Shown: positions 1 through 64,000 of the stretch, piece after piece
How the letters are laid out: each line of letters begins with the position of its first letter
Position numbering within the stretch: position 1 is the stretch's first letter
Assembly: GCA_031414955.1 (NCBI GenBank)
Contig: JANOQV010000164.1
Location: forward strand, 14,698 to 78,697
Length of the DNA stretch: 64,000 nucleotides
Direction of reading: 5' to 3'
From: Pedosphaera sp.
GTDB lineage: Bacteria > Verrucomicrobiota > Verrucomicrobiia > Limisphaerales > SIBH01
The notes under the pieces: generated by a model
Told to the model about the DNA's origin: nothing
Database searches by the model: none
What the model saw: the letters and a program-made list of their open reading frames with translations, nothing else
Position numbers and translations under genes: made by a program

Positions 1-3000
1 TGCTCTTCGGCTCCGGCAAGGTCGCCGTCTCGTTGTAGAACAATCCCGGCGACGGCCCCAGCCAGCCCGGCTCGCCATAGGCGGCGTTGGTCCAGGCGGT
101 GCCGAAGTCATTCGTCGTGGCGTCGTAGCGCCAGTTGCTGGTGAACGAGATGAGCGCGAACTCCTGCGCCGCTCCCGGCGAGACGGTGATGGTGACAGGT
201 GCGGAGGTGGCCCGCAGGCCGCTCGTGTCGGTGGCGATGGCGCGGAGGACATGGGAGCCCGCCGGGGCGTTGCTCCAGGTAAGGGTGTACGGCAATGATG
301 GCACGACACCCAGGCTGCCGGCCCCCGCGAAAAATTCCACCTGCGTCACGGCGTTGTCCGCGTCGATGGCCGTGGCGCTGATCGGCACGTTCGCTCCCAC
401 CGCGAACACGTTGCCCTCCAGCGGAGCCGTGATGCTGACAGCGGGCGGGTTGTCGTTGTCGAAGATGGTGGCCGCGCCTTGCTTGGTGATCAACGTCGCG
501 TTCGTGGCATTGGTCAAGTTGAGGAAAAATATCTCGTGCGGTTCCGGCAGTGTGTCACCCGGCACGGGCACGGACACGGCTACCAGTGTTTGCCCCGGCG
601 TGAACTGCGCGACGCCGGAGCGCGGCACGAAGTCCACGACCGACTGCGCGCTGCCGGCGGCGGTCGAATACGCGACCGTGACCGTGTTCGTGGCCGCGAA
701 CGTCAGGGCGATGTTGAACACGGCGAAGTTGGTGCCGGAGTTCCCTTCGAGCACGGTGGCGTCCTGAACCAGCAACTCCGGTGTGCCGACCACCTGGCCG
801 AGCGCCAGCTTCCACGCGCCCCGTCCGAGCGTGCCCGCCACCAGCACTTCGTCACCGGCATGGAAATCGAGGTCATAGACCGGGGCGGCGGGGAGCGCAC
901 CGCCAAGCCGCACCCAAGTGCCGGGCGTGCTCAGCAGCGAGGAAAAAACTCCGTTCAGCGTGGCCACCGCAATGGCCCGCGCCCCGCCGAGGCGGATGAA
1001 TTGAATCGCGTGGAAGTCCTGCACTCCGGCGAGGTCGCCCGTGATGTCCGCCCAGCTCCCGCCCGCGTTGGCGGTGGTGAAAACCTGGTCGCTGTCGATC
1101 ACGAAGGCCGTCCGCCAGTCATCAGGATCGAGTGAGATGTCGCGCGGCGTGCCGCCGGCGTAGGCCGCCGAGGCGAGCATCAGTCCGCCGGCATTGGTGC
1201 GGATGAAAATCCGGGCGGATGAGCCGGCGTAGAGAACGTCGGCATTGGTGACTCCGCCGCTGCGCCCGCCGTAAGCCATGGCGGTGTTGTTGATGCCATT
1301 GGTCAGCACGACCTCGCTGATGTTGTTCCCCTGGTCCAACGACTCATAGAGGTTTGACGAGCTGCCGAAAATCAGCCGCCGTCCATCCACCGCGTTCACG
1401 CGCACGGGCGTGACAAACAGCTTGCGAAACGGGCCGATGCCATTGGTCAGCGTCAGCGCGGGGAACACCGTGCCGGTGACCACGTTGTTGGAGTTGTAGG
1501 TGCGGCGGCGGAAGGAGCCGAGATTCTGAAAACTCGAGTACTGCACTGAGAAGCCGGGCGTGCTGATCACGTCCACCGCCACGTCGCCTCCGTCGGCGGT
1601 CGAGACGCTCAGCCACGGCGTGGTGCCGGGCGCGATTTGTCGGGGCGTGCCGGTGTCCTGCGCGCCGCCGACGCAAACGTTGGCGTTCGCGTCGTAGGCC
1701 ACGTCGTGGAATTCCGTGACCCCGAGGTTGCCGATGACCGAGAACCAGTCGCCCCCGTTGCTTTGCGGGCTGGTGCGTTTGTAAACCCCGCCGTCGTCGC
1801 CCTCGATCAAGTTGCCCGCCGCGTCGAAGGCCATGTCGCGCGAGTCGGCGTGCGGCGAACTGATGGAGAGCGTTCCACCGCCCGGAGCGCCGAGCGCGCT
1901 GGAGTGAGTCAGATGCACCCATTGGCTGCCGGGCGCCTGCGAGGCGTCGCCACGGAAGAGCCGGCCGGAATAGTCCACGGCCCCGATGGAATTTGGAAAG
2001 CCGCCCGTGTCGCCGAAGGAGGTCGGCTGCCGGTCGCCCCCGACGTAAACAAGATTGGTGTTCGCCGGGTCGGCCGCGATGGAGAAATGAATCGAACCTT
2101 GGCCACCGGGATCGCCGTCGCCTTTCGGATTCGGATTGATGCCGACGTCGGTGCCGTTCTCGTTCGTCTGGGGAATGTCCATTTGCTGCCAGTTGGCGCC
2201 GGCGTTGGCGGTGCGAAACAAGCCAGCCAGCCGACCGCTGTTGAGAATACCAATGTAGAAAACTCCCTGCGCGCTGACGTTCATGCGCATATTGCTCGTG
2301 GTGGCCGAGGAGATGAGCGCATCAATGGTCGGGTTGCTCACCCGCACCCAGGTCGCGCCGCGATCCGCCGAACGGTAGATGCCGTTCACTCCACCAACCG
2401 TGTCTGCCTGCGTGAGCGCCGTGTAGATCACATTGAGGTTCGATGGGTCGCCCGCGAGGTCGTAGGCCGCCCCGCCGGGCAGTCCCGTCGTGGCACCGTT
2501 GCCAGTCGAGACCTGGGTGAAGGTCGCACCGAAATTGGTGCTGCGGAAAATGCCCGAGTTGCCCAGGCCGCCGGCATCCGACGTGTTCACCGCCACCACG
2601 ATCACGTTGCTCCGCGCCACGAGGCCGGAAATGTTTTTGCCCGTGAGCAACCCGCCGCCAGCGACCTCGGTCCAGGTGTCGCCGCCGTCGGTGGTGCGTT
2701 GCAAGCCCGTGCGGGCGCCACCCGCGCGACCGAAGCTGCTGAAACGTCCGACTCCCGCCCAGACCGTGTTGAAAGCCGGATCGAGGAGGTCAAACGCCAG
2801 CGCCCCAATCGACAGCGACGAGAGCTGATCGGTCAGCGGTGTCCAGGACGGACTGGCCGCCGCCGCGTTGCGCGTTCGCCAGACACCGCCGTTGGCCCCT
2901 CCGACGAAGAGCGTGTTGGGATCGGTGGGATGGGGCGCGACGGCGTTGATCGCCCCCACCACTTCGTTGTTGGGCGAGATGTGTTCCACCTGGCCGCTGC

Positions 3001-3271
3001 GGGATGGCCCCGGCCCTTGGGGCGTCCAGGTGCCGCCGAGAAGGTTCGTAGGGCCGAGCGCCGGCCCGCCGCTGGATTTCAAAGGCCAGACGGTCGGCAC
3101 GGTGATGGTCGGCGCGAAGTCGTCATCCGGCGGCGCAGTTGGTTCCGCCGCAGAGGCCAGACGGGGCAGCAGCAAGACCAGCAGGCTGAAGCTGATCAAG
3201 TGCCGCCGCACCAGGGTGGTCGCGCGCCAGCTGTAAGATTTTCCGAAGTAGAACGACTGGATTGTTTCCAT
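1..3271 (-). CDS. Large secreted protein (3' end outside window): BNR/sortilin-like beta-propeller + Calx-beta + bacterial Ig-like domain
   Basis: Absent from the ORF track because it has no stop in the window. Manual translation from ATG 3271 gives METIQSFY...LISFSLLVLLLPRLASA (signal-like), GAINAVAPHPTDPNTLFVGGANGGVWRT, LVAGTLGRGAW, Calx-beta-like VLEGNSGTNFAVFNIAL...TIFDNDNPP and Ig-like VSITAPLEG...YTLTWSN...ATD. The translated segments at both ends share one frame, open to base 2. Confidence 0.85.
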   Translation of the reverse strand, partial: METIQSFYFGKSYSWRATTLVRRHLISFSLLVLLLPRLASAAEPTAPPDDDFAPTITVPTVWPLKSSGGPALGPTNLLGGTWTPQGPGPSRSGQVEHISPNNEVVGAINAVAPHPTDPNTLFVGGANGGVWRTRNAAAASPSWTPLTDQLSSLSIGALAFDLLDPAFNTVWAGVGRFSSFGRAGGARTGLQRTTDGGDTWTEVAGGGLLTGKNISGLVARSNVIVVAVNTSDAGGLGNSGIFRSTNFGATFTQVSTGNGATTGLPGGAAYDLAGDPSNLNVIYTALTQADTVGGVNGIYRSADRGATWVRVSNPTIDALISSATTSNMRMNVSAQGVFYIGILNSGRLAGLFRTANAGANWQQMDIPQTNENGTDVGINPNPKGDGDPGGQGSIHFSIAADPANTNLVYVGGDRQPTSFGDTGGFPNSIGAVDYSGRLFRGDASQAPGSQWVHLTHSSALGAPGGGTLSISSPHADSRDMAFDAAGNLIEGDDGGVYKRTSPQSNGGDWFSVIGNLGVTEFHDVAYDANANVCVGGAQDTGTPRQIAPGTTPWLSVSTADGGDVAVDVISTPGFSVQYSSFQNLGSFRRRTYNSNNVVTGTVFPALTLTNGIGPFRKLFVTPVRVNAVDGRRLIFGSSSNLYESLDQGNNISEVVLTNGINNTAMAYGGRSGGVTNADVLYAGSSARIFIRTNAGGLMLASAAYAGGTPRDISLDPDDWRTAFVIDSDQVFTTANAGGSWADITGDLAGVQDFHAIQFIRLGGARAIAVATLNGVFSSLLSTPGTWVRLGGALPAAPVYDLDFHAGDEVLVAGTLGRGAWKLALGQVVGTPELLVQDATVLEGNSGTNFAVFNIALTFAATNTVTVAYSTAAGSAQSVVDFVPRSGVAQFTPGQTLVAVSVPVPGDTLPEPHEIFFLNLTNATNATLITKQGAATIFDNDNPPAVSITAPLEGNVFAVGANVPISATAIDADNAVTQVEFFAGAGSLGVVPSLPYTLTWSNAPAGSHVLRAIATDTSGLRATSAPVTITVSPGAAQEFALISFTSNWRYDATTNDFGTAWTNAAYGEPGWLGPSPGLFYNETATLPEPKS

Positions 3272-3446
3272 GATGATTTTTTGGTTTTTCGGATCGCCAA
3301 ACGATCCGCTGAGAATGAGCCTTCCGGCACGCTAGCCGTCCATTCGCCTCGCTTGTCAACACCTCATTTCCTTGATCCGACCAACAGTTACGCAGAGCAG
3401 GATTGCCCTGCGCGCCGATTTCGTGCTTACTTGCTTCCTGATATCC

Positions 3447-4199
3447 ATGGCAACTTTCGAGTCTGAAGCCGGCTCCATCGCTCCGCTCGGGCGGGCCTTT
3501 GCCACGACGCACTGGAGCATGGTGCTGCTGGCCGGACAGGAGTCGTCGTCCGCCGCCACCGCCGCGCTGGAGGAATTGTGCCGCACCTACTGGTATCCGC
3601 TTTACGCCTTCGTCCGCCGGCAGGGGCATGACGCCTCGGCCGCGCAGGATTTGACCCAGGAGTTTTTCTCCCGGCTGCTGGCGGCGAATTGGCTGGAATC
3701 GGTGGATCGTAGCAAGGGCAAGTTCCGCTCCTTCCTGCTGGCCTCGATGAAGAACTTCCTGGCCAACGAATGGGACCGGACCCAGGCGCAGAAGCGCGGC
3801 GGCGGCCTGGTGCATTTCTCCCTTGATGCTGTGACCGCGGAGGAACGGTATCAACTCGACCCGGCGGATGAGTTGACTCCTGAGAAAATCTTCGCGCGCC
3901 GCTGGGCGGAGACAGTTATTGATGCCGTGACCCTGAAGTTGCAGGAGGAATTCGCGGGGGCAGAGATGGCGCGGCGCTTCGGGGTCTTAAAAGTATTTCT
4001 CCTGGCCGGCGACGAGCCTCCGAGCTACGCGGAAGTGGCGCAACAGTTGGAAATGTCCGAAGGCGCGACGCGCACGGCCATTTACCGGATGCGCCAGCGT
4101 TACGGCGAATTGTTTCGCGCCGAGATCGCGAAGACGGTGAGCGGGCCGACGGAACTGGAGGAGGAAGTCCGCGAATTCTTCGCGGCGCTGGGCGGCTGA
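3447..4199 (+). CDS. ECF RNA polymerase sigma factor (PVC type, usually found next to Ser/Thr kinases)
   Basis: [42 protein letters not shown] and C-terminal [33 protein letters not shown] 3447 preferred to the ORF-track start at 3372. Confidence 0.9.
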
Positions 4200-4282
4200 A
4201 GGCGGGAGCCGAATCAGGCGCACGCCACCTCCCCGCGCGCGAGACCATCATTTTCCCGAGAACTTTCCGCCAAAAATCTTTC

Positions 4283-4314
4283 TGTAACAAGCGCAGGGAA
4301 AGACGAGAGATTAC
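4283..4314 (+). promoter_or_regulatory. Possible ECF-type promoter (TGTAAC...GATTAC) in front of the first kinase
   Basis: TGTAACA at 4283, preceded by an A/T tract, in the sigma-kinase intergenic region. AAC is the typical ECF -35 core. Not verified. Confidence 0.25.
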
Positions 4315-4324
4315 CACTCCCTCC

Positions 4325-7300
4325 ATGCTTGCATCACATACATGTCCGCAGTGCGGGGCACCGGTGGCCGGGAGCGCCGTGGCCGGGCTGTGCCGCAAAT
4401 GCCTCCTGCTCGGACTGCTCAGCGGCCTGGGCGCACCCGCTGATTCCGGCCTGCCCGGTGGAGTCGTTCATTCCTTCGGCGAATACGAGCTGCTCGGCGA
4501 GATTGCGCGCGGGGGCATGGGCGTGGTGTATCGGGCCCGGCTCAAGTCGCTCAACCGCGTGGTCGCGCTCAAGGTGATCCAGGCGGGGCGCCTGGCCAGC
4601 ACGGCGGAGGTCAAACGCTTCCAAATCGAAGCCGAGGCCGCCGCCCGGCTGGAACATCCGAACATCGTGCCCATCTACGAGGTGGGCGAGCATGACGCCC
4701 GGCCGTACTTCACCATGAAGCTGGTCGAGGGCGGGAGCCTGGCGGATGGAATGCATAAGGCAGAAGGAGGAAGGCAGAAACCGGATGCCGGCCGCCCGCC
4801 CTCGGTGCCGCTTCTGCATCGTTCATTCACCCTGCTGCATTTCTGCAAAGTAGCCCGCGCGGTTCACTACGCGCATCAGCGCGGGATTCTGCATCGCGAC
4901 CTCAAACCAGCGAACATTCTCCTCGACGCGCAGGGGGAGCCGCACGTCACCGACTTCGGACTGGCCAAGCAATTGGAAAGCGTGGCGGATCTGACTTTGA
5001 GCGGAGCGGTGATCGGCACGCCGAGTTACATGGCGCCAGAGCAGGCGGCGGGGCGGAACAAGGAAGTCACGACGGCGGCGGACGTGTATAGCCTGGGCGC
5101 GATTCTCTACGAACTGCTGGCCGGTCGTCCGCCCTTCCAGGCCGACACGCCGCTGGCCACAATGCGGATGGTGCTCGAGGAGGAGCCGGTGCCGCCCAGC
5201 CGGGTGAGGGGAGGGCAGAAGGAAGAAAGAAGAAGGAAGAAACGGAACGAGCGGGGAAGTTTGCAACCTTCCCATACATCCTTCTCCCTTCAGCCTTCAG
5301 CGTTCACCGATCTGGAAACGATCTGCCTGAAGTGCCTGCAGAAAGATCCGGGGCAGCGCTACGTTTCGGCCGAGGCCCTGGCGGAGGACGTGGAGCGGTG
5401 GCTGCGGCACGAACCGATTGAGGCCCGGCCGAGCACAGTGCGGGAGCGGACGGTGAAGTGGACGAGGCGGCACCCGGCGCGGGCGGGATTGATAGCGGTG
5501 AGCGCGGCGGCGGCGCTGGGGTTTGTCCTGCTCCTGCTGGTCAGCGGGCAGCGTCTCCAGCGCGAGCGCAACCTCGCGGTGGCCCAGGAGCGCATCACCC
5601 AGGAGAATCTTTACGCGGCGGACATCCTCCTGACCCAGCGCGCGCTCGACGAGGGCAACATCGGCCTCGCGCGGCGCACGCTCGAAGCGCACGTTCCCGC
5701 GGCGGGCCGGCGGGATTTACGCGGCTTCGAATGGGGGTACTTCTGGAAGCTTTCCCAGGGCAATGGGCAACACATCCTGCCGGGACACGCGGGCGGATCC
5801 GCCTCCGTCGCCTTCTCGCCCGACGGCGCACTGCTCGCCTCGGGCGGGGCTGATCACACGATCAAACTCTGGCGTGTGGCCGGTCGCGAACTGACCGCCA
5901 CTATCGACACCGGCACGAACGTGGTGGAGGCGCTGACCTTCGCCTCGGATGGCCGGCAGCTTGCCGCCGCCACCGCCGATGGCTCGGTGAAGCTCTGGGA
6001 TTGGAAGGCGTCCAGAATTGTTTTTCCTTTTCGCCTGACGCCGGGCGAGGTCGCCTTTTCGCCGGGACTCAACTCTTTCGCCATCGCCACCGCCGCACCG
6101 TTTCAAGGTGTGGCCGGTCATGTCATGCGCGTTTACCAAATGCGACGCGGCACCGAGACCTCGGCTTTCGTCGATGCCACGGGCCAGGCCGCCTTTTCCC
6201 ATGACGGAAATATCCTCGCCACCAGCACCAGCACCAATCTCAAGCTCTGGTCGTTGATCACGAAAAAGGAACTGCGTTCCCTGCCTGGCTCGTCGCCCTC
6301 GGCGGCGCTCGCCTTCTCGCCAGATGATGGCTGGCTGGCGAGTTTCACGACCGAGGGCCGCACGGTGCAGCTTTGGGGTGTGCAGGCCCATGCGCTCGCC
6401 GGTGAATTCCAGGGCCACAGCGGAAGAATCCTGGCCGTGGCGTTTTCGCCGGACAGTGCGCGACTGGCCACGGCCGGCGCCGACCAGTCCGTGCGGCTCT
6501 GGGACGTGGCCACGCGGCGGGAACTGGCCTGCCTGCGCGGGCATGGCAGCGAAGTGCGGGCGGTCGCGTTCTCGCCCAACGGCGCGACTCTGGCCAGCGC
6601 GGGCAAGGACGGGACGGTGCGCCTTTGGAACGCCGCGCCGCCCACTCACGAAGCTCCAGCCACGAACGCCTTCCCGCCACTCATCCTTTCCGCCAACGGC
6701 GCACGGCTCGCCACGCTCTCCGAGCGCACCCGGGCCACCAACACTCCCGTCGTGATCTGGGATGTGGCGCGGGGCCAGGCGTCGGTCACGCTCGCCGCCG
6801 GATATTTTCACGAAGCCGCCTTCTCCGCGGACGGGCTAACTCTGATCACCATTGCGCGGCGGGCCCCGGGCGATGTGCTGCGCGCCAATCATTGGGATGT
6901 GGCGCAAGGCGTGAATGTGCGGAAGGTGAATCTCATGCAGGACAAGAAGGCCCGCACCGCCCGCGCCCTTTCGGCCGATGGTCGGGTGCTGGCGGAGTCG
7001 CTGCAAGCCGGCTCCATCGTCCTCGCGGACACCGCCACCGGACAGTCGCTCGGGGCGCTCCCGGGATTTGGGGACAGCATCCGCCTGATGTTTTTCTCGC
7101 GCGATGGCCGCACCTTGGTCTCAGCGGGGACGAAAGGTGAAGTCACGCTGTGGGATGTTTTCACCCGGGCCGCCCGCAGCCGGTTTCAAGCCGGAACCGA
7201 ACCGGTGGTCGCGGCCGCGCTTTCGCCGGACGCGCGGACGTTCGCGCACGGTGGCGGCGACAATCAGATCCATCTCCGCGATGCGATCACCGGCGCGGAG

Positions 7301-7552
7301 CAATTTGTCCTGACTGGGCACCGCGAACCTGTTTCCTGCCTCGCCGTCTCGACGGATGGACGCACGCTCGCCTCCTCCAGCGCCGACGGCTCGTTGAAGC
7401 TCTGGAGCCTGGCCGCGCGTCGCGAGATGGCGACGCTGGAACAAAGTTCACCTGCCGACGCGATCCTCTTCACGCCCGATGGGCAAACCATGATGACAGT
7501 TCATCGCAACGGCCGGCTGCGCTTCTGGCGGGCGCCAGCGGTCAACCCATGA
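4325..7552 (+). CDS. Hanks-type Ser/Thr protein kinase with N-terminal Zn ribbon, TM helix and C-terminal WD40 repeats (paralogue 1)
   Basis: CPQC...[36 protein letters not shown]; hydrophobic [18 protein letters not shown]; many GH...VAFSPDG..LAS...D..V.LW repeats. Confidence 0.95.
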
Positions 7553-7574
7553 GTTCAACCGTGAAGGAGCGACG

Positions 7575-10500
7575 ATGAACCAAGACCGGCCGGGCACGGC
7601 CACCTCCACAACTTGTCCGAATTGCGGCGCGACCGTGGCTGTTGACGCCGTGGCCGGGCTGTGCCGCAAATGTCTGCTCCGCGGACTGGTCAGCGGTCTG
7701 GCGGAGTCGGGCGATTCCCACGGTTCCTTCGGCGAGTACGAGTTGCTGGGTGAGATCGCGCGCGGCGGCATGGGGGTGGTGTATCGGGCCCGGCTCAAGT
7801 CGCTCAACCGCGTGGTCGCGCTCAAGGTGATCCAGGCGGGGCGCCTGGCCAGCGCGGCGGAGGTGAAGCGCTTCCAAATCGAAGCCGAGGCCGCCGCCCG
7901 GCTGGAACATCCGAACATTGTGCCCATCTATGAAGTGGGCGAGCACGACGCCCGGCCCTACTTCACCATGAAACTGGTGGAGGGCGGGAGCCTGGCGGAC
8001 CGGTGTTCGGAGCTTCGGGTTTCGGGTTTCGGGTGGGAAGACGCCCCGGCCTACGCGGACCGCCTAACCCGAAACGTGAAACTCGTGGCCACAGTGGCGC
8101 GCGCCGTTCATTACGCGCATCAACGCGGGATTCTGCATCGCGACCTCAAGCCGGCCAACATCCTCATCGATGCGCAGGGCGAGCCGCACGTCACCGACTT
8201 CGGGCTGGCCAAGCAACTGGAGAGCGTGGGCGACCTGACGTTGAGCGGAGCGGTGATCGGCACGCCCAGCTACATGGCACCGGAGCAAGCGGCCGGGAAA
8301 AGCAAGGAAGTCACGACGGCGGCGGACGTGTATAGCCTGGGCGCGATTCTCTACGAACTGCTGGCCGGCCGGCCACCCTTCCAGGCCGACACGCCATTGG
8401 CCACGATGCGGATGGTGCTCGAGGAGGAGCCGGTGCCGCCCAGTCGATTTCCAATTTCAGATTCACGATTAACGAGCGGCGCGACCACAGGGTGCGTCAA
8501 TCGAAAATCGAAAATCGTTAGTCCGGTGGACCGCGACCTGGAAACCATCTGTCTCAAGTGCCTGCAAAAGAATCCCGCGCACCGTTACCCCTCGGCCGAG
8601 GCGCTGGCGGAGGACATGGAGCGCTGGCTCCGGCAGGAGCCGATCAAGGCGCGCCCCAGCACGATTCACGAACGCGCGGTCAAATGGACCCGGCGTCATC
8701 CAGCCCGGACTGGATTGATCGTTGTCAGCGTGGTGGCGGCACTCGGATTTGTCACCCTCCTCCTGATCAGCGGAGAGCGACTCCAGCGTGAGCGCAATGA
8801 CGCTGTCGCCCAGGGACAAAAGGCCACCGTGGCGGCGGCGCGCGCCGACGCGGAAGCGAAACGAGCCAATGAGGCCAAAGCGCAAACCCGCCAGAACCTC
8901 TACGCCGCCGACATGATGCTTGCCCAGCACGCTCTGGATGACGGCAATCTGGGTTTGGCCCGCCGCCTGGTCGAGGCGCATCGACCCGCCCAAAATCAAG
9001 AAGACCTGCGCGGCTTCGAGTGGCGCCACTTGTGGAAACAATGCCAGGGCGATCAACTCCACACGCTCCACGGCCATTCGAACGGCGTTCACTCCGTGGC
9101 CTTCTCGCGTGACGGCAAGTTGCTGGCTTCCGGCGATCGCGCGGGTGCGGTCAAACTCTGGAATGTTGCCACCCGCCGCCCATTCGACACGCTGGCCGCC
9201 GGTCGGCGCCCCATTGTGCGGGTCTCGTTCTCCGCCGACGGCCAGGCGCTGGCCACAGCGGATGAATCGGGATTGATCAACGTCTGGGATCTCGCCACGC
9301 GGGCCGCGTTGTGGACCCATCAAGGGAGAAATCCGCGCGGCGTCCAACTCTCCCCCACCGGCACCTGGATCGGTTTCACGGAAGGTCCGGAAGGCTCGGG
9401 GATTCATGTCACCAACTCGGCGGCCTGCGTCGTGGATTGGGTCACGGGGCGGGAGGTGCTGCGGGTCGCGGCGCAGGACTTCGAAGGCTTTGCGCCGGAG
9501 GGCGAACGGGCCTATCTCACGGGTGCCCGGCCCAGCCGCGCGGAACTTTGGGATCTGGCCACCGGACAACGCCTCCAGACGTTCCCCGGTTTGGAGGCCT
9601 GGGTTTTTCCGTCCCCGAACGGTCGTATCGTGGCGGGACTCCCTTATTGGCGAACCGAAATTACCTTCATCGATCTGGCGGACCACAAGCCGCCGGCGTT
9701 GCTCCGGTTGAACAGTGGCGCGGCTTTGAGTCTGGCCTTCTCGCCGGACAGCAAGCTGCTGGCTGGTGCCGTGACCGATCAAACCGTGCGCATTTGGGAC
9801 GTGTCGAGCCAGCGGGAAGTGGCCCGGTTCCGGGGGCACGTCGATGCTGTCACGGGCGTGGCGTTTTCGCCCGATGGCCAGGTTCTGGCCACGTCGAGCG
9901 CGGATCACACCGTGATGTTCTGGCCGATGGACGGGCAGAAGAATACCGAGATCATTTCGGAGGCGTGGCCTCCATACCTCCTGTCTCCCGACGGCAAGAC
10001 CCTCGCCGCTTTCGACAAGCATGTGGCGGCGAAGAAGATCGTCATCTGGGACACGGCCACTCACCAAGCCACGGCGCTGACCAAACCCGGCGAGCCACTG
10101 GTGCCGGAGTTTTTTTCCGCCGACAGCCGGACACTGGTGGCGCGAGCCGAGCCGACGCCCGAAGGTTTCCTGCCGTTGCTGAGTTGGGATTTGAATGCTC
10201 CAGCCCGCCCGCCCAGAACGATGTTGCTCAATGTCCAGGATACGAACGCCGTCTTCGGCGCGGCTTCCGCACTGGAAGCGCCCGTCTATGCCTTGCGACA
10301 GGTGCAGAACCAGGCGATCACGCTTTGGAACCCGCTCACCGGCGAGGCGCTGGGCCAGTTGCGCAAACAGTGGCTCGGCAAGCCGTGGAAATTATCGCCG
10401 GACGGGCACAAGCTGGTCGGGTTCGGGTCCATGTTTCAATTCAGCCTCACCGATCTGGCGACGCCGAATAAACCCGCTTTCGCCCGACTGCCCGTCGCCG

Positions 10501-10868
10501 CAGTGCGCGGCATGGCGTTCTCGCCGGACGGCCACATCCTGGCCATCGCCTGCTCCGACCACACCATCCGGCTCTACGATACCGGCACCTGCAAGGAAGT
10601 GGCGTTCCTCTCGGGCCACCAGCAGGGCGTCGAGGACGTGGCCTTCTCGCCGGATGGCCGCACGCTGGCCTCCTGTAGCGTGGGCGGTGTGGTGAAGCTG
10701 TGGTCCTGGGCGACTCGCCGCGAAGTGGCGACGCTCATCCGAGGCACCGTGGACTTCGGTTTCGTCGCCTTCACGCGCGACAACAATACGCTGCTGGCGG
10801 CGGACTCGAGTGGCCGGGTCCACTTCTTCCGCGCCCCCGCCCTGGCGGAGATCGACGGGCCGCGGTAG
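7575..10868 (+). CDS. Ser/Thr protein kinase-TM-WD40 (paralogue 2)
   Basis: Same architecture and intact catalytic motifs; AAGGAG RBS upstream. Kinase-domain DNA is nearly identical to paralogue 1, while the WD40 region has diverged. Confidence 0.95.
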
Positions 10869-11082
10869 CGGGGGAACGCGGTGACACGCCGCTTCGCAGT
10901 CCGAACCGCCCGCCGTCATCGACGCGCCAGAATCGCTGCGACCTCAACCGGTGCCCCCGGCCGAACAGGCTGAAACCCGAACGCCAACTCCCCTCCCGAA
11001 AGATTCATAAAAAAAGTGGAGAACTATTTCCGGGAAATCCTTTTGGAACGCCCGGAATGAGTTTTCCAAACGCAAACGATTT

Positions 11083-14000
11083 ATGAATACCGCACTGCTC
11101 CGCCTGGCCCGCATTCTTTGTCCCCAATTCGTCCTTCCCACCTCCGCCAATTCATCCCGCTCAACCAGGGCCGGGCGGTGCAGCCCGGGCCGCGCGTGGT
11201 GGCTGGCCGCCGCGCTGGTTTGCGCCGCGCCTCTCGCTGGCTGGTCGTTGCAAGTGCAGGCCGACTGGGAGCGAGCCTTCATCGGAAGCTCGCCGCAGAT
11301 TTACGCGCTGACGCGCGCGGAGGGGACCAACGCCTACGCCATCAAGACCGACGCCGAGGGCAATGTGTATGTGGGCACGACGACGCAGCGCGGCGCCGGC
11401 ATCTTTGACGCCGACATGCTGCTCCTGAAATACAATTGCAAGGGAACTTTGATTTGGTCGCGGACGTTCAACAGCGGGCCGGGCCTGAACGATTACCTTT
11501 CCAGCATCGACCTTGATGCCGCAGGCAACATCTTTATCACTGGCTTCAGTGAAACCACGACCGGTTTTGGCGCGCCCCGGCGTTGGATGACCTTGAGGTA
11601 CTCGCCGGCGGGCGTCATCTCCTGGGGGCCGAACATTTATGGCACGGCTCACGGCTTGACCATCCCCCGGGCCATCGCCATCGATGGTTTCGGCGACGTG
11701 GTGGTGTCGGGCATTGACATGGTGGCCGGCACGCCGCGCATCTCGATGGTCAAGTACTGCGGGCAGAATGGCGGCCTGCTCGGGTCCGCCGCCGCGACCA
11801 CCGTGCCCGGCCCGGCCAGCATGGTGCATCCGCAATTCCAGTCCGGCGGCACGCCCATGGCTCTGGATCGATTCGGCAACGCCATCGTCGCGGGCTGGAT
11901 TGATCAGCCGAGTTCGGTCGCGCAATGTCTGACCGTCAAATTCAAGTGCGAGAGCATCTCGGCCTGCAACTACGGCGGCACGTTTCTCTACGATGCTCTG
12001 CTCCATGCCGGCAGCGGCCAGCAACTGGGCTACGCGGTGGCTTTGAATCAGAACACCTCGCCCCAAATGATTTACGTGCTTGGGTTTGACCGGCTCAACA
12101 ATCGTTGGACCGTGGTCAGCTATCGCGACAATCCATCCGTTTCCATCAGCCTCAACACCACTTGGGGCGGGAGCGGAGTGGTGAATTACAATTTTCCCGG
12201 CAGCACGGCCAACGATCCGAGCGCCATCGCCGTGGCGGCGAATGGCCAGGTGGTGGCCACGGGGGCGACCACGGTCTCCGGCCGCTCCGATTACCTCACC
12301 GTGAAGTGGAACGCCAATGGCATCATCCCCGGCGTCTGGCCGCCCATTCGCACCAGCACGCCGGCGTTCTTCTTCGCCTACGACGGGCTCAAGGCCACGG
12401 CGGTCAAACTGGACGCTGCCGGCAATGTTTACGTGACGGGTGCTGGCCACAGCCTGGTGAACGGCACGACCGATTTCCTTACCATCCGTTATGGTCTGGC
12501 TCCGCTGCCGCTGACGCCGGAAGACTGGTGGGTCATCCGCAACTACCCGAACGTGGGCAGCACCACCTATCACGACAAAGGCGTGGCCATGACGCTGGAT
12601 GCGAGCGGTCATGTCTATGTCACCGGTCCTTCCTTGCAGGTCTCGGGTGCGGCACCGACTCGGGCCGACACGGTCAAGTACTGCCAGGGTCCGCCGGCCA
12701 ATGACACCTGCGCCACGGCTCCCTTTGTCTCCTCCGGCACGACCGCATTCAGCACCTGCTTCGCGAACAGCACCAGTCCCACGGTTAGCCCCTGCGGCGC
12801 GGACAATCAGGATGTGTGGTTTCGCTGGCGGGCGCCGTGCAACGGCCTGGTCGATATGGATACGTTTGGCAGTTGCTTCGACACGGTGCTCACGGTGTAT
12901 GACGCGGGGGTCGCCGGGACGTGCGCCACGCTGGGCGCGGTTCAGATTTGCGATGACAACGCCCTCGCCGGCCGGCCCGCCGGAACGCCGCAATCTTACG
13001 GGACGTTCTCGGCCATTGCGGGCCATGTTTATTACATCCAAATCGGCGGAGGCACTGGTGCCAGCGGCCCGACCGGGGACGGGCGTCTGACCATCTTTGG
13101 ACCGTATCCGCCGGTGGGCACTTGTCCGTCGTCAGGCACTTGGGGTCCGTGGCGTGTGTTCAAACTGACCGGCTCCGGCAATGGTTCCAACTGGCGCTGG
13201 TCCATCGCGGCACCTTGCTGCATGAACTTGCAGGGCACGGCCTTCGGTCCGATTGCCGGGTCTTCGCCCAGCACTCTCGCCACCGTGTTCGCGGCCAGCA
13301 TCAACGCCGCCTGCCCCGGCATGGCGGTTGCCATGGGCAACACGTTGGCGGTTCGTGCCCAATGTGCGGGGCCGTTTGACTTTCGCGTGGGCCAGGCGAC
13401 AACACCGTTCAACGCTCTCTGCCTGGTGCCGAATCTTTCGCCCGGCGGGCTGACCACGGCCACGACGCCGGGCGTCTGCCGGTTCAACCCGGAGATAGAA
13501 GAGCAGCCTGATCCGCTGCCGGACTGCAACGGCAACGGCGTGCCGGACCACATCGACATCGATCTGGGCACGAGCCTGGACCTGAACGAGAACGGCATTC
13601 CTGATGAGTGCGACTCTCCGGTGGTGCAGACGATCACGAACAGCGTGGTGGCCGGGTACAACCTCATCGCGGTGCCATTGGTGAGCAGCAACAACCTGCT
13701 CGGGACGGTGCTGCCCGGCGCACAGGATGGCGACCAGGTCTTCCGGTGGAATGTGGTCACCCAGGATTTCGTGGACTCGGATGTTTATGTGGCTGGCTTG
13801 GGCTGGATTGATGCCTTCACCGGCGATCCTTCGGCCACCACGATTTCACCGGGTGAGGGCGCGTTCTATCTCACCTCCGTTGGCCGCACTTGGAGCTTCA
13901 CCGGCACTCCGATTCAATCGACGCTGCCGATCTTCGCCACGCCCGGTTCGTTGACCCTGGCCAGCCGGCAGGTGCCTGGGACTGGCAGTTGGGAGAACAT

Positions 14001-17000
14001 CACCGGACTGCCGCAGGAACCAGGCTCGCAACTCATCCGCTTCGATCCCTTGACGCAAGATTACGTCAGCAACTCGTTCAACGGGAACGTGTGGTCGGGC
14101 GGCGCACCGTCGGTGAATTCCGGCGAGTCGGCGTTCATCCTCCGGGCGCTCTCCTCGCTCCTCTCCTTTGATTGCGTGAGCAACAAGACCGTGTTCAGCA
14201 GCAACTCGTGGAGCTTCGATCTGCCCACCGCGACGACCACCTGCCCGTTGAGCAACGTCGTCATCACGGTCCAGAGCACCGTGACCAACAGCTATTGCCC
14301 GCTGATTCTCACGCGCACCTGGCAGGCCACGGATGGTTGCAGCAACAGCGCCATCTGCAGCCAGATGGTCACCGTCATCAACACCACGCCGCTCGACATC
14401 CATTGCCCGAGCAACATCGTGGTCAGCACGACCGGCTCGAACGTGGTCGTCAACTTCACGCCCACCTACAGCGGCGGCACCTTCAGCGGCTGTGTGCCGC
14501 CGAGCGGTTACGCCTTCCCGGTGGGCACGACCACGGTGACTTGCTACATCGACAACGGCTGCACCACCAACGCCTGCACCTTCAGCGTCACGGTCAACGG
14601 CAGCGGCCCGCCCGACATCACCCAGCCGCCGGTCAGTCAGGTCGCGACCCAGGGGCAGTTCGTCTCCTTCGAGGTGCTGGTCGCGGGGGCTGGTCCGTTG
14701 ACCTTCCAATGGCACTTCAACGGGCAGCGGATTCTCGAGGCTCAGGATGATCGCATCCTCACCATCGCGAATGTGCAGCCGGCGAATTTCGGCTCTTACT
14801 TCGTCGTGGTGAGCAACTCGCTCGGCACCGTGACCAGCGCGGTGGCCACGCTGGCGGTGATCGCGAATCCGGTGGCGACGCCGGAGTGTTGCGGAGTGAA
14901 GCCGACTTTCTCTGGAGTCCCTCCGCCAGCCACGTACGCGGGCTTTGCCGGGCAAATCGCAGCCGTCACCAGCTTCTCGTTCGACCTGAACGCGCCGGTG
15001 CTTTCCATCTTCGATGTGCAGAACTCCGCCGCGCCGGTGAATGTGAATTATCCCGCGCCGGTGTTTACCGGCCCGGCCAGCGCGCCTTGGACCAAGGCCC
15101 GGCTCGGCAACATCTTCGGCCTTTGCTTCGACGGCGCGGGCAACATCTACGTGGCGGCCTCGGCCATTTACAACGAGACGCCGGACACGGCCGGGCCAGG
15201 CGGGCTGGGCGCGGTGTACAAGATTGATGGCGTCACCGGCGTCATCACCACCTTCGCCGTCCTGCCCAACGCGGGCAAAGCCAGCCTGGGCAACATCAAA
15301 TACTCCTGCCAGCACGCGAATTTCTACGTCTCCAACCTGGGCGATGGACTCATCTACCGGCTGGACCTCAACGGCAACATCATCGGCACCTTTGATCACG
15401 GGGCCGGTTTGCCCACGGCCGCGCCGCCTTTCCCCGCCATTCTCGACAACCCGGTCGATGCCTACACGCAGTTGGGCCGCCGCGTCTTCGGACTCAAGCC
15501 GCACAACGGTCGCCTTTATTACGGCGTGTGGTGGGAACATAATGGCGCGCCAGATCCATTGCATGACAACGAGATTTGGTCCGTAGCCTTGAACTCCTCC
15601 GGCGCGCCCATCGCCGGCACCCAGGCGCGGGAGATCATCCAGCCACCCAAGGCCGTTGGCGGCAACTATTCCAATCCATGCTCGGACATCAGCTTCAGCC
15701 CCGCCGGCCAGATGCTGTTCGCCGAGCGCACCTTGACGAGCGACAGCTTGTCCTGGGCGCACGGCTCGCGCATCGTCGAGGCCTCGGGGTGCTGCGGCGC
15801 CTGGTCGCTCAACCTCACGAAATACTTCGCCAATCCGTGCTTTGGACCCAGCAGCGCGGGCGGTGTGGATTATGACCGTTCCGCGGGCGGCCGGGTCTGG
15901 GCCACGGGTGACGCGCTGCATTTCATAGGTTGCGCGGGTCATTCAGATTACATCTACGGAATTTTTGGCCTGCCACTGGCCGGTGGCAACACGCTCAACA
16001 GCGTGCTCATCAATGTGGATGGTCTGACCGGCGTCGGCAACAAGACGCAGATCGGGGACGTGGAACTGCCGTGTCCCCCGCCCCGTTGTCTGGTCGTGAC
16101 CAATGAGGTGTTGAACTGCATCAGCAACAACGGCACTTACTCGTACAAGTTCTGCGCTACGAACTTCTTCAACGGGCCGATTAGCCACATCACGCTTTTG
16201 GACCCGCCGCCCGGCGTCACGTTCACGCCGGACATCATCAACCTCGCCACGCCGTTGTTGCCGGGTCAGGGCAACTGCTTCGAGGTGACGGTGCGCTACA
16301 CCGGCACGGGGCCGACCAACGTCTGCTTCCGCTTCGGCGCGCACAACTCCAACTTCGTCCAGTGCTGCGCCAGCCCGCACTGCGTGGTGCTGCCGGACTG
16401 CTGCGCCTACATTTACAACGAGAGCCTGACGCCCATCCCCGGTCAGGGCGGCTGCTACAATTACACCTTCACCGTCCGGAACGTGGTTTGGCCGCCGACG
16501 CCCATCCAATACCTCATCCTCGTGAGTGATCCGCCAAACACCTGTTTCAGCATCACGCCGGACGTTCTTTACTTCAGCACGCCGTTGCTGCCGAACCAGT
16601 CCGCCACGCGCACGGTCAAGGTTTGCAGCACGGCCAATCCGCCGTGCCCGCAGCCTTTCTGCTTCCAGTTCTCCCTGCACGACACGAACTTCCTCCGCTG
16701 CTGCGCCACGCGGCGTTGCGCGCCGAAAGCCAAGGGGCCGATCAAGTTCGCCGACGGCCTGGACGGCTCGGCCTATCTCGCCGGGGCCAACATCAGTCTG
16801 CCGGTGGTGGTGGACGCCTCGTTCGTGGAGCCGGCCCTGGTCACGGCCTATGAGGGTTCAAATGTCCTCCGGACCATCGTGGATCCAACGGACGGTCAGC
16901 ACGACGACTGGTTCGTGTTGAGCAACGCCGTCAGCGGTGCCTACACCCTGCGACTCCAGGAGACGGACACGCTCGGTGGCGAGTGGGAAGCCGATCCGAT

Positions 17001-17268
17001 TACGGTGTTCGTCTATGGCGTGATCGAGCCGTTGCCCGACCCGGTGAACTCGGGTCCGCGCTTCCTGACTCCGACGTTGCTGGATGGGAAAGTCAGTCTC
17101 TCCCTCGCGACCGAACTCGGCGTGACTTACCGGATCGAATACACGGAGTCGCTCACGGTGCCGAACTGGCAAACGCTCCACACCCTGCTTGGGGACGGCT
17201 CGGTGATGTCGCGCACCGACCCGCTGGTCAACGGGCCGCAGCGGTTCTACCGCATCCGCACGCCCTGA
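11083..17268 (+). CDS. Giant secreted modular protein A (2061 aa): SBBP-type propeller, PPC-like domain, Ca-binding DCNGNG repeat, HYR, Ig, second propeller, two Cys-rich domains, Ig, FYR tail
   Basis: Signal-like WWLAAALVCAAPLAG; repeats D..GNVYVTG; PANDTCATA...DVWFRW; DCNGNGVPD...NENGIPDEC; HYR-like CVPPSGYAFPVGTTTVTC; Ig PPDITQPP...FQWHFNG; ends QRFYRIRTP. Confidence 0.85.
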   Translation: MNTALLRLARILCPQFVLPTSANSSRSTRAGRCSPGRAWWLAAALVCAAPLAGWSLQVQADWERAFIGSSPQIYALTRAEGTNAYAIKTDAEGNVYVGTTTQRGAGIFDADMLLLKYNCKGTLIWSRTFNSGPGLNDYLSSIDLDAAGNIFITGFSETTTGFGAPRRWMTLRYSPAGVISWGPNIYGTAHGLTIPRAIAIDGFGDVVVSGIDMVAGTPRISMVKYCGQNGGLLGSAAATTVPGPASMVHPQFQSGGTPMALDRFGNAIVAGWIDQPSSVAQCLTVKFKCESISACNYGGTFLYDALLHAGSGQQLGYAVALNQNTSPQMIYVLGFDRLNNRWTVVSYRDNPSVSISLNTTWGGSGVVNYNFPGSTANDPSAIAVAANGQVVATGATTVSGRSDYLTVKWNANGIIPGVWPPIRTSTPAFFFAYDGLKATAVKLDAAGNVYVTGAGHSLVNGTTDFLTIRYGLAPLPLTPEDWWVIRNYPNVGSTTYHDKGVAMTLDASGHVYVTGPSLQVSGAAPTRADTVKYCQGPPANDTCATAPFVSSGTTAFSTCFANSTSPTVSPCGADNQDVWFRWRAPCNGLVDMDTFGSCFDTVLTVYDAGVAGTCATLGAVQICDDNALAGRPAGTPQSYGTFSAIAGHVYYIQIGGGTGASGPTGDGRLTIFGPYPPVGTCPSSGTWGPWRVFKLTGSGNGSNWRWSIAAPCCMNLQGTAFGPIAGSSPSTLATVFAASINAACPGMAVAMGNTLAVRAQCAGPFDFRVGQATTPFNALCLVPNLSPGGLTTATTPGVCRFNPEIEEQPDPLPDCNGNGVPDHIDIDLGTSLDLNENGIPDECDSPVVQTITNSVVAGYNLIAVPLVSSNNLLGTVLPGAQDGDQVFRWNVVTQDFVDSDVYVAGLGWIDAFTGDPSATTISPGEGAFYLTSVGRTWSFTGTPIQSTLPIFATPGSLTLASRQVPGTGSWENITGLPQEPGSQLIRFDPLTQDYVSNSFNGNVWSGGAPSVNSGESAFILRALSSLLSFDCVSNKTVFSSNSWSFDLPTATTTCPLSNVVITVQSTVTNSYCPLILTRTWQATDGCSNSAICSQMVTVINTTPLDIHCPSNIVVSTTGSNVVVNFTPTYSGGTFSGCVPPSGYAFPVGTTTVTCYIDNGCTTNACTFSVTVNGSGPPDITQPPVSQVATQGQFVSFEVLVAGAGPLTFQWHFNGQRILEAQDDRILTIANVQPANFGSYFVVVSNSLGTVTSAVATLAVIANPVATPECCGVKPTFSGVPPPATYAGFAGQIAAVTSFSFDLNAPVLSIFDVQNSAAPVNVNYPAPVFTGPASAPWTKARLGNIFGLCFDGAGNIYVAASAIYNETPDTAGPGGLGAVYKIDGVTGVITTFAVLPNAGKASLGNIKYSCQHANFYVSNLGDGLIYRLDLNGNIIGTFDHGAGLPTAAPPFPAILDNPVDAYTQLGRRVFGLKPHNGRLYYGVWWEHNGAPDPLHDNEIWSVALNSSGAPIAGTQAREIIQPPKAVGGNYSNPCSDISFSPAGQMLFAERTLTSDSLSWAHGSRIVEASGCCGAWSLNLTKYFANPCFGPSSAGGVDYDRSAGGRVWATGDALHFIGCAGHSDYIYGIFGLPLAGGNTLNSVLINVDGLTGVGNKTQIGDVELPCPPPRCLVVTNEVLNCISNNGTYSYKFCATNFFNGPISHITLLDPPPGVTFTPDIINLATPLLPGQGNCFEVTVRYTGTGPTNVCFRFGAHNSNFVQCCASPHCVVLPDCCAYIYNESLTPIPGQGGCYNYTFTVRNVVWPPTPIQYLILVSDPPNTCFSITPDVLYFSTPLLPNQSATRTVKVCSTANPPCPQPFCFQFSLHDTNFLRCCATRRCAPKAKGPIKFADGLDGSAYLAGANISLPVVVDASFVEPALVTAYEGSNVLRTIVDPTDGQHDDWFVLSNAVSGAYTLRLQETDTLGGEWEADPITVFVYGVIEPLPDPVNSGPRFLTPTLLDGKVSLSLATELGVTYRIEYTESLTVPNWQTLHTLLGDGSVMSRTDPLVNGPQRFYRIRTP

Positions 17269-17464
17269 GAAAAACCTGCTTGGTCCGGAGCCGCTCGCCA
17301 ACGCCGGCTCTGGCCCGAGGTGCTTTGAGGATGAGAATGAATTTCCAGAAACCGAGGACGGTAATTGAAACCGGCGTGAGCCGAGGACACCGCCTCGTAC
17401 AACCAAACAGCAGAGCAATGACCATGAAAACAAGCCCCAAACAGCAGTTAGCTCAGAAAATATT

Positions 17465-19453
17465 ATGAACGCGATACTCACACTCTTCAGGCCACGCTGG
17501 CGGGTCATCGGATCTTGGCTGGCGTTGCTCCTTGCACCCATTCAAGTCTCCGCAGGTCCGGTTTTCTTGGGAGGCGAGGATCTGGATTACCACGGCAACT
17601 ACAACAGCGGTGCCGGACCGAACCAAAAGGGATGGCTCTACATCCAGAAAGCGATTGCCAGCATCTACGCGTGTACGCCTGGGCCTGGTTGTCCTGGGAA
17701 CGATGGGAGCATTGCCGTGCTGGGATGTCCGGCTTCCACGCTTCCGAATGGGACATCGGTTTCCAGCGGACATGCTGGCGCTGCCATACATTTTGCCGCG
17801 AATGTTGCCTTGGGTAAAACGGTGGTTTTTTACGACGGCGTGGCCGGTATCAACAGTTTCTTCGCCGCCCTTGGTGCCGGCACAGTCAAACCAGCCGTCA
17901 TCTACATCCCCGGAGGGATTGCGGTCAACGGTATCAATACGGCAGAGGGTAATGCGTTGACTGCGCACGCGTTGCAGATCAAAGCCTTCGTCAACTGCGG
18001 TGGCGGCCTGATGGCCCACATCGACATCGCCTCGACCATGGGTTGGGTTTCAGCAGTGCTGCCAGGTTTGGTAATCAACGCCAACTGTTCGTCAACCGGC
18101 GCTACTCTGACGCCCGACGGCATCGCCGCATTTGGCCTTCTTTCCAACAACGATATTAACAACAATGCGGGCCCGTGCCACCGGACCTTCTCAGGTGTAT
18201 TGAACGGCCTGAAAGTGCTGGCCAATGATGGGACTGGCAAGCCGTTCATCATCGGCGGCGGCTGTGGTACAGTCATTGACCAGCCCTGCCTCTCGATCAC
18301 CAACCGCGCCGTGGATTGCATGTCCACGAACCAAACCTACAAGTGGGATTTCTGCGTCACGAACACTTGGACCGATCCGATCAAGTACCTCAGCCTCACG
18401 GATCTCCCCGGGGGAGTCACGGTCAACCAGGACATCATCACCCTGCCGTCGGTCCTCATGCCAGGCCAGGGCACCTGCCTCACGATCTACATCACCAACA
18501 CGCCGGGGTTGACCAACATGTGCTTCACCATCGGGGCGCATACGACCAACTTCTTCCTCTGCTGTTCGATCACCAATTGCCTCACCTTCGAGCCGTGTTG
18601 CGTGTTCTTCTCCGGCGAAACCATGACCCCGATCGCGGGCACGGGCTGCTACAACTACACCTTCAACGTCCGCAACGTGACGCCCTCGACGACCATGCGC
18701 TACCTGTTCCTGGTGCAGGATCCGGCTCCGCCGCCAACGTGTGTCACCTTCACGCCGGACATCCTGGTGCTCCCGCCGCTGGCGCCGGGCCAGAGCGTGA
18801 CGCGGACGGTCAAAGTCTGCATCGCCTCGGGCTGCACCGGCCCCATCCACTTCCTGGCCTCGGCACATGACACGAACCTGACCCATTGCTGCTCCACGCG
18901 GCATCGTGTTCCGCCCGCCTCGGTGATCAAGTGGCCTGGCGGTCTGGATGGCACGGTGTTTGAGCCGGGAACCATTCTGTTGCCGATCGAACTGGACACG
19001 ACTTTCGTCACCCCAAGCGTCATCACCGTTTACGAGGGCACGAACGTGATCAAGAACCTCGAGTTCGCGCCGGGATCGGAGCCGACCAACGGCGTGAGTG
19101 TCATCTGGAGCAACGTGGTGGCGGGCACGTACACCTTGCGGGCGCAGGAGACGGACACGCTGGGAGGAGTATGGGACGCTGATCCAGCCACGATTTACGT
19201 GGTGGAGCATGAACATGAACCGGTGGCCCCGGATATCGCGCCGCCGCTCACCGGACTGAAGTGCGTGGGCGATGCCTTGAGCTTCTGCCTGGCGACCACG
19301 GCCGGCCGCACCTACCACATCGAATCGGCCGATTCGCTGACCGCACCCAGCTGGACCCTGGTCCGGGACGTGGTGGGCGACGGAACGATCATCACCGTGA
19401 CCAACACGATGACGAGCGCGCCGCAGCGGTTCTATCGCGTGCGCGGCGACTAG
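17465..19453 (+). CDS. Secreted protein B (662 aa): unknown N-terminal domain + two Cys-rich domains + Ig + FYR tail
   Basis: Signal peptide WLALLLAPIQVSA; the C-terminal ~390 aa align by eye with the C-terminus of protein A; ends QRFYRVRGD. Confidence 0.85.
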   Translation: MNAILTLFRPRWRVIGSWLALLLAPIQVSAGPVFLGGEDLDYHGNYNSGAGPNQKGWLYIQKAIASIYACTPGPGCPGNDGSIAVLGCPASTLPNGTSVSSGHAGAAIHFAANVALGKTVVFYDGVAGINSFFAALGAGTVKPAVIYIPGGIAVNGINTAEGNALTAHALQIKAFVNCGGGLMAHIDIASTMGWVSAVLPGLVINANCSSTGATLTPDGIAAFGLLSNNDINNNAGPCHRTFSGVLNGLKVLANDGTGKPFIIGGGCGTVIDQPCLSITNRAVDCMSTNQTYKWDFCVTNTWTDPIKYLSLTDLPGGVTVNQDIITLPSVLMPGQGTCLTIYITNTPGLTNMCFTIGAHTTNFFLCCSITNCLTFEPCCVFFSGETMTPIAGTGCYNYTFNVRNVTPSTTMRYLFLVQDPAPPPTCVTFTPDILVLPPLAPGQSVTRTVKVCIASGCTGPIHFLASAHDTNLTHCCSTRHRVPPASVIKWPGGLDGTVFEPGTILLPIELDTTFVTPSVITVYEGTNVIKNLEFAPGSEPTNGVSVIWSNVVAGTYTLRAQETDTLGGVWDADPATIYVVEHEHEPVAPDIAPPLTGLKCVGDALSFCLATTAGRTYHIESADSLTAPSWTLVRDVVGDGTIITVTNTMTSAPQRFYRVRGD

Positions 19454-19466
19454 CAATTGCGACCCC

Positions 19467-19498
19467 GGCTGGAGCCGCGCGCCCACGCGGCTCCAGCC
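19467..19498. repeat. Perfect 13-bp stem-loop between genes B and C (possible mRNA stability or processing hairpin)
   Basis: GGCTGGAGCCGCG-cgccca-CGCGGCTCCAGCC; no U-tract. Confidence 0.6.
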
Positions 19499-19514
19499 CC
19501 GGGGTGTCACGATC

Positions 19515-22500
19515 ATGAACCCAACCCACGCCAGCATGACGACGAAGGCACCGAGCCACGGAGCTTGGGCGGCGGCGGATGGCACGCACCCGCCCTTGGT
19601 GGACGGGTCAGGGTTAAGACAATTTTTCCGCAGTTCCAACACACCGGTCAGAGCAAGACTGTGGTCGGCACTGGGCCTGAGTCTGGTGGTCGTCGTGACC
19701 GCCATGCAGGCGTCGGCCCAATCGCCGCCCGAGTTGGAACCGCTGATCGAGAGTGCCGGCACGTTGCCGGGCACCCGGCGGCAGTTGGACGTGCGGGCCG
19801 CCGCGCCCGTGGCGGCCGCCGTGCCGGCGGGCACGCATGTCATCAGCATCACACCGCCGGGCCAGGCCACGCGCCAGCTTGCTTCCACCAACATCGTGGT
19901 GCGGTTCAACAGCCCGATCGATCCGCTGACGGTGAACACGAATTCCTTCCTCGTCGCAGGCGAAACGCGCGGGCGCTATGCGGGCAGCTTTTCATTCGCC
20001 GCCGGCAACACAGAAATCACGTTCACTCCCGGTTCGGCTTTCGACCGGGGCGAAACGGTTCGGATCGACGTGAGCTGTTTGATCAAAGACGCGCTCGGCG
20101 ACGCCATCCGTCCGTGGGCTTCGCAGTTTGCGGTGGGCGGCGAGAGCAACGTGGCGGAGTTTGCTCAGGGCCAGACTTATGGCGCGGGGCAAAAGCCTTT
20201 GTCGGTGCTGGCCTATGATCTCGACGGCGACGGGAATCTCGATCTGGTGGTGGCCAACACCTCCTGGCAGGGAACGGGCACCAACAAGACCATCTCCGTG
20301 CTGATGGGTCTGGGCGACGGCACCTTCGCGGACAAGGTTGACTATGTGACGGATACGGCGGACGGACCGTTGCCGTTGGGGATCGCGGTGGCTGATCTGG
20401 ACGGCGACGGCGACGGCGACCTCGTGGTCGCCAATCGTGGCACGGCAAACGTGGCCGTGTTGCGCAACGACGGCACGGGCCAGTTCAGCGTACCCCAACA
20501 CTTTCCCGTCCAGGGCGGACCGGTGCGGGTTCAACTGGGCGACCTGGACGGCGATGGATTTCTCGATCTCGCCGCGACCCATGGCGGACTAAATGGCGAT
20601 GGCGAAGGCGTGAGCGTACTCTTCGGCCTCGGTGACGGCACTTTCGGCACGCCGCTGCATATCAGCACCGGAAAGACGCACTGGGGACTGGCGCTCAACG
20701 ACTTGAATGGTGACGGACGCCTGGACCTCGTGACTGCGGAGAACTGGGAGTGGACGTGTTCGGTCTTCCTGAATCTGGGCGGACGTGCTTTTGCCGCACC
20801 GGCCCCATATCCCGTTGGTGCTACTCCCCGCGATCTGGCGGTGGCGGATTTCAACGGCGATGGCTGGCCGGACGTGGTTACGGCAAACCAGAACGGCAGC
20901 AGCATTACCATTTCCACGAACAGACTGGATGGCACGTTGGGCGGTCGCGTGGACGCTCTGGTCAACGGTCAACCGGTCGGGGTCATCGCAGCGGATTTCG
21001 ATGGTGATGGCCGGCCGGAGATCGCCACGGCCAACCATTTCGGCGGTTCCATCTACAACGCCCGTTCCGTGACGGTGTGGCATAACGCCGGCGGTGGGTT
21101 CGATTTTCACAAGGAGATTTTCACCGGCGGTTCGCAACCCATCGCTCTGGTGGCCGGCGATTTTGACAACGACGGCGACCCCGATCTCGTGACGGCCAAC
21201 TGGAGCGGCAACTCGGTCTCGTTGCTCAAGAATGCACCGGCCAGCATGACCGGATTGGTTTATGTCGATGCCGATGGCAGTTGCACGCAAAACGGCCCGG
21301 ACGAACTGGGCGTGGGCGGACGGCTGGTGCGGGTGATGGAAACGCCCTCGGGCGTGACGCGCTACGCGAGCACCCGGCAGGACGGCACGTTTGCGGCGAT
21401 TGTGCCCAACGGCAGCTACCGGGTGAACCTGGTGCATAACGCCACGACCACGGAGGCCTGCAACAACGGCCTGGGAATCACCTACAACGTAGTGGTGACG
21501 AATGGCGCTCCCGTGGCCGGACTGGTCTTTGGTCCCTCGCCCAGTTGCCAGGCCGATGTGACCTGCGCCTCGATCATCAGTTGGCCGTGCCCGGTCTCCT
21601 CGCCGGTGCCTTGCGTTCATGACAACGATCACCATCGGCGCACCCTTTGTCCGTGTGAAAGATTTCAGTATCGCGTCACGGTGAGGAATGCCGGGACCAC
21701 GACGTGGAACTCGGGCATGATCGTGGAACTCCGGCTTGATCCTGGCGTCATGTTCTGCGGTTTCCCGACCTTGTTCTCGGTTAACAACTTTGGCTGTGGC
21801 GCGGTCACGGGGCTCGGAGCTTTCTTGGGCGCGGCGAATCCGCTGCCTTGTTCTCCTCCAGGTTGTAGTGCCAGTTCCGGCCAGCGGGTCCGCTGGCAGG
21901 TGAATTGTGCTTGGCCGGCTGGCGACCAAGGCGATTTTCTCGTCGATGTGCAGGTGGCCAATGTCCCGCTGACCACGGTGCTGACGGCCACGCCGTTCAT
22001 CGTGGGCTTCTGTGGAATGTCTCCCATTGGTGGACCGGCCTTTCCCGGCACCCCCAGCGTGGACACGGTGAATTGCTCCTTTGATCCGAACGACAAAACG
22101 GTTGCGCCTTCCGGTTGCGGTCCCTCCGGCAACGTGGCGCTCGGCACGCCGCTCGAATACCGCGTGCGCTTTCAAAACCTCGGCACGGCTCCGGCCTACC
22201 GCGTGCTCATCCGCGATCAACTTGATGCGAAACTCGACGCCGAGACCGTGGAGATTCTTTCCACCAGCCACACGCTCACCGATTTCCAAATCCTGCCCGG
22301 TGGCCAGATGATCTGGACCTTCGACGGCATCAACCTGGCCGACGCCACGAGCGATGAACTAGGCAGTCGCGGCGAGGTGCGCTTTCGCATCCGGCCCAAG
22401 TCGTCGGCGGGAGAGGGCAGCGTCATCCTGAACAGTGCCGCCATTTACTTCGATGTGAATCCGCCCGTCCTCACCGCGACCACCACCAACACCTTGCGGC

Positions 22501-23684
22501 TGCTTCCGGACCCTGCGGCGGCTTTCACGTCGCGCCACTCGGACACGCAGGCGGGGATGTTTTATGACTTCAGCTACACCGGCAACACACCGGACGGCGC
22601 GGATTACGCGTGGGACTTTGGGCCGGACGCCACGCCCGCCACGTCCACGAATCGCAACCCGGCCGGAATACAATTCACCACGCCGGGACCGAAGCTGGTC
22701 ACGCTGACCGTGCCACGGTTTGGTTGCACAGCCGCCGTCGCTCAATCCGTGGATGCGATATTCATCCCCTTGCTCTGCTCGTCGAACCTCGTCGTGGAGG
22801 CGACCAGTCCGGCCGGGGCGTTGGTCGCGTTCAATGTCAGCACGGCTCCCAGCAATTGTCCCGGCGCGTTGATGGTGGAATGCCTGCCTCCGTCGGGCAC
22901 TGAGTTTCCCATCGGCCACACGGTGGTGAACTGTTCCGCCTCCGACATGTGCGGCACGACCAACAGTTGCAGCTTCGCGGTGGATGTGGTGCGGCCGCCG
23001 GTGCTGTTCAATTGCCCGGGCAACCTTGTTTTATACACCGGTGCCAATCCCACCGGCGCGGTGGCGTTCTACAGTCCCACGGCCAACAGCCGTTGCGAAA
23101 GCAACCTCGTGGTCCAGTGCGCGCCGCCCTCGGGCAGCTTCTTTCCGGTGGGCCTCACGCCGGTGACATGTGTCGCCGCGGATCGTTGCGGCACCAGCAA
23201 CCAGTGTTCTTTCGTGGTTCAGGTGACACCGCAGCCGGGCTTGCACCTCGTCTGCCCGCCGGACCTGCGGGTGGCAACCACCTCGGCCACGGGCACGAAT
23301 GTCTTTTTTCAAGTGGAGGCCACGAGCGATTGCGGCCCCTTCGACTTCTTCGTGGATTGTTATCCGCCCTCCGGCAGCTTTTTCCCCATCGGCCGGACCA
23401 CGGTGGAGTGCTACGGCTACGACTTTGCCTGTGGATTCGAAGCGACGTGCAGCTTCGCGGTGGAGGTCGTGCCGGCCGTGCTCCTCAAGATCGCTCGGGC
23501 CAGCGAAGGTGTGCTGCTCTCCTGGCCTGATCCTTCGACGGGTTTCGCGCTGCAATCCAGCGCGCCGCTCTTGAGCACCAACTGGCTGGAGGTGCTGCTG
23601 CCGATCATCGTCGTGGGCGCGGAGAAGCAAGTGACGGTGCCGGCGACGAACGAGGCGCAATTTTATCGCCTGTTCAAACCGTAG
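19515..23684 (+). CDS. Secreted protein C (1389 aa): Ig-like (Big_5), FG-GAP repeats, SdrD-B-like, DUF11/DUF7619-like, PKD, 3x HYR, FYR tail
   Basis: About seven D(L/F)(D/N)GDG..DL...N repeats; SFDPNDK...YRVRFQNLGTAPA...IYFDVNPPV; YAWDFG; three C.PPSG..FP.G.T.V.C; ends AQFYRLFKP. Start uncertain. Confidence 0.85.
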   Translation: MNPTHASMTTKAPSHGAWAAADGTHPPLVDGSGLRQFFRSSNTPVRARLWSALGLSLVVVVTAMQASAQSPPELEPLIESAGTLPGTRRQLDVRAAAPVAAAVPAGTHVISITPPGQATRQLASTNIVVRFNSPIDPLTVNTNSFLVAGETRGRYAGSFSFAAGNTEITFTPGSAFDRGETVRIDVSCLIKDALGDAIRPWASQFAVGGESNVAEFAQGQTYGAGQKPLSVLAYDLDGDGNLDLVVANTSWQGTGTNKTISVLMGLGDGTFADKVDYVTDTADGPLPLGIAVADLDGDGDGDLVVANRGTANVAVLRNDGTGQFSVPQHFPVQGGPVRVQLGDLDGDGFLDLAATHGGLNGDGEGVSVLFGLGDGTFGTPLHISTGKTHWGLALNDLNGDGRLDLVTAENWEWTCSVFLNLGGRAFAAPAPYPVGATPRDLAVADFNGDGWPDVVTANQNGSSITISTNRLDGTLGGRVDALVNGQPVGVIAADFDGDGRPEIATANHFGGSIYNARSVTVWHNAGGGFDFHKEIFTGGSQPIALVAGDFDNDGDPDLVTANWSGNSVSLLKNAPASMTGLVYVDADGSCTQNGPDELGVGGRLVRVMETPSGVTRYASTRQDGTFAAIVPNGSYRVNLVHNATTTEACNNGLGITYNVVVTNGAPVAGLVFGPSPSCQADVTCASIISWPCPVSSPVPCVHDNDHHRRTLCPCERFQYRVTVRNAGTTTWNSGMIVELRLDPGVMFCGFPTLFSVNNFGCGAVTGLGAFLGAANPLPCSPPGCSASSGQRVRWQVNCAWPAGDQGDFLVDVQVANVPLTTVLTATPFIVGFCGMSPIGGPAFPGTPSVDTVNCSFDPNDKTVAPSGCGPSGNVALGTPLEYRVRFQNLGTAPAYRVLIRDQLDAKLDAETVEILSTSHTLTDFQILPGGQMIWTFDGINLADATSDELGSRGEVRFRIRPKSSAGEGSVILNSAAIYFDVNPPVLTATTTNTLRLLPDPAAAFTSRHSDTQAGMFYDFSYTGNTPDGADYAWDFGPDATPATSTNRNPAGIQFTTPGPKLVTLTVPRFGCTAAVAQSVDAIFIPLLCSSNLVVEATSPAGALVAFNVSTAPSNCPGALMVECLPPSGTEFPIGHTVVNCSASDMCGTTNSCSFAVDVVRPPVLFNCPGNLVLYTGANPTGAVAFYSPTANSRCESNLVVQCAPPSGSFFPVGLTPVTCVAADRCGTSNQCSFVVQVTPQPGLHLVCPPDLRVATTSATGTNVFFQVEATSDCGPFDFFVDCYPPSGSFFPIGRTTVECYGYDFACGFEATCSFAVEVVPAVLLKIARASEGVLLSWPDPSTGFALQSSAPLLSTNWLEVLLPIIVVGAEKQVTVPATNEAQFYRLFKP

Positions 23685-23755
23685 GCCGGACTGCGGAAGA
23701 GGATTTTCTGAAACACAATTTGAGAACCGAAGCAGTTCAAAACCAAAGAGAAGTT

Positions 23756-26700
23756 ATGCAAAAGACATCAGTTGAAATCGGAGCGGCGGCGAGTTCGTCC
23801 GCCGGTGCGTGGTGTAAGTTCCGCTCAACCGTTCTGCACAAGACTCTGCTGGGCGTTCTTTGCCTGGCCACCTTGGGCGTTCAGCCGGGGCAAGCAGGTG
23901 TGCCCAGCATCGAAATCGAGTCGGCGATCCTCACGCATCAGGTCCAGCTCATTCCCGCTTCAGGAAGCGCGGCGGACACTTGCCTGAACGCCGGCGAGCA
24001 AATGTCCCAGGGCCGGGCCAATGCCTTCAGTGACCAGTGGCTGAACGGGCCGCAGATTTACGCCTTATGCCCACCTTGGTTGGGGGATTCCTTGTTGTAT
24101 CCGTCCATTCCACTCACCGCTTTCGCCTATCCGGTCCCGGCCAGCGGGCGCAGCGCCACGATTGTTGTCCCGGTCAATTTTTACCAGGCCGAGGCCGGTT
24201 CGTCGCCGTGGAACCTCTGTTTGCTGCAACCCGCGCCGGTGGATTACGCGGTGGATTCCTCGGTGCGGCTGGCCGGTGGTCGGAAGTATTATTTGTTTGA
24301 TCGTCTGCCCTTCTACACCGGCACACCGCCCTTCGTCGATCGCTTCCCCGCGCTGAACAACCGACTGGTGCAGGAAGTCCCCGGGGTGATGCAGGTTCGT
24401 CTTCTCTGTCCGGAAGTAGGCAATCCGTTGCGCACCATCAGCGCGGTGCGTGTCGCGGCCACGCTCACCACCGGCCCGCAAGCCGGGCAGGTGCAGGCGG
24501 AGATTTCGAGTCTGGCTTCCGGGGCTTCGGTGCTCGACGACGTATTGTTTGTGCGCGGGGGTGAAACCTACGACGTAAGCATTCTCTACACTTCCAACAC
24601 GGACGACTATCTCAACAAGTTCACCTGGGGCTGCGTGCGCAATTCGATCACCGTACCGCCGAACGGACCCAAGTTTCCGGTGGATTGCATCGGCCTGCCG
24701 TGTCTGATTGACACGATTCCTGCCTGCGCCGACGGGAGTTTTTATTATTTCGGCCACATCGTCGGCCAGGCTGATCTGCTGGGCGGCATCATCGAGAACC
24801 CCGGCACCCGCATCGTGGCTGATGGCGGCACCTATGGAAATTACCGCTACGGCTTGCTGAATCCGTATCTGACCGCGAGCGGCGGCGGGCCTTTTCTCCT
24901 CACCAACGTCATGGCGCTGGGCGGACAGAATTACCGCGTTTACGCCAACATGAGTTTTTCCATCTCGGGCCAGACCGAAGATTTCACCACGCCCTGCACC
25001 ACCGCCCATGTCGATCCGTGCCAGACCACGGACATCGGCGACAAGCTCGTCATGAACCCCGGCTACGTGACCGGGAACATTTTGCTCAAGGGCTTCACCG
25101 ACACGGTTAACTGCCCGTGTCTGGACCTGCTCGACCGGCCCGGTTCGCGCGTGAGGGCCAGCGGGCCTTGCACCGGCGCGGCGGCGGTCACCTTCGCCGG
25201 CAGCACCACGGCGGGAACTTTCTCGGGCAGTTACAACATGGCGCTGGCGGGGCTCAAACCGGCGAGCGGATTTCCCGATCAAAGCGTGTGGGATCCGAAC
25301 GTCCTGGCCCTGCATTTCTACGACGCCGGACTCGGCGTGAACAACAACGTCACCATCACCGACAATTTGTTTGCCAACCAGACCATCGTGGCCGGGGCCA
25401 CGATCAACAACGATCACGAGTACTGCTTCTCGTCGGTCACGTTTCGTTTCATCAACTCCAACCCGGCCCGTCCATTCTCGAACCCGACCATTTCGGGCAA
25501 CGGCTCTTTCGGCACAGTCGGCACGCCCGCAATCGATTTTCTCGGCAACCCGGCCGCGTATGGCGTGGTGGTGAGCGGGTCTGGCCCGAGCGTCGCGTTT
25601 CCTGCTTACAACGAGGGTTCGGTGAAGATGTGCCTGCCGCAGGGCACCTACACCGTCACGCCCTCGATGTCGTATCCGGAAGGTGGCGCGACCGCGCCCA
25701 ACGTCACCTTCACCGTGGGCTGCAACGAGAAGCTGATCATCGATGTCCTGGACAGCCCGAGCAACTGCTGTGACCAGTGTGTCGCGCCGTATCCTCTCAG
25801 CTACACGGTGACGGTTCAGCCCGGTTTCAATTTCCTTGTGAACCATCTTTGCCACGGCACGAATCACTTGCTGGACGAAGTCATTCCCACCGTTCCGGAC
25901 GGGACGGTGTTGTACAAGTGGAATCCGGTCACGCAGGGCTTCAGCAGCCCTTCGACCTACTACGTAGGCATCGGCTGGCTCGACTCTGGTTTCAGTCCCT
26001 CCACCGACACGCTGCCCCCGGGTGAGGGCTTCTCCCTGTATAATCCCGGCGCGGCCTTCTCTCTCACCTTCGAAGGTTGCGAACCGACCTGTCCGCCGCC
26101 CTGCCAGCCAACCCCGACGAATGGCTGCTCGCTGGTCGGGCGGATCGGCATCGGCACCGCGACCTACACGAATCTGTACCTGTGCCCGCCACTTTGCGGT
26201 ACCCGGGTCAGCATCTGGAACACGACCAACCAAAACTTCAGCGACTACAATTACGTGGGGGGCACTTGGCTGCCGCCGCTGCCCTTACTGCCGGTCGGCC
26301 ATTCGGCTTTTGTCTGCGTGACCCCGAACACGAATGAACTCGCGGTCATCTGCGCCACCAACAAAACCGTGGAGTGCGGGCAGGACTGGACGTTCAACCC
26401 GCCCACCTTTGGCAGCAACACCTGCTGCGGCAACAACATCGTGATCAATATCGCCGCCACATTGACCAACCTCGGTCCCTGCGTCTCGACCTACACCCGC
26501 ATCTGGCAGATCACCGACTGTTTCACGAACAGCCTTACCTGCACCCAGACGGTCACGGCGGTGGACACCACGCGGCCGGTCATCCACTGCCCGACCAACA
26601 TGTTTGTGTCCGGTGCCAGTGCGACGGGCGCCGTGGTCAACTACACGGTCACGGCCACGGACAACTGTGGCGTGCCCTCGATCCTCTGTGTGCCGCCTTC

Positions 26701-27613
26701 CGGCTCGGTCTTCCCGTGCGGCACCAACACCGTGCTCTGCACCGCCACCGATGCCTGCGGCCTGAGCACCAACTGCTCGTTCCAGGTGGTGGTGGAGTGC
26801 GCGTGCCTGTCGGTCTCCAACGAGCAACTCACCTGTACGAACGGCGTGGCTGGGCAAATGAGTTACTCCTTCAACCTGTTCAACAATACCGGCATCCCGG
26901 TGAAGCGTGTGTTCATCGTGCCAGAAGACGTTTGCTTCACCGCCACGCCCGACATCATCACGCTGAATCCGATGCTGCCGGACGGCCAGAGCCGGAATCT
27001 GGACACGGTCTTCCAAACCAGCGGGCTGTGCCCGACCAACCTCTGCTTCTGGGTGGTGGCGCTCGACTCGAACGGTGTCCAGTGCTGCGCCATCCGGCAT
27101 TGCGTGGACCGCACGGCCGGCCCTCGTCTGGTGTCCGCGGTGCCGGACTGCGTGAGCAACAAGATCACAGTGACATTCAGCGAACCGCTCGATCCGGCCA
27201 CGGTGCTCGCGATCCCGAATTTCATCGTGGACGATATGACACAGTTGAACTCACTGATCTATTCCAGCGTGACGTTCGGCCCTGACCTCAAGACCGTCTG
27301 CATCTTCACCTCCGGCCCGTTGCACGCCGGATCAAACTACCGGCTGACGGTGAACAACGTGCGCGACACCTGCGGCAACCTGATCGCCCCCAATTCGCAG
27401 GTGAACTTCAATTGTCCCGGCTGTGTGTCCGGCCCATCAAGCATGACCATCAAGCTGGTCAGCGGAGAAATCGTCATCACCTGGACCGGCGATGGCCATC
27501 TGGAATGCGCCAGCACGGTGACTGGCCCGTGGTTGCCAGTGCCTGGCGCGACCAGTCCCTACACCACTCCGATCAGCGGGGCGAAACAGTTCTATCGTGT
27601 CGTATGCCCGTAG
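23756..27613 (+). CDS. Secreted Cys-rich protein D (~1285 aa): unknown N-terminal region, GFN..N.L domain, HYR, Cys-rich domain, Ig-like, FYR tail
   Basis: Signal-like LLGVLCLATLGVQPGQA; VDTTRPVIHCP...PPSGSVFPCGTNTVLC; ITVTFSEPLD; ends KQFYRVVCP. Confidence 0.85.
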   Translation: MQKTSVEIGAAASSSAGAWCKFRSTVLHKTLLGVLCLATLGVQPGQAGVPSIEIESAILTHQVQLIPASGSAADTCLNAGEQMSQGRANAFSDQWLNGPQIYALCPPWLGDSLLYPSIPLTAFAYPVPASGRSATIVVPVNFYQAEAGSSPWNLCLLQPAPVDYAVDSSVRLAGGRKYYLFDRLPFYTGTPPFVDRFPALNNRLVQEVPGVMQVRLLCPEVGNPLRTISAVRVAATLTTGPQAGQVQAEISSLASGASVLDDVLFVRGGETYDVSILYTSNTDDYLNKFTWGCVRNSITVPPNGPKFPVDCIGLPCLIDTIPACADGSFYYFGHIVGQADLLGGIIENPGTRIVADGGTYGNYRYGLLNPYLTASGGGPFLLTNVMALGGQNYRVYANMSFSISGQTEDFTTPCTTAHVDPCQTTDIGDKLVMNPGYVTGNILLKGFTDTVNCPCLDLLDRPGSRVRASGPCTGAAAVTFAGSTTAGTFSGSYNMALAGLKPASGFPDQSVWDPNVLALHFYDAGLGVNNNVTITDNLFANQTIVAGATINNDHEYCFSSVTFRFINSNPARPFSNPTISGNGSFGTVGTPAIDFLGNPAAYGVVVSGSGPSVAFPAYNEGSVKMCLPQGTYTVTPSMSYPEGGATAPNVTFTVGCNEKLIIDVLDSPSNCCDQCVAPYPLSYTVTVQPGFNFLVNHLCHGTNHLLDEVIPTVPDGTVLYKWNPVTQGFSSPSTYYVGIGWLDSGFSPSTDTLPPGEGFSLYNPGAAFSLTFEGCEPTCPPPCQPTPTNGCSLVGRIGIGTATYTNLYLCPPLCGTRVSIWNTTNQNFSDYNYVGGTWLPPLPLLPVGHSAFVCVTPNTNELAVICATNKTVECGQDWTFNPPTFGSNTCCGNNIVINIAATLTNLGPCVSTYTRIWQITDCFTNSLTCTQTVTAVDTTRPVIHCPTNMFVSGASATGAVVNYTVTATDNCGVPSILCVPPSGSVFPCGTNTVLCTATDACGLSTNCSFQVVVECACLSVSNEQLTCTNGVAGQMSYSFNLFNNTGIPVKRVFIVPEDVCFTATPDIITLNPMLPDGQSRNLDTVFQTSGLCPTNLCFWVVALDSNGVQCCAIRHCVDRTAGPRLVSAVPDCVSNKITVTFSEPLDPATVLAIPNFIVDDMTQLNSLIYSSVTFGPDLKTVCIFTSGPLHAGSNYRLTVNNVRDTCGNLIAPNSQVNFNCPGCVSGPSSMTIKLVSGEIVITWTGDGHLECASTVTGPWLPVPGATSPYTTPISGAKQFYRVVCP

Positions 27614-27915
27614 GCGAAGAAGCCAATCCGGCTGGCGGTGGCCAGCGATTCGGCCCGGCTCAATTGCTTTTGTGATTCGCCAGCCCGCCGGGAAGGCGGA
27701 AGTGCCCTTCTCGATGGGCTGGTAATCAAGATTTGCCCGGCCGGAACGCTTCAGGCCAGAGCTGCGGTCCACCAACCCGGTGTGGAACGCAGCCGGTCCA
27801 ACCACCGCGCACCGGCGGAAGAATGTTCCACGCTTCAGGCGCATAATTCGTGAGCGGCGGTGACTCCTGAAGTCTCCTCCGGAGCAAAAAGGCATTTCGG
27901 GTGATTTCCCACCAC

Positions 27916-28983
27916 ATGAAACTTGTTCCCGCCCCTCGCAGTGCTACCGTCCCGCCCGTGAGCGCATCCGATCAGTCTGAACGCAAGCCTCTCAAGATGG
28001 TGGAATGCGGCGGGTGCAGAGCGAAAATCTTCATCCCGTCCGACCTTCAGCCCTTCGAGAGCATTCCCTGCACGCGTTGTGGGCATCCCGTCTTGATGCC
28101 CATGCAGTTCCGCCAGTTCGAGCTGCGCTCCATCATTGCCTCGGGCGGCATGGGCACGGTGTATCGCGCCTGGGACTTGATGCTGCACCGCGAGGTCGCG
28201 GTGAAGATGCTCAAACGCGAAATGGCCGAGGACGAGGAGGTGCTCCAGAGTTTTTATCGCGAGGCCCGGGCCAGCGCTTCGCTCAACCACACCAACATCA
28301 TCCACATCTATACCTTCGATGAAGCCGAAGGGCAGCCCTACCTGGTGATGGAACTGGCCGATACGGATAGCCTGGACAAACAGATCGAGCGCGAGGGCCG
28401 CGTGCCGGAATTGCGCGTGCTGGACGTGGCCATCAAGATCGCCTCGGCACTCGACACCGCCCTCAAGCGCAACCTGCTCCATCGCGACATCAAGCCCGGC
28501 AACATCCTCTTCAATGCCGACGGCGAGCCAAAGCTGGTCGATTTCGGACTGGCCCGGGACGCCGAGGATGAATCCGCCGACCAATCCGTGATTTGGGGCA
28601 CGCCTTACTACGTGGCTCCGGAGAAAATCCGGCGCGAGCGCGAGAATTTCCACTCGGACATGTATTCGCTCGGCGGCACGCTTTACCATGCCATCACCGG
28701 CCATGTGCCCTTCGAGGCCCCGACGGTGGAGGAAGTCATCTCGGCCCACGTCAACACGCCCCTCACCCCGCCGAACGAAGTGGTGCCCGAAATCACCCCA
28801 GCCACTAGCGAAGCCATCCACATTGCCCTGGCCAAGAATCCGCAGGAACGCTTTCGCACTTACGACGAGTTCATCATGGCCTTCGAGGCGGCGCGCAGCC
28901 AGTTGCTCATGCAACAACTCCAGGCCCAGCAGGAGACCGGAGAGGGCGGCGAGGGCCAGGGCAAAGGTTGGTGGAAGCGCTAG
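27916..28983 (+). CDS. Ser/Thr protein kinase with N-terminal Zn ribbon (soluble)
   Basis: CGGC...CTRC, SGGMGTVY, VAVK, HRDIKPGN, DFG, YVAPE. Start uncertain (27901-27958). Confidence 0.92.
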   Translation: MKLVPAPRSATVPPVSASDQSERKPLKMVECGGCRAKIFIPSDLQPFESIPCTRCGHPVLMPMQFRQFELRSIIASGGMGTVYRAWDLMLHREVAVKMLKREMAEDEEVLQSFYREARASASLNHTNIIHIYTFDEAEGQPYLVMELADTDSLDKQIEREGRVPELRVLDVAIKIASALDTALKRNLLHRDIKPGNILFNADGEPKLVDFGLARDAEDESADQSVIWGTPYYVAPEKIRRERENFHSDMYSLGGTLYHAITGHVPFEAPTVEEVISAHVNTPLTPPNEVVPEITPATSEAIHIALAKNPQERFRTYDEFIMAFEAARSQLLMQQLQAQQETGEGGEGQGKGWWKR

Positions 28984-29118
28984 TCCGTTCAACCCAAGGC
29001 GACTTCCGGCGACCGTGGCGGGACGGCAACCCGAAGGTCGCGGCGGAGAAAACACGAAGTGCCAGCCCGGTCCTATTTAGGATTTGCTTCCCCCTCTGCG
29101 GCGCGACGTAATGCGCCG

Positions 29119-30213
29119 GTGCCGAAACGAAAACCCAGTCCGTTCATCATCCCCAAGACGATGCAGGCCGTGGTCTATCGGGGTGTCGATGACTTGCGGT
29201 TGGAGACCTTGCCTGTCCCGCGCACCGGCCCGCACGAATTACTGGTCCAAGTCGCGGCCTGCGGAGTTTGCCCGACGGACATCAAAAAAATCCACCACGG
29301 CACCGTGCCGCCGCCGCGCGTGTTTGGACACGAGACGGCCGGGACCATTGTCAAAGTCGGCGCGCGGGTGCGCGGCTTCCGGGTGGGCGAGCGCGTGGCC
29401 CTGCACCATCATGTGCCCTGTCTCGACTGCCACGCCTGCCGCCACCGCTCCTTTGCCCAGTGCGCCCAGTATAAACAGACCGGCATCACCGCCGGCTTCG
29501 CGCCGGCCGGTGGCGGCTACGCGGAGTATGTCCGCGTCATGCGCTTCGTGCTGCCCGGGGTGGTGAAGATTCCGCGCGGCAACACCTTTGAAGAAGGCGC
29601 GATGCTGGAACCGGTCAACACGGTGCTCAAGGCCGTCCATCGCCTGGCGCTCTTGCGCGGCGACACGGTGCTGGTCGTCGGGCAGGGACCGATCGGCCTG
29701 TTGTTTACCAAGATTCTCGAACGGCGCGGCGTGCGCGTCATTGCGGCGGACTTGCTGCCCAAACGACTGCCCCTGGCCCGCCGCTTCGGTGCGGCCCAGG
29801 TGTTTTGCGGATCGAACCTGGCCGAGGTTTCGCGGCTGCTGCCCCGCCGTGCCGTCGTGGATGCCGCCATCGTGACGGCTCCCTCGGACGAGGCGGTGCG
29901 CCAGGCCCATGAATTGGTCCGACCGGGAGGAGCCATCATGCTCTTTGCCCATACGAACAAAGGTCGCGAGACAGAGATCGATCTCTCGAAGGTCTGCGCG
30001 GAAGAGAAGGAATTGCTGGGCAGTTACTCGGCCGATTTCACTCTGCAAAAAGAAGTTGCCGCCCTGGTTTTCTCCCGCGCATTGGACATCCGGCCGCTCG
30101 TCACGCACCGCTTCCCGCTCCGGGATACGGCCGAGGCCGTTGCTTTGGCCAGCCGCCCCACGGCGTCATCGCTCAAAGTGATGGTGGTGCGGGCCGCAGC
30201 CGCACCGCCATAG
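29119..30213 (+). CDS. Zinc-dependent alcohol/polyol dehydrogenase (MDR family)
   Basis: CGVCPTD, GHE, CLDCHAC...C, GQGPIG; start could be ATG 29161. Confidence 0.9.
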   Translation: MPKRKPSPFIIPKTMQAVVYRGVDDLRLETLPVPRTGPHELLVQVAACGVCPTDIKKIHHGTVPPPRVFGHETAGTIVKVGARVRGFRVGERVALHHHVPCLDCHACRHRSFAQCAQYKQTGITAGFAPAGGGYAEYVRVMRFVLPGVVKIPRGNTFEEGAMLEPVNTVLKAVHRLALLRGDTVLVVGQGPIGLLFTKILERRGVRVIAADLLPKRLPLARRFGAAQVFCGSNLAEVSRLLPRRAVVDAAIVTAPSDEAVRQAHELVRPGGAIMLFAHTNKGRETEIDLSKVCAEEKELLGSYSADFTLQKEVAALVFSRALDIRPLVTHRFPLRDTAEAVALASRPTASSLKVMVVRAAAAPP

Positions 30214-30243
30214 GCTCAGGGGGAAATCAACGACGGGCCCCGC

Positions 30244-31890
30244 TTACTTCATCTTCTCCAAACAGTGAGTCAGGAAGGGAAGCAACTGCTTCTTGCGCGA
30301 GACGACCCCGGCCAGGCCGTAGATGCCCGGCTCGACTTCGGGATAGTCGATCTCGCGGTGGAAGGCCTCGGAGCCGGCCACCAGCAGCAGGGAAAACTGA
30401 TCCACCACATCGGTGACGAGCAGGGCGGAAAAGAAATGGTTGCGCGTGCGGCGATACTCCTCGAGGGCGCGCAGCACGTCGTCCTTGCGCTTCCAGAACT
30501 GGTCGAAGCCGATCTCCTCGATCTGGGCCACGCTGAAGGTGCGCCCCAATTCCCGGTACTCCTTGCAGTCGTTGGTCACGGCCTGCGCGGCGGGCCGGGA
30601 GACGAGCACCGAGCCGGAGGCGAACAGTTTCTCGGTGAACTCGCGCGCGTTCACTCCGGAGATTTTTTCCAGCCGGGCCAGAATCTGCACGTCGTGGTCG
30701 GTGGTGGTGGGCGAGGTGAGGTTCAAGGTGTCCGAGACCAGCCCGGCCAGCAGCAGCCCGGCGATGGGCTTGGGCAACTCGACGCCATAACGGAAGAATG
30801 ACCCGGCCACGATGGTGCTGGTCGAACCGACCGGCTCGTTGACGAAGAGAATCGGCTGGCGCGTGGTGATGGAGCCGATGCGGTGGTGGTCGAGGATTTC
30901 GAGAATCTCCACCTGATCCGCGCCCGGCACGGCCTGGGAAAGTTCGTTGTGGTCCACGAGGATGAGGCGCCGGTTGACCTTCTTCAGAAAGTCCGACTTG
31001 GAGAGCACGCCGACCATGCGGTGCTGCGCGTCCACCACGGGGAAGGCCTGGAAGTTGGAACCGGCGGCGGTGCGCTCGGCCACGGCCAGCAACTCGTCCT
31101 CGCGCATGGTCACGAACTCTTCGTGAATCATGTGCCGGATGGAGATGGCGGCGCGGCAGAGCATGGCGGTGGTCGCGGTGTCGTGGGGGGAGATGAGCAG
31201 CGTGACGCCCTGCTTGGCCGCGTAATCAACCATGGCCATCGAGACCGGCAGACCGCCGGTGACGATGATACAGCGCACGCCTTCGCGAATGGCGAGGTCC
31301 TGGATGTCCACGCGATTGCCGACCACGACGATGAGTTTGGAGTGGTCGTACTTTTGGAGGCGCTCGGCGAAGGATTCGAGATTCATCGCGCCGATCATCA
31401 GCACAAGATCCTCCTCCTGGTCGGGGTTGACGCTGAAGACAATTTTTGCGCCCACGGTCGCGGCCAGGTTGTTCATCGAGGCCAGCACGCGCCGCGAATC
31501 GAAGAGCCGGCTCGGGGTGGGGAAGAAGAACTTGGTCATCTTCATCACCGAGACGAGACCCTTGCACACGCCTTCCTCCAGCACCGGCAGCACGCGGATG
31601 TTGTGTTCATCCATCACGCCGAGCGCCACCGCCACGGTGGCGTGGAGAGGCACGCTGACGACTTGGGACACCATCACGTCGCGCACCTTGGGCGAAACGT
31701 CGGCCACGAACTTGGGCGCCGGCACGCCGAAGGTCTCGAGCACGAAGTCGATGCGCTCGTTGGTGTCGCCGCAGCGCGCGGCAATGGCCCCGGGCAGGCC
31801 GGTGCGGCGTTTGAACTCCGCGTAACCGATGGCGGAGCAGATGGCGTCCGTGTCGGGATTGCGATGACCGATGACTAATACTTCACTCAT
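30244..31890 (-). CDS. ppaC: Mn-dependent (family II) inorganic pyrophosphatase with CBS-DRTGG-CBS insert
   Basis: GHRNPDTDAICS, LVDHNE, DHH, GSTSTI, SDT, VSRKKQ; central CBS/DRTGG region (IIVTGG). Start MSEVLVIGH. Confidence 0.92.
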   Translation of the reverse strand: MSEVLVIGHRNPDTDAICSAIGYAEFKRRTGLPGAIAARCGDTNERIDFVLETFGVPAPKFVADVSPKVRDVMVSQVVSVPLHATVAVALGVMDEHNIRVLPVLEEGVCKGLVSVMKMTKFFFPTPSRLFDSRRVLASMNNLAATVGAKIVFSVNPDQEEDLVLMIGAMNLESFAERLQKYDHSKLIVVVGNRVDIQDLAIREGVRCIIVTGGLPVSMAMVDYAAKQGVTLLISPHDTATTAMLCRAAISIRHMIHEEFVTMREDELLAVAERTAAGSNFQAFPVVDAQHRMVGVLSKSDFLKKVNRRLILVDHNELSQAVPGADQVEILEILDHHRIGSITTRQPILFVNEPVGSTSTIVAGSFFRYGVELPKPIAGLLLAGLVSDTLNLTSPTTTDHDVQILARLEKISGVNAREFTEKLFASGSVLVSRPAAQAVTNDCKEYRELGRTFSVAQIEEIGFDQFWKRKDDVLRALEEYRRTRNHFFSALLVTDVVDQFSLLLVAGSEAFHREIDYPEVEPGIYGLAGVVSRKKQLLPFLTHCLEKMK

Positions 31891-31956
31891 GTGGCGGGCG
31901 GGAAAGTAGAAGGAGCGCGGGGGAAGCGGCAAGGAAAGTCGTGCTGGGCCGCCCAT

Positions 31957-32097
31957 AAACTCCAAACCCCAAATCCCAAACTCCAAATAAACTCCAAGCC
32001 CCCAGATCCTAATCGCATCTGCCTCCCGGAACAGGTTCCGGTTGGAGTTCGGGCTGTTGGAGCTTATTTGGAGTTTGGGATTTGGAGTTTGAATCTT
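31957..32097. repeat. Palindromic heptamer-repeat element (AAACTCC-type)
   Basis: AAACTCC AAACCCC AAATCCC AAACTCC AAATAAACTCC AAGCCCC ... GGAGCTTATTT GGAGTTT GGGATTT GGAGTTT, in the divergent ppaC/parA intergenic region. Confidence 0.85.
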
Positions 32098-32154
32098 GCC
32101 TGCACGGTCTGTGAAATCTTGCGCCCCTCCAGCGCCGCCCCTTTAATCGCCGCC

Positions 32155-32928
32155 GTGCCGACCAAAGTCATCGCCGTAGCCAACCAGAAAGGCGGCGTGG
32201 GTAAAACCACCACCGCCGTGAACGTGGCCGCCTGCCTGGCGGCCGCCGGAAAAACGGTTCTCCTGCTGGACATCGACCCGCAGGCCAACGCGACCAGCGG
32301 CGTGGGCCTGGAAAAGATCGAGGGCGCGAGCGCCTACTCGCCGCTGCTGGGCGAAGGTTTGCTGGCGGACAAGATCAAGAAGACCGCCTTCGAGCGACTC
32401 TCCATCGTGCCGAGCGAAGTCGATTTGTGCAGCGCGGAACTGGAGCTGGTCCGGACGGAAAACCATTTGCACCGCGCCCGCCTGGCGCTGGAGCCGGTGC
32501 GCGCCAGCGGGCAGTTCGACCTCGTGATCATCGATTGCGCGCCCTCGTTGGGCATCCTGACGCTGAACGCCTTCGCCGCCGCCGACAGCCTGCTGGTGCC
32601 GTTGCAGTGCGAGTATTACGCGCTGGAGGGCATGTCGATGATTCACCGGGTCATGGGCCAGTTGCGCGACTCGGGCGTGAACACCGGACTGGTGCTGCTC
32701 GGCGTGGTGATGACGATGTACGACGGTCGCACCAATCTCTCCCAGCAGGTGGTGAGCGAAGTGCGGAAGCATTTCGGTCCGGCGGTCTTCGACACGGTCA
32801 TCCCGCGCACGACGCGACTGGCCGAGGCTCCCAGCCACGGCCAGCCCATCATCCACTACGACAAATACAGCGCGGGCGCGGCGGCCTACGAAGTGTTGAC
32901 GCAGGAAGTGCTCGCGCGCCTGGGCTGA
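32155..32928 (+). CDS. parA: ParA/Soj family ATPase
   Basis: ANQKGGVGKTTT, DIDPQANAT, IIDCAPSLG, LQCEYYALEG, RLAEAPSHG; GTG start inferred. Confidence 0.92.
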   Translation: MPTKVIAVANQKGGVGKTTTAVNVAACLAAAGKTVLLLDIDPQANATSGVGLEKIEGASAYSPLLGEGLLADKIKKTAFERLSIVPSEVDLCSAELELVRTENHLHRARLALEPVRASGQFDLVIIDCAPSLGILTLNAFAAADSLLVPLQCEYYALEGMSMIHRVMGQLRDSGVNTGLVLLGVVMTMYDGRTNLSQQVVSEVRKHFGPAVFDTVIPRTTRLAEAPSHGQPIIHYDKYSAGAAAYEVLTQEVLARLG

Positions 32929-33593
32929 TGCCAAGGGAATCGCTCCAGCAGAAAACAGCCCGCACGCAAAAAATCATTGCGGCGCTGCAAGCCACCTACC
33001 CTGACGCCCATTGCGAGTTGAACCACCGCAGCCCGCTGGAGTTGCTCATCGCCACCATCCTCTCGGCCCAATGCACCGACAAACAGGTGAACATCGTGAC
33101 CGCGGACTTGTTCAAAAAGTACCGGACCGCGCCGGACTACGCCCACGCCGCGCCGTCGGAGTTCGAGCAGGACATCCGGCGCATCGGGCTGTTCCGGGCC
33201 AAGGCGAAGAACATTCAAGCCTGCTGCCGCGCGCTGATCGAGGATCATGGCGGTGAAGTGCCGCGCACCATGGAGGCACTCACCGCGCTGGGCGGGGTCG
33301 GGCGCAAGACGGCCAACGTGGTGCTCGGCAACGCCTTCCACATCAATGCCGGCGTGGTGGTTGATACCCACGTCGGGCGGCTCTCGAACCGGCTCGGGCT
33401 GACGAAACAAACTTCGGCGGAAAAGGTGGAGCAGGATTTGCAGAAGCTGATCCCACGCGAGCAATGGTGCCAGTTCAGCCACTGGCTCATCTGGCATGGA
33501 CGACGACGGTGCGCCGCGCGCTCGCCCGACTGCCGGCAGTGCGAAGTCGCGACCTTGTGCCCAAAGTGGGGAGTTCTTTTGGCCCGGCCATGA
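32928..33593 (+). CDS. nth: Endonuclease III
   Basis: LIATILSAQCTD, HhH GVGRKTANVV, VDTH, C-X6-C-X2-C-X5-C Fe-S motif; TGATG overlap with parA. Confidence 0.95.
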   Translation: MPRESLQQKTARTQKIIAALQATYPDAHCELNHRSPLELLIATILSAQCTDKQVNIVTADLFKKYRTAPDYAHAAPSEFEQDIRRIGLFRAKAKNIQACCRALIEDHGGEVPRTMEALTALGGVGRKTANVVLGNAFHINAGVVVDTHVGRLSNRLGLTKQTSAEKVEQDLQKLIPREQWCQFSHWLIWHGRRRCAARSPDCRQCEVATLCPKWGVLLARP

Positions 33594-34288
33594 ATGCGGG
33601 CGCGAGGAACCCCTGGCTGCTGCTCGACACTGGAACGGGCGACAGCGCCTTCAACATGGCACTCGACGAGGCGCTCCTGGAGTTCGCGCCGGAAACAAAC
33701 CAGCCCGTGCTGCGCTTTTACGGCTGGACCCAGCCGGCCGCGTCGTTCGGATACTTCCAGCACATCGCCGACCTCGAGGGGGCGACTCACTTGCGCCCGC
33801 TCGTGCGACGTCCCACCGGAGGCGGACTGGTGCCCCACGATCTGGACTGGACCTACAGCGTAGTCATCCCCCCAAGCCATCCATGGTACGAATTACGCGC
33901 GACCGAGAGCTACGAGCGGATGCACCTCTGGATTCAATCCGCCTTTGGGACGCTGGGGGTGGCGACCGATCTGGCCACCGATTGCCGCCAAGAAGTTCCG
34001 GGGCAGTGCTTCGCCGGCTACGAGAAGTCTGATGTCCTGCGGCTGGGCCGGAAACTCGCCGGGGCCGCGCAGCGACGCACCAAGGCCGGGTTGCTAATCC
34101 AGGGTTCCATCCAGCCGCCCCCGCCGGGCATGGCGCGGGTTTCATGGCAGGACGCGATGATTCAATTCGCCGCGTCCGCGTGGTCTTTCAACTTCGAGAA
34201 GCTGGTCTTGCCACCGGCTCTTCAGGCCCGGACGGAACTGCTGGCGAGGGGCAAATTTTCCCGCGACGAACACAACCGGCGGCGCTGA
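33590..34288 (+). CDS. Lipoate-protein ligase A / octanoyltransferase family
   Basis: NMALDEALL, LRFYGW, RRPTGGGLV, KLAGAAQRR; ATGA overlap with nth. Confidence 0.88.
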   Translation: MNAGARNPWLLLDTGTGDSAFNMALDEALLEFAPETNQPVLRFYGWTQPAASFGYFQHIADLEGATHLRPLVRRPTGGGLVPHDLDWTYSVVIPPSHPWYELRATESYERMHLWIQSAFGTLGVATDLATDCRQEVPGQCFAGYEKSDVLRLGRKLAGAAQRRTKAGLLIQGSIQPPPPGMARVSWQDAMIQFAASAWSFNFEKLVLPPALQARTELLARGKFSRDEHNRRR

Positions 34289-34358
34289 ATTATTTTGTGA
34301 TGGCACGCAGACAGCCGTCCACCGGCGGCTGACTTGGGCGAAGGGGGCCAGCTTGAGC

Positions 34359-34573
34359 TTAATCCGAATTCCGAAGCCGGAATGGCGGGCTGGCCGCGGG
34401 CACGCCGCATCCCTCATCGGAGCGCGGGTTTTCAACCCGCAGCAGGTCGCTCACGCAGAGCCTCGAAATATTTCCTGCGACTTCCGCCCCGGCCACACGC
34501 GGCGGGTTGAAAACCCGCGCTCCAGGGCCAGGCCACTGGCCGGGCTGAGGTCCGACTTCGGAATTCGGGCTTA
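34359..34573. mobile_element. MITE-like element with ~20-bp TIRs and TTA duplication, containing a nested REP doublet
   Basis: TTA-ATCCGAATTCCGAAGCCGGA...TCCGACTTCGGAATTCGGGC-TTA; inside, a perfect 22-bp inverted repeat GGAGCGCGGGTTTTCAACCCGC (34419-34440 / 34502-34523). Confidence 0.75.
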
Positions 34574-34590
34574 AGCAACCGTCTCCGAAA

Positions 34591-35220
34591 CTACTTCGCC
34601 TCCGCTGCGCTCGTGTTCCACTCGAAGGTGATCTTCACGTCGTCGGCGGTGGTGATGAGACCGAAGGAAATTTTCGGCGAGGGCGGCTGGATGCCGAAGC
34701 TGGTCATCTTGACGCTGGCCGTGCCGGTGGCTTTGAGCGACTTGCCGGCGCGAGTCATGGTCACGGGAAAGGCCACCTTGTTGGTCACACCGGCCACGGC
34801 CAGTTCGCCCTTGCTCTCGAGCAGAATCGGGCCTTCGGCAGACTTGGGCGTCTCCTTCAAGGTCAGCTCGGTGAGGCGATATTCGATCTTGGGATGCACC
34901 GGCTGCTTCATGGCGGCGTGCATCACCGAGTCCATGCTGCTCTTGCCGCTCTTGAGCGTGCGGACGGGCATGGAGGTCTCGACCTTGGCGGCGATCTTAC
35001 CCGGCGCGGCCTTGGTCGGGTCAGAGGCAAACGCGGCGTCCAGTTCCATGGTGCCGGCGATGATGCCGCCTTCCACGGCCCAGTCGTGAATGTTCGAGGT
35101 GCCGTCGATCTTCACCTTACTGCCGGGCTGGCTGTCGAACTTGGCGAGATCGGCGGCCGTGAGCGAAGCGGCGCAGGCCAGCGCGAGCGCGCCGAGGCTG
35201 AGAGTGCGGAGTGTTTTCAT
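34591..35220 (-). CDS. YceI family periplasmic protein
   Basis: Signal peptide MKTLRTLSLGALALACAASLTA; IDGTSNIHDW, LKSG...MD, GELAVAGVT, KMTSFGIQPP. Confidence 0.85.
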   Translation of the reverse strand: MKTLRTLSLGALALACAASLTAADLAKFDSQPGSKVKIDGTSNIHDWAVEGGIIAGTMELDAAFASDPTKAAPGKIAAKVETSMPVRTLKSGKSSMDSVMHAAMKQPVHPKIEYRLTELTLKETPKSAEGPILLESKGELAVAGVTNKVAFPVTMTRAGKSLKATGTASVKMTSFGIQPPSPKISFGLITTADDVKITFEWNTSAAEAK

Positions 35221-35312
35221 AATCAAATCAGTTTCAATGGTTGCTGAGTGGACGCGCCCCGAAGCGGAACATTTCAAATGTCTTCGCCTGGAGACCGCGG
35301 CCACAGTTTCGG

Positions 35313-36707
35313 TCAGATTTCAAACCAGGCCGGGTCGAACTTCACCACGCCCTTCTTGGTGATGGCTTCGTTGGCCTTGATGGTAACGACGGCGGCCTCG
35401 AAGGCGTCCTTGTAAGTCGCCGCCGGCTTCTTGCTCTTTTGCAGGCCGTTCAGGTAATCCCGGAGCGCCTTGGTGTCTTTGGCATCGAAGGTGGCCACGA
35501 AGTCCTCGATGCCGGTGGCGATCAGCTCCGTATTTTCGATGAAGGACTCCATGGCGAAGTAAAGCGGCGGATCGGCGTAGGCGGCTTCGTTCTGGCCCTT
35601 GCCCTGATCGGTCTGGGTGCTCTTGCTGGCGTTGGCCGCGAGGGAAATGCCGGTCTCGTTGAAGAACTGTTCCTTGCGCGCGTACACTTCCCAGCCCAGC
35701 AACGGCGAGTCCGCCTCCTTGAACAGCCAGGCCTTGTTGCCGCGCAACATGATGGTCGCATCACTGCCATAAAGCACCTCCAGCTCTGAATCGAACGAAC
35801 TCGCGAGACTGGCCTCGTAATTGAAGCTGGTCCCGTCCTCGTACTGAAACACCGCCTGCACGGTGTCCTCGACCTCGCGGCCATCCTGCCAGAAGAGAAT
35901 GCCGCCGAAGCCGGTCACCGACACGGGGCGCTTGGCCAGGAACCAGTGCATCACGTCGATCTGCTGCGAGCCGACCTCGCCGACCAGGCCGGTCGAAGTG
36001 TCCTTGCGCAAGCGCCAGTTGAGCGCGTCGGCGCGTTCCTGGTTGGGCGCGGCGCGGCGCCAGCTCGTCTTCTTGTGCCACTGGGCGCGGGTCTTGATGT
36101 TCTGGCCGGTGGCGCCACTGCGCACGAACGGCACGATGAATCGGCGTTGCGGATCAGAGCGCAGGAGCAGTCCGGGCTGAAAATAAGACCTGGTGGCATC
36201 GCGCGCGGCCCGGGCAATTTCACGCGCGTCCTCGATGGTGTTCGCGATGGGCGCTTCGCAATAGACGTGTTTCCCGGCGGCCAGCGCGGCCAGCGCAATC
36301 TCCTTGTGCAGATGCGTGGGCGTGGCGATGAGCACCGCCTGCACGGCCGGGTTCTTCAACACTTCCTTGTAATCGGTGAAGCCCTCGGCCTTGGGCGCGG
36401 CTTCCTTGGCCCGGGTCAGGAATGGCGCGTAGCTGTCGCAGACGGCGATGACCTGCGCCTTGGGGAACCGCGCCAGCGTGTTCAGGATTTCGCGGCCCCA
36501 GATGCCCGCGCCGATGAGCGCGCACTTGACCGTCGGACCGTCGTAGGCCGCAGGGGCGGCAGCGGCCGGCTTCGCCTCCTGGGCGAAGAGCGGCACCCCG
36601 CCGAGCATGCTCATGGCGGCGGCGAAGGAGGAGGTCTTGACGAAATCGCGCCGACTCACGTCGAGCGCGTTATTCGTGTCGTTCTGGGGCAGCGGCAAAT
36701 TATTCAT
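35313..36707 (-). CDS. Gfo/Idh/MocA family oxidoreductase with Tat signal
   Basis: SRRDFVK, IGAGIWG, IATPTHLH, AGKHVYCEAP. Confidence 0.9.
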   Translation of the reverse strand: MNNLPLPQNDTNNALDVSRRDFVKTSSFAAAMSMLGGVPLFAQEAKPAAAAPAAYDGPTVKCALIGAGIWGREILNTLARFPKAQVIAVCDSYAPFLTRAKEAAPKAEGFTDYKEVLKNPAVQAVLIATPTHLHKEIALAALAAGKHVYCEAPIANTIEDAREIARAARDATRSYFQPGLLLRSDPQRRFIVPFVRSGATGQNIKTRAQWHKKTSWRRAAPNQERADALNWRLRKDTSTGLVGEVGSQQIDVMHWFLAKRPVSVTGFGGILFWQDGREVEDTVQAVFQYEDGTSFNYEASLASSFDSELEVLYGSDATIMLRGNKAWLFKEADSPLLGWEVYARKEQFFNETGISLAANASKSTQTDQGKGQNEAAYADPPLYFAMESFIENTELIATGIEDFVATFDAKDTKALRDYLNGLQKSKKPAATYKDAFEAAVVTIKANEAITKKGVVKFDPAWFEI

Positions 36708-36790
36708 GACGATGGGCGGGAGGATTTGACGTTCGTGGAGTGAAGTCAAGGCAGGGTGCGCGGAGGAGTGGGATTGAAAGTGGCAGGCCC

Positions 36791-36899
36791 GGAGTGCGCC
36801 CGTCCTCGGGCGCAGCAAGGTGGAGCGTGGCGGGGTGCTGGGGATTTCCCCAAGGCATCGTGCGCGCGGACATGGCTGCGCCTGGGACGGGCGCGATCC
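36791..36899. repeat. REP doublet (REPIN-like)
   Basis: GGAGTGCGCCCGTCCTCGGGCGCAGC ... GCTGCGCCTGGGACGGGCGCGATCC, imperfect inverted pair, each arm a small hairpin. Confidence 0.7.
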
Positions 36900-37034
36900 G
36901 TCCGCTCCCCGTCTGGCCGCCCACTTCCTATCCCACTCAGCGCGGAGCGCCAGCCATGTCTGTAAGGGCCAAGACAACCGTGACAGTCAGGTCTTCATTC
37001 ACGGCCCCGCCGGGCCCCGTGAGCAGAGACGGCC

Positions 37035-38273
37035 TCACGTCTTCTTTCGAAGATCCAGGCAGACCAGCTTGTTCTTGGTGCGCAGGTAGAACAGCCCATC
37101 GGCCAGCGCCGGATAAGCCCGCACTCCGAACGATGAAACCTGAGCCCGCGCCGTTTCCTTATACTCCTGCGGCGAAAGTTTTCCGCGCACCAGCATTCCG
37201 GTGTAGGTGAGAACGAACAATTCGTCGCCGGCGCGCAGCACGGTGGCCTCCTTGTAGTCCGGTCGCGACCACTTGAGTTCGCCCTTCTCCAAATCGAGGC
37301 AACGCAACTCGACGCCAGCTTCCCACTGGCCGTGGACGCCGTAAAGATGACGCTCGTACAGGATCGACGTGGCGTATTGCGTGGCCAGGTCGGATGACTT
37401 CCAAACCACTTCCTTTTTTTCATCCTTCACCCGCAGCAAGTGGCCGCCCACGTTGTAGGCACCGGAGGCAAACACGAGATCGTCCAACACCACCGGCGAA
37501 GCGGCGAGCAGATGGTCCTTGTGCCGCGCGTCGAGGGGATGACTGAAAAACTCCCGGCCTGTCGCCGGGTCCAGTGCGACCAGGCTGCCCCGGCTCAGGG
37601 TGAAAACATGGCGCCGACCACCGATGGTCGCCGCGATGGGCGAGGCGCAACCAGCCTTGTGCTTCGTACTCTTCCACAACACTTCGCCGTTCTCCTTGTT
37701 GAAGGCCACGATGCCCGCGTCGTTGGTGTTGCCGATGTTGAGAATCAGGGCGTTGCCTTCCAGCAAAGGTGAACAAGCCACGCCGTGCCATCGCGGTGTG
37801 ACGTTGAAGTCCTTCTTCGCCGAGACGTGCCAGATTTTCGCGCCGGTCTTCGCGTCGAGGCAGTGCAACTCGCCTTCCGCACCGTAAGTGTAAAGGCGGC
37901 CCGCCAGCAGCGTGGGCGTGGAGCGCGGGCCGTTGTCGGCGCGGATGCCGTCCTTGAATTTCGTCGGGTAGGAAAACTTCCAGAGCGGCTGGCCGCTCAA
38001 CCAGTCGAGGCACTGGACCACTTCTTCGTCGGCACGACGCTGGAACAGAATCACTTTGCCTTCCGCGACGATGGGTCCGCTGAAGCCTTCTCCAGCGTCC
38101 ACCTGCCAGAGCGTGCGCGGCCCTTCCTTGGGCCAGTCTGCTGCGAGTTCAGTGCCGTGATAGACCGCGTCGCGCGTCGCACCAAGAAACTGCGGCCAGG
38201 GATTCTTTTGCGCGTGGCTGATAGGTGCGAAAATCAGGGTGAGTCCCACAGAAACGTAAAAGCGAAGGTGCAT
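37035..38273 (-). CDS. PQQ-like beta-propeller repeat protein (secreted)
   Basis: Signal peptide, WPQFLG, WPKEGPRTLW, GPRSTP, CLDAKTGAKIW, terminal LVCLDL. Confidence 0.88.
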   Translation of the reverse strand: MHLRFYVSVGLTLIFAPISHAQKNPWPQFLGATRDAVYHGTELAADWPKEGPRTLWQVDAGEGFSGPIVAEGKVILFQRRADEEVVQCLDWLSGQPLWKFSYPTKFKDGIRADNGPRSTPTLLAGRLYTYGAEGELHCLDAKTGAKIWHVSAKKDFNVTPRWHGVACSPLLEGNALILNIGNTNDAGIVAFNKENGEVLWKSTKHKAGCASPIAATIGGRRHVFTLSRGSLVALDPATGREFFSHPLDARHKDHLLAASPVVLDDLVFASGAYNVGGHLLRVKDEKKEVVWKSSDLATQYATSILYERHLYGVHGQWEAGVELRCLDLEKGELKWSRPDYKEATVLRAGDELFVLTYTGMLVRGKLSPQEYKETARAQVSSFGVRAYPALADGLFYLRTKNKLVCLDLRKKT

Positions 38274-38424
38274 GGCGTTAGGAGCAGATTAGCCAGGAAA
38301 CGCCTCGCGTCGAGAACACAGGCGCAGCCACGGCCTCTTTTTACAAATCGTTGAGAGGAGCGCGACGGCCTTCACGAAAATTCCGTCCTGAAACCTGCTT
38401 GAGCCTCCGCCCGCCCTCGGTATC

Positions 38425-39291
38425 ATGCGCCTCATGCCGAAGAAACTGGCTTGCCTGCCGCGAGCGCTTTGGTTCCCGCCCCGATCCCCTTGTGGTTTGG
38501 GCGCGCGCCGCGCTTTCACTCTGATCGAGCTGCTGGTGGTCATCGCCATCATCGCCATTCTCGCCGCGCTGCTCCTGCCCGCGCTGGCCAAGGCCAAGGG
38601 TCGGGCCAAGACCATCCAGTGCATAAGCAACTTCCGGCAGTGGGGCATCGGCCTCACGTTGTACTACGACGACAATGAGGATTTGCTCCCGCGCGAAGGC
38701 TTTGGGGCCGGTGGATCCTTCATCAACACTTGGACCCAGGTCTCGGCCGCACCCAGCTTCGATGTCTGGTACAACGCCATCCCTCCGATGCTGAGCCACC
38801 AACCCGCTTCCTACTACGCCCCTGTCGCGCTCAAGCCGGACTTCTATCTGCCCTCGAGTTTCTTCCATTGTCCGGCGACGAAATTCCCGGCCAACGCCGG
38901 CACCTCGACGAACGCCTTCTTTTCCATGGCCATGAATTCGCGGCTGATCAACGCCGGGTCCACCACCATTCGGCTGGGCACCCTGCAACGCCCCTCCGAC
39001 ACGGTCATCTTCCTGGAGAACCGTCTTCCTTCCGAAACGTCCGTGGCGTTCTTCACCGGCCAGGCCAACGACGGTGATCTGGGACAGCCCAGCAGCTATG
39101 CCCCGCGCTTCGTGCCACGGCATGATCGGCGCGGCAATCTCGTCTTCGCCGATGGCCACGCGGAGACGTTTGCGGGGAAGGACGTGATTGAAACGCGCAC
39201 CGGGGCCGGACTCACCCGGGGCGGAGCCATCATGCCCCAAACCAAAGTAGTCTGGACGGCGGATCCGCTGGTGAATCCAAACAACCTCTGA
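38425..39291 (+). CDS. Prepilin-type N-methylation domain protein with H-X9-DG motif
   Basis: [51 protein letters not shown]. Confidence 0.92.
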
Positions 39292-39331
39292 TGCCGCTTG
39301 AGCGGTGCGGGCTTCTCCCTATCATCCGCCC

Positions 39332-40021
39332 ATGATGCGATTCCCACTTCACCTGCTGCTCGTGCTGCTCACGGCGGCCAGCCTCTGCGCGCAGCAGAAG
39401 ACCAACGCCTTCGAGAAGGAAATCCTCGCCTTCGAGGCCAGCGACAAAACCAATCCGCCACCCAAACACGCGGCGCTCTTCATCGGCAGTTCCAGCATCC
39501 GGCTCTGGAAAACGCTGGCGCAGGACTTGCCCGAGTATCGCGTCATCAACCGCGGCTTCGGCGGCTCGCAAGTTGCCGACTCCATCCACTTCGCCGAACG
39601 CATCGTGCTCCCCTACGAGCCGGAGGTGATTGTCCTCTACGCGGGCGGCAACGACATCAATGCCAAGAAGTCCCCGGAGAAAGTGTTCAGTGACTTCAAG
39701 ACCTTCGTGGACCAGGTCCGGGTCAAACTGCCCGCCACGAAAATCGCCTATATCGCCATCGCCGGGAATCCCGCGCGCTGGGCGCAGGTGGACAAAGTGC
39801 GCGAGGCCAACCGCCTGATTCGCGAATACACCGCCACCCAGCCCGGCCTCAGCTTCATCGACGTATTCCCGCACATGATGGGTGCCGATGGCACGCCCCA
39901 GCCGGACATCTTCGTGGCCGACAAGCTGCACATGAACGAAAAGGGTTACGCCATCTGGAAGCGCGTCGTGGGCGAGCATCTGAAGAAGATTGTGCCTGGC
40001 AGTTCACCGGCGCGGCGCTGA
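39332..40021 (+). CDS. SGNH/GDSL hydrolase (secreted)
   Basis: FIGSSSIRLW, NRGFGGS, YAGGND, DKLHMN. Confidence 0.9.
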   Translation: MMRFPLHLLLVLLTAASLCAQQKTNAFEKEILAFEASDKTNPPPKHAALFIGSSSIRLWKTLAQDLPEYRVINRGFGGSQVADSIHFAERIVLPYEPEVIVLYAGGNDINAKKSPEKVFSDFKTFVDQVRVKLPATKIAYIAIAGNPARWAQVDKVREANRLIREYTATQPGLSFIDVFPHMMGADGTPQPDIFVADKLHMNEKGYAIWKRVVGEHLKKIVPGSSPARR

Positions 40022-40026
40022 TTTTT

Positions 40027-40091
40027 AGCCCCGGATGAAACACGGTTCGGAAATCCGCCGACCGTGTTTCATCCATGTCCAATCCGTGGCT
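40027..40091. repeat. Short intergenic palindrome (CACGG/GGATGAAA type)
   Basis: Perfect 14-bp inverted repeat GGATGAAACACGGT (40033-40046) / ACCGTGTTTCATCC (40061-40074), with outer AGCCCCGGAT / ATCCGTGGCT. Confidence 0.65.
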
Positions 40092-40100
40092 TCATTCCCA

Positions 40101-40376
40101 ATGAAAGATCTGACCGACCCGCGCTGGATCAAGTTCAAGGGCATCCTCTTCCTCGTTGTTGGACTGCTCGCAGCGGCGTTACTTTTCCTGGAAGCGCCGA
40201 CGCTCAAGGTGGCGGTGCTGCTGTCCATCGCGATCTGGTGCTTCTGTCGCGCCTACTATTTCGCCTTCTACGTCATCGGGAAATATGTGGACCCGACCTT
40301 CCGGTTCTCGGGGTTGTGGTCGGCCGTGCGGCATCTTGGCGGCCGGCCTCGTGGTTCCAAGAGCAGCCCGCACTGA
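40101..40376 (+). CDS. Small membrane protein of unknown function
   Basis: MKDLTDPRWIKFKGILFL...FCRAYYFAFYVI..YVDP.FRFSGL; two hydrophobic segments. Confidence 0.75.
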   Translation: MKDLTDPRWIKFKGILFLVVGLLAAALLFLEAPTLKVAVLLSIAIWCFCRAYYFAFYVIGKYVDPTFRFSGLWSAVRHLGGRPRGSKSSPH

Positions 40377-40484
40377 GCGGCCGCCAGTCCACCTTTCGTC
40401 CCGTGCTCCCGGGGCAGGCGACTCAGCAATTCCCTCACCGGCGGGCGGCGACAGCCCTGTCGCGAGGGGAAAAGAAAGGGAACT

Positions 40485-41345
40485 TCAACTCCACTTCTGA
40501 CCGCGATCCTCGGGCACGATCCGGCGCAGGCAGTAAATGTCGGACTTGGCCAGTTCTTCGCGGCGCGTGTGCAAGTCGCGCCACGGATCCCATTGCGCGC
40601 TGATGAGCCGGCCGGTGATGCCCTCGCTCTCCGCGCTGGCCAGATAAACGGCGAGAGCTGCGCCGAGGTCGGGCGAAACGGCGCCCTTTTCCTTCCACTG
40701 TTTGTTCTTCTCGAAGAAGGCCGCGCCCACCTTGTCCGGCCCGGCGGCGAGCACTTCATCGACGAGCCGGGTGGCGAGCGCACCGGGGGCGATGGCGTTC
40801 ACATCCACATGGTGCGGCTTCAATTCCTCGGCCAGCGTTTCCATGAGCCGCACCACGGCGGCCTTGCTCGCGGCGTAGGAACTGATATTCGGAAGCGGAT
40901 TGGTCGCACCGCCGCCCGAGATGACCACGATCTTGCCCGCGCCGGCCTGCTTGAAATGCGGGATGAGCGCACGGCAAGGCAGGAGCACGCCGAAGAGATT
41001 GATGTCGAGCGCGCGCCGCCACTCGTCGAGATCCACGCTCTCGGTCGGCCCCATCGGGCCATAGATGCCGGCGTTGGCCACCAGCACCTCGACCGAGCCG
41101 AACTCGCCCAAAGCAAAATCAACCATGTCGTTCACCTGCGCCTCATTTGAGACGTCGCAAGTGCGGGCCAGGACTTTCCGTTCCGGGGCGAGGCGAGCCA
41201 GTTCGTCGCGCGTCTGGTTCAAGTCCGCCTCGCTCCGCGCGCAGAGCACGACGTTCGCGCCTTCGCGCAGGAAATGTTGGGCGATGGCCTTGCCCAGCCC
41301 TTGGCTGGCTCCGGTGATGATGGCGTTGCGTCCTGCTAATTTCAT
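40485..41345 (-). CDS. Short-chain dehydrogenase/reductase
   Basis: ITGASQGLG, VANAG, YAASK. Confidence 0.92.
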   Translation of the reverse strand: MKLAGRNAIITGASQGLGKAIAQHFLREGANVVLCARSEADLNQTRDELARLAPERKVLARTCDVSNEAQVNDMVDFALGEFGSVEVLVANAGIYGPMGPTESVDLDEWRRALDINLFGVLLPCRALIPHFKQAGAGKIVVISGGGATNPLPNISSYAASKAAVVRLMETLAEELKPHHVDVNAIAPGALATRLVDEVLAAGPDKVGAAFFEKNKQWKEKGAVSPDLGAALAVYLASAESEGITGRLISAQWDPWRDLHTRREELAKSDIYCLRRIVPEDRGQKWS

Positions 41346-41528
41346 GAACGGGCGGGATTCAGACAGGAATCGCAGCCGGAATCACGCAATGATTTAGCGC
41401 GAGGGGAATCCGACGCCAGGCAGCGTCGGCCAGCCCGGCGGAGGAATCATCACCAGGGCGGCGAGCCGAATTCGTCGCGGAGTCTCGACGGGTGCATCTT
41501 GACACTGTTGTTGATTGCCCACAGGAGC

Positions 41529-41628
41529 GGGGCGCGGCGTTTATGCCGCTTCATGGTCCGCAAGCCCGCAGGTCAATCGATCCGCCCCAATCCGCTCGGA
41601 CGGTGAAGCGGCCTGAAGGCCGCGCTCC
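41529..41628. repeat. REP doublet (REPIN-like)
   Basis: GGGGCGCGGCGTTTATGCCGCTTCA ... TGAAGCGGCCTGAAGGCCGCGCTCC, directly downstream of the NrfD-like gene. Confidence 0.7.
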
Positions 41629-41638
41629 TATAACAGTG

Positions 41639-42907
41639 TCAAGATGCACCCAGTCTCGACCGGCGGAAGACGCTGATCGTGGCCTTCAGCGAGATGGTGT
41701 AGATCATCAGGCCGAACGCCCAGATGCCGGCCATCATTTTCCACTCGAACAGATTGGGCAGATATTCCACGACTTCGTGCAGGGTGGAGGGAACGAAGCC
41801 GGGGATGATCAGGCCCATGCCTTTCTCAATCCAGATGCCGATGAACGCGAGCACGCAGGCCGTGATCAACATCCAGCGCCGCTCCATGACCTGGGGGCGC
41901 AACATGAGGAAGGCGGCCACGATGGTCATGCCCACGGAGGACCAGATCCACGGCACCAGCGCGTTTTTTCCGTGCAGGCCGAAGTAGAGATAACGCGCCG
42001 CGCCGGTGTGGCTGCCGCCGGTGTAGAATTCGACGAACACTTCCGAGCCAACCATGAGCAGGTTGATGAGGATGGTCACGCGCATGATGTTCAGCAGCGT
42101 CTTGATCGGGCCGTCGCCGAATTGAATCCCGCTCATGCGCCGGATGAGTTGCAGCGCGACGATGATGAAGGCCGGCCCGCTGACGAACGCGCTGGCCAGG
42201 AAACGCGGCGCAAGTAGCGCGGTGTTCCAGAACGGTCGCCCGCCCAAGCCGCAGTAGAGGAACGCGGTCACGGTGTGAATCGAGACGGCCCACAGGATGG
42301 AGAGAAACACGAGCGGCACGTAGAGCTTCGGGTTCGGCTTGCGCCCGAGGAACCGCATGTAGAGCAGATAGCCGCAGATGTGCAGGTTGATGAGCAGGTA
42401 GCCGTTCAACACGATCACGTCCCAAGTCAGCATCGAGAGCGGGAAGTTGAACCGCCCGAGACCCGGCAGCAGATGCCAGAATCGATCCGGCCGTCCGAGA
42501 TCCACGACCACGAAGAACAGCGCCATGACGAGCGCCGCGATGGCGAGCAGTTCGCCGATGATGACGATGTCGTGCATCTCCTCGTCGTGATAGAGGTAGG
42601 CGGGGATGACCATCATCACCCCGCCCGCCGCGAGGCCGACGAGGAAGGTGAAGTTTGCGATGTAGAGTCCCCACGAGACGTGATCGTTCAGGGCGGTGAT
42701 GCCCATGCCGTCCCGCACTTGCACGGCCCAGGCATTGGCCCCGACGAGAAACACAGCGGTCAGGAAAATCATCCAGACGTAGAACCGCCAGTTGCCGTCG
42801 AAGGCTTCCCACAAGATGCGCGCAATGAAGCGCGGATAAGTTTGCGTGTGGCTGGAAAGCCCCGGCTGGTTTGGCGCGGCTGGTGCGGTTGAGACAGGGC
42901 TATTCAT
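41639..42907 (-). CDS. NrfD/PsrC/DsrP-family polytopic membrane subunit
   Basis: VSWGLYIANFTFLVGLAAG, DLGRPDRFWH, SIHTVTAFL, WIEKGMGLIIPGF; about 10 TM segments. Start MNSPVS overlaps the upstream stop. Confidence 0.92.
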   Translation of the reverse strand: MNSPVSTAPAAPNQPGLSSHTQTYPRFIARILWEAFDGNWRFYVWMIFLTAVFLVGANAWAVQVRDGMGITALNDHVSWGLYIANFTFLVGLAAGGVMMVIPAYLYHDEEMHDIVIIGELLAIAALVMALFFVVVDLGRPDRFWHLLPGLGRFNFPLSMLTWDVIVLNGYLLINLHICGYLLYMRFLGRKPNPKLYVPLVFLSILWAVSIHTVTAFLYCGLGGRPFWNTALLAPRFLASAFVSGPAFIIVALQLIRRMSGIQFGDGPIKTLLNIMRVTILINLLMVGSEVFVEFYTGGSHTGAARYLYFGLHGKNALVPWIWSSVGMTIVAAFLMLRPQVMERRWMLITACVLAFIGIWIEKGMGLIIPGFVPSTLHEVVEYLPNLFEWKMMAGIWAFGLMIYTISLKATISVFRRSRLGAS

Positions 42908-43832
42908 CGAAGAAATAGAAGAACTGCGGTTTCGTCCCCAGCTCTTCCTTGAGCACGAAGACGCGTTTGTTTTCCAGCACCCAGCGAATTTCTGATTTCG
43001 GATCGAGCAGATTGCCGAAGACACGCGCGCCCGTCGGGCAGGCTTCGAGGCACGCCGGCAGACGGCCCGCACGCGTGCGATGCAGGCAGAAGGTGCATTT
43101 TTCCATCACGCCCTGCGGACGGATGCGGTTGCTGAGGTAACTCTGATTCGGATTGATCTCGGCCGCCGGTATCTGCGGCTTGGTCCAGTTGAAGCGCCGC
43201 GCATGATACGGGCACGCAGCTTCGCAATAGCGGCAGCCGATGCACCAGTTGTAATCGACCACGACGATGCCATCCGGCTCCTTCCACGTCGCCTCGACCG
43301 GGCAGACGCTGACGCACGGCGGGTTGTCGCACTGCTGGCATTGCACGGGCATGTAGAACTTGTCCGGCTGCGGCACCGGGTGGTTGTAGTGCGCGTTGCC
43401 CTTCTCCATGTCGAACGATCCCTTGGACATCTCCAGCACACGAATGTAACTCTGACTCGAAGGGCGGTCGTGGTTGTTCTCCTGATGACATGCCTCGGCG
43501 CATTTGCGGCAGCCGATGCAGATGGAAAGGTTCAGCGCGTAACCGAACTTCACGCCGGGCTGCGGCTTCGGATCGGCAACCGTTACCGCTGCGCCGTAAT
43601 TCTCTTTCGCGTCTTTCTCGATCCGGTGCAGGACGATGTTCAGGTCCACCGGCGACAGCTCCTTGTAATGCTTCTGGAGAAATTCATCGACCGACTCCGC
43701 CGGTTTCCATTCCGTGAGCGGGGCCAGCGCCTTTGCATAAGCGGCCAGGCCGAGCGTGGCGCCCAAACCTTTGAGCGCGTCGCGGCGGGTGAATCCGCTC
43801 TTCTGTTCCGTAGTGGTCATGGGTGTTTGCAT
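42900..43832 (-). CDS. NrfC/PsrB/DsrO-family 4Fe-4S protein with Tat signal
   Basis: TRRDALK; CIGCRKCAEAC, CQQCDNPPCVSVCP, CIGCRYCEAACP, KCTFC...PACLEACP. Confidence 0.93.
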   Translation of the reverse strand: MQTPMTTTEQKSGFTRRDALKGLGATLGLAAYAKALAPLTEWKPAESVDEFLQKHYKELSPVDLNIVLHRIEKDAKENYGAAVTVADPKPQPGVKFGYALNLSICIGCRKCAEACHQENNHDRPSSQSYIRVLEMSKGSFDMEKGNAHYNHPVPQPDKFYMPVQCQQCDNPPCVSVCPVEATWKEPDGIVVVDYNWCIGCRYCEAACPYHARRFNWTKPQIPAAEINPNQSYLSNRIRPQGVMEKCTFCLHRTRAGRLPACLEACPTGARVFGNLLDPKSEIRWVLENKRVFVLKEELGTKPQFFYFFDE

Positions 43833-44494
43833 CAGTGAACTCCTTTCGCCTTGGGCGGAATGGCCAGGCGGTCGCGGGGCGGGAAAACGGGCCGGGCCTG
43901 CGGATATTTTGGCGAGTGCGGGTCGTGGCAGTTCACGCAGTTGTTCCGGGTGCGCGGACCCTTGGTGAGATCCCAGTAACCGTTCATGCCGCCGTGCGAT
44001 CCGCGCTCGTAATCGCGCATGGCCGTCCCGTGGCATTGCCCGCAGAGAGTCATCACGTTCGCGAACTCCACCGGCTTGCCGGTTGCGAGTTGGAGCGTGT
44101 CATAGTTCCGTGCGTTGTGGCAGCTCAGGCAGGCCAGGTTGCCGTGCGCGAACTTCAGTCCCTGATGAAACTCATCCAGCTCGGCAGAACTGTGCGTCTC
44201 AATGTTTGGCTTCGTCGTCGTGTGGCAGGTGGAGCAAGCCACCGTGGCCGGGGCGCCCTGATGATTCGTGCGACCCGTGGCCACCCGCGGCGCACCGCCC
44301 GCCGCGCGAATCTGAACGGGGAAAAGGGTGGGCGCATTGGTCTTTTCGATTCCGGCCGCGGGCATCACGGGCGACTGGGCGCGCGTGGCCGGCCACGCGG
44401 ACCACCCGAGTGCAGCCAGGGCCAGGGGAACGGCCCAAAATTGTTTCAATCGGCGCTTCACGTGTTTCGCATCGGTTTCACTTTGCTCCGGCAT
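43832..44494 (-). CDS. Tetrahaem c-type cytochrome
   Basis: CSTCH, CLSCH, CGQCH, CVNCH; N-terminal hydrophobic segment; TGATG coupling to the Fe-S gene. Confidence 0.88.
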   Translation of the reverse strand: MPEQSETDAKHVKRRLKQFWAVPLALAALGWSAWPATRAQSPVMPAAGIEKTNAPTLFPVQIRAAGGAPRVATGRTNHQGAPATVACSTCHTTTKPNIETHSSAELDEFHQGLKFAHGNLACLSCHNARNYDTLQLATGKPVEFANVMTLCGQCHGTAMRDYERGSHGGMNGYWDLTKGPRTRNNCVNCHDPHSPKYPQARPVFPPRDRLAIPPKAKGVH

Positions 44495-44544
44495 GTCTAA
44501 GGCAGGGGCACCGGGGATGGCTTCACTCCAGTTGGCCGAGACTG

Positions 44545-44577
44545 ACCATTGGTTGCTGAACGTGAGCAACCGGTGGT
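44545..44577. promoter_or_regulatory. Inverted repeat in the divergent promoter region (candidate operator)
   Basis: ACCATTGGTTGCT-gaacgtg-AGCAACCGGTGGT between the cytochrome and napD starts. Confidence 0.45.
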
Positions 44578-44653
44578 GAGTTCTCGCCAATGCTGGTTTT
44601 GCCCTGGGAAGCGCTCTGGTGGAAATCTCCTTCGCAACGCCGCCGTCAGCGGC

Positions 44654-45010
44654 ATGAACTTCATGCAGATAAACGGATTACTTGTGACGCTATCGCCGGA
44701 GTCAGAACCGGAACGCGAAGCCATCGCGCGCCGGCTCGGCGAGCGGTGTGAACTCACCGTGGGTGAGCTCATCTGCCGCTGGCTACCGGTGGCCATGGAA
44801 GCCACCGACGACGCGCACGCTCGCGAGATCCACGACTGGATCGGCGCGCTGCCCGGCGTCGCTTACGTGGACGTGACGTCCGTGAGCTTCGAGGAGCCAG
44901 ATTTGATGCCCGCAAATTCAGAGCAGCAGCCGAACGCAAGTATCATCGGTGGTCTTCCTGCATCTGCGGGAAAACCTTCCACCCTTCCGGTCTCAGCCCT
45001 CAACGATTGA
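44654..45010 (+). CDS. napD: NapD-like chaperone
   Basis: Small ferredoxin-fold-like ORF (INGLLVTL...LPVAMEA...IGALPGVAYVDV) directly before napA. Confidence 0.65.
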   Translation: MNFMQINGLLVTLSPESEPEREAIARRLGERCELTVGELICRWLPVAMEATDDAHAREIHDWIGALPGVAYVDVTSVSFEEPDLMPANSEQQPNASIIGGLPASAGKPSTLPVSALND

Positions 45011-45015
45011 CGCCT

Positions 45016-47451
<2,436 letters not shown>

Positions 47452-47463
47452 AGACGAATACGG

Positions 47464-48264
47464 ATGAACACGCCAGACATTCACCCACAAAAGAGGGCGA
47501 CATGGGCCATCGGTGGCCTGCTCGTGGTGCTGGCCATCACGGGCTACTTCATGGGCCTCCAGCAAAGCGCGCACATCAGCCTCTCACGTCCGGGGGTCAC
47601 GCCGACCGCCGATTCGATTGCCCGGAACGAAGCCGCATCCAACACTGTTCCTGGCATCGTCAGCTACGCGCAGGTGGATCGGGAGAAAATTGGTCCCAAC
47701 GCCGGGTTCGCCAGTCACCTCAGCACACTGGTCAAGCCCGGTGCCATCGCCGTCATCTCCACCAACGCCACCGAGGAAGAGCGCGCCGGGGTGCTCGCCC
47801 AGCGCCAGTCCCGCCGTGCCTTCGATGGCGCGCCGCCGGTCGTGCCGCATCCCATCCCGCAGGAATCCACTGCGGCGTGCCTGGCCTGTCACGCGAATGG
47901 ACTGGCCATCAAGGATCGCGTCGCGTCGAAGATCAGTCACGCGCCTTACGGCGGCTGCACGCAGTGCCATGTGCCGGCCAAGACCGGGCCGCGCATTTCC
48001 GCCGACCCATTCCTGCTCGCGGCGCTCGCAGACAATGCTTTTACCGGCGCAACCACCCCGACGAAAGGCGAGCGCGCCTTTCCCGGCGCTCCGCCGACCA
48101 CGCCGCACAGCACGCTCATGCGCAGCGATTGCAACAGTTGCCATGGACCGACCGGCCTGTTCGGTCTGCGCACGCCGCATCCCGACCGTCAATCCTGTGT
48201 GCAGTGCCATGTTCCGAACGCCGAACTCGACCAGCGCACGCGGCCCGGTAATCTCAAACCGTGA
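47464..48264 (+). CDS. napB: NapB-like cytochrome c with duplicated dihaem domain (4 CxxCH)
   Basis: Two units RAF.GAPP..PH...CxxCH...H...CxQCHVP; N-terminal TM segment. Confidence 0.8.
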   Translation: MNTPDIHPQKRATWAIGGLLVVLAITGYFMGLQQSAHISLSRPGVTPTADSIARNEAASNTVPGIVSYAQVDREKIGPNAGFASHLSTLVKPGAIAVISTNATEEERAGVLAQRQSRRAFDGAPPVVPHPIPQESTAACLACHANGLAIKDRVASKISHAPYGGCTQCHVPAKTGPRISADPFLLAALADNAFTGATTPTKGERAFPGAPPTTPHSTLMRSDCNSCHGPTGLFGLRTPHPDRQSCVQCHVPNAELDQRTRPGNLKP

Positions 48265-48629
48265 AATACTCACGCCGAGGATTGTTCTCGCTGTTCGCCC
48301 GGCCGCTTCAGTCGCAAGCGGCCACCGCGCGGGCCGTGCTCACATCCGTGGCCGAATCGCCGCGCGGCCTGGCGGCGGTTTCTGATTCGACCGCGGGTGC
48401 GGTGAAACGGGTGGCCGTTCTTCAAGGCCGCCATTGCCTCGCCCTCACGTCGTTCTGCTCGGTGTGCGTGGAACGCTGCCCCGTGCCCGGTGCAATGATC
48501 TCCAATCGCGGCCTGCCGATGGTGGTGGGCGAGGTCTGCACGGGCTGTGCGGTCTGTCATGAGGTTTGTCCCGCTCCCACCAACGCCATCCTGATGTTGC
48601 CTCGCCGTCCGCCACCATCACCTGCATGA
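48261..48629 (+). CDS. NapF/NapG-like small ferredoxin
   Basis: SRRGLF; CSVCVERCP and CTGCAVCHEVCP. Confidence 0.8.
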   Translation: MKYSRRGLFSLFARPLQSQAATARAVLTSVAESPRGLAAVSDSTAGAVKRVAVLQGRHCLALTSFCSVCVERCPVPGAMISNRGLPMVVGEVCTGCAVCHEVCPAPTNAILMLPRRPPPSPA

Positions 48630-48973
48630 GCCATCCCATCCCTCCGGAGCCGGAAGAGAATCAGCCGCCCAAGCTGCCGGACTTGAATCAGGCGCTGCTC
48701 GACTGGCCGGGCGTGGAAGCGTTGCTCCGCGACATCGAGGCCTGCACCGAAGTGACGGAGATCATTCCCAAGTCGGTCGCCCAAGGCTACGTGCCGGAGA
48801 ATGGAGTGTTGACGCTGGCCGAGGCGCGGCAGTTGCTAGCGCAGCGCGCCGTGCGGGCGTTGCAGATTCGCTACCGTCACAACGGCGCTGAATGGTGGGA
48901 CACGCTGATGGTTTTGCCGGACGGCTGGCGGCTGGTGCGCATACGCCACGAGTTTGAGCCGCCAACGGCTTGA
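48626..48973 (+). CDS. Hypothetical protein coupled to the nap operon
   Basis: ATGA overlap; protein-like composition (LQIRYRHNGAEWWDTLM...WRLVRI). Confidence 0.65.
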   Translation: MSHPIPPEPEENQPPKLPDLNQALLDWPGVEALLRDIEACTEVTEIIPKSVAQGYVPENGVLTLAEARQLLAQRAVRALQIRYRHNGAEWWDTLMVLPDGWRLVRIRHEFEPPTA

Positions 48974-48988
48974 GCCAGCGAGGTTTTT

Positions 48989-50269
48989 CTACGTCGGCCG
49001 CCCCACGGAGATGTGTTCCACGGCGGGAATCGGACGGAACGGCGCTTCGAGAAAGCGGTTGGCGTCCACAATCACCGGCTGCCGCATCGCCGGAATCAAT
49101 TCCGGCCACGCGGCGGTGCGGAAGGCGGGCCACTCCGTGCAAACCACCGCCGCCTCCGCACCATGCAAGGCCGCGCCCAGGTCCACCGAGAGAGTGATGG
49201 CTGCCAGTTCCGGCGGCAGTGACTGCACGGCCGGGTCATGCGCCTGGACACGCGCGCCGGCCGCGAGCAGTTGCTGGCACAGTTCCACCGCCGCGCTGCG
49301 GCGGAGCGTGTCGGTGTTCGGCGTGTACACCAGACCGAGCACGGCAATGGTTTTGCCGCGCAGGTCTCCCAGGCGTGATTGCAACTTTCGGAAAGCCCAG
49401 CTCCGGTGCAGATCGTTGCTCTCCTTGATCGCGGGGATGAGCGAAAGCGATTCGCCGCGCGCCGCGCCGAGCTTCGAGAGGGTCACGACATCGCGCGCCA
49501 GCGTGCCGCCGGCAAAGGGGCCGCCCGGCCCGAGATACGCGCGCTGGCCGATGCGCGGCTCGCTCTTGAGGCCGGTAGCGACTTCCTTCGCATCCGCGCC
49601 GACGTGTTCGCAGAGGCGTGCGATCTCGTTGATGAAGGTGATGCTGACGGCGAGGAACGAATTGAGCGCGTGCTTCACCATCTCCGCCGACTCGGTGCGC
49701 ATGAACTGCACTTGCGCGGCGAAGGGCTTGAACAGTTGTTCGAGCAACGCTCGCTTCGCATCGGTGCGAATGCCGACGACGGCGCGGTCGGCTTTCTCGA
49801 AGGCATCAATCGCTTTGCCCAGTCGGAGATTTTCCGGCGAGCAGGCGAAGTGCAGTTGTGGAAATTCTTTCTCCAGCAGCGCGCAACTTCCGACAGGAAG
49901 CTGCGATGAGATCAACACCAGCGCGCCAGCAGCCAGATGCGGCAGCGCACGGCGCGCACGTTCCAAAACGTAAGCCACATCCGACTCGTCGCCGTCATTC
50001 ACCGGCGTGTCGTAGCAAATCCACAACACATCGGCCTGGGCGCAGGCGGCTTTCGCGTCGGTGGTGAACCGCAGTGAATTCTTCGCGAGTCCGGCGGCGA
50101 GCAGTTCATTCAACCCCGGCTCGGAGATGGGCGCGCGGCCTTGCTGCAAATTGCCGACTACGGTGTCATCGAAGTCGAGTCCCGTGACATCGAAGTGTTT
50201 CGCACAGCACGCGGCGGTGACGGAACCAAGGTGCCAGAGGCCGAGGACGGTGATGTGAGGGGAAGACAT
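48989..50269 (-). CDS. UDP-glucose/GDP-mannose dehydrogenase family protein
   Basis: VLGLWHLG, CYDTP, SPENLRLG, ESAEMVKHALN, FAGGTLARD, LGLVYTPNTDTLRRS. Confidence 0.9.
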   Translation of the reverse strand: MSSPHITVLGLWHLGSVTAACCAKHFDVTGLDFDDTVVGNLQQGRAPISEPGLNELLAAGLAKNSLRFTTDAKAACAQADVLWICYDTPVNDGDESDVAYVLERARRALPHLAAGALVLISSQLPVGSCALLEKEFPQLHFACSPENLRLGKAIDAFEKADRAVVGIRTDAKRALLEQLFKPFAAQVQFMRTESAEMVKHALNSFLAVSITFINEIARLCEHVGADAKEVATGLKSEPRIGQRAYLGPGGPFAGGTLARDVVTLSKLGAARGESLSLIPAIKESNDLHRSWAFRKLQSRLGDLRGKTIAVLGLVYTPNTDTLRRSAAVELCQQLLAAGARVQAHDPAVQSLPPELAAITLSVDLGAALHGAEAAVVCTEWPAFRTAAWPELIPAMRQPVIVDANRFLEAPFRPIPAVEHISVGRPT

Positions 50270-50274
50270 GGGTT

Positions 50275-50391
50275 AAGATCCAAGATCCAAGATCCAAGAT
50301 CCAGATAAACACCAAGCCGCCGCGACACGCCCCATCCTAGATCTTGGAGTTTGGATCTTCTCTGGATCTTGGATCTTGGATCTTGGATCTT
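50275..50391. repeat. Palindromic heptamer-repeat element (AAGATCC-type)
   Basis: (AAGATCC)x4 AGATAAACACC AAG ... GGAGTTT GGATCTTCTCT (GGATCTT)x4, filling almost the whole intergenic gap. Confidence 0.9.
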
Positions 50392-51366
50392 TCATCCTCT
50401 CTTCTCGTACACCCACGGATTGGCCCGCAGCCAGTCCAGCGTCCGTCCGATGCCCTGCTCAATGGTCAGTTCCGGTTTCCAACCCGTGGCGCGGATTTTT
50501 TTCGTTTCGAGAAAGATGTAGGGGTTGTCGCCGATCCAGCCGCGTTCGCCGCCCGTGTATTCCAGGCGCGGGTTGAGTCCGAGCGCGCGGCAGAGGTAGC
50601 CGATGGAGTCATTCACCTGCACGTAATGATCGGTGCCGAGGTTGAAGACTTCCACGCGGTGCTTCGCCTTCCTGGCCAGGCCGGCGTTCATGACGTGCTG
50701 CATCGCGGAGAGACAGTCCTGGACGTAGAGATAACTTTTCCGCTGCGATCCGTCGCCCAGCACCTTCAGGTGATCCGGGTGCGCGAGGAGCTGTTGATAA
50801 AAGTCGAAGACATGGCCGTGCGTGTAGCGCTCGCCAAGAATGGAGACGAACCGGAACACGTAGCCTTCGAAGCCGAAGCCCTCGCAGTAGGAGTGAATCA
50901 ACGCTTCGCCCGCGAGTTTGGACGCGGCATAGAGCGAGGTCTGGATGGGAAACGGCGCATCCTCCGGCGTGGGAATCACGGTCGCTTCCCCATAGACCGA
51001 ACCGGTGGAGGAGAAAGCGATGGTCTTGATCCCGTTCGCGCGCATCGCCTCCAGCACGTTGAAGGTGGCGACGGTGTTCTGATCCAAATCCTTCCGCGGG
51101 TGCTCCAGGCCGAAGCGCACGTCGGCGTTGGCCGCGAGATGGAAGACGGTGTCGCAGCCCTGCATGGCGGCGGTGAGGGCGTCCAAATCGAGATTATCGC
51201 CGCGGACCATCCTGAAGTTCGGATTGTTCGACGCGCCCTGGACGAATCGTTCCTGCCCGGTGGAGAGGTTGTCCCAACCCACGACCGGTTTGCCTTGCGT
51301 GAGCAGCGCGTCAGCCAGCGTGCTTCCGATGAATCCGGCGGCGCCGGTGATAAAGATTTTTTCCAA
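50392..51366 (-). CDS. NAD-dependent epimerase/dehydratase (GalE-like)
   Basis: ITGAAGFIGS, HLAANADV, FSSTGSVYG, YAASK; TTG start inferred. Confidence 0.9.
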   Translation of the reverse strand: MEKIFITGAAGFIGSTLADALLTQGKPVVGWDNLSTGQERFVQGASNNPNFRMVRGDNLDLDALTAAMQGCDTVFHLAANADVRFGLEHPRKDLDQNTVATFNVLEAMRANGIKTIAFSSTGSVYGEATVIPTPEDAPFPIQTSLYAASKLAGEALIHSYCEGFGFEGYVFRFVSILGERYTHGHVFDFYQQLLAHPDHLKVLGDGSQRKSYLYVQDCLSAMQHVMNAGLARKAKHRVEVFNLGTDHYVQVNDSIGYLCRALGLNPRLEYTGGERGWIGDNPYIFLETKKIRATGWKPELTIEQGIGRTLDWLRANPWVYEKRG

Positions 51367-51548
51367 GTGTTGTTCCTGTTGTGCCGGCACCCCAACGCGA
51401 GCCGAAGGCAGCGGGTTGAACAAATACCCGTTGCCCCTCCCGCGCCGCCACAAGTTTCTGAGGCAGGCGCGCCGCTCGATCACATCGAAGTTGAACTGCC
51501 CCCGCTTCACTTCTTGGCTTGCTGAGATGGAGTCGGTAGCCTTCCGGC

Positions 51549-52088
51549 GTGCTCATTGCTTTGCGCATTGTCGGACTTTTCAACGCGGCCATCTGGTTTG
51601 GCTCGGCGTTGTTCTTCACGTTTGGCGTGGCCCCTGGAATCTTCTCGGATGAAATGAGAAGGGTCTTTGCCCCGGCGGGCAGCCCGTTGGGCGATTATTA
51701 CCTGGGGGTCATCGCGCAGCATCTGATCGGACGATATTTCACGGTCAACTTGATCTGCGGGGTCATCGCCCTGGCCCATTTCTTCGGGGAAATCATCTAC
51801 GCGGGCCGGCCCTTCAACCGCCTGACGTTTGGGTTGATCGTGGGAATTCTCGGCCTCGGTCTGCTGGCTGGCGCTCTTTTCTCGCCCAAGATCAAGACCT
51901 TGCACCAGGCCAAGTATCGCGGCGCTGTCGAGCAGCGCCCCGCCGCAGCCCAGCAACTTTCCCGGCTCCACGCTGTATCCATGTCGGGAAACCTGTTCAG
52001 CCTCATCGCGCTCGTGCTCTACACCTGGCGGGCCTCGAACCCTTCCGACCATCTCCGCTTCGTCGGCACCCAGAAGTTCCGGGGTTGA
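51549..52088 (+). CDS. DUF4149-like four-TM membrane protein
   Basis: AIWFGSALFFTFGVAPGIF...SRLHAVSM pattern; four hydrophobic segments. Confidence 0.75.
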   Translation: MLIALRIVGLFNAAIWFGSALFFTFGVAPGIFSDEMRRVFAPAGSPLGDYYLGVIAQHLIGRYFTVNLICGVIALAHFFGEIIYAGRPFNRLTFGLIVGILGLGLLAGALFSPKIKTLHQAKYRGAVEQRPAAAQQLSRLHAVSMSGNLFSLIALVLYTWRASNPSDHLRFVGTQKFRG

Positions 52089-52149
52089 CTTTCCCGCTCC
52101 TCGTCCAAGATTACCGTGGCTCCAAAGGCCAAGGGTAAATGGGAATGTT

Positions 52150-52452
52150 ATGAACAACTATAATTCGACCCACGGTTATTCCGGCGGCATGAACTACGGC
52201 GGGATGGGGCAGCCCCGGACGCCTTCGCCCGAGGAAACCATCCGCACGGAAAAGCTTCAAATCGAGCGCAAGTCCTTCCTCGTCGCGCTCAAGGAAAACC
52301 CGCGCGGGAGGTTCCTCCGCATCACCGAGGATGTCGGCGGCCGCCGCGACACCATCATCCTGCCCGCCACTGGGCTGGCTGACTTCAAGCGCATCATCGA
52401 CGAAATGGTGCGTGCGTCGGAAGCGACTCCCAGCAAGACTCCGGCTGAGTGA
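52150..52452 (+). CDS. PUR-repeat (Pur-alpha-like / DUF3276) ssDNA/RNA-binding protein
   Basis: TEKLQIERKSFLVALKENPRGRFLRITEDVGGRRDTIILPATGL matches the PUR repeat pattern. Confidence 0.85.
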   Translation: MNNYNSTHGYSGGMNYGGMGQPRTPSPEETIRTEKLQIERKSFLVALKENPRGRFLRITEDVGGRRDTIILPATGLADFKRIIDEMVRASEATPSKTPAE

Positions 52453-52877
52453 AGCTGTGGGATTGGGCGAAGCGATTTTTCGGCGCGAAAGAACTTCCGG
52501 CGCATCTCCAACGGGGCGCGCTGGGTGAACGCGCGGCCCGGTCCCACCTCAAGAAGCTCGGCCTCAAATTCCTCACCGCCAACTTCCGCTCCGACCGGGG
52601 CGAGATCGATCTCATCTTCCGCGACCGGGACTGCCTCGTGTTCGTCGAGGTGAAGACGCGCTCCTCCGAGGATTGGACCCGGCCCGCCGCCGCCGTGGAT
52701 GCACGCAAACGCCGGCTCCTTTCCCAGTGTGCGCTGGATTACCTGAAGCTGCTCAAGCACCCGCAGGTGAAAATCCGCTTCGACATCGTGGAGGTGCTGC
52801 TGGCCGACGGTGCGGTGAGTGAAATCCGGCATCTGCCCAACACCTTTCATCTCTCCGCGCCGTATCGGTATGGTTGA
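52449..52877 (+). CDS. yraN: YraN family (UPF0102) nuclease-like protein
   Basis: GALGERAA, NFRSDRGEIDLI, LVFVEVKTR, RFDIVEV. Confidence 0.92.
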   Translation: MKLWDWAKRFFGAKELPAHLQRGALGERAARSHLKKLGLKFLTANFRSDRGEIDLIFRDRDCLVFVEVKTRSSEDWTRPAAAVDARKRRLLSQCALDYLKLLKHPQVKIRFDIVEVLLADGAVSEIRHLPNTFHLSAPYRYG

Positions 52878-52885
52878 CACATACG

Positions 52886-52985
52886 AAAGCGGCGCTAAAG
52901 CGACCGCACTCCAAACGCTGGCGCCAAGCACCAAGCGCCTTGACCCGCGCGAAGCGTTTGGAGTGCGGTCGCTTTGGGGCTGCTG
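52886..52985. repeat. REP doublet between convergent genes
   Basis: Perfect 23-bp inverted repeat AAAGCGACCGCACTCCAAACGCT (52897-52919) / AGCGTTTGGAGTGCGGTCGCTTT (52953-52975). Confidence 0.8.
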
Positions 52986-53022
52986 TAGGGCGACGACACC
53001 ACTTCTCACGCTCCTCCTAGAA

Positions 53023-53724
53023 TCAGAGGAGGACGACGAGGGAGAGCGCCGCGACGTAGCCCGCCGCCAGCAAGTCGTCCACGGTCACGCCCCAACCGCC
53101 GGGCAGGCGCTGAATTTGGCGGATGGGCCACGGCTTCCAGATGTCAAACACACGGAAGAGCACGACCAGTCCGAGCGTCAGCCAGAGGGCACGACCGGTG
53201 AAGAAGAACTCCACGGAGGGCAGTGCGCCGTGCGTGATCCACTCGCTCGCGACCCAAGGCAGAAAGCAAAACGGGATGGCGATGATTTCATCCAGCACCA
53301 CGGAGCCGGGGTCGGTCTCGCCGAGGATTTTCTCCGCGTCGTCGCAGAGCCAGATGGAGAAGGCGATGCCTTCGATGGCGCCGGCGAGGTAGGCCCAGAA
53401 GCTTCCGGTGGCGATGAGCATGGCAAACCAGACCAGGCCGAGGAAGGAGCCAAAAGTGCCGGGCGCAAAGGGGATTCGTCCGACGCCCAGTCCTTGCGCG
53501 ACGATCAGCCGGACGCTGAAAGTTGATTTGGGTTCGTCGGAATCCCGATTGGCCGCCGCGCGGATTTCCCGCGTCACTTCGTCCGTCGCCTTGAGGAATT
53601 CCCTCATGCCTTTCCCCAAGCCATTAAGCAGATCGGGCAGTTTTTTTGCGCCGAACAAAATCAAGATCACCGCGAGCAGCAGAAGCACTTCCCAGCCACC
53701 GATGAATGCCGCGAAGATCATCAC
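53023..53724 (-). CDS. pgpA: TatA-like domain fused to phosphatidylglycerophosphatase A
   Basis: N-terminal GGWEVLLLLAVILILFGAKKLPDL..GLGKGMREFLKA (TatA/E); then GVGRIPFAPGTFGS, DPGSVVLDEI, FRVFDIWKPWP, GGWGVTVDDLLA (PgpA). Confidence 0.85.
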   Translation of the reverse strand: MMIFAAFIGGWEVLLLLAVILILFGAKKLPDLLNGLGKGMREFLKATDEVTREIRAAANRDSDEPKSTFSVRLIVAQGLGVGRIPFAPGTFGSFLGLVWFAMLIATGSFWAYLAGAIEGIAFSIWLCDDAEKILGETDPGSVVLDEIIAIPFCFLPWVASEWITHGALPSVEFFFTGRALWLTLGLVVLFRVFDIWKPWPIRQIQRLPGGWGVTVDDLLAAGYVAALSLVVLL

Positions 53725-53736
53725 AACCCGGAGGAT

Positions 53737-54327
53737 TCAGGTTTCGTCGAGGTAGATGGCGCGGTTGCGCCAGAGATACATCATGCCGGAGAAAATAGTC
53801 AGGCCGACCGCGAGCCATTTCCAGAAGCCAGCGAACCACCAGATCCACGGTTGTCCGGCGGCTTCGAAGGCGAAGAGTTTGCCGAAGGCGCCCCATTGCG
53901 GGTGCGCCATCAGCACGAGGATGCTGATGATGGTCACGAGTTGGGAAATGGTCTTGTGTTTGCCGAAGCTCTCGGCCGCCAGCACGCGGTTCTTCGAGAC
54001 CGCCAGCAAGCGCAATCCGGTGATGGCGAGCTCCCGGCCGACGATGATGACCACCATCCACGCCTCCACGTAGCGGAACTCCACGAAGGCGATGAAGGCC
54101 GAGCAGACGAGAATCTTGTCCGCCAATGGGTCCATCAAAATTCCGAAGTTGGTGATGAGCTTGCGCCGTCGCGCGATCTCGCCGTCAAGGAAATCGGTGA
54201 TGGCCCCGGTGCTGAAGAAGACCAGCGCCCAGGTTTCATTGAAGGGAATGCGCTCCCAGAAGAAGGCCACGAGAAACGCCGCCGTGAAGCCGAAGCGCGA
54301 GACCGTGAGCTTGTTGGGCAGGTTCAT
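53737..54327 (-). CDS. pgsA: CDP-diacylglycerol--glycerol-3-phosphate 3-phosphatidyltransferase
   Basis: MNLPNKLTVSR, TDFLDGEIARR...TNFGILMDPLADK. Confidence 0.95.
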   Translation of the reverse strand: MNLPNKLTVSRFGFTAAFLVAFFWERIPFNETWALVFFSTGAITDFLDGEIARRRKLITNFGILMDPLADKILVCSAFIAFVEFRYVEAWMVVIIVGRELAITGLRLLAVSKNRVLAAESFGKHKTISQLVTIISILVLMAHPQWGAFGKLFAFEAAGQPWIWWFAGFWKWLAVGLTIFSGMMYLWRNRAIYLDET

Positions 54328-56003
54328 GACTTCACCGTGCTGGCAATCAAATCGTAATCAGTGTGCCCGTCGATGCGCACGCTCGCGAATTCCCCGCGCG
54401 CCAACTGGCCGCGGATGTAAACCCGCCCGTCGATGTCGGGCGCATCGGCCTCGCCCCGGGCGATGAGGTAGCGTCCCTTGAGCTGCGCGGTGGCGTCGTC
54501 GCTCTCGCGAATCAGCCCATGCTCCCAGGAACTGATGTTGGCCTTCTTCAATTCCTTCGCGCTGGCCTCGCCTTCCACGAGCACGCGCAGAGTGCGGCCG
54601 ACGAAGGACTCGGACACGGCGCGCGCCACCTGGTGCTGCGCGGACATGGCTTGCTCGCGGCGCTTCTGTTTCAACTTGTCGCTGATCTGTTGCTCCATGT
54701 TGGCCGCGCGGGTGCCGTCTTCCTTCGAGTAGCTGAAGACGCCGAGCCTTTCGAACTTCGTCGCGCGGATAAATTCCAGCAGCGTCTCGAAACATTCTTC
54801 CGTCTCGCCGGGGAAGCCCACGATGAAGGTCGTGCGCAGCGCGATGCCGGGAACGCCGGCGCGAATCTTCGCGATCAAGTCCACGATGTATTGCTGCGAG
54901 GTCTCGCGTCTCATGCGTTCGAGCATGTTGCCGTGGATGTGCTGCAACGGCATGTCCACGTAGCGCGCCACCTTGGGGCATTCAGCGATGGTGCGGATCA
55001 ATTCGTCCGTCCAGTGCGCGGGATGGGTGTAGAGCAGCCTGATCCAGAAATCGCCCGCGATGGAATTCAGCTCGCGCAACAAGGTGCAGAGCGAAGTCGC
55101 GTCGGCCCCGAGTGATTTCGCGGCGGCGGAGAACTTCTCCGGCGAGGAAATGGCCCGGCTGTGATTGGCCCGCAGGTCCAGCCCGTAGTAAGTCGAGTCC
55201 TGCGAGATCAAATTGATCTCCTTCACGCCGTCCGCGACGAGTTGGCGGACTTCCTTGACGATGTCCGCCTGTTGCCGGGACCGATGGGTGCCGCGCATTC
55301 TCGGGATGATGCAGAAGCTGCACGGATGGTTGCAGCCTTCGGCAATCTTCACGTAGGCGAAGTGCTTGGGCGTGAGGCGAAAGCGGGGCGTGTCGAAGTC
55401 GGGGATGAAAATCGGGCGCGCATTGACCTCGACCAATGGGGTCTGGGACGGTTTGAGGACGGCTCTGGTTTGGCCGAACTTATCCGTGCCCCGCAACTGC
55501 TCCTCATGGTCATGGGAATGCGGCGCGGATTTGTCCAACGCCGCGAGCCGAGCTTTGACCTTGGACTTTGCACCTTGGGTCTTGGACTCCCCGCCCGGAC
55601 TTTGAACTTTGAACGCCCGCCGCGCGATGGCCTGTTCCACAATCGCGCCGACTTGCGCCACTTGATCAATGCCCATGAAGGCATCGACCTCGGGCAGGAG
55701 CTTGGGCAACTCGTCGCGGAAGCGCTGGGGCAGACAGCCGGACACGATCAGAGCCTGGCCGCGATTGTTCGCCTCACGGACCTCGTTGGATTCGAGAATG
55801 GAATCGATGCTCTCCTCCTGCGCTGAGTCGATGAACGAGCAGGTGTTGACGATTAAGGCGTCGGCACTGGCCGCGTCGTTGGTGATCTCGACGCCGCCTT
55901 TGAGCAGCGAGCCAAGCATAATCTCGGCATCGACCAGGTTCTTGGCGCAGCCGAGCGAGATCACGCCCACACGCCGGGGCTGCTGTTCAGTTTTCCGACT
56001 CAT
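54324..56003 (-). CDS. rimO: Ribosomal protein S12 methylthiotransferase, with insertions
   Basis: SLGCAKNLVDAE, NTCSFI, GCLPQR, KIAEGCNHPCSFCIIP, RTTFIVGFPGET, DAPDIDG. Confidence 0.95.
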   Translation of the reverse strand: MSRKTEQQPRRVGVISLGCAKNLVDAEIMLGSLLKGGVEITNDAASADALIVNTCSFIDSAQEESIDSILESNEVREANNRGQALIVSGCLPQRFRDELPKLLPEVDAFMGIDQVAQVGAIVEQAIARRAFKVQSPGGESKTQGAKSKVKARLAALDKSAPHSHDHEEQLRGTDKFGQTRAVLKPSQTPLVEVNARPIFIPDFDTPRFRLTPKHFAYVKIAEGCNHPCSFCIIPRMRGTHRSRQQADIVKEVRQLVADGVKEINLISQDSTYYGLDLRANHSRAISSPEKFSAAAKSLGADATSLCTLLRELNSIAGDFWIRLLYTHPAHWTDELIRTIAECPKVARYVDMPLQHIHGNMLERMRRETSQQYIVDLIAKIRAGVPGIALRTTFIVGFPGETEECFETLLEFIRATKFERLGVFSYSKEDGTRAANMEQQISDKLKQKRREQAMSAQHQVARAVSESFVGRTLRVLVEGEASAKELKKANISSWEHGLIRESDDATAQLKGRYLIARGEADAPDIDGRVYIRGQLARGEFASVRIDGHTDYDLIASTVKS

Positions 56004-56080
56004 TAGAGGGCGGGGAAATTACGAGGAGCAGCACAGAAACCAAACAACAAACTCGCACAAACATTCCGGACATCCGGCCA

Positions 56081-56611
56081 TCATTTCCCGTTCGGCGCGA
56101 CCGGCCGGGGGTTGGTCGCACCGTGGGCCGGAAACGGAAGGAGTTCTCCGCTTGGCACCGCGGGTTGATAGAGGCCCGGCCCCAGTTTTTGCAATGGATC
56201 AGCGGATTCGTGATTCTTCCAGGCGCGATAAGACGTGACCACGAGCAAGGCCATCAGCGCGAGAGCGATCACGACGGCGGCGATGCTCCAATTCACCCGG
56301 GAGAGGAACAACATAAGGCTGTCCAGTGCGCTCTTGGGCCTGGTGGGTGCGAGCGGATCAGCGGCGAATTTTTTAGAGGAGGCCAGTTCCTCGTCGAGTT
56401 GGCAAACCAGTTTTCCAGAGTCGAGCTTCAGCAGCCGGGCATAGGTGCGGAGCGAGCCGCGCACGTACACGGGCGCGGAGAAGTAATCATAGTTCCCCTG
56501 CTCCAGCGCCCGAACCTGGTCGGTCTTGAGTTTGGTGGCCTCCGCGACCTGATGGACGTCGAGCTTCAAGGCTTCGCGGCCGTGGCGCAATTGTTCGGGG
56601 ACTGTCGGCAT
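56081..56611 (-). CDS. RodZ-like HTH membrane protein
   Basis: EQLRHGREA...VAEATKL...ALEQG..YVRGSLRTYARLLKLD plus TM helix; typical position upstream of rimO-pgsA. Confidence 0.8.
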   Translation of the reverse strand: MPTVPEQLRHGREALKLDVHQVAEATKLKTDQVRALEQGNYDYFSAPVYVRGSLRTYARLLKLDSGKLVCQLDEELASSKKFAADPLAPTRPKSALDSLMLFLSRVNWSIAAVVIALALMALLVVTSYRAWKNHESADPLQKLGPGLYQPAVPSGELLPFPAHGATNPRPVAPNGK

Positions 56612-56819
56612 CTTGGGATAGGACTAACCGAGGGCCGTGCGCGCTGGCAATCACGGAAAGCGGGCGGGTGCCATCAGGGCGCAACTGGCAGGTGCCGCCG
56701 TGTTCCTGCCACCACCGGCCCGGCGGGTGAAAAATCGTCGCTGAAGCGACCGTACTCCAAACGCGGCCGCACGCGGTATGAAGCTTCTGCCCTTGCGCGG
56801 AGCAAAGGCGAGAGATCGC

Positions 56820-57635
56820 TCAGGACTGGCCGAGCTTCTTGGATTTATCGCTCGCAGCCCGGACGGCGTTTATGAGGGCACCGCGGACTTTGCCGCGTTC
56901 CAATTCGTGCAAGCCGTCGATGGTGGTGCCGCCGGGGCTGGTCACCATGTCCTTGAGTTCACCGGGATGCTTCCCGGTTTCCAAAACCATCTTGGCCGCA
57001 CCGAGCAAAGTCTGGGCGGCGAGTTGGGTGGCAATCGTCCGGGGCAATCCTGCCGCCACGCCGCCGTCGCTCAACGCTTCGATCATCAGAAAGGCGTAGG
57101 CGGGGCCACTCCCGCTCAGACCGGTCACGGCATCCAGCAGAGACTCTTTCACCGCGAAGGCCAGGCCCACCGCGCCGAGCAGTTGCTGCGCGAGCGCGCC
57201 GTCCTCCTTCGTGGCGGCGGAGCCGAGCGCGTAACCCGAGGCACCCGCGCCGACCAGTGCCGGCGTGTTCGGCATCACGCGGATGACGCGGGCCTTGGGC
57301 GGCAATCCGGCTTCCAGTTTGGCCAAGGGGATGCCCGCCGCGATGGAGATGAGCAGGTGCTTCTCGGTGAAGAGCGGTTTGATTTCCGACAGCAAGCCCG
57401 ACACCTGGTCGGGCTTGACGGCCAGCACGATGACCGTGGCGAACTTCATGGCGTGCCGGTTGGAATCACTGACCGTGCCGCCCACCTCTTTGGCAAAGGC
57501 TGCACGCGCGCCCTCGGCGACGTCCGCCGCGATGATTTGTTTCGGGCCGGCGACGCTGGAGGCGACGAGGCCGCGGGCCAGCGCCGTGGCCATCTTACCC
57601 GCGCCCAGAAATCCGATTTTGAATGTGGCTGCCAT
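56820..57635 (-). CDS. proC: Pyrroline-5-carboxylate reductase
   Basis: GFLGAGKM, LAVKP, SIAAG, RVMPNTP, GLSGSGPAY, VTSPGGTT. Confidence 0.96.
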   Translation of the reverse strand: MAATFKIGFLGAGKMATALARGLVASSVAGPKQIIAADVAEGARAAFAKEVGGTVSDSNRHAMKFATVIVLAVKPDQVSGLLSEIKPLFTEKHLLISIAAGIPLAKLEAGLPPKARVIRVMPNTPALVGAGASGYALGSAATKEDGALAQQLLGAVGLAFAVKESLLDAVTGLSGSGPAYAFLMIEALSDGGVAAGLPRTIATQLAAQTLLGAAKMVLETGKHPGELKDMVTSPGGTTIDGLHELERGKVRGALINAVRAASDKSKKLGQS

Positions 57636-57756
57636 GCGCGGCTTTGTAGCAATTGACCGGGCGCGACGAAAGGCATTTCAAGGCGGGGCGAGAATCCGGC
57701 CTGGATTGCGCCGAAAAAATGGACTTGGCCCGAACGACCGCACTAGAATTTTCGCG

Positions 57757-60066
57757 ATGAACATGCCGCGCTGCTGCCTTGCCTTCGCGGGCCTGCTCTT
57801 CGCGCTCCGCCTGGTCACGGCCGGGAGCGCGGAGGAGGCGTTCACTTCGGCTTTCCTCTCAGAATTCCTGGCGGACAACCGGAGCGGCCAGAAGGACGAG
57901 ACCGGCGAGCGCGGCCCGTGGATCGAGTTGGGCAACACCAGCCGGAGTCCGGTGAATCTGGCCGGCTGGTTCCTCACCGACACGCCCACCAACCTGACCA
58001 AGTGGCGTTTCCCTGGCGTAGTGTTGCTGCCGGACAAATTCATGGTGGTGTTCGCCTCGGGGAAGGATCGCGCGCAGGATCTGGCCCACCTGCACACGAA
58101 TTTCCGGCTGCGCCCGGAAGGCGGCTATCTCGCGCTGGTGAGTCCCGCCACGAATCTCGTGAACGAACTGCGCTTCCCGGCGCAGCCGCCCAACGTCTCC
58201 TTCGGCAGCCTGCGCCACCCGCCGTCCTGGCGGGCGGCGTTTCCGCGCCCGACACCCGGCCGGCCCAACGCGGCCAGCGGTCCAGGCTTTGCGGAGTTGC
58301 CGAACTTCTCGCAGGCCAGTGGCACTTTCACCGAGGCGTTCACCCTCGCGCTGTCGAGTCCAACCACCGGTGCGATCATTCGCTACACGCTTGATGGATC
58401 GCTGCCCCACACCAACTCGCTCCCGTACGAAGCACCACTGCTCATCACCAACACGACGCATCTGCGCGCGCGGGTTTACCAGCCTGGACTGCTGCCCGGC
58501 CCGCCGCACAGCGAGGCGTACTTGAAGCTGTCCACCAACGTGCCGGGGTTCAACTCCACCCTGCCCTTGCTGGTCATGGAGACTTTCGGCCGGAACACGC
58601 CGGTCTCGACCCACGACTCGTTCGCGCACCTCTCCTTCTTCGAGCCGGTGCAGGGCCGGACTTCGCTCACCAATCCGCCCACGCTCACCGCGCGCGCCGG
58701 ATTCCACCAGCGCGGCTCCACCTCCGGCGGCATGCCGCAGGCCGGCTTCGCGCTGGACCTGGTCGATGAATTCAACGAACCGAAAGCGCGCGCACCGCTG
58801 GGGCTGCCGCCGGACACGGATTGGATTCTCTACGCGCCCAATAGCTACGACCCGGTGCTGCTCCACAATCCGTTCATCCATCAACTGAGCCGGGATCTGG
58901 GCCGTTACTCGCCGCGCACGCGCTTCGTGGAAGTCTTCCTGGTGCGCGGAGCCGGGGCCGTGCGCGAGACGCATTACCAAGGCCTCTACGTGCTGGAGGA
59001 GAAGATCAAGATCAGCGAAGACCGCGTGAACATCGACCGACTGGGCGGCGACGACCTCACGCCGCCCCGGGTGACCGGAGGCTACATGCTGAAGTTTGAT
59101 CGGGTCGGTCCGGGCGAGTCCGGCTTCGCCGCGTCCGGCGATCGCGGCCTGGTCCATGTGGAGCCGAAGGAGCAAACCATCCTGCTGCCGCAACGCGCCC
59201 CGCAGCGCGAGTTTCTGCAAAAATTCTTCGCGGACTTCGACGCGGCGTTGCATGGACCGAAGTGGAAAGATGCCACCGTCGGCTATCGCGCCTTCCTCGA
59301 TGTGGACGCAGCGATTGATTTTCACGTCCTCGAACTGTTGAGCGGCAACGTGGACGCGATGGTTCTGAGCACTTACTTCCACAAGCCGCGCGGCGGAAAA
59401 ATCATCTGCGGCCCGCACTGGGATTTCGACCGCGCCCTCGGCTCGCTCGATGCGCGCGACGAAAATCCGCGCGTCTGGGAAACCGGCCCCTTCTTCGGCG
59501 GCGCGTGGTGGCCGCGACTGTTCCGCGATCCGGATTTCTGGCAGGCGTGGGTGGATCGCTGGCAGGGATTGCGCGGCGATCACTTCTCGCTGACCAACAT
59601 GAACCGCCTCATCGACCAACTCGCGACGGAGATTCGCGAGGCGCAGCCGCGCCAATATGCGCGCTGGGACTTCCAGCCCCGCGGCGGTTCCTACGCCAGC
59701 GAGATCGTGCTGATGAAAAGCTGGCTCTCCAACCGCGTGGACTTCATCGACGGGCAACTGGCCCAACCACCGCGCTTCAATCAAGCGGGTGGCCGCGTGG
59801 CGAAGGATTTCCTCCTCACGCTCACCGCGCCGAACCTCTCCACCAACGGCGTCATCTACTACACGCTCGACGGCTTGGACCCGCGACTGCCGCAGGGCGC
59901 GATCTCCACCAACGCGCTTCGATACAGCACGCCGGTTCCCATCCGGTCAGCCGTGCGCATCACCGCCCGAGCCCACGATGCCGCGCGCCGCCAGGAAGGC
60001 GGACCGCCGTTGTCCACGCCGTGGTCAGCGCCCGTCACGGTGAGGTTTGAAATGGCGGCACCCTAA
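57757..60066 (+). CDS. Secreted CotH kinase family protein with lamin-tail and Fn3-associated domains
   Basis: Signal peptide; LSEFLADN...WIELGN..VNLAGWFLTD; IRYTLDGS.P; RGSTS, DWILYAP, FVEVF, YQGLYVLEEKIK, GPHWDFDRALG. Confidence 0.88.
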   Translation: MNMPRCCLAFAGLLFALRLVTAGSAEEAFTSAFLSEFLADNRSGQKDETGERGPWIELGNTSRSPVNLAGWFLTDTPTNLTKWRFPGVVLLPDKFMVVFASGKDRAQDLAHLHTNFRLRPEGGYLALVSPATNLVNELRFPAQPPNVSFGSLRHPPSWRAAFPRPTPGRPNAASGPGFAELPNFSQASGTFTEAFTLALSSPTTGAIIRYTLDGSLPHTNSLPYEAPLLITNTTHLRARVYQPGLLPGPPHSEAYLKLSTNVPGFNSTLPLLVMETFGRNTPVSTHDSFAHLSFFEPVQGRTSLTNPPTLTARAGFHQRGSTSGGMPQAGFALDLVDEFNEPKARAPLGLPPDTDWILYAPNSYDPVLLHNPFIHQLSRDLGRYSPRTRFVEVFLVRGAGAVRETHYQGLYVLEEKIKISEDRVNIDRLGGDDLTPPRVTGGYMLKFDRVGPGESGFAASGDRGLVHVEPKEQTILLPQRAPQREFLQKFFADFDAALHGPKWKDATVGYRAFLDVDAAIDFHVLELLSGNVDAMVLSTYFHKPRGGKIICGPHWDFDRALGSLDARDENPRVWETGPFFGGAWWPRLFRDPDFWQAWVDRWQGLRGDHFSLTNMNRLIDQLATEIREAQPRQYARWDFQPRGGSYASEIVLMKSWLSNRVDFIDGQLAQPPRFNQAGGRVAKDFLLTLTAPNLSTNGVIYYTLDGLDPRLPQGAISTNALRYSTPVPIRSAVRITARAHDAARRQEGGPPLSTPWSAPVTVRFEMAAP

Positions 60067-60609
60067 TCTGCGCGGCGGACGGAGAGCGAAGCTCCGACGA
60101 CGCGCTCCATGCGCCCGGCCAGTCGAAGCGCATGAAACGAGAGCGAATCAGCAGCGACCTGCGCCCGCTCCCCCCAGAATGGTGTGAACCTCAGCCCAAC
60201 GCCCGGCGGGCAGCCAAGGAAGTTCCTTATGAATACAGCGCACTCAATCCGATTATTCACGCTTCACCAGACTCCAAAGCCACGCCGCCACCCACCGGCC
60301 AACCACGTCCATTCTTTCGACTGGCGTTACAGGACCAGGCGATTGCCCGTGTGCAATCCCTGCTTCCTATTGAGCGCGGCACTCCTCATTTCGGCGTCCG
60401 TCGCGAACGCCCCGACCTCGTCGATGAATCAAGCCCACCGCCGCCGTGACTTTGGGGGTGCGACTCTTCGCCGGCGGCTTCACCCAGGCCTGGACGCGGC
60501 CACGCTGGGATTTGACGAGAGAGGGAGGAGGAAAAAATGGCGAAGAATGCCGGCCGATTCGCAGCCTCAAAAACCGCAACCGCAGGCACTGGAATAAGGG
60601 ACGCGCTGT

Positions 60610-61980
60610 TCAGCGCATCAACTGCTTTTCCAGAAAGCTGACGACCTGGCGGATGTTGGCATCGACTTCCATGCGGTCCTTCACCAGGCGGTAGGCGTGA
60701 AGCACGGTGCCGTGATCGCGTCCGCCGAAGCCCTCGCCGATGGTATTGAGCGAACTCTCGGTAAGCTGGCGCGCGAGGAACATGGCGATCTGGCGCGGGA
60801 AGGCGATGTTCTCCGGCCGGCGACGGCTGGTCATGTCCGCGAGCCGGATGTCGAAATGTTCGGCCACCTTTTTCTGGATGACCTCGATGGTGATGGTGTG
60901 GCGGCCTTCCTCCTGAAGAAGTTCACGCAGCAAACCCTCCACCCGCTCGACCGTCATCACAGTGTTGGTCAACGAAGCGTAGGAGGCGACACGGGTCAGC
61001 GCGCCTTCGAGCCGGCGGATGTTGGTGCGGATGCGCTGGGCGATGAAGTTGAGGACGTCCTCGGGCAGTTTCACGCCCATGGCCTTCTCCTTCTTGCGCA
61101 GAATGGCGACGCGGGTCTCCACGTCCGGCGGCTGAAGGTCCGTACACAGACCCCACTCGAACCGCGAGACGAGCCGTTGCTCAAGTCCCTGGATTTCATT
61201 GGGCGGACGGTCACAGGTCAGCACGATCTGTTTGTGGGCCTCGTGCAGCGCGTTGAAGGTGTGAAAGAATTCCTCCTGAATGCGCTCCTTGCCGGAAAGA
61301 AACTGGATGTCGTCGATGAGCAGCACGTCGGTCTGGCGATAGCGGCGGCGAAAACGGACGAGTTGGTTGTTCTGGATGCCGTCGATGAACTCGTTGGTGA
61401 ACTTCTCCGAGGAGACATAGGAGACCTTGGCCCCCTTCTTGTGCGCGGCGACATGCTGACCGATGGCGTGCAGCAGGTGCGTCTTGCCCAGGCCGACGCC
61501 GCCGTAGAGGAAGAGCGGGTTGTAGGATTTGCCTGGCGTCTGGGCCACGGCCATGGCCGCACCGTGAGCGAAGTTGTTGTTGGTGCCCACCACGAAGCTG
61601 TCGAAAGTGTTGCGCGGATTGAAAAGGAGGTCGCGCGCGGTCGCCCCCGCAGGGACGCGATCGACGACCGGCGGCTCGGGTTTTTCGTTGGTGCTGCGCA
61701 TCGGGTTTTCCGCAGCATTCGCCGACTGCGGACGGCCGACCTCCAGTTTGACTTTGATTGGGCGGCCGGAAATGAGGATCGCCTTTTCGCGGATCAGATC
61801 GAGATAATTTTTCTCGAGCCACACTTCGCAGAAGTCGTTCTCGACTTCGAGCGTGAGGCAATCGCGCTCCAGCGCCTTGGGACGGATGTTGGTGAACCAG
61901 AGTTTGTAGAGCTCCGGACTGACCAAAGACTGAATGGATTCCTGGACGGATCCCCAGATTTGTTGAGCGGCAGGTTGCAT
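60610..61980 (-). CDS. dnaA: Chromosomal replication initiator DnaA
   Basis: YNPLFLYGGVGLGKTHL, LLIDDIQF, QEEFFHTFN, RLVSRFEWG, GGRDHGTVLHA. Confidence 0.97.
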   Translation of the reverse strand: MQPAAQQIWGSVQESIQSLVSPELYKLWFTNIRPKALERDCLTLEVENDFCEVWLEKNYLDLIREKAILISGRPIKVKLEVGRPQSANAAENPMRSTNEKPEPPVVDRVPAGATARDLLFNPRNTFDSFVVGTNNNFAHGAAMAVAQTPGKSYNPLFLYGGVGLGKTHLLHAIGQHVAAHKKGAKVSYVSSEKFTNEFIDGIQNNQLVRFRRRYRQTDVLLIDDIQFLSGKERIQEEFFHTFNALHEAHKQIVLTCDRPPNEIQGLEQRLVSRFEWGLCTDLQPPDVETRVAILRKKEKAMGVKLPEDVLNFIAQRIRTNIRRLEGALTRVASYASLTNTVMTVERVEGLLRELLQEEGRHTITIEVIQKKVAEHFDIRLADMTSRRRPENIAFPRQIAMFLARQLTESSLNTIGEGFGGRDHGTVLHAYRLVKDRMEVDANIRQVVSFLEKQLMR

Positions 61981-62004
61981 GAAGGGAAAGGGTTTATTGC
62001 TGAT

Positions 62005-62308
62005 TTATTCACTGCCCGCCGGGAAGCGGTTTTCCACCGCTCCGGCAAGCATTTTTTCGGATCAAAATTTGAGGGAAGCGCCCGACCGGTCCGGCTCATC
62101 ACCAGGCCGACCTGCCTTTGACCCGGGCCGGACTCAAAAAAACCTTGAAAACAAAGGGTTTGCGACGGCTTTTGAGGCAAGCCGTCCCCCGCATTATTTA
62201 CAATGGTGTTGTTCATGAGCGCGCCCGAAGTCGCTGCCGAGATCTCTAAGGATTGGCCGATGGGGAGACCACAAGAATGTATTAACTTTTATTCCCAAGT
62301 TATTCACA
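62005..62308. promoter_or_regulatory. DnaA boxes upstream of dnaA (autoregulation, candidate oriC)
   Basis: TTATTCACA (62300-62308, matches TTWTNCACA); one-mismatch TTATTCCCA (62289-62297), TTATTCACT (62005-62013), TTTTCCACC (62030-62038); locally AT-rich. Confidence 0.6.
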
Positions 62309-62491
62309 TCAATTTTCGCCCCCAAAAACGGGGCGACGGGACGCCTCGACGGGGGAAAACCAGCCGCGCGGGAACGGCGGGCCTGTGAAGAACTAATGAC
62401 GGCTCAGTGTCAGCGGCGGGGCGGAAATTTGAACCCGGCCCGAATCACGCGATCCGAACCCACCCGATGAGCACTGGATCGGGGCTCCTCA

Positions 62492-62908
<417 letters not shown>

Positions 62909-63049
62909 TCAATGTCGCGAGCCGAATGCAGGAACCACGACCGACCAACATGGGCGCACCGCAGAATTCCCCTACTCTGGAGAGCAGTTTAAGGTTGAAC
63001 ATGGCTGGCAACACGCGGCGTCAAAACCTGTGTCGCAAGAGCCATCGGG

Positions 63050-63730
63050 ATGAAAAATAACATTTTACCGTGCAGCGCGTTCACGCTGATCGAGTTACTG
63101 GCGGTCATTGCCATCATCGCCCTCCTGGCGGCGCTGTTGCTACCAGCGTTGGCGAGGTCCGAGGCGAGAGCGCAACGCATCGCGTGCCTGAACAACCAAA
63201 AGCAGATCGGCCTTTCCCTCATCATGTGGGCGGGTGATCACGGCGAGAGGTTTCCCTCGACCGTTGATGTTGCGGAGGACGGGAGCAAGGCGCGGTTAGA
63301 GACTTGGGAGCACTTCATCACCATGCCCAACGAACTCGTCACTCCGAAAATCCTTCACTGCCCCAGTGACCGCGCGAAGCAAATCGCCAGCGATTTCTCC
63401 AGTGCAGCGACCGGGCTGCGCACCTTGAAGAACGCAGCCATCAGTTATGCGGTCGGGACGGGTGCCGGGCCGGAGCGACCGGCGGCGCATCTGGCCAGTG
63501 ATCGCAATCTGCTCGGAAGAGATGGCCAGGGCTGCGGACCTGCGGCGATCTTCGGATTCATCACTCAGCTCAGAGTCACCGACGATCCGCGCTGGGACGA
63601 CACCATGCACGTCAACGCTGGCAATATGGTTTTGGCTGACGGAAGCGCCCACCAATTCACCCAGACTGGCCTGGCCATGCAGATGGGGAGCACCGACGGC
63701 GATCCTATTGAGACTTGTACAATAGAGTGA
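63050..63730 (+). CDS. Prepilin-type H-X9-DG protein; last codons supplied by IS630 end
   Basis: [53 protein letters not shown]. Confidence 0.85.
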
Positions 63731-64000
63731 CAAGTGGTCACAAAGGGAGTTGGGATTGTTTCCAACAGGCGGCGATGATTTTCGGACGGCGGCGCAGCCG
63801 GCGCAGGGCGGCGGTGGCGTGGTGGCCCAGTTCGTGGATTTGGCGCACCAGCAGGTTGTCCAGTTCATGTTCCTTGAGGTGGCCCCAGAGGTATTCCACC
63901 GGGTTGAGCTCCGGCGCGTAGGCTGGGAGGCGTTCGACCACCAACCGGCCCGTGGTCGCCGTCACAAAGTCCCGCACCAGCGCGCTGCGGTGAATGGGCG
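63708..64000 (-). mobile_element. IS630-family insertion sequence (right end; transposase 3' part 63738-64000)
   Basis: RLPAYAPELNPVEYLWGHLK is the IS630/DDE_3 signature; the element end reads ...GTCTCAA followed by TA (63706-63707), the IS630 target dinucleotide. Confidence 0.9.

Follow-up and report, generated by a model that had tools for sequence, protein, structure and literature searches.

Background

Gene-less palindromes that lie in frame within unrelated genes and are translated are known from Rickettsia, whose palindromic elements (RPE) form families of about 150 bp with a conserved peptide (PMC10969869). In the verrucomicrobial species Opitutus terrae, intragenic GTAG/CGTC REPs have been described (Di Nocera et al. 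2013, PMC3733652). They are in-frame palindromes with double insertions per gene, their hosts include DnaE2, helicases and tRNA synthetases, and the supplement of the article reports a REP dimer within a Ser/Thr kinase. Other systems are built from seven-nucleotide motifs. In P6b of the Nostoc trnL group I intron, complementary motifs of this length form a stem-loop, in which one repeat class has independently taken the place of another several times (PMC4476775). Abundant 7-mer arrays are found in Xanthomonas and Nostoc (PMC4692102) and, with the unit TAACTGA, in Beggiatoaceae (PMC4679880). Many of them are arranged as inverted pairs, of which a Xanthomonas genome has 70-75, or end just before start codons, and they are described as a single unit per lineage. 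In 23S rRNA intervening sequences, a terminal stem carries an S23p/PF05635 gene in its loop, preceded by tandem heptamers, and mobility of the ORF-bearing sequences has been put forward as a hypothesis only (PMC4990558). The PF05635 protein, a four-helix bundle, resembles Avd (PMC10053308).

The DNA analysed here, called the window, is a stretch of 64,000 nucleotides from Pedosphaera sp. (contig JANOQV010000164.1). It contains two paralogous kinase genes, K1 and K2, with heptamer hairpins inserted at the same two positions. As in RPE, the palindrome is dispersed and has in-frame copies in unrelated intact genes, but the inserts measure 80-110 nt, consist of tandem 7-mers of many unit types and lack a peptide common to all families. 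Hosts similar to those in O. terrae are used, whereas the four inserts are untagged and have period-7 arms. Nostoc P6b is non-coding and has two classes, while the kinase sites are protein-coding, accept many classes and keep the frame. The 23S intervening sequences reside in rRNA and are removed by RNase III without religation; the elements considered here are gene-bearing cassettes in operons and empty hairpins in open reading frames. Neither a link to four-helix-bundle genes nor refilled protein loops appear in the accessible descriptions of the Xanthomonas, Nostoc and Beggiatoaceae arrays (PMC4692102, PMC4679880). No report uniting the heptamer/four-helix-bundle class with rebuilt kinase loops was found in a search restricted largely to main texts outside subscription journals.

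Results

Four heptamer hairpins in two paralogous kinases

The operon is headed by a gene for an ECF-type sigma factor (Table 1), whose match to TIGR02937 (E 1.6e-9) is below the curated cut-off of that family. The K1 protein is composed of an N-terminal Cys-pair motif, a Ser/Thr kinase, a membrane segment predicted from the sequence and a WD40 propeller. Kinase fold and the motifs VAxK, HRD, DFG and APE mark a PknB-like Ser/Thr kinase. The initial annotation had described the two kinases as nearly identical outside two sites, with frame and catalytic motifs preserved. DNA alignment yielded 93.6% identity in the N-lobe, 89.3% between the sites and 76.7% after site 2, and both open reading frames are intact and include HRDLK, DFG and APE. 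Changes in the N-lobe amount to 16 synonymous and one non-synonymous. The third kinase of the window is indeed free of inserts, its 270 residues spanning 271 profile positions, but it is a remote match (E 2e-35), and close paralogues with empty sites, of the type found on C202, are the better control.

Table 1 Features of the window and armed genes of the assembly
Feature	Position	Strand	Basis or score
ECF-type sigma factor gene, operon head	3447..4199	+	ORF, start from own gene caller; TIGR02937
Kinase 1 (K1), 1075 aa	4325..7552	+	PF00069, PF00400
K1 site 1, degenerate AAGGCAG-family heptamer hairpin, alphaD-alphaE loop	4748..4846	+	
K1 site 2, AAGGCAG/GAAGAA-family heptamer hairpin, alphaG-alphaH loop	5204..5305	+	score 39
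Kinase 2 (K2), 1097 aa, kinase-WD40 protein paralogous to K1	7575..10868	+	ORF and profile search
K2 site 1, TTCGGGT/AACCCGA heptamer hairpin	8004..8087	+	score 38
K2 site 2, CGATTTC/AATCGAA heptamer hairpin	8445..8525	+	score 38
Third kinase, distant relative, insert-free	27901..28983	+	profile search
Intergenic heptamer hairpin, AAACCCC/AAATCCC units	31952..32102	.	score 41
Intergenic heptamer hairpin, AAGATCC units	50267..50402	.	score 49
Armed four-helix-bundle genes of this assembly	contigs C217, C137, C241, C32		

Each insert takes the place of a few host residues, with a net gain of 13-28 residues. Autocorrelation peaks at period 7 in all four, and the combined period-7 and stem scores (30 and 39 in K1, 38 and 38 in K2) were reached by none of 200 dinucleotide shuffles of the respective insert. 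All four fold into hairpins, although the z-scores obtained from plain folding are modest (-1.7, -2.3, -2.1 and -1.4). Period-7 arrays were detected by Tandem Repeats Finder in three inserts; the exception, K1 site 1, is devoid of adjacent identical 7-mers and was missed by our genome-wide detector as well. There are two to three perfect units at most, three being present in the left arm of K2 site 1. While the inserts are palindromes built from heptamers as annotated, they do not represent four unrelated kinds: both K1 inserts match the same dispersed copies (C149, C21, C61), which leaves three families. Across these families the encoded peptides have no motif in common. None of the four inserts was seen to end in a GTAG/CGTC tag next to a short stem, and inspection of the alignments by eye revealed replaced host codons and no target-site duplication. 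All four are empty, without a four-helix-bundle ORF between the arms.

That both sites are loops was confirmed by a PknB alignment and an AlphaFold2 model, which place them between alphaD and alphaE and between alphaG and alphaH. The model, based on an alignment of 108 rows (a single-sequence model with pLDDT 38.7 was discarded), has a mean pLDDT of 87, with 55-67 in the insert blocks.

The same loops in related kinases

From 226 kinase domains, 26 were excluded for low identity or coverage. In the remaining 200 the loops are mostly empty, the modal length being present in 134 of 170 at site 1 and in 158 of 176 at site 2. Pairwise and anchor parsing was used for these counts; strict motif parsing recovered 68 and 84 of 213 domains. 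Both loops are occupied in K1, K2, C23, L116 and L035, and K1, K2 and L116 differ mutually at both sites. Different palindromes at these positions, which the initial annotation proposed to look for in paralogues and relatives, are present in a minority of the set.

A clear example of replacement is provided by the clade of L127, L119 and L128 (SH-aLRT 98), recovered in a quick IQ-TREE run on 49 of 149 core sequences in which most deep forks are unsettled. Site 2 contains a heptamer hairpin in L127, a non-heptamer palindrome in L119 and a GTAG-REP with nested heptamers in L128. Non-heptamer REPs occupy the same loops in sister kinases, GTAG/CGTC-tagged inserts being present in L128, L133 and C61. 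Some inserts are related to each other. The right arm of K2 site 2 is related to the inserts that C23 and L007 have at site 2, and K1 site 2 has the same length and junctions as its counterpart in L127 at 67.5% DNA identity, for which common descent is plausible from the alignment.

The refuting condition of the initial annotation, an insert conserved with ordinary codon-level divergence, applies in part, namely to K1 site 1 and paralogue C107. Here DNA identity is 76.8%, with 16 codons identical, seven changed synonymously and ten non-synonymously, and judged from the sequences the insert is common to both through descent. The N-lobe of K1, in contrast, is 73.0% identical to C107 and 93.6% to K2. 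A first insert matching the distant C107 within flanks matching K2 points to recombination between paralogues. Synonymous divergence between K1 and K2 also rises, from 45/201 before site 2 to 21/40 after it (Fisher p 3e-4), and no comparable step was present in two control pairs.

Heptamer hairpins in the genome and a candidate partner gene

The whole genome contains 197 period-7 hairpins with a score of at least 35, and none was obtained in two codon-block shuffles. They comprise 64 unit types. In a period scan, 131 pairs were detected at period 7 compared to 0-33 at other periods. A period-6 control gave 171 hits at a scaled threshold, but 27 versus 197 for period 7 at the level where shuffles yield no false hits. 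By location, 152 are intergenic, 30 lie within called genes and 15 at gene ends; genes were called with a simple program of our own, and several of the hairpins inside genes may be gene junctions. Intergenic hairpins mostly occupy the whole interval between the stop codon of one gene and the start codon of the following one, and they are scarce in convergent gaps (4/146, p 5e-6). The AAGATCC hairpin of the window, for example, fills the gap between two co-oriented genes, and its family is also the one that flanks the four-helix-bundle gene of C241 as arms.

Genes with hairpins include those for RecG (two), Mfd, LeuRS, a DinB-DnaE2 fusion (four), a histidine kinase and five DUF1549/DUF1553 proteins. 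The last group shows recurrent sites: Pfam confirms five cases, in proteins that make up about 1% of the coding residues. Kinase genes account for 6 of the 30 intragenic hairpins on 2.4% of the coding residues (nominal p 7e-5, the events not being independent), a share that leaves room for selection or targeting. In three of 17 GTAG-REP doublets, the spacer is a heptamer repeat with shared flanks and different units, which indicates turnover of units. No excess of G.U over A.C on the sense strand was seen (62 vs 56 intergenic, 20 vs 26 intragenic), so that a step at the RNA level gains no support.

The initial annotation had envisaged an autonomous partner in which similar sequences enclose a gene. 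Such gene-bearing forms exist: inverted heptamer arms reaching the cut-off score of 35 flank 34 of 57 PF05635 loci, which are the best-scoring hits and not a random sample, but 3 of 200 small control genes. The other 23 PF05635 loci score below 35. Of the four PF05635 genes found in this genome, three are flanked by inverted arms of period 7 and one by arms of period 8. RAYT/Y1 (PF01797) and RT genes were considered as partners and rejected, since period-7 arms of at least 35 were present at 0/12 of the former and heptamer arms at 0/2 of the latter, both RT hits lying off the four PF05635 contigs. The units AAGGTTG (C23 site 1) and ACGATTT (the site-2 family of K2 and C23) also form arms around PF05635 genes. 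K1 or K2 units are contained in none of the four armed genes of this assembly, and no full four-helix-bundle cassette occupies a kinase site in the ten loci checked; the nearest one, on L271, separates an ECF gene from a kinase gene. The hairpins have their heptamer arms in common with PF05635 genes, for which no transposase activity is known.

Discussion

From these analyses it appears probable that each of the four inserts is an in-frame copy from the genome-wide class of heptamer hairpins, likely the gene-less form of a PF05635 cassette, and that they likely persist because they are seated in two kinase loops tolerant of insertions. Dispersal of the hairpins would occur in trans, with the four-helix-bundle cassette as a putative partner. 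Selection would spare only in-frame, stop-free landings within loops, and a loop already holding a hairpin would offer a larger neutral target to be refilled, nested into or turned over, possibly when the repeats slip or one arm is corrected against the other. The flanks of K1 and K2 may have been made alike by exchange between the paralogues, either recombination or gene conversion, with the heterologous loops being left in place or moved; this would explain why the genes look identical except at two sites. The putative outcome is loop variation that is mostly neutral. The non-autonomous element at tolerant sites suggested initially is thereby retained as copies of dispersed hairpins that refilled the loops repeatedly, but not as one dedicated to kinases. 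A dedicated kinase-diversifying system is not supported, given the mainly intergenic copies, the hairpins in housekeeping genes and DUF1549/DUF1553 proteins, the unrelated REP families in the same loops and the many empty family members.

Could the arrays have been born and turned over in place, by slippage and quasi-palindrome template-switch correction, with the four-helix-bundle genes as passengers? The 64 unit types with unique loops, the homologous REP spacers with different units, the gradation of site-2 arms from GAATGAC to CGATTT units over L007, C23 and K2 and the lack of visible target-site duplications would fit. Such an origin is nevertheless unlikely. Members of the same unit family turn up in genes that are not related to each other as well as between genes, and many contigs carry nearly identical copies. 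Period 7 stands out from the other periods, the arms go specifically with four-helix-bundle genes, and intergenic copies mostly run from stop to start and shun convergent gaps. Selection might instead maintain the two loops as a variability module of the ECF-linked kinases, in which cassettes are captured and shuffled between paralogues to alter docking or to insulate paralogous kinase-sigma pairs. The share of intragenic hairpins in kinase genes, the several kinases filled at both loops, the K1 site-1 loop shared with a distant paralogue and the purifying selection on the K1/K2 flanks (seen in the N-lobe) are in line with this idea. We consider it quite unlikely, because both sites are empty in most family members, recurrent sites exist in DUF1549/DUF1553 proteins as well, and the loops accept any hairpin family without a peptide motif shared across families.

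Phase variation, in which gain or loss of one unit would toggle a kinase, was also part of the initial annotation. Seven is not a multiple of three, K2 site 1 has its three perfect units, and the S23p ORF of a 23S intervening sequence is preceded by two or three heptamers depending on the strain (PMC4990558), an indication that single-unit slippage can happen in this class of repeats. The long perfect array with frequent frame-shifting unit changes typical of a contingency locus is not what the short, imperfect arrays of the kinases offer. Among 208 near-full kinase hits, none is frameshifted at either site, the sole frameshift and the sole stop falling elsewhere, and phase variation is therefore unsupported. 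Contigs from four runs, which drop rare variants, list no unit-number indel. Those of run X1, possibly the source sample, are without differences over three inserts, K2 site 2 being uncovered, and in runs X3 and X4, which belong to a different study, K1 site 2 reads with a single letter changed and without a gap; the comparison skipped 27 repeat letters at this site. For the heptamers of Xanthomonas and Nostoc, Rehm et al. judged such a role unlikely (PMC4692102), and for the kinases we regard it as highly improbable. The finding is not evidence of a kinase-specific switch.

A more far-reaching and rather doubtful extension of the favoured explanation is that heptamer hairpins are the non-autonomous arm of a new class of mobile elements driven by the Avd-like four-helix-bundle pentamer. 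Homing into hairpins already present would turn a protein loop, after its first opening, into a renewable slot for cassettes, and their reshuffling by recombination among kinase paralogues would supply ECF-linked kinases with new docking loops. A parallel system may exist in GxxExxY genes paired with 9-mer arms.

Conclusions

The kinase loops give the impression of sites that tolerate insertions and have been filled again and again, not of an on/off switch. Three items that are treated separately in the articles consulted are joined by these results, orphan heptamer repeats, the function of S23p/PF05635 proteins and translated palindromes, and a candidate partner gene is named for the heptamer repeats of bacteria. 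With loops that are empty, filled, refilled, nested or swapped at two fixed positions, the kinase family represents an unusually clean natural series, useful for gauging how selfish DNA makes new protein loops.

Hairpin inserts of the kinase genes

In a DNA alignment, the neighbouring paralogous kinase-WD40 genes K1 and K2 match nearly base for base outside two insert sites, as the initial annotation had claimed. Its description of the inserts as four unrelated palindromes holds in part: there are four hairpins, but only three families, because K1 site 1 and site 2 match the same dispersed copies. K1 site 1 is eroded and escaped the genome-wide detector. Period 7 was the peak in all four inserts, and folding z-scores of the inserts alone were modest. 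In the proposed shuffle test of period 7 and inverted symmetry, combined scores (period-7 matches in both arms plus stem pairing) were 30, 39, 38, and 38, and not one of the 200 dinucleotide shuffles made per insert came up to them. The feature is real and significant. By alignment to PknB, site 1 lies between helices alphaD and alphaE, and the loop holding site 2 joins alphaG to alphaH. Structure modelling, also proposed initially, agreed: in an alignment-based model with a mean pLDDT of 87.3, the inserts formed blocks of low confidence (55-67) flanked by confident helices, part of site 2 being helical.

Positions of genes, inserts, and repeat-associated features (without handle, in the window, G000:C164:14698-78697; G000, source genome; G016, another genome; C, contigs; L, loci)
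Feature	Position	Remark
ECF-type sigma gene	3447-4199	upstream of K1
K1, kinase-WD40 gene	4325-7552	after ECF-type sigma gene
K1 site 1; site 2	4748..4846; 5204..5305	
K2, kinase-WD40 gene	7575-10868	after K1
K2 site 1; site 2	8004..8087; 8445..8525	
Series of very large repeat proteins, probably secreted	11083-17268; 17465-27613	after the kinases; first protein with weak SBBP propeller match
Degenerate CTTTGAC/ACTTTGA heptamer arrays	55553-55614	single orientation, inside minus-strand gene call (54324-55970); no partner arm scored
In-gene GTAG-REP doublets with heptamer spacers	G000:C61:11333; C183:15917; C219:940	also L128
DUF1549/DUF1553 hairpins (L196, L197, L200, L204, L208)	G000:C22; C32; C117; C174; C230	recurrent positions, kinase-like
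1518-aa ORF (L195)	G000:C21:5988-10544	DinB/ImuB-type domain, DnaE2-type polymerase, four in-frame heptamer hairpins
LeuRS (L211)	G000:C259	PBECR3 nuclease-like domain (PF18812, E 6e-18); heptamer hairpin in anticodon domain
Repeat-armed four-helix-bundle cassette (L271)	G016:C26:11500-16500	between ECF gene and its kinase gene
GxxExxY (PF13366) genes with period-9 inverted arms	G000:C19:21052; C301:22897; C184:108917	arm scores 47, 53, 51 of 63

Heptamer hairpins in the genome

A strict scan detected 131 inverted period-7 pairs, some overlapping, versus none in a codon-block shuffle; for periods 5, 6, 8, 9, 10, and 11, the numbers were 33, 6, 3, 1, 2, and 0. A more sensitive scan yielded 197 hairpins scoring at least 35 and none in two shuffles. 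Among the genome's hairpins, 64 unit types were distinguished. Our own gene caller places 152 of the 197 between genes, 30 within genes, and 15 at their ends. The intergenic ones start mostly no more than about 10 nt from a stop codon, finish close to the following start, and are scarce in convergent gaps (4/146 versus 628/4406). The Pfam scan, covering 16 of 20 fetched loci of hosting genes, identified a DinB-DnaE2 fusion with four hairpins, RecG with two, Mfd, LeuRS, a class III aminotransferase, a radical SAM enzyme, RibD, a histidine kinase, an N6 methylase, and five DUF1549/DUF1553 proteins; a further call, Lgt-MiaA, possibly spans the junction of two genes, and for one host Pfam gave no match.

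Kinase loops in relatives and paralogues

Many of the named relatives that match best are Verrucomicrobiota, and the host is presumably one as well. From relatives' loci and this genome, 200 of 226 kinase domains were kept. Site 1 was parsed in 170 (of modal length in 134), with at least seven extra residues in 22, and site 2 in 176 (of modal length in 158), being longer in 16, three of which represent one subfamily with a conserved long loop. Heptamer hairpins scoring at least 35 occur four times at site 1 and six times at site 2 (control segments, 1/60), and four further site-2 inserts retain one arm. GTAG REPs or unrelated palindromes account for other loop inserts (loci L119, L128, L133, L035), and heptamer hairpins are also found in the activation segment and in the loop that precedes DFG (L082, L094, L104). 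The sister kinases L127, L119, and L128 (SH-aLRT 98) carry three different site-2 elements; K1, K2, and L116 agree at neither site. Heptamer arrays are nested in 3/17 GTAG-REP doublets versus 2/800 random windows, with common flanks and different units. These spacers show heptamer unit turnover, and the nesting may have been a single event.

Conservation at ordinary divergence, named initially as evidence against hypervariable loops, was found for one insert: K1 site 1 and that of the paralogue on contig C107 match over 33 codons and have identical junctions; with the inter-arm loop counted, their identity is 76.8%, about equal to that of their N-lobes (73.0%). The K1 and K2 N-lobes are 93.6% identical, and synonymous divergence between both genes rises from 45/201 codons to 21/40 at site 2 (p 3e-4), a step detected in neither of two control pairs. 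Together, these sequence comparisons point to old inserts and to paralogue recombination that would have homogenised the K1/K2 flanks or moved a loop, in either direction.

A gene-bearing form

The proposed search for a gene-enclosing form was successful. All four PF05635/TIGR02436 (four-helix-bundle) genes of the genome are flanked by co-oriented genes and have inverted arms, of period 7 in three and period 8 in one. Among the 60 best-scoring loci from the genome, its genus, and its order, 57 were scorable, and 34 of these possess period-7 arms scoring at least 35, with 27 unit types, versus 3/200 small control genes. PF05635 is present in 100/121 genomes of the order and 12/12 of the genus. 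Arm units at the surveyed loci include those of the site-1 insert of the C23 paralogue and of the K2/C23 site-2 family; K1 or K2 units surround none of the genome's own four genes. In the kinase linker of L271, a one-armed heptamer array is present. We infer that the four-helix-bundle protein moves heptamer hairpins; a sense-strand G.U test on the hairpins did not support an RNA-level step. RAYT/Y1 and RT genes were ruled out as armed partners (0/12 and 0/2 with heptamer arms).

In two genomes of the genus (L245, L268), the four-helix-bundle frame runs stop-free into a downstream gene labelled PQQ-like propeller by eye. Period-9 arms were seen at three of four GxxExxY genes, the only controls being other genes scored alongside; a pairing parallel to that of four-helix-bundle genes and 7-mers is possible.

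In published descriptions, heptamers adjoin an S23p gene in one intervening sequence (PMC4990558), inverted heptamer pairs occur in Xanthomonas (PMC4692102), heptamer arrays precede start codons in Beggiatoaceae (PMC4679880), and PF05635 is Avd-like (PMC10053308). The heptamer inserts work in the manner of RPEs (PMC10969869) and intragenic REPs (PMC3733652) and are not members of either, and the Nostoc trnL P6b loop (PMC4476775) is the nearest precedent for repeat-class replacement at one site. In a search mostly without subscription journals, no paper uniting heptamer repeats, S23p/PF05635, and hairpin-filled protein loops was found.

Interpretation of the inserts

That unit slippage switches the kinases, as suggested initially, is very improbable. 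A single-unit change is reported in PMC4990558 for a non-coding class member, and therefore occasional kinase knock-outs are possible, but the arrays contain only 0, 2, 3, and 2 perfect adjacent units (K1 site 1, K1 site 2, K2 site 1, K2 site 2). Among 208 near-full kinase hits, the one frameshift and the one stop are both off the sites, and no unit indel was listed in contigs of four runs, one possibly the source sample, contigs in which rare variants are dropped and 27 repeat letters were skipped.

Adaptive loop diversification would be in line with 6 of the 30 intragenic hairpins lying in kinase genes, which comprise 2.4% of coding residues, although these events are not independent and the enrichment is common to the DUF1549/DUF1553 family; we regard it as unlikely. 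Origin of the hairpins in place appears only slightly less doubtful. The inserts are probably hairpins of a little-described element class that the loops tolerate, that have filled these loops time and again, and that recombination between paralogues has reshuffled.
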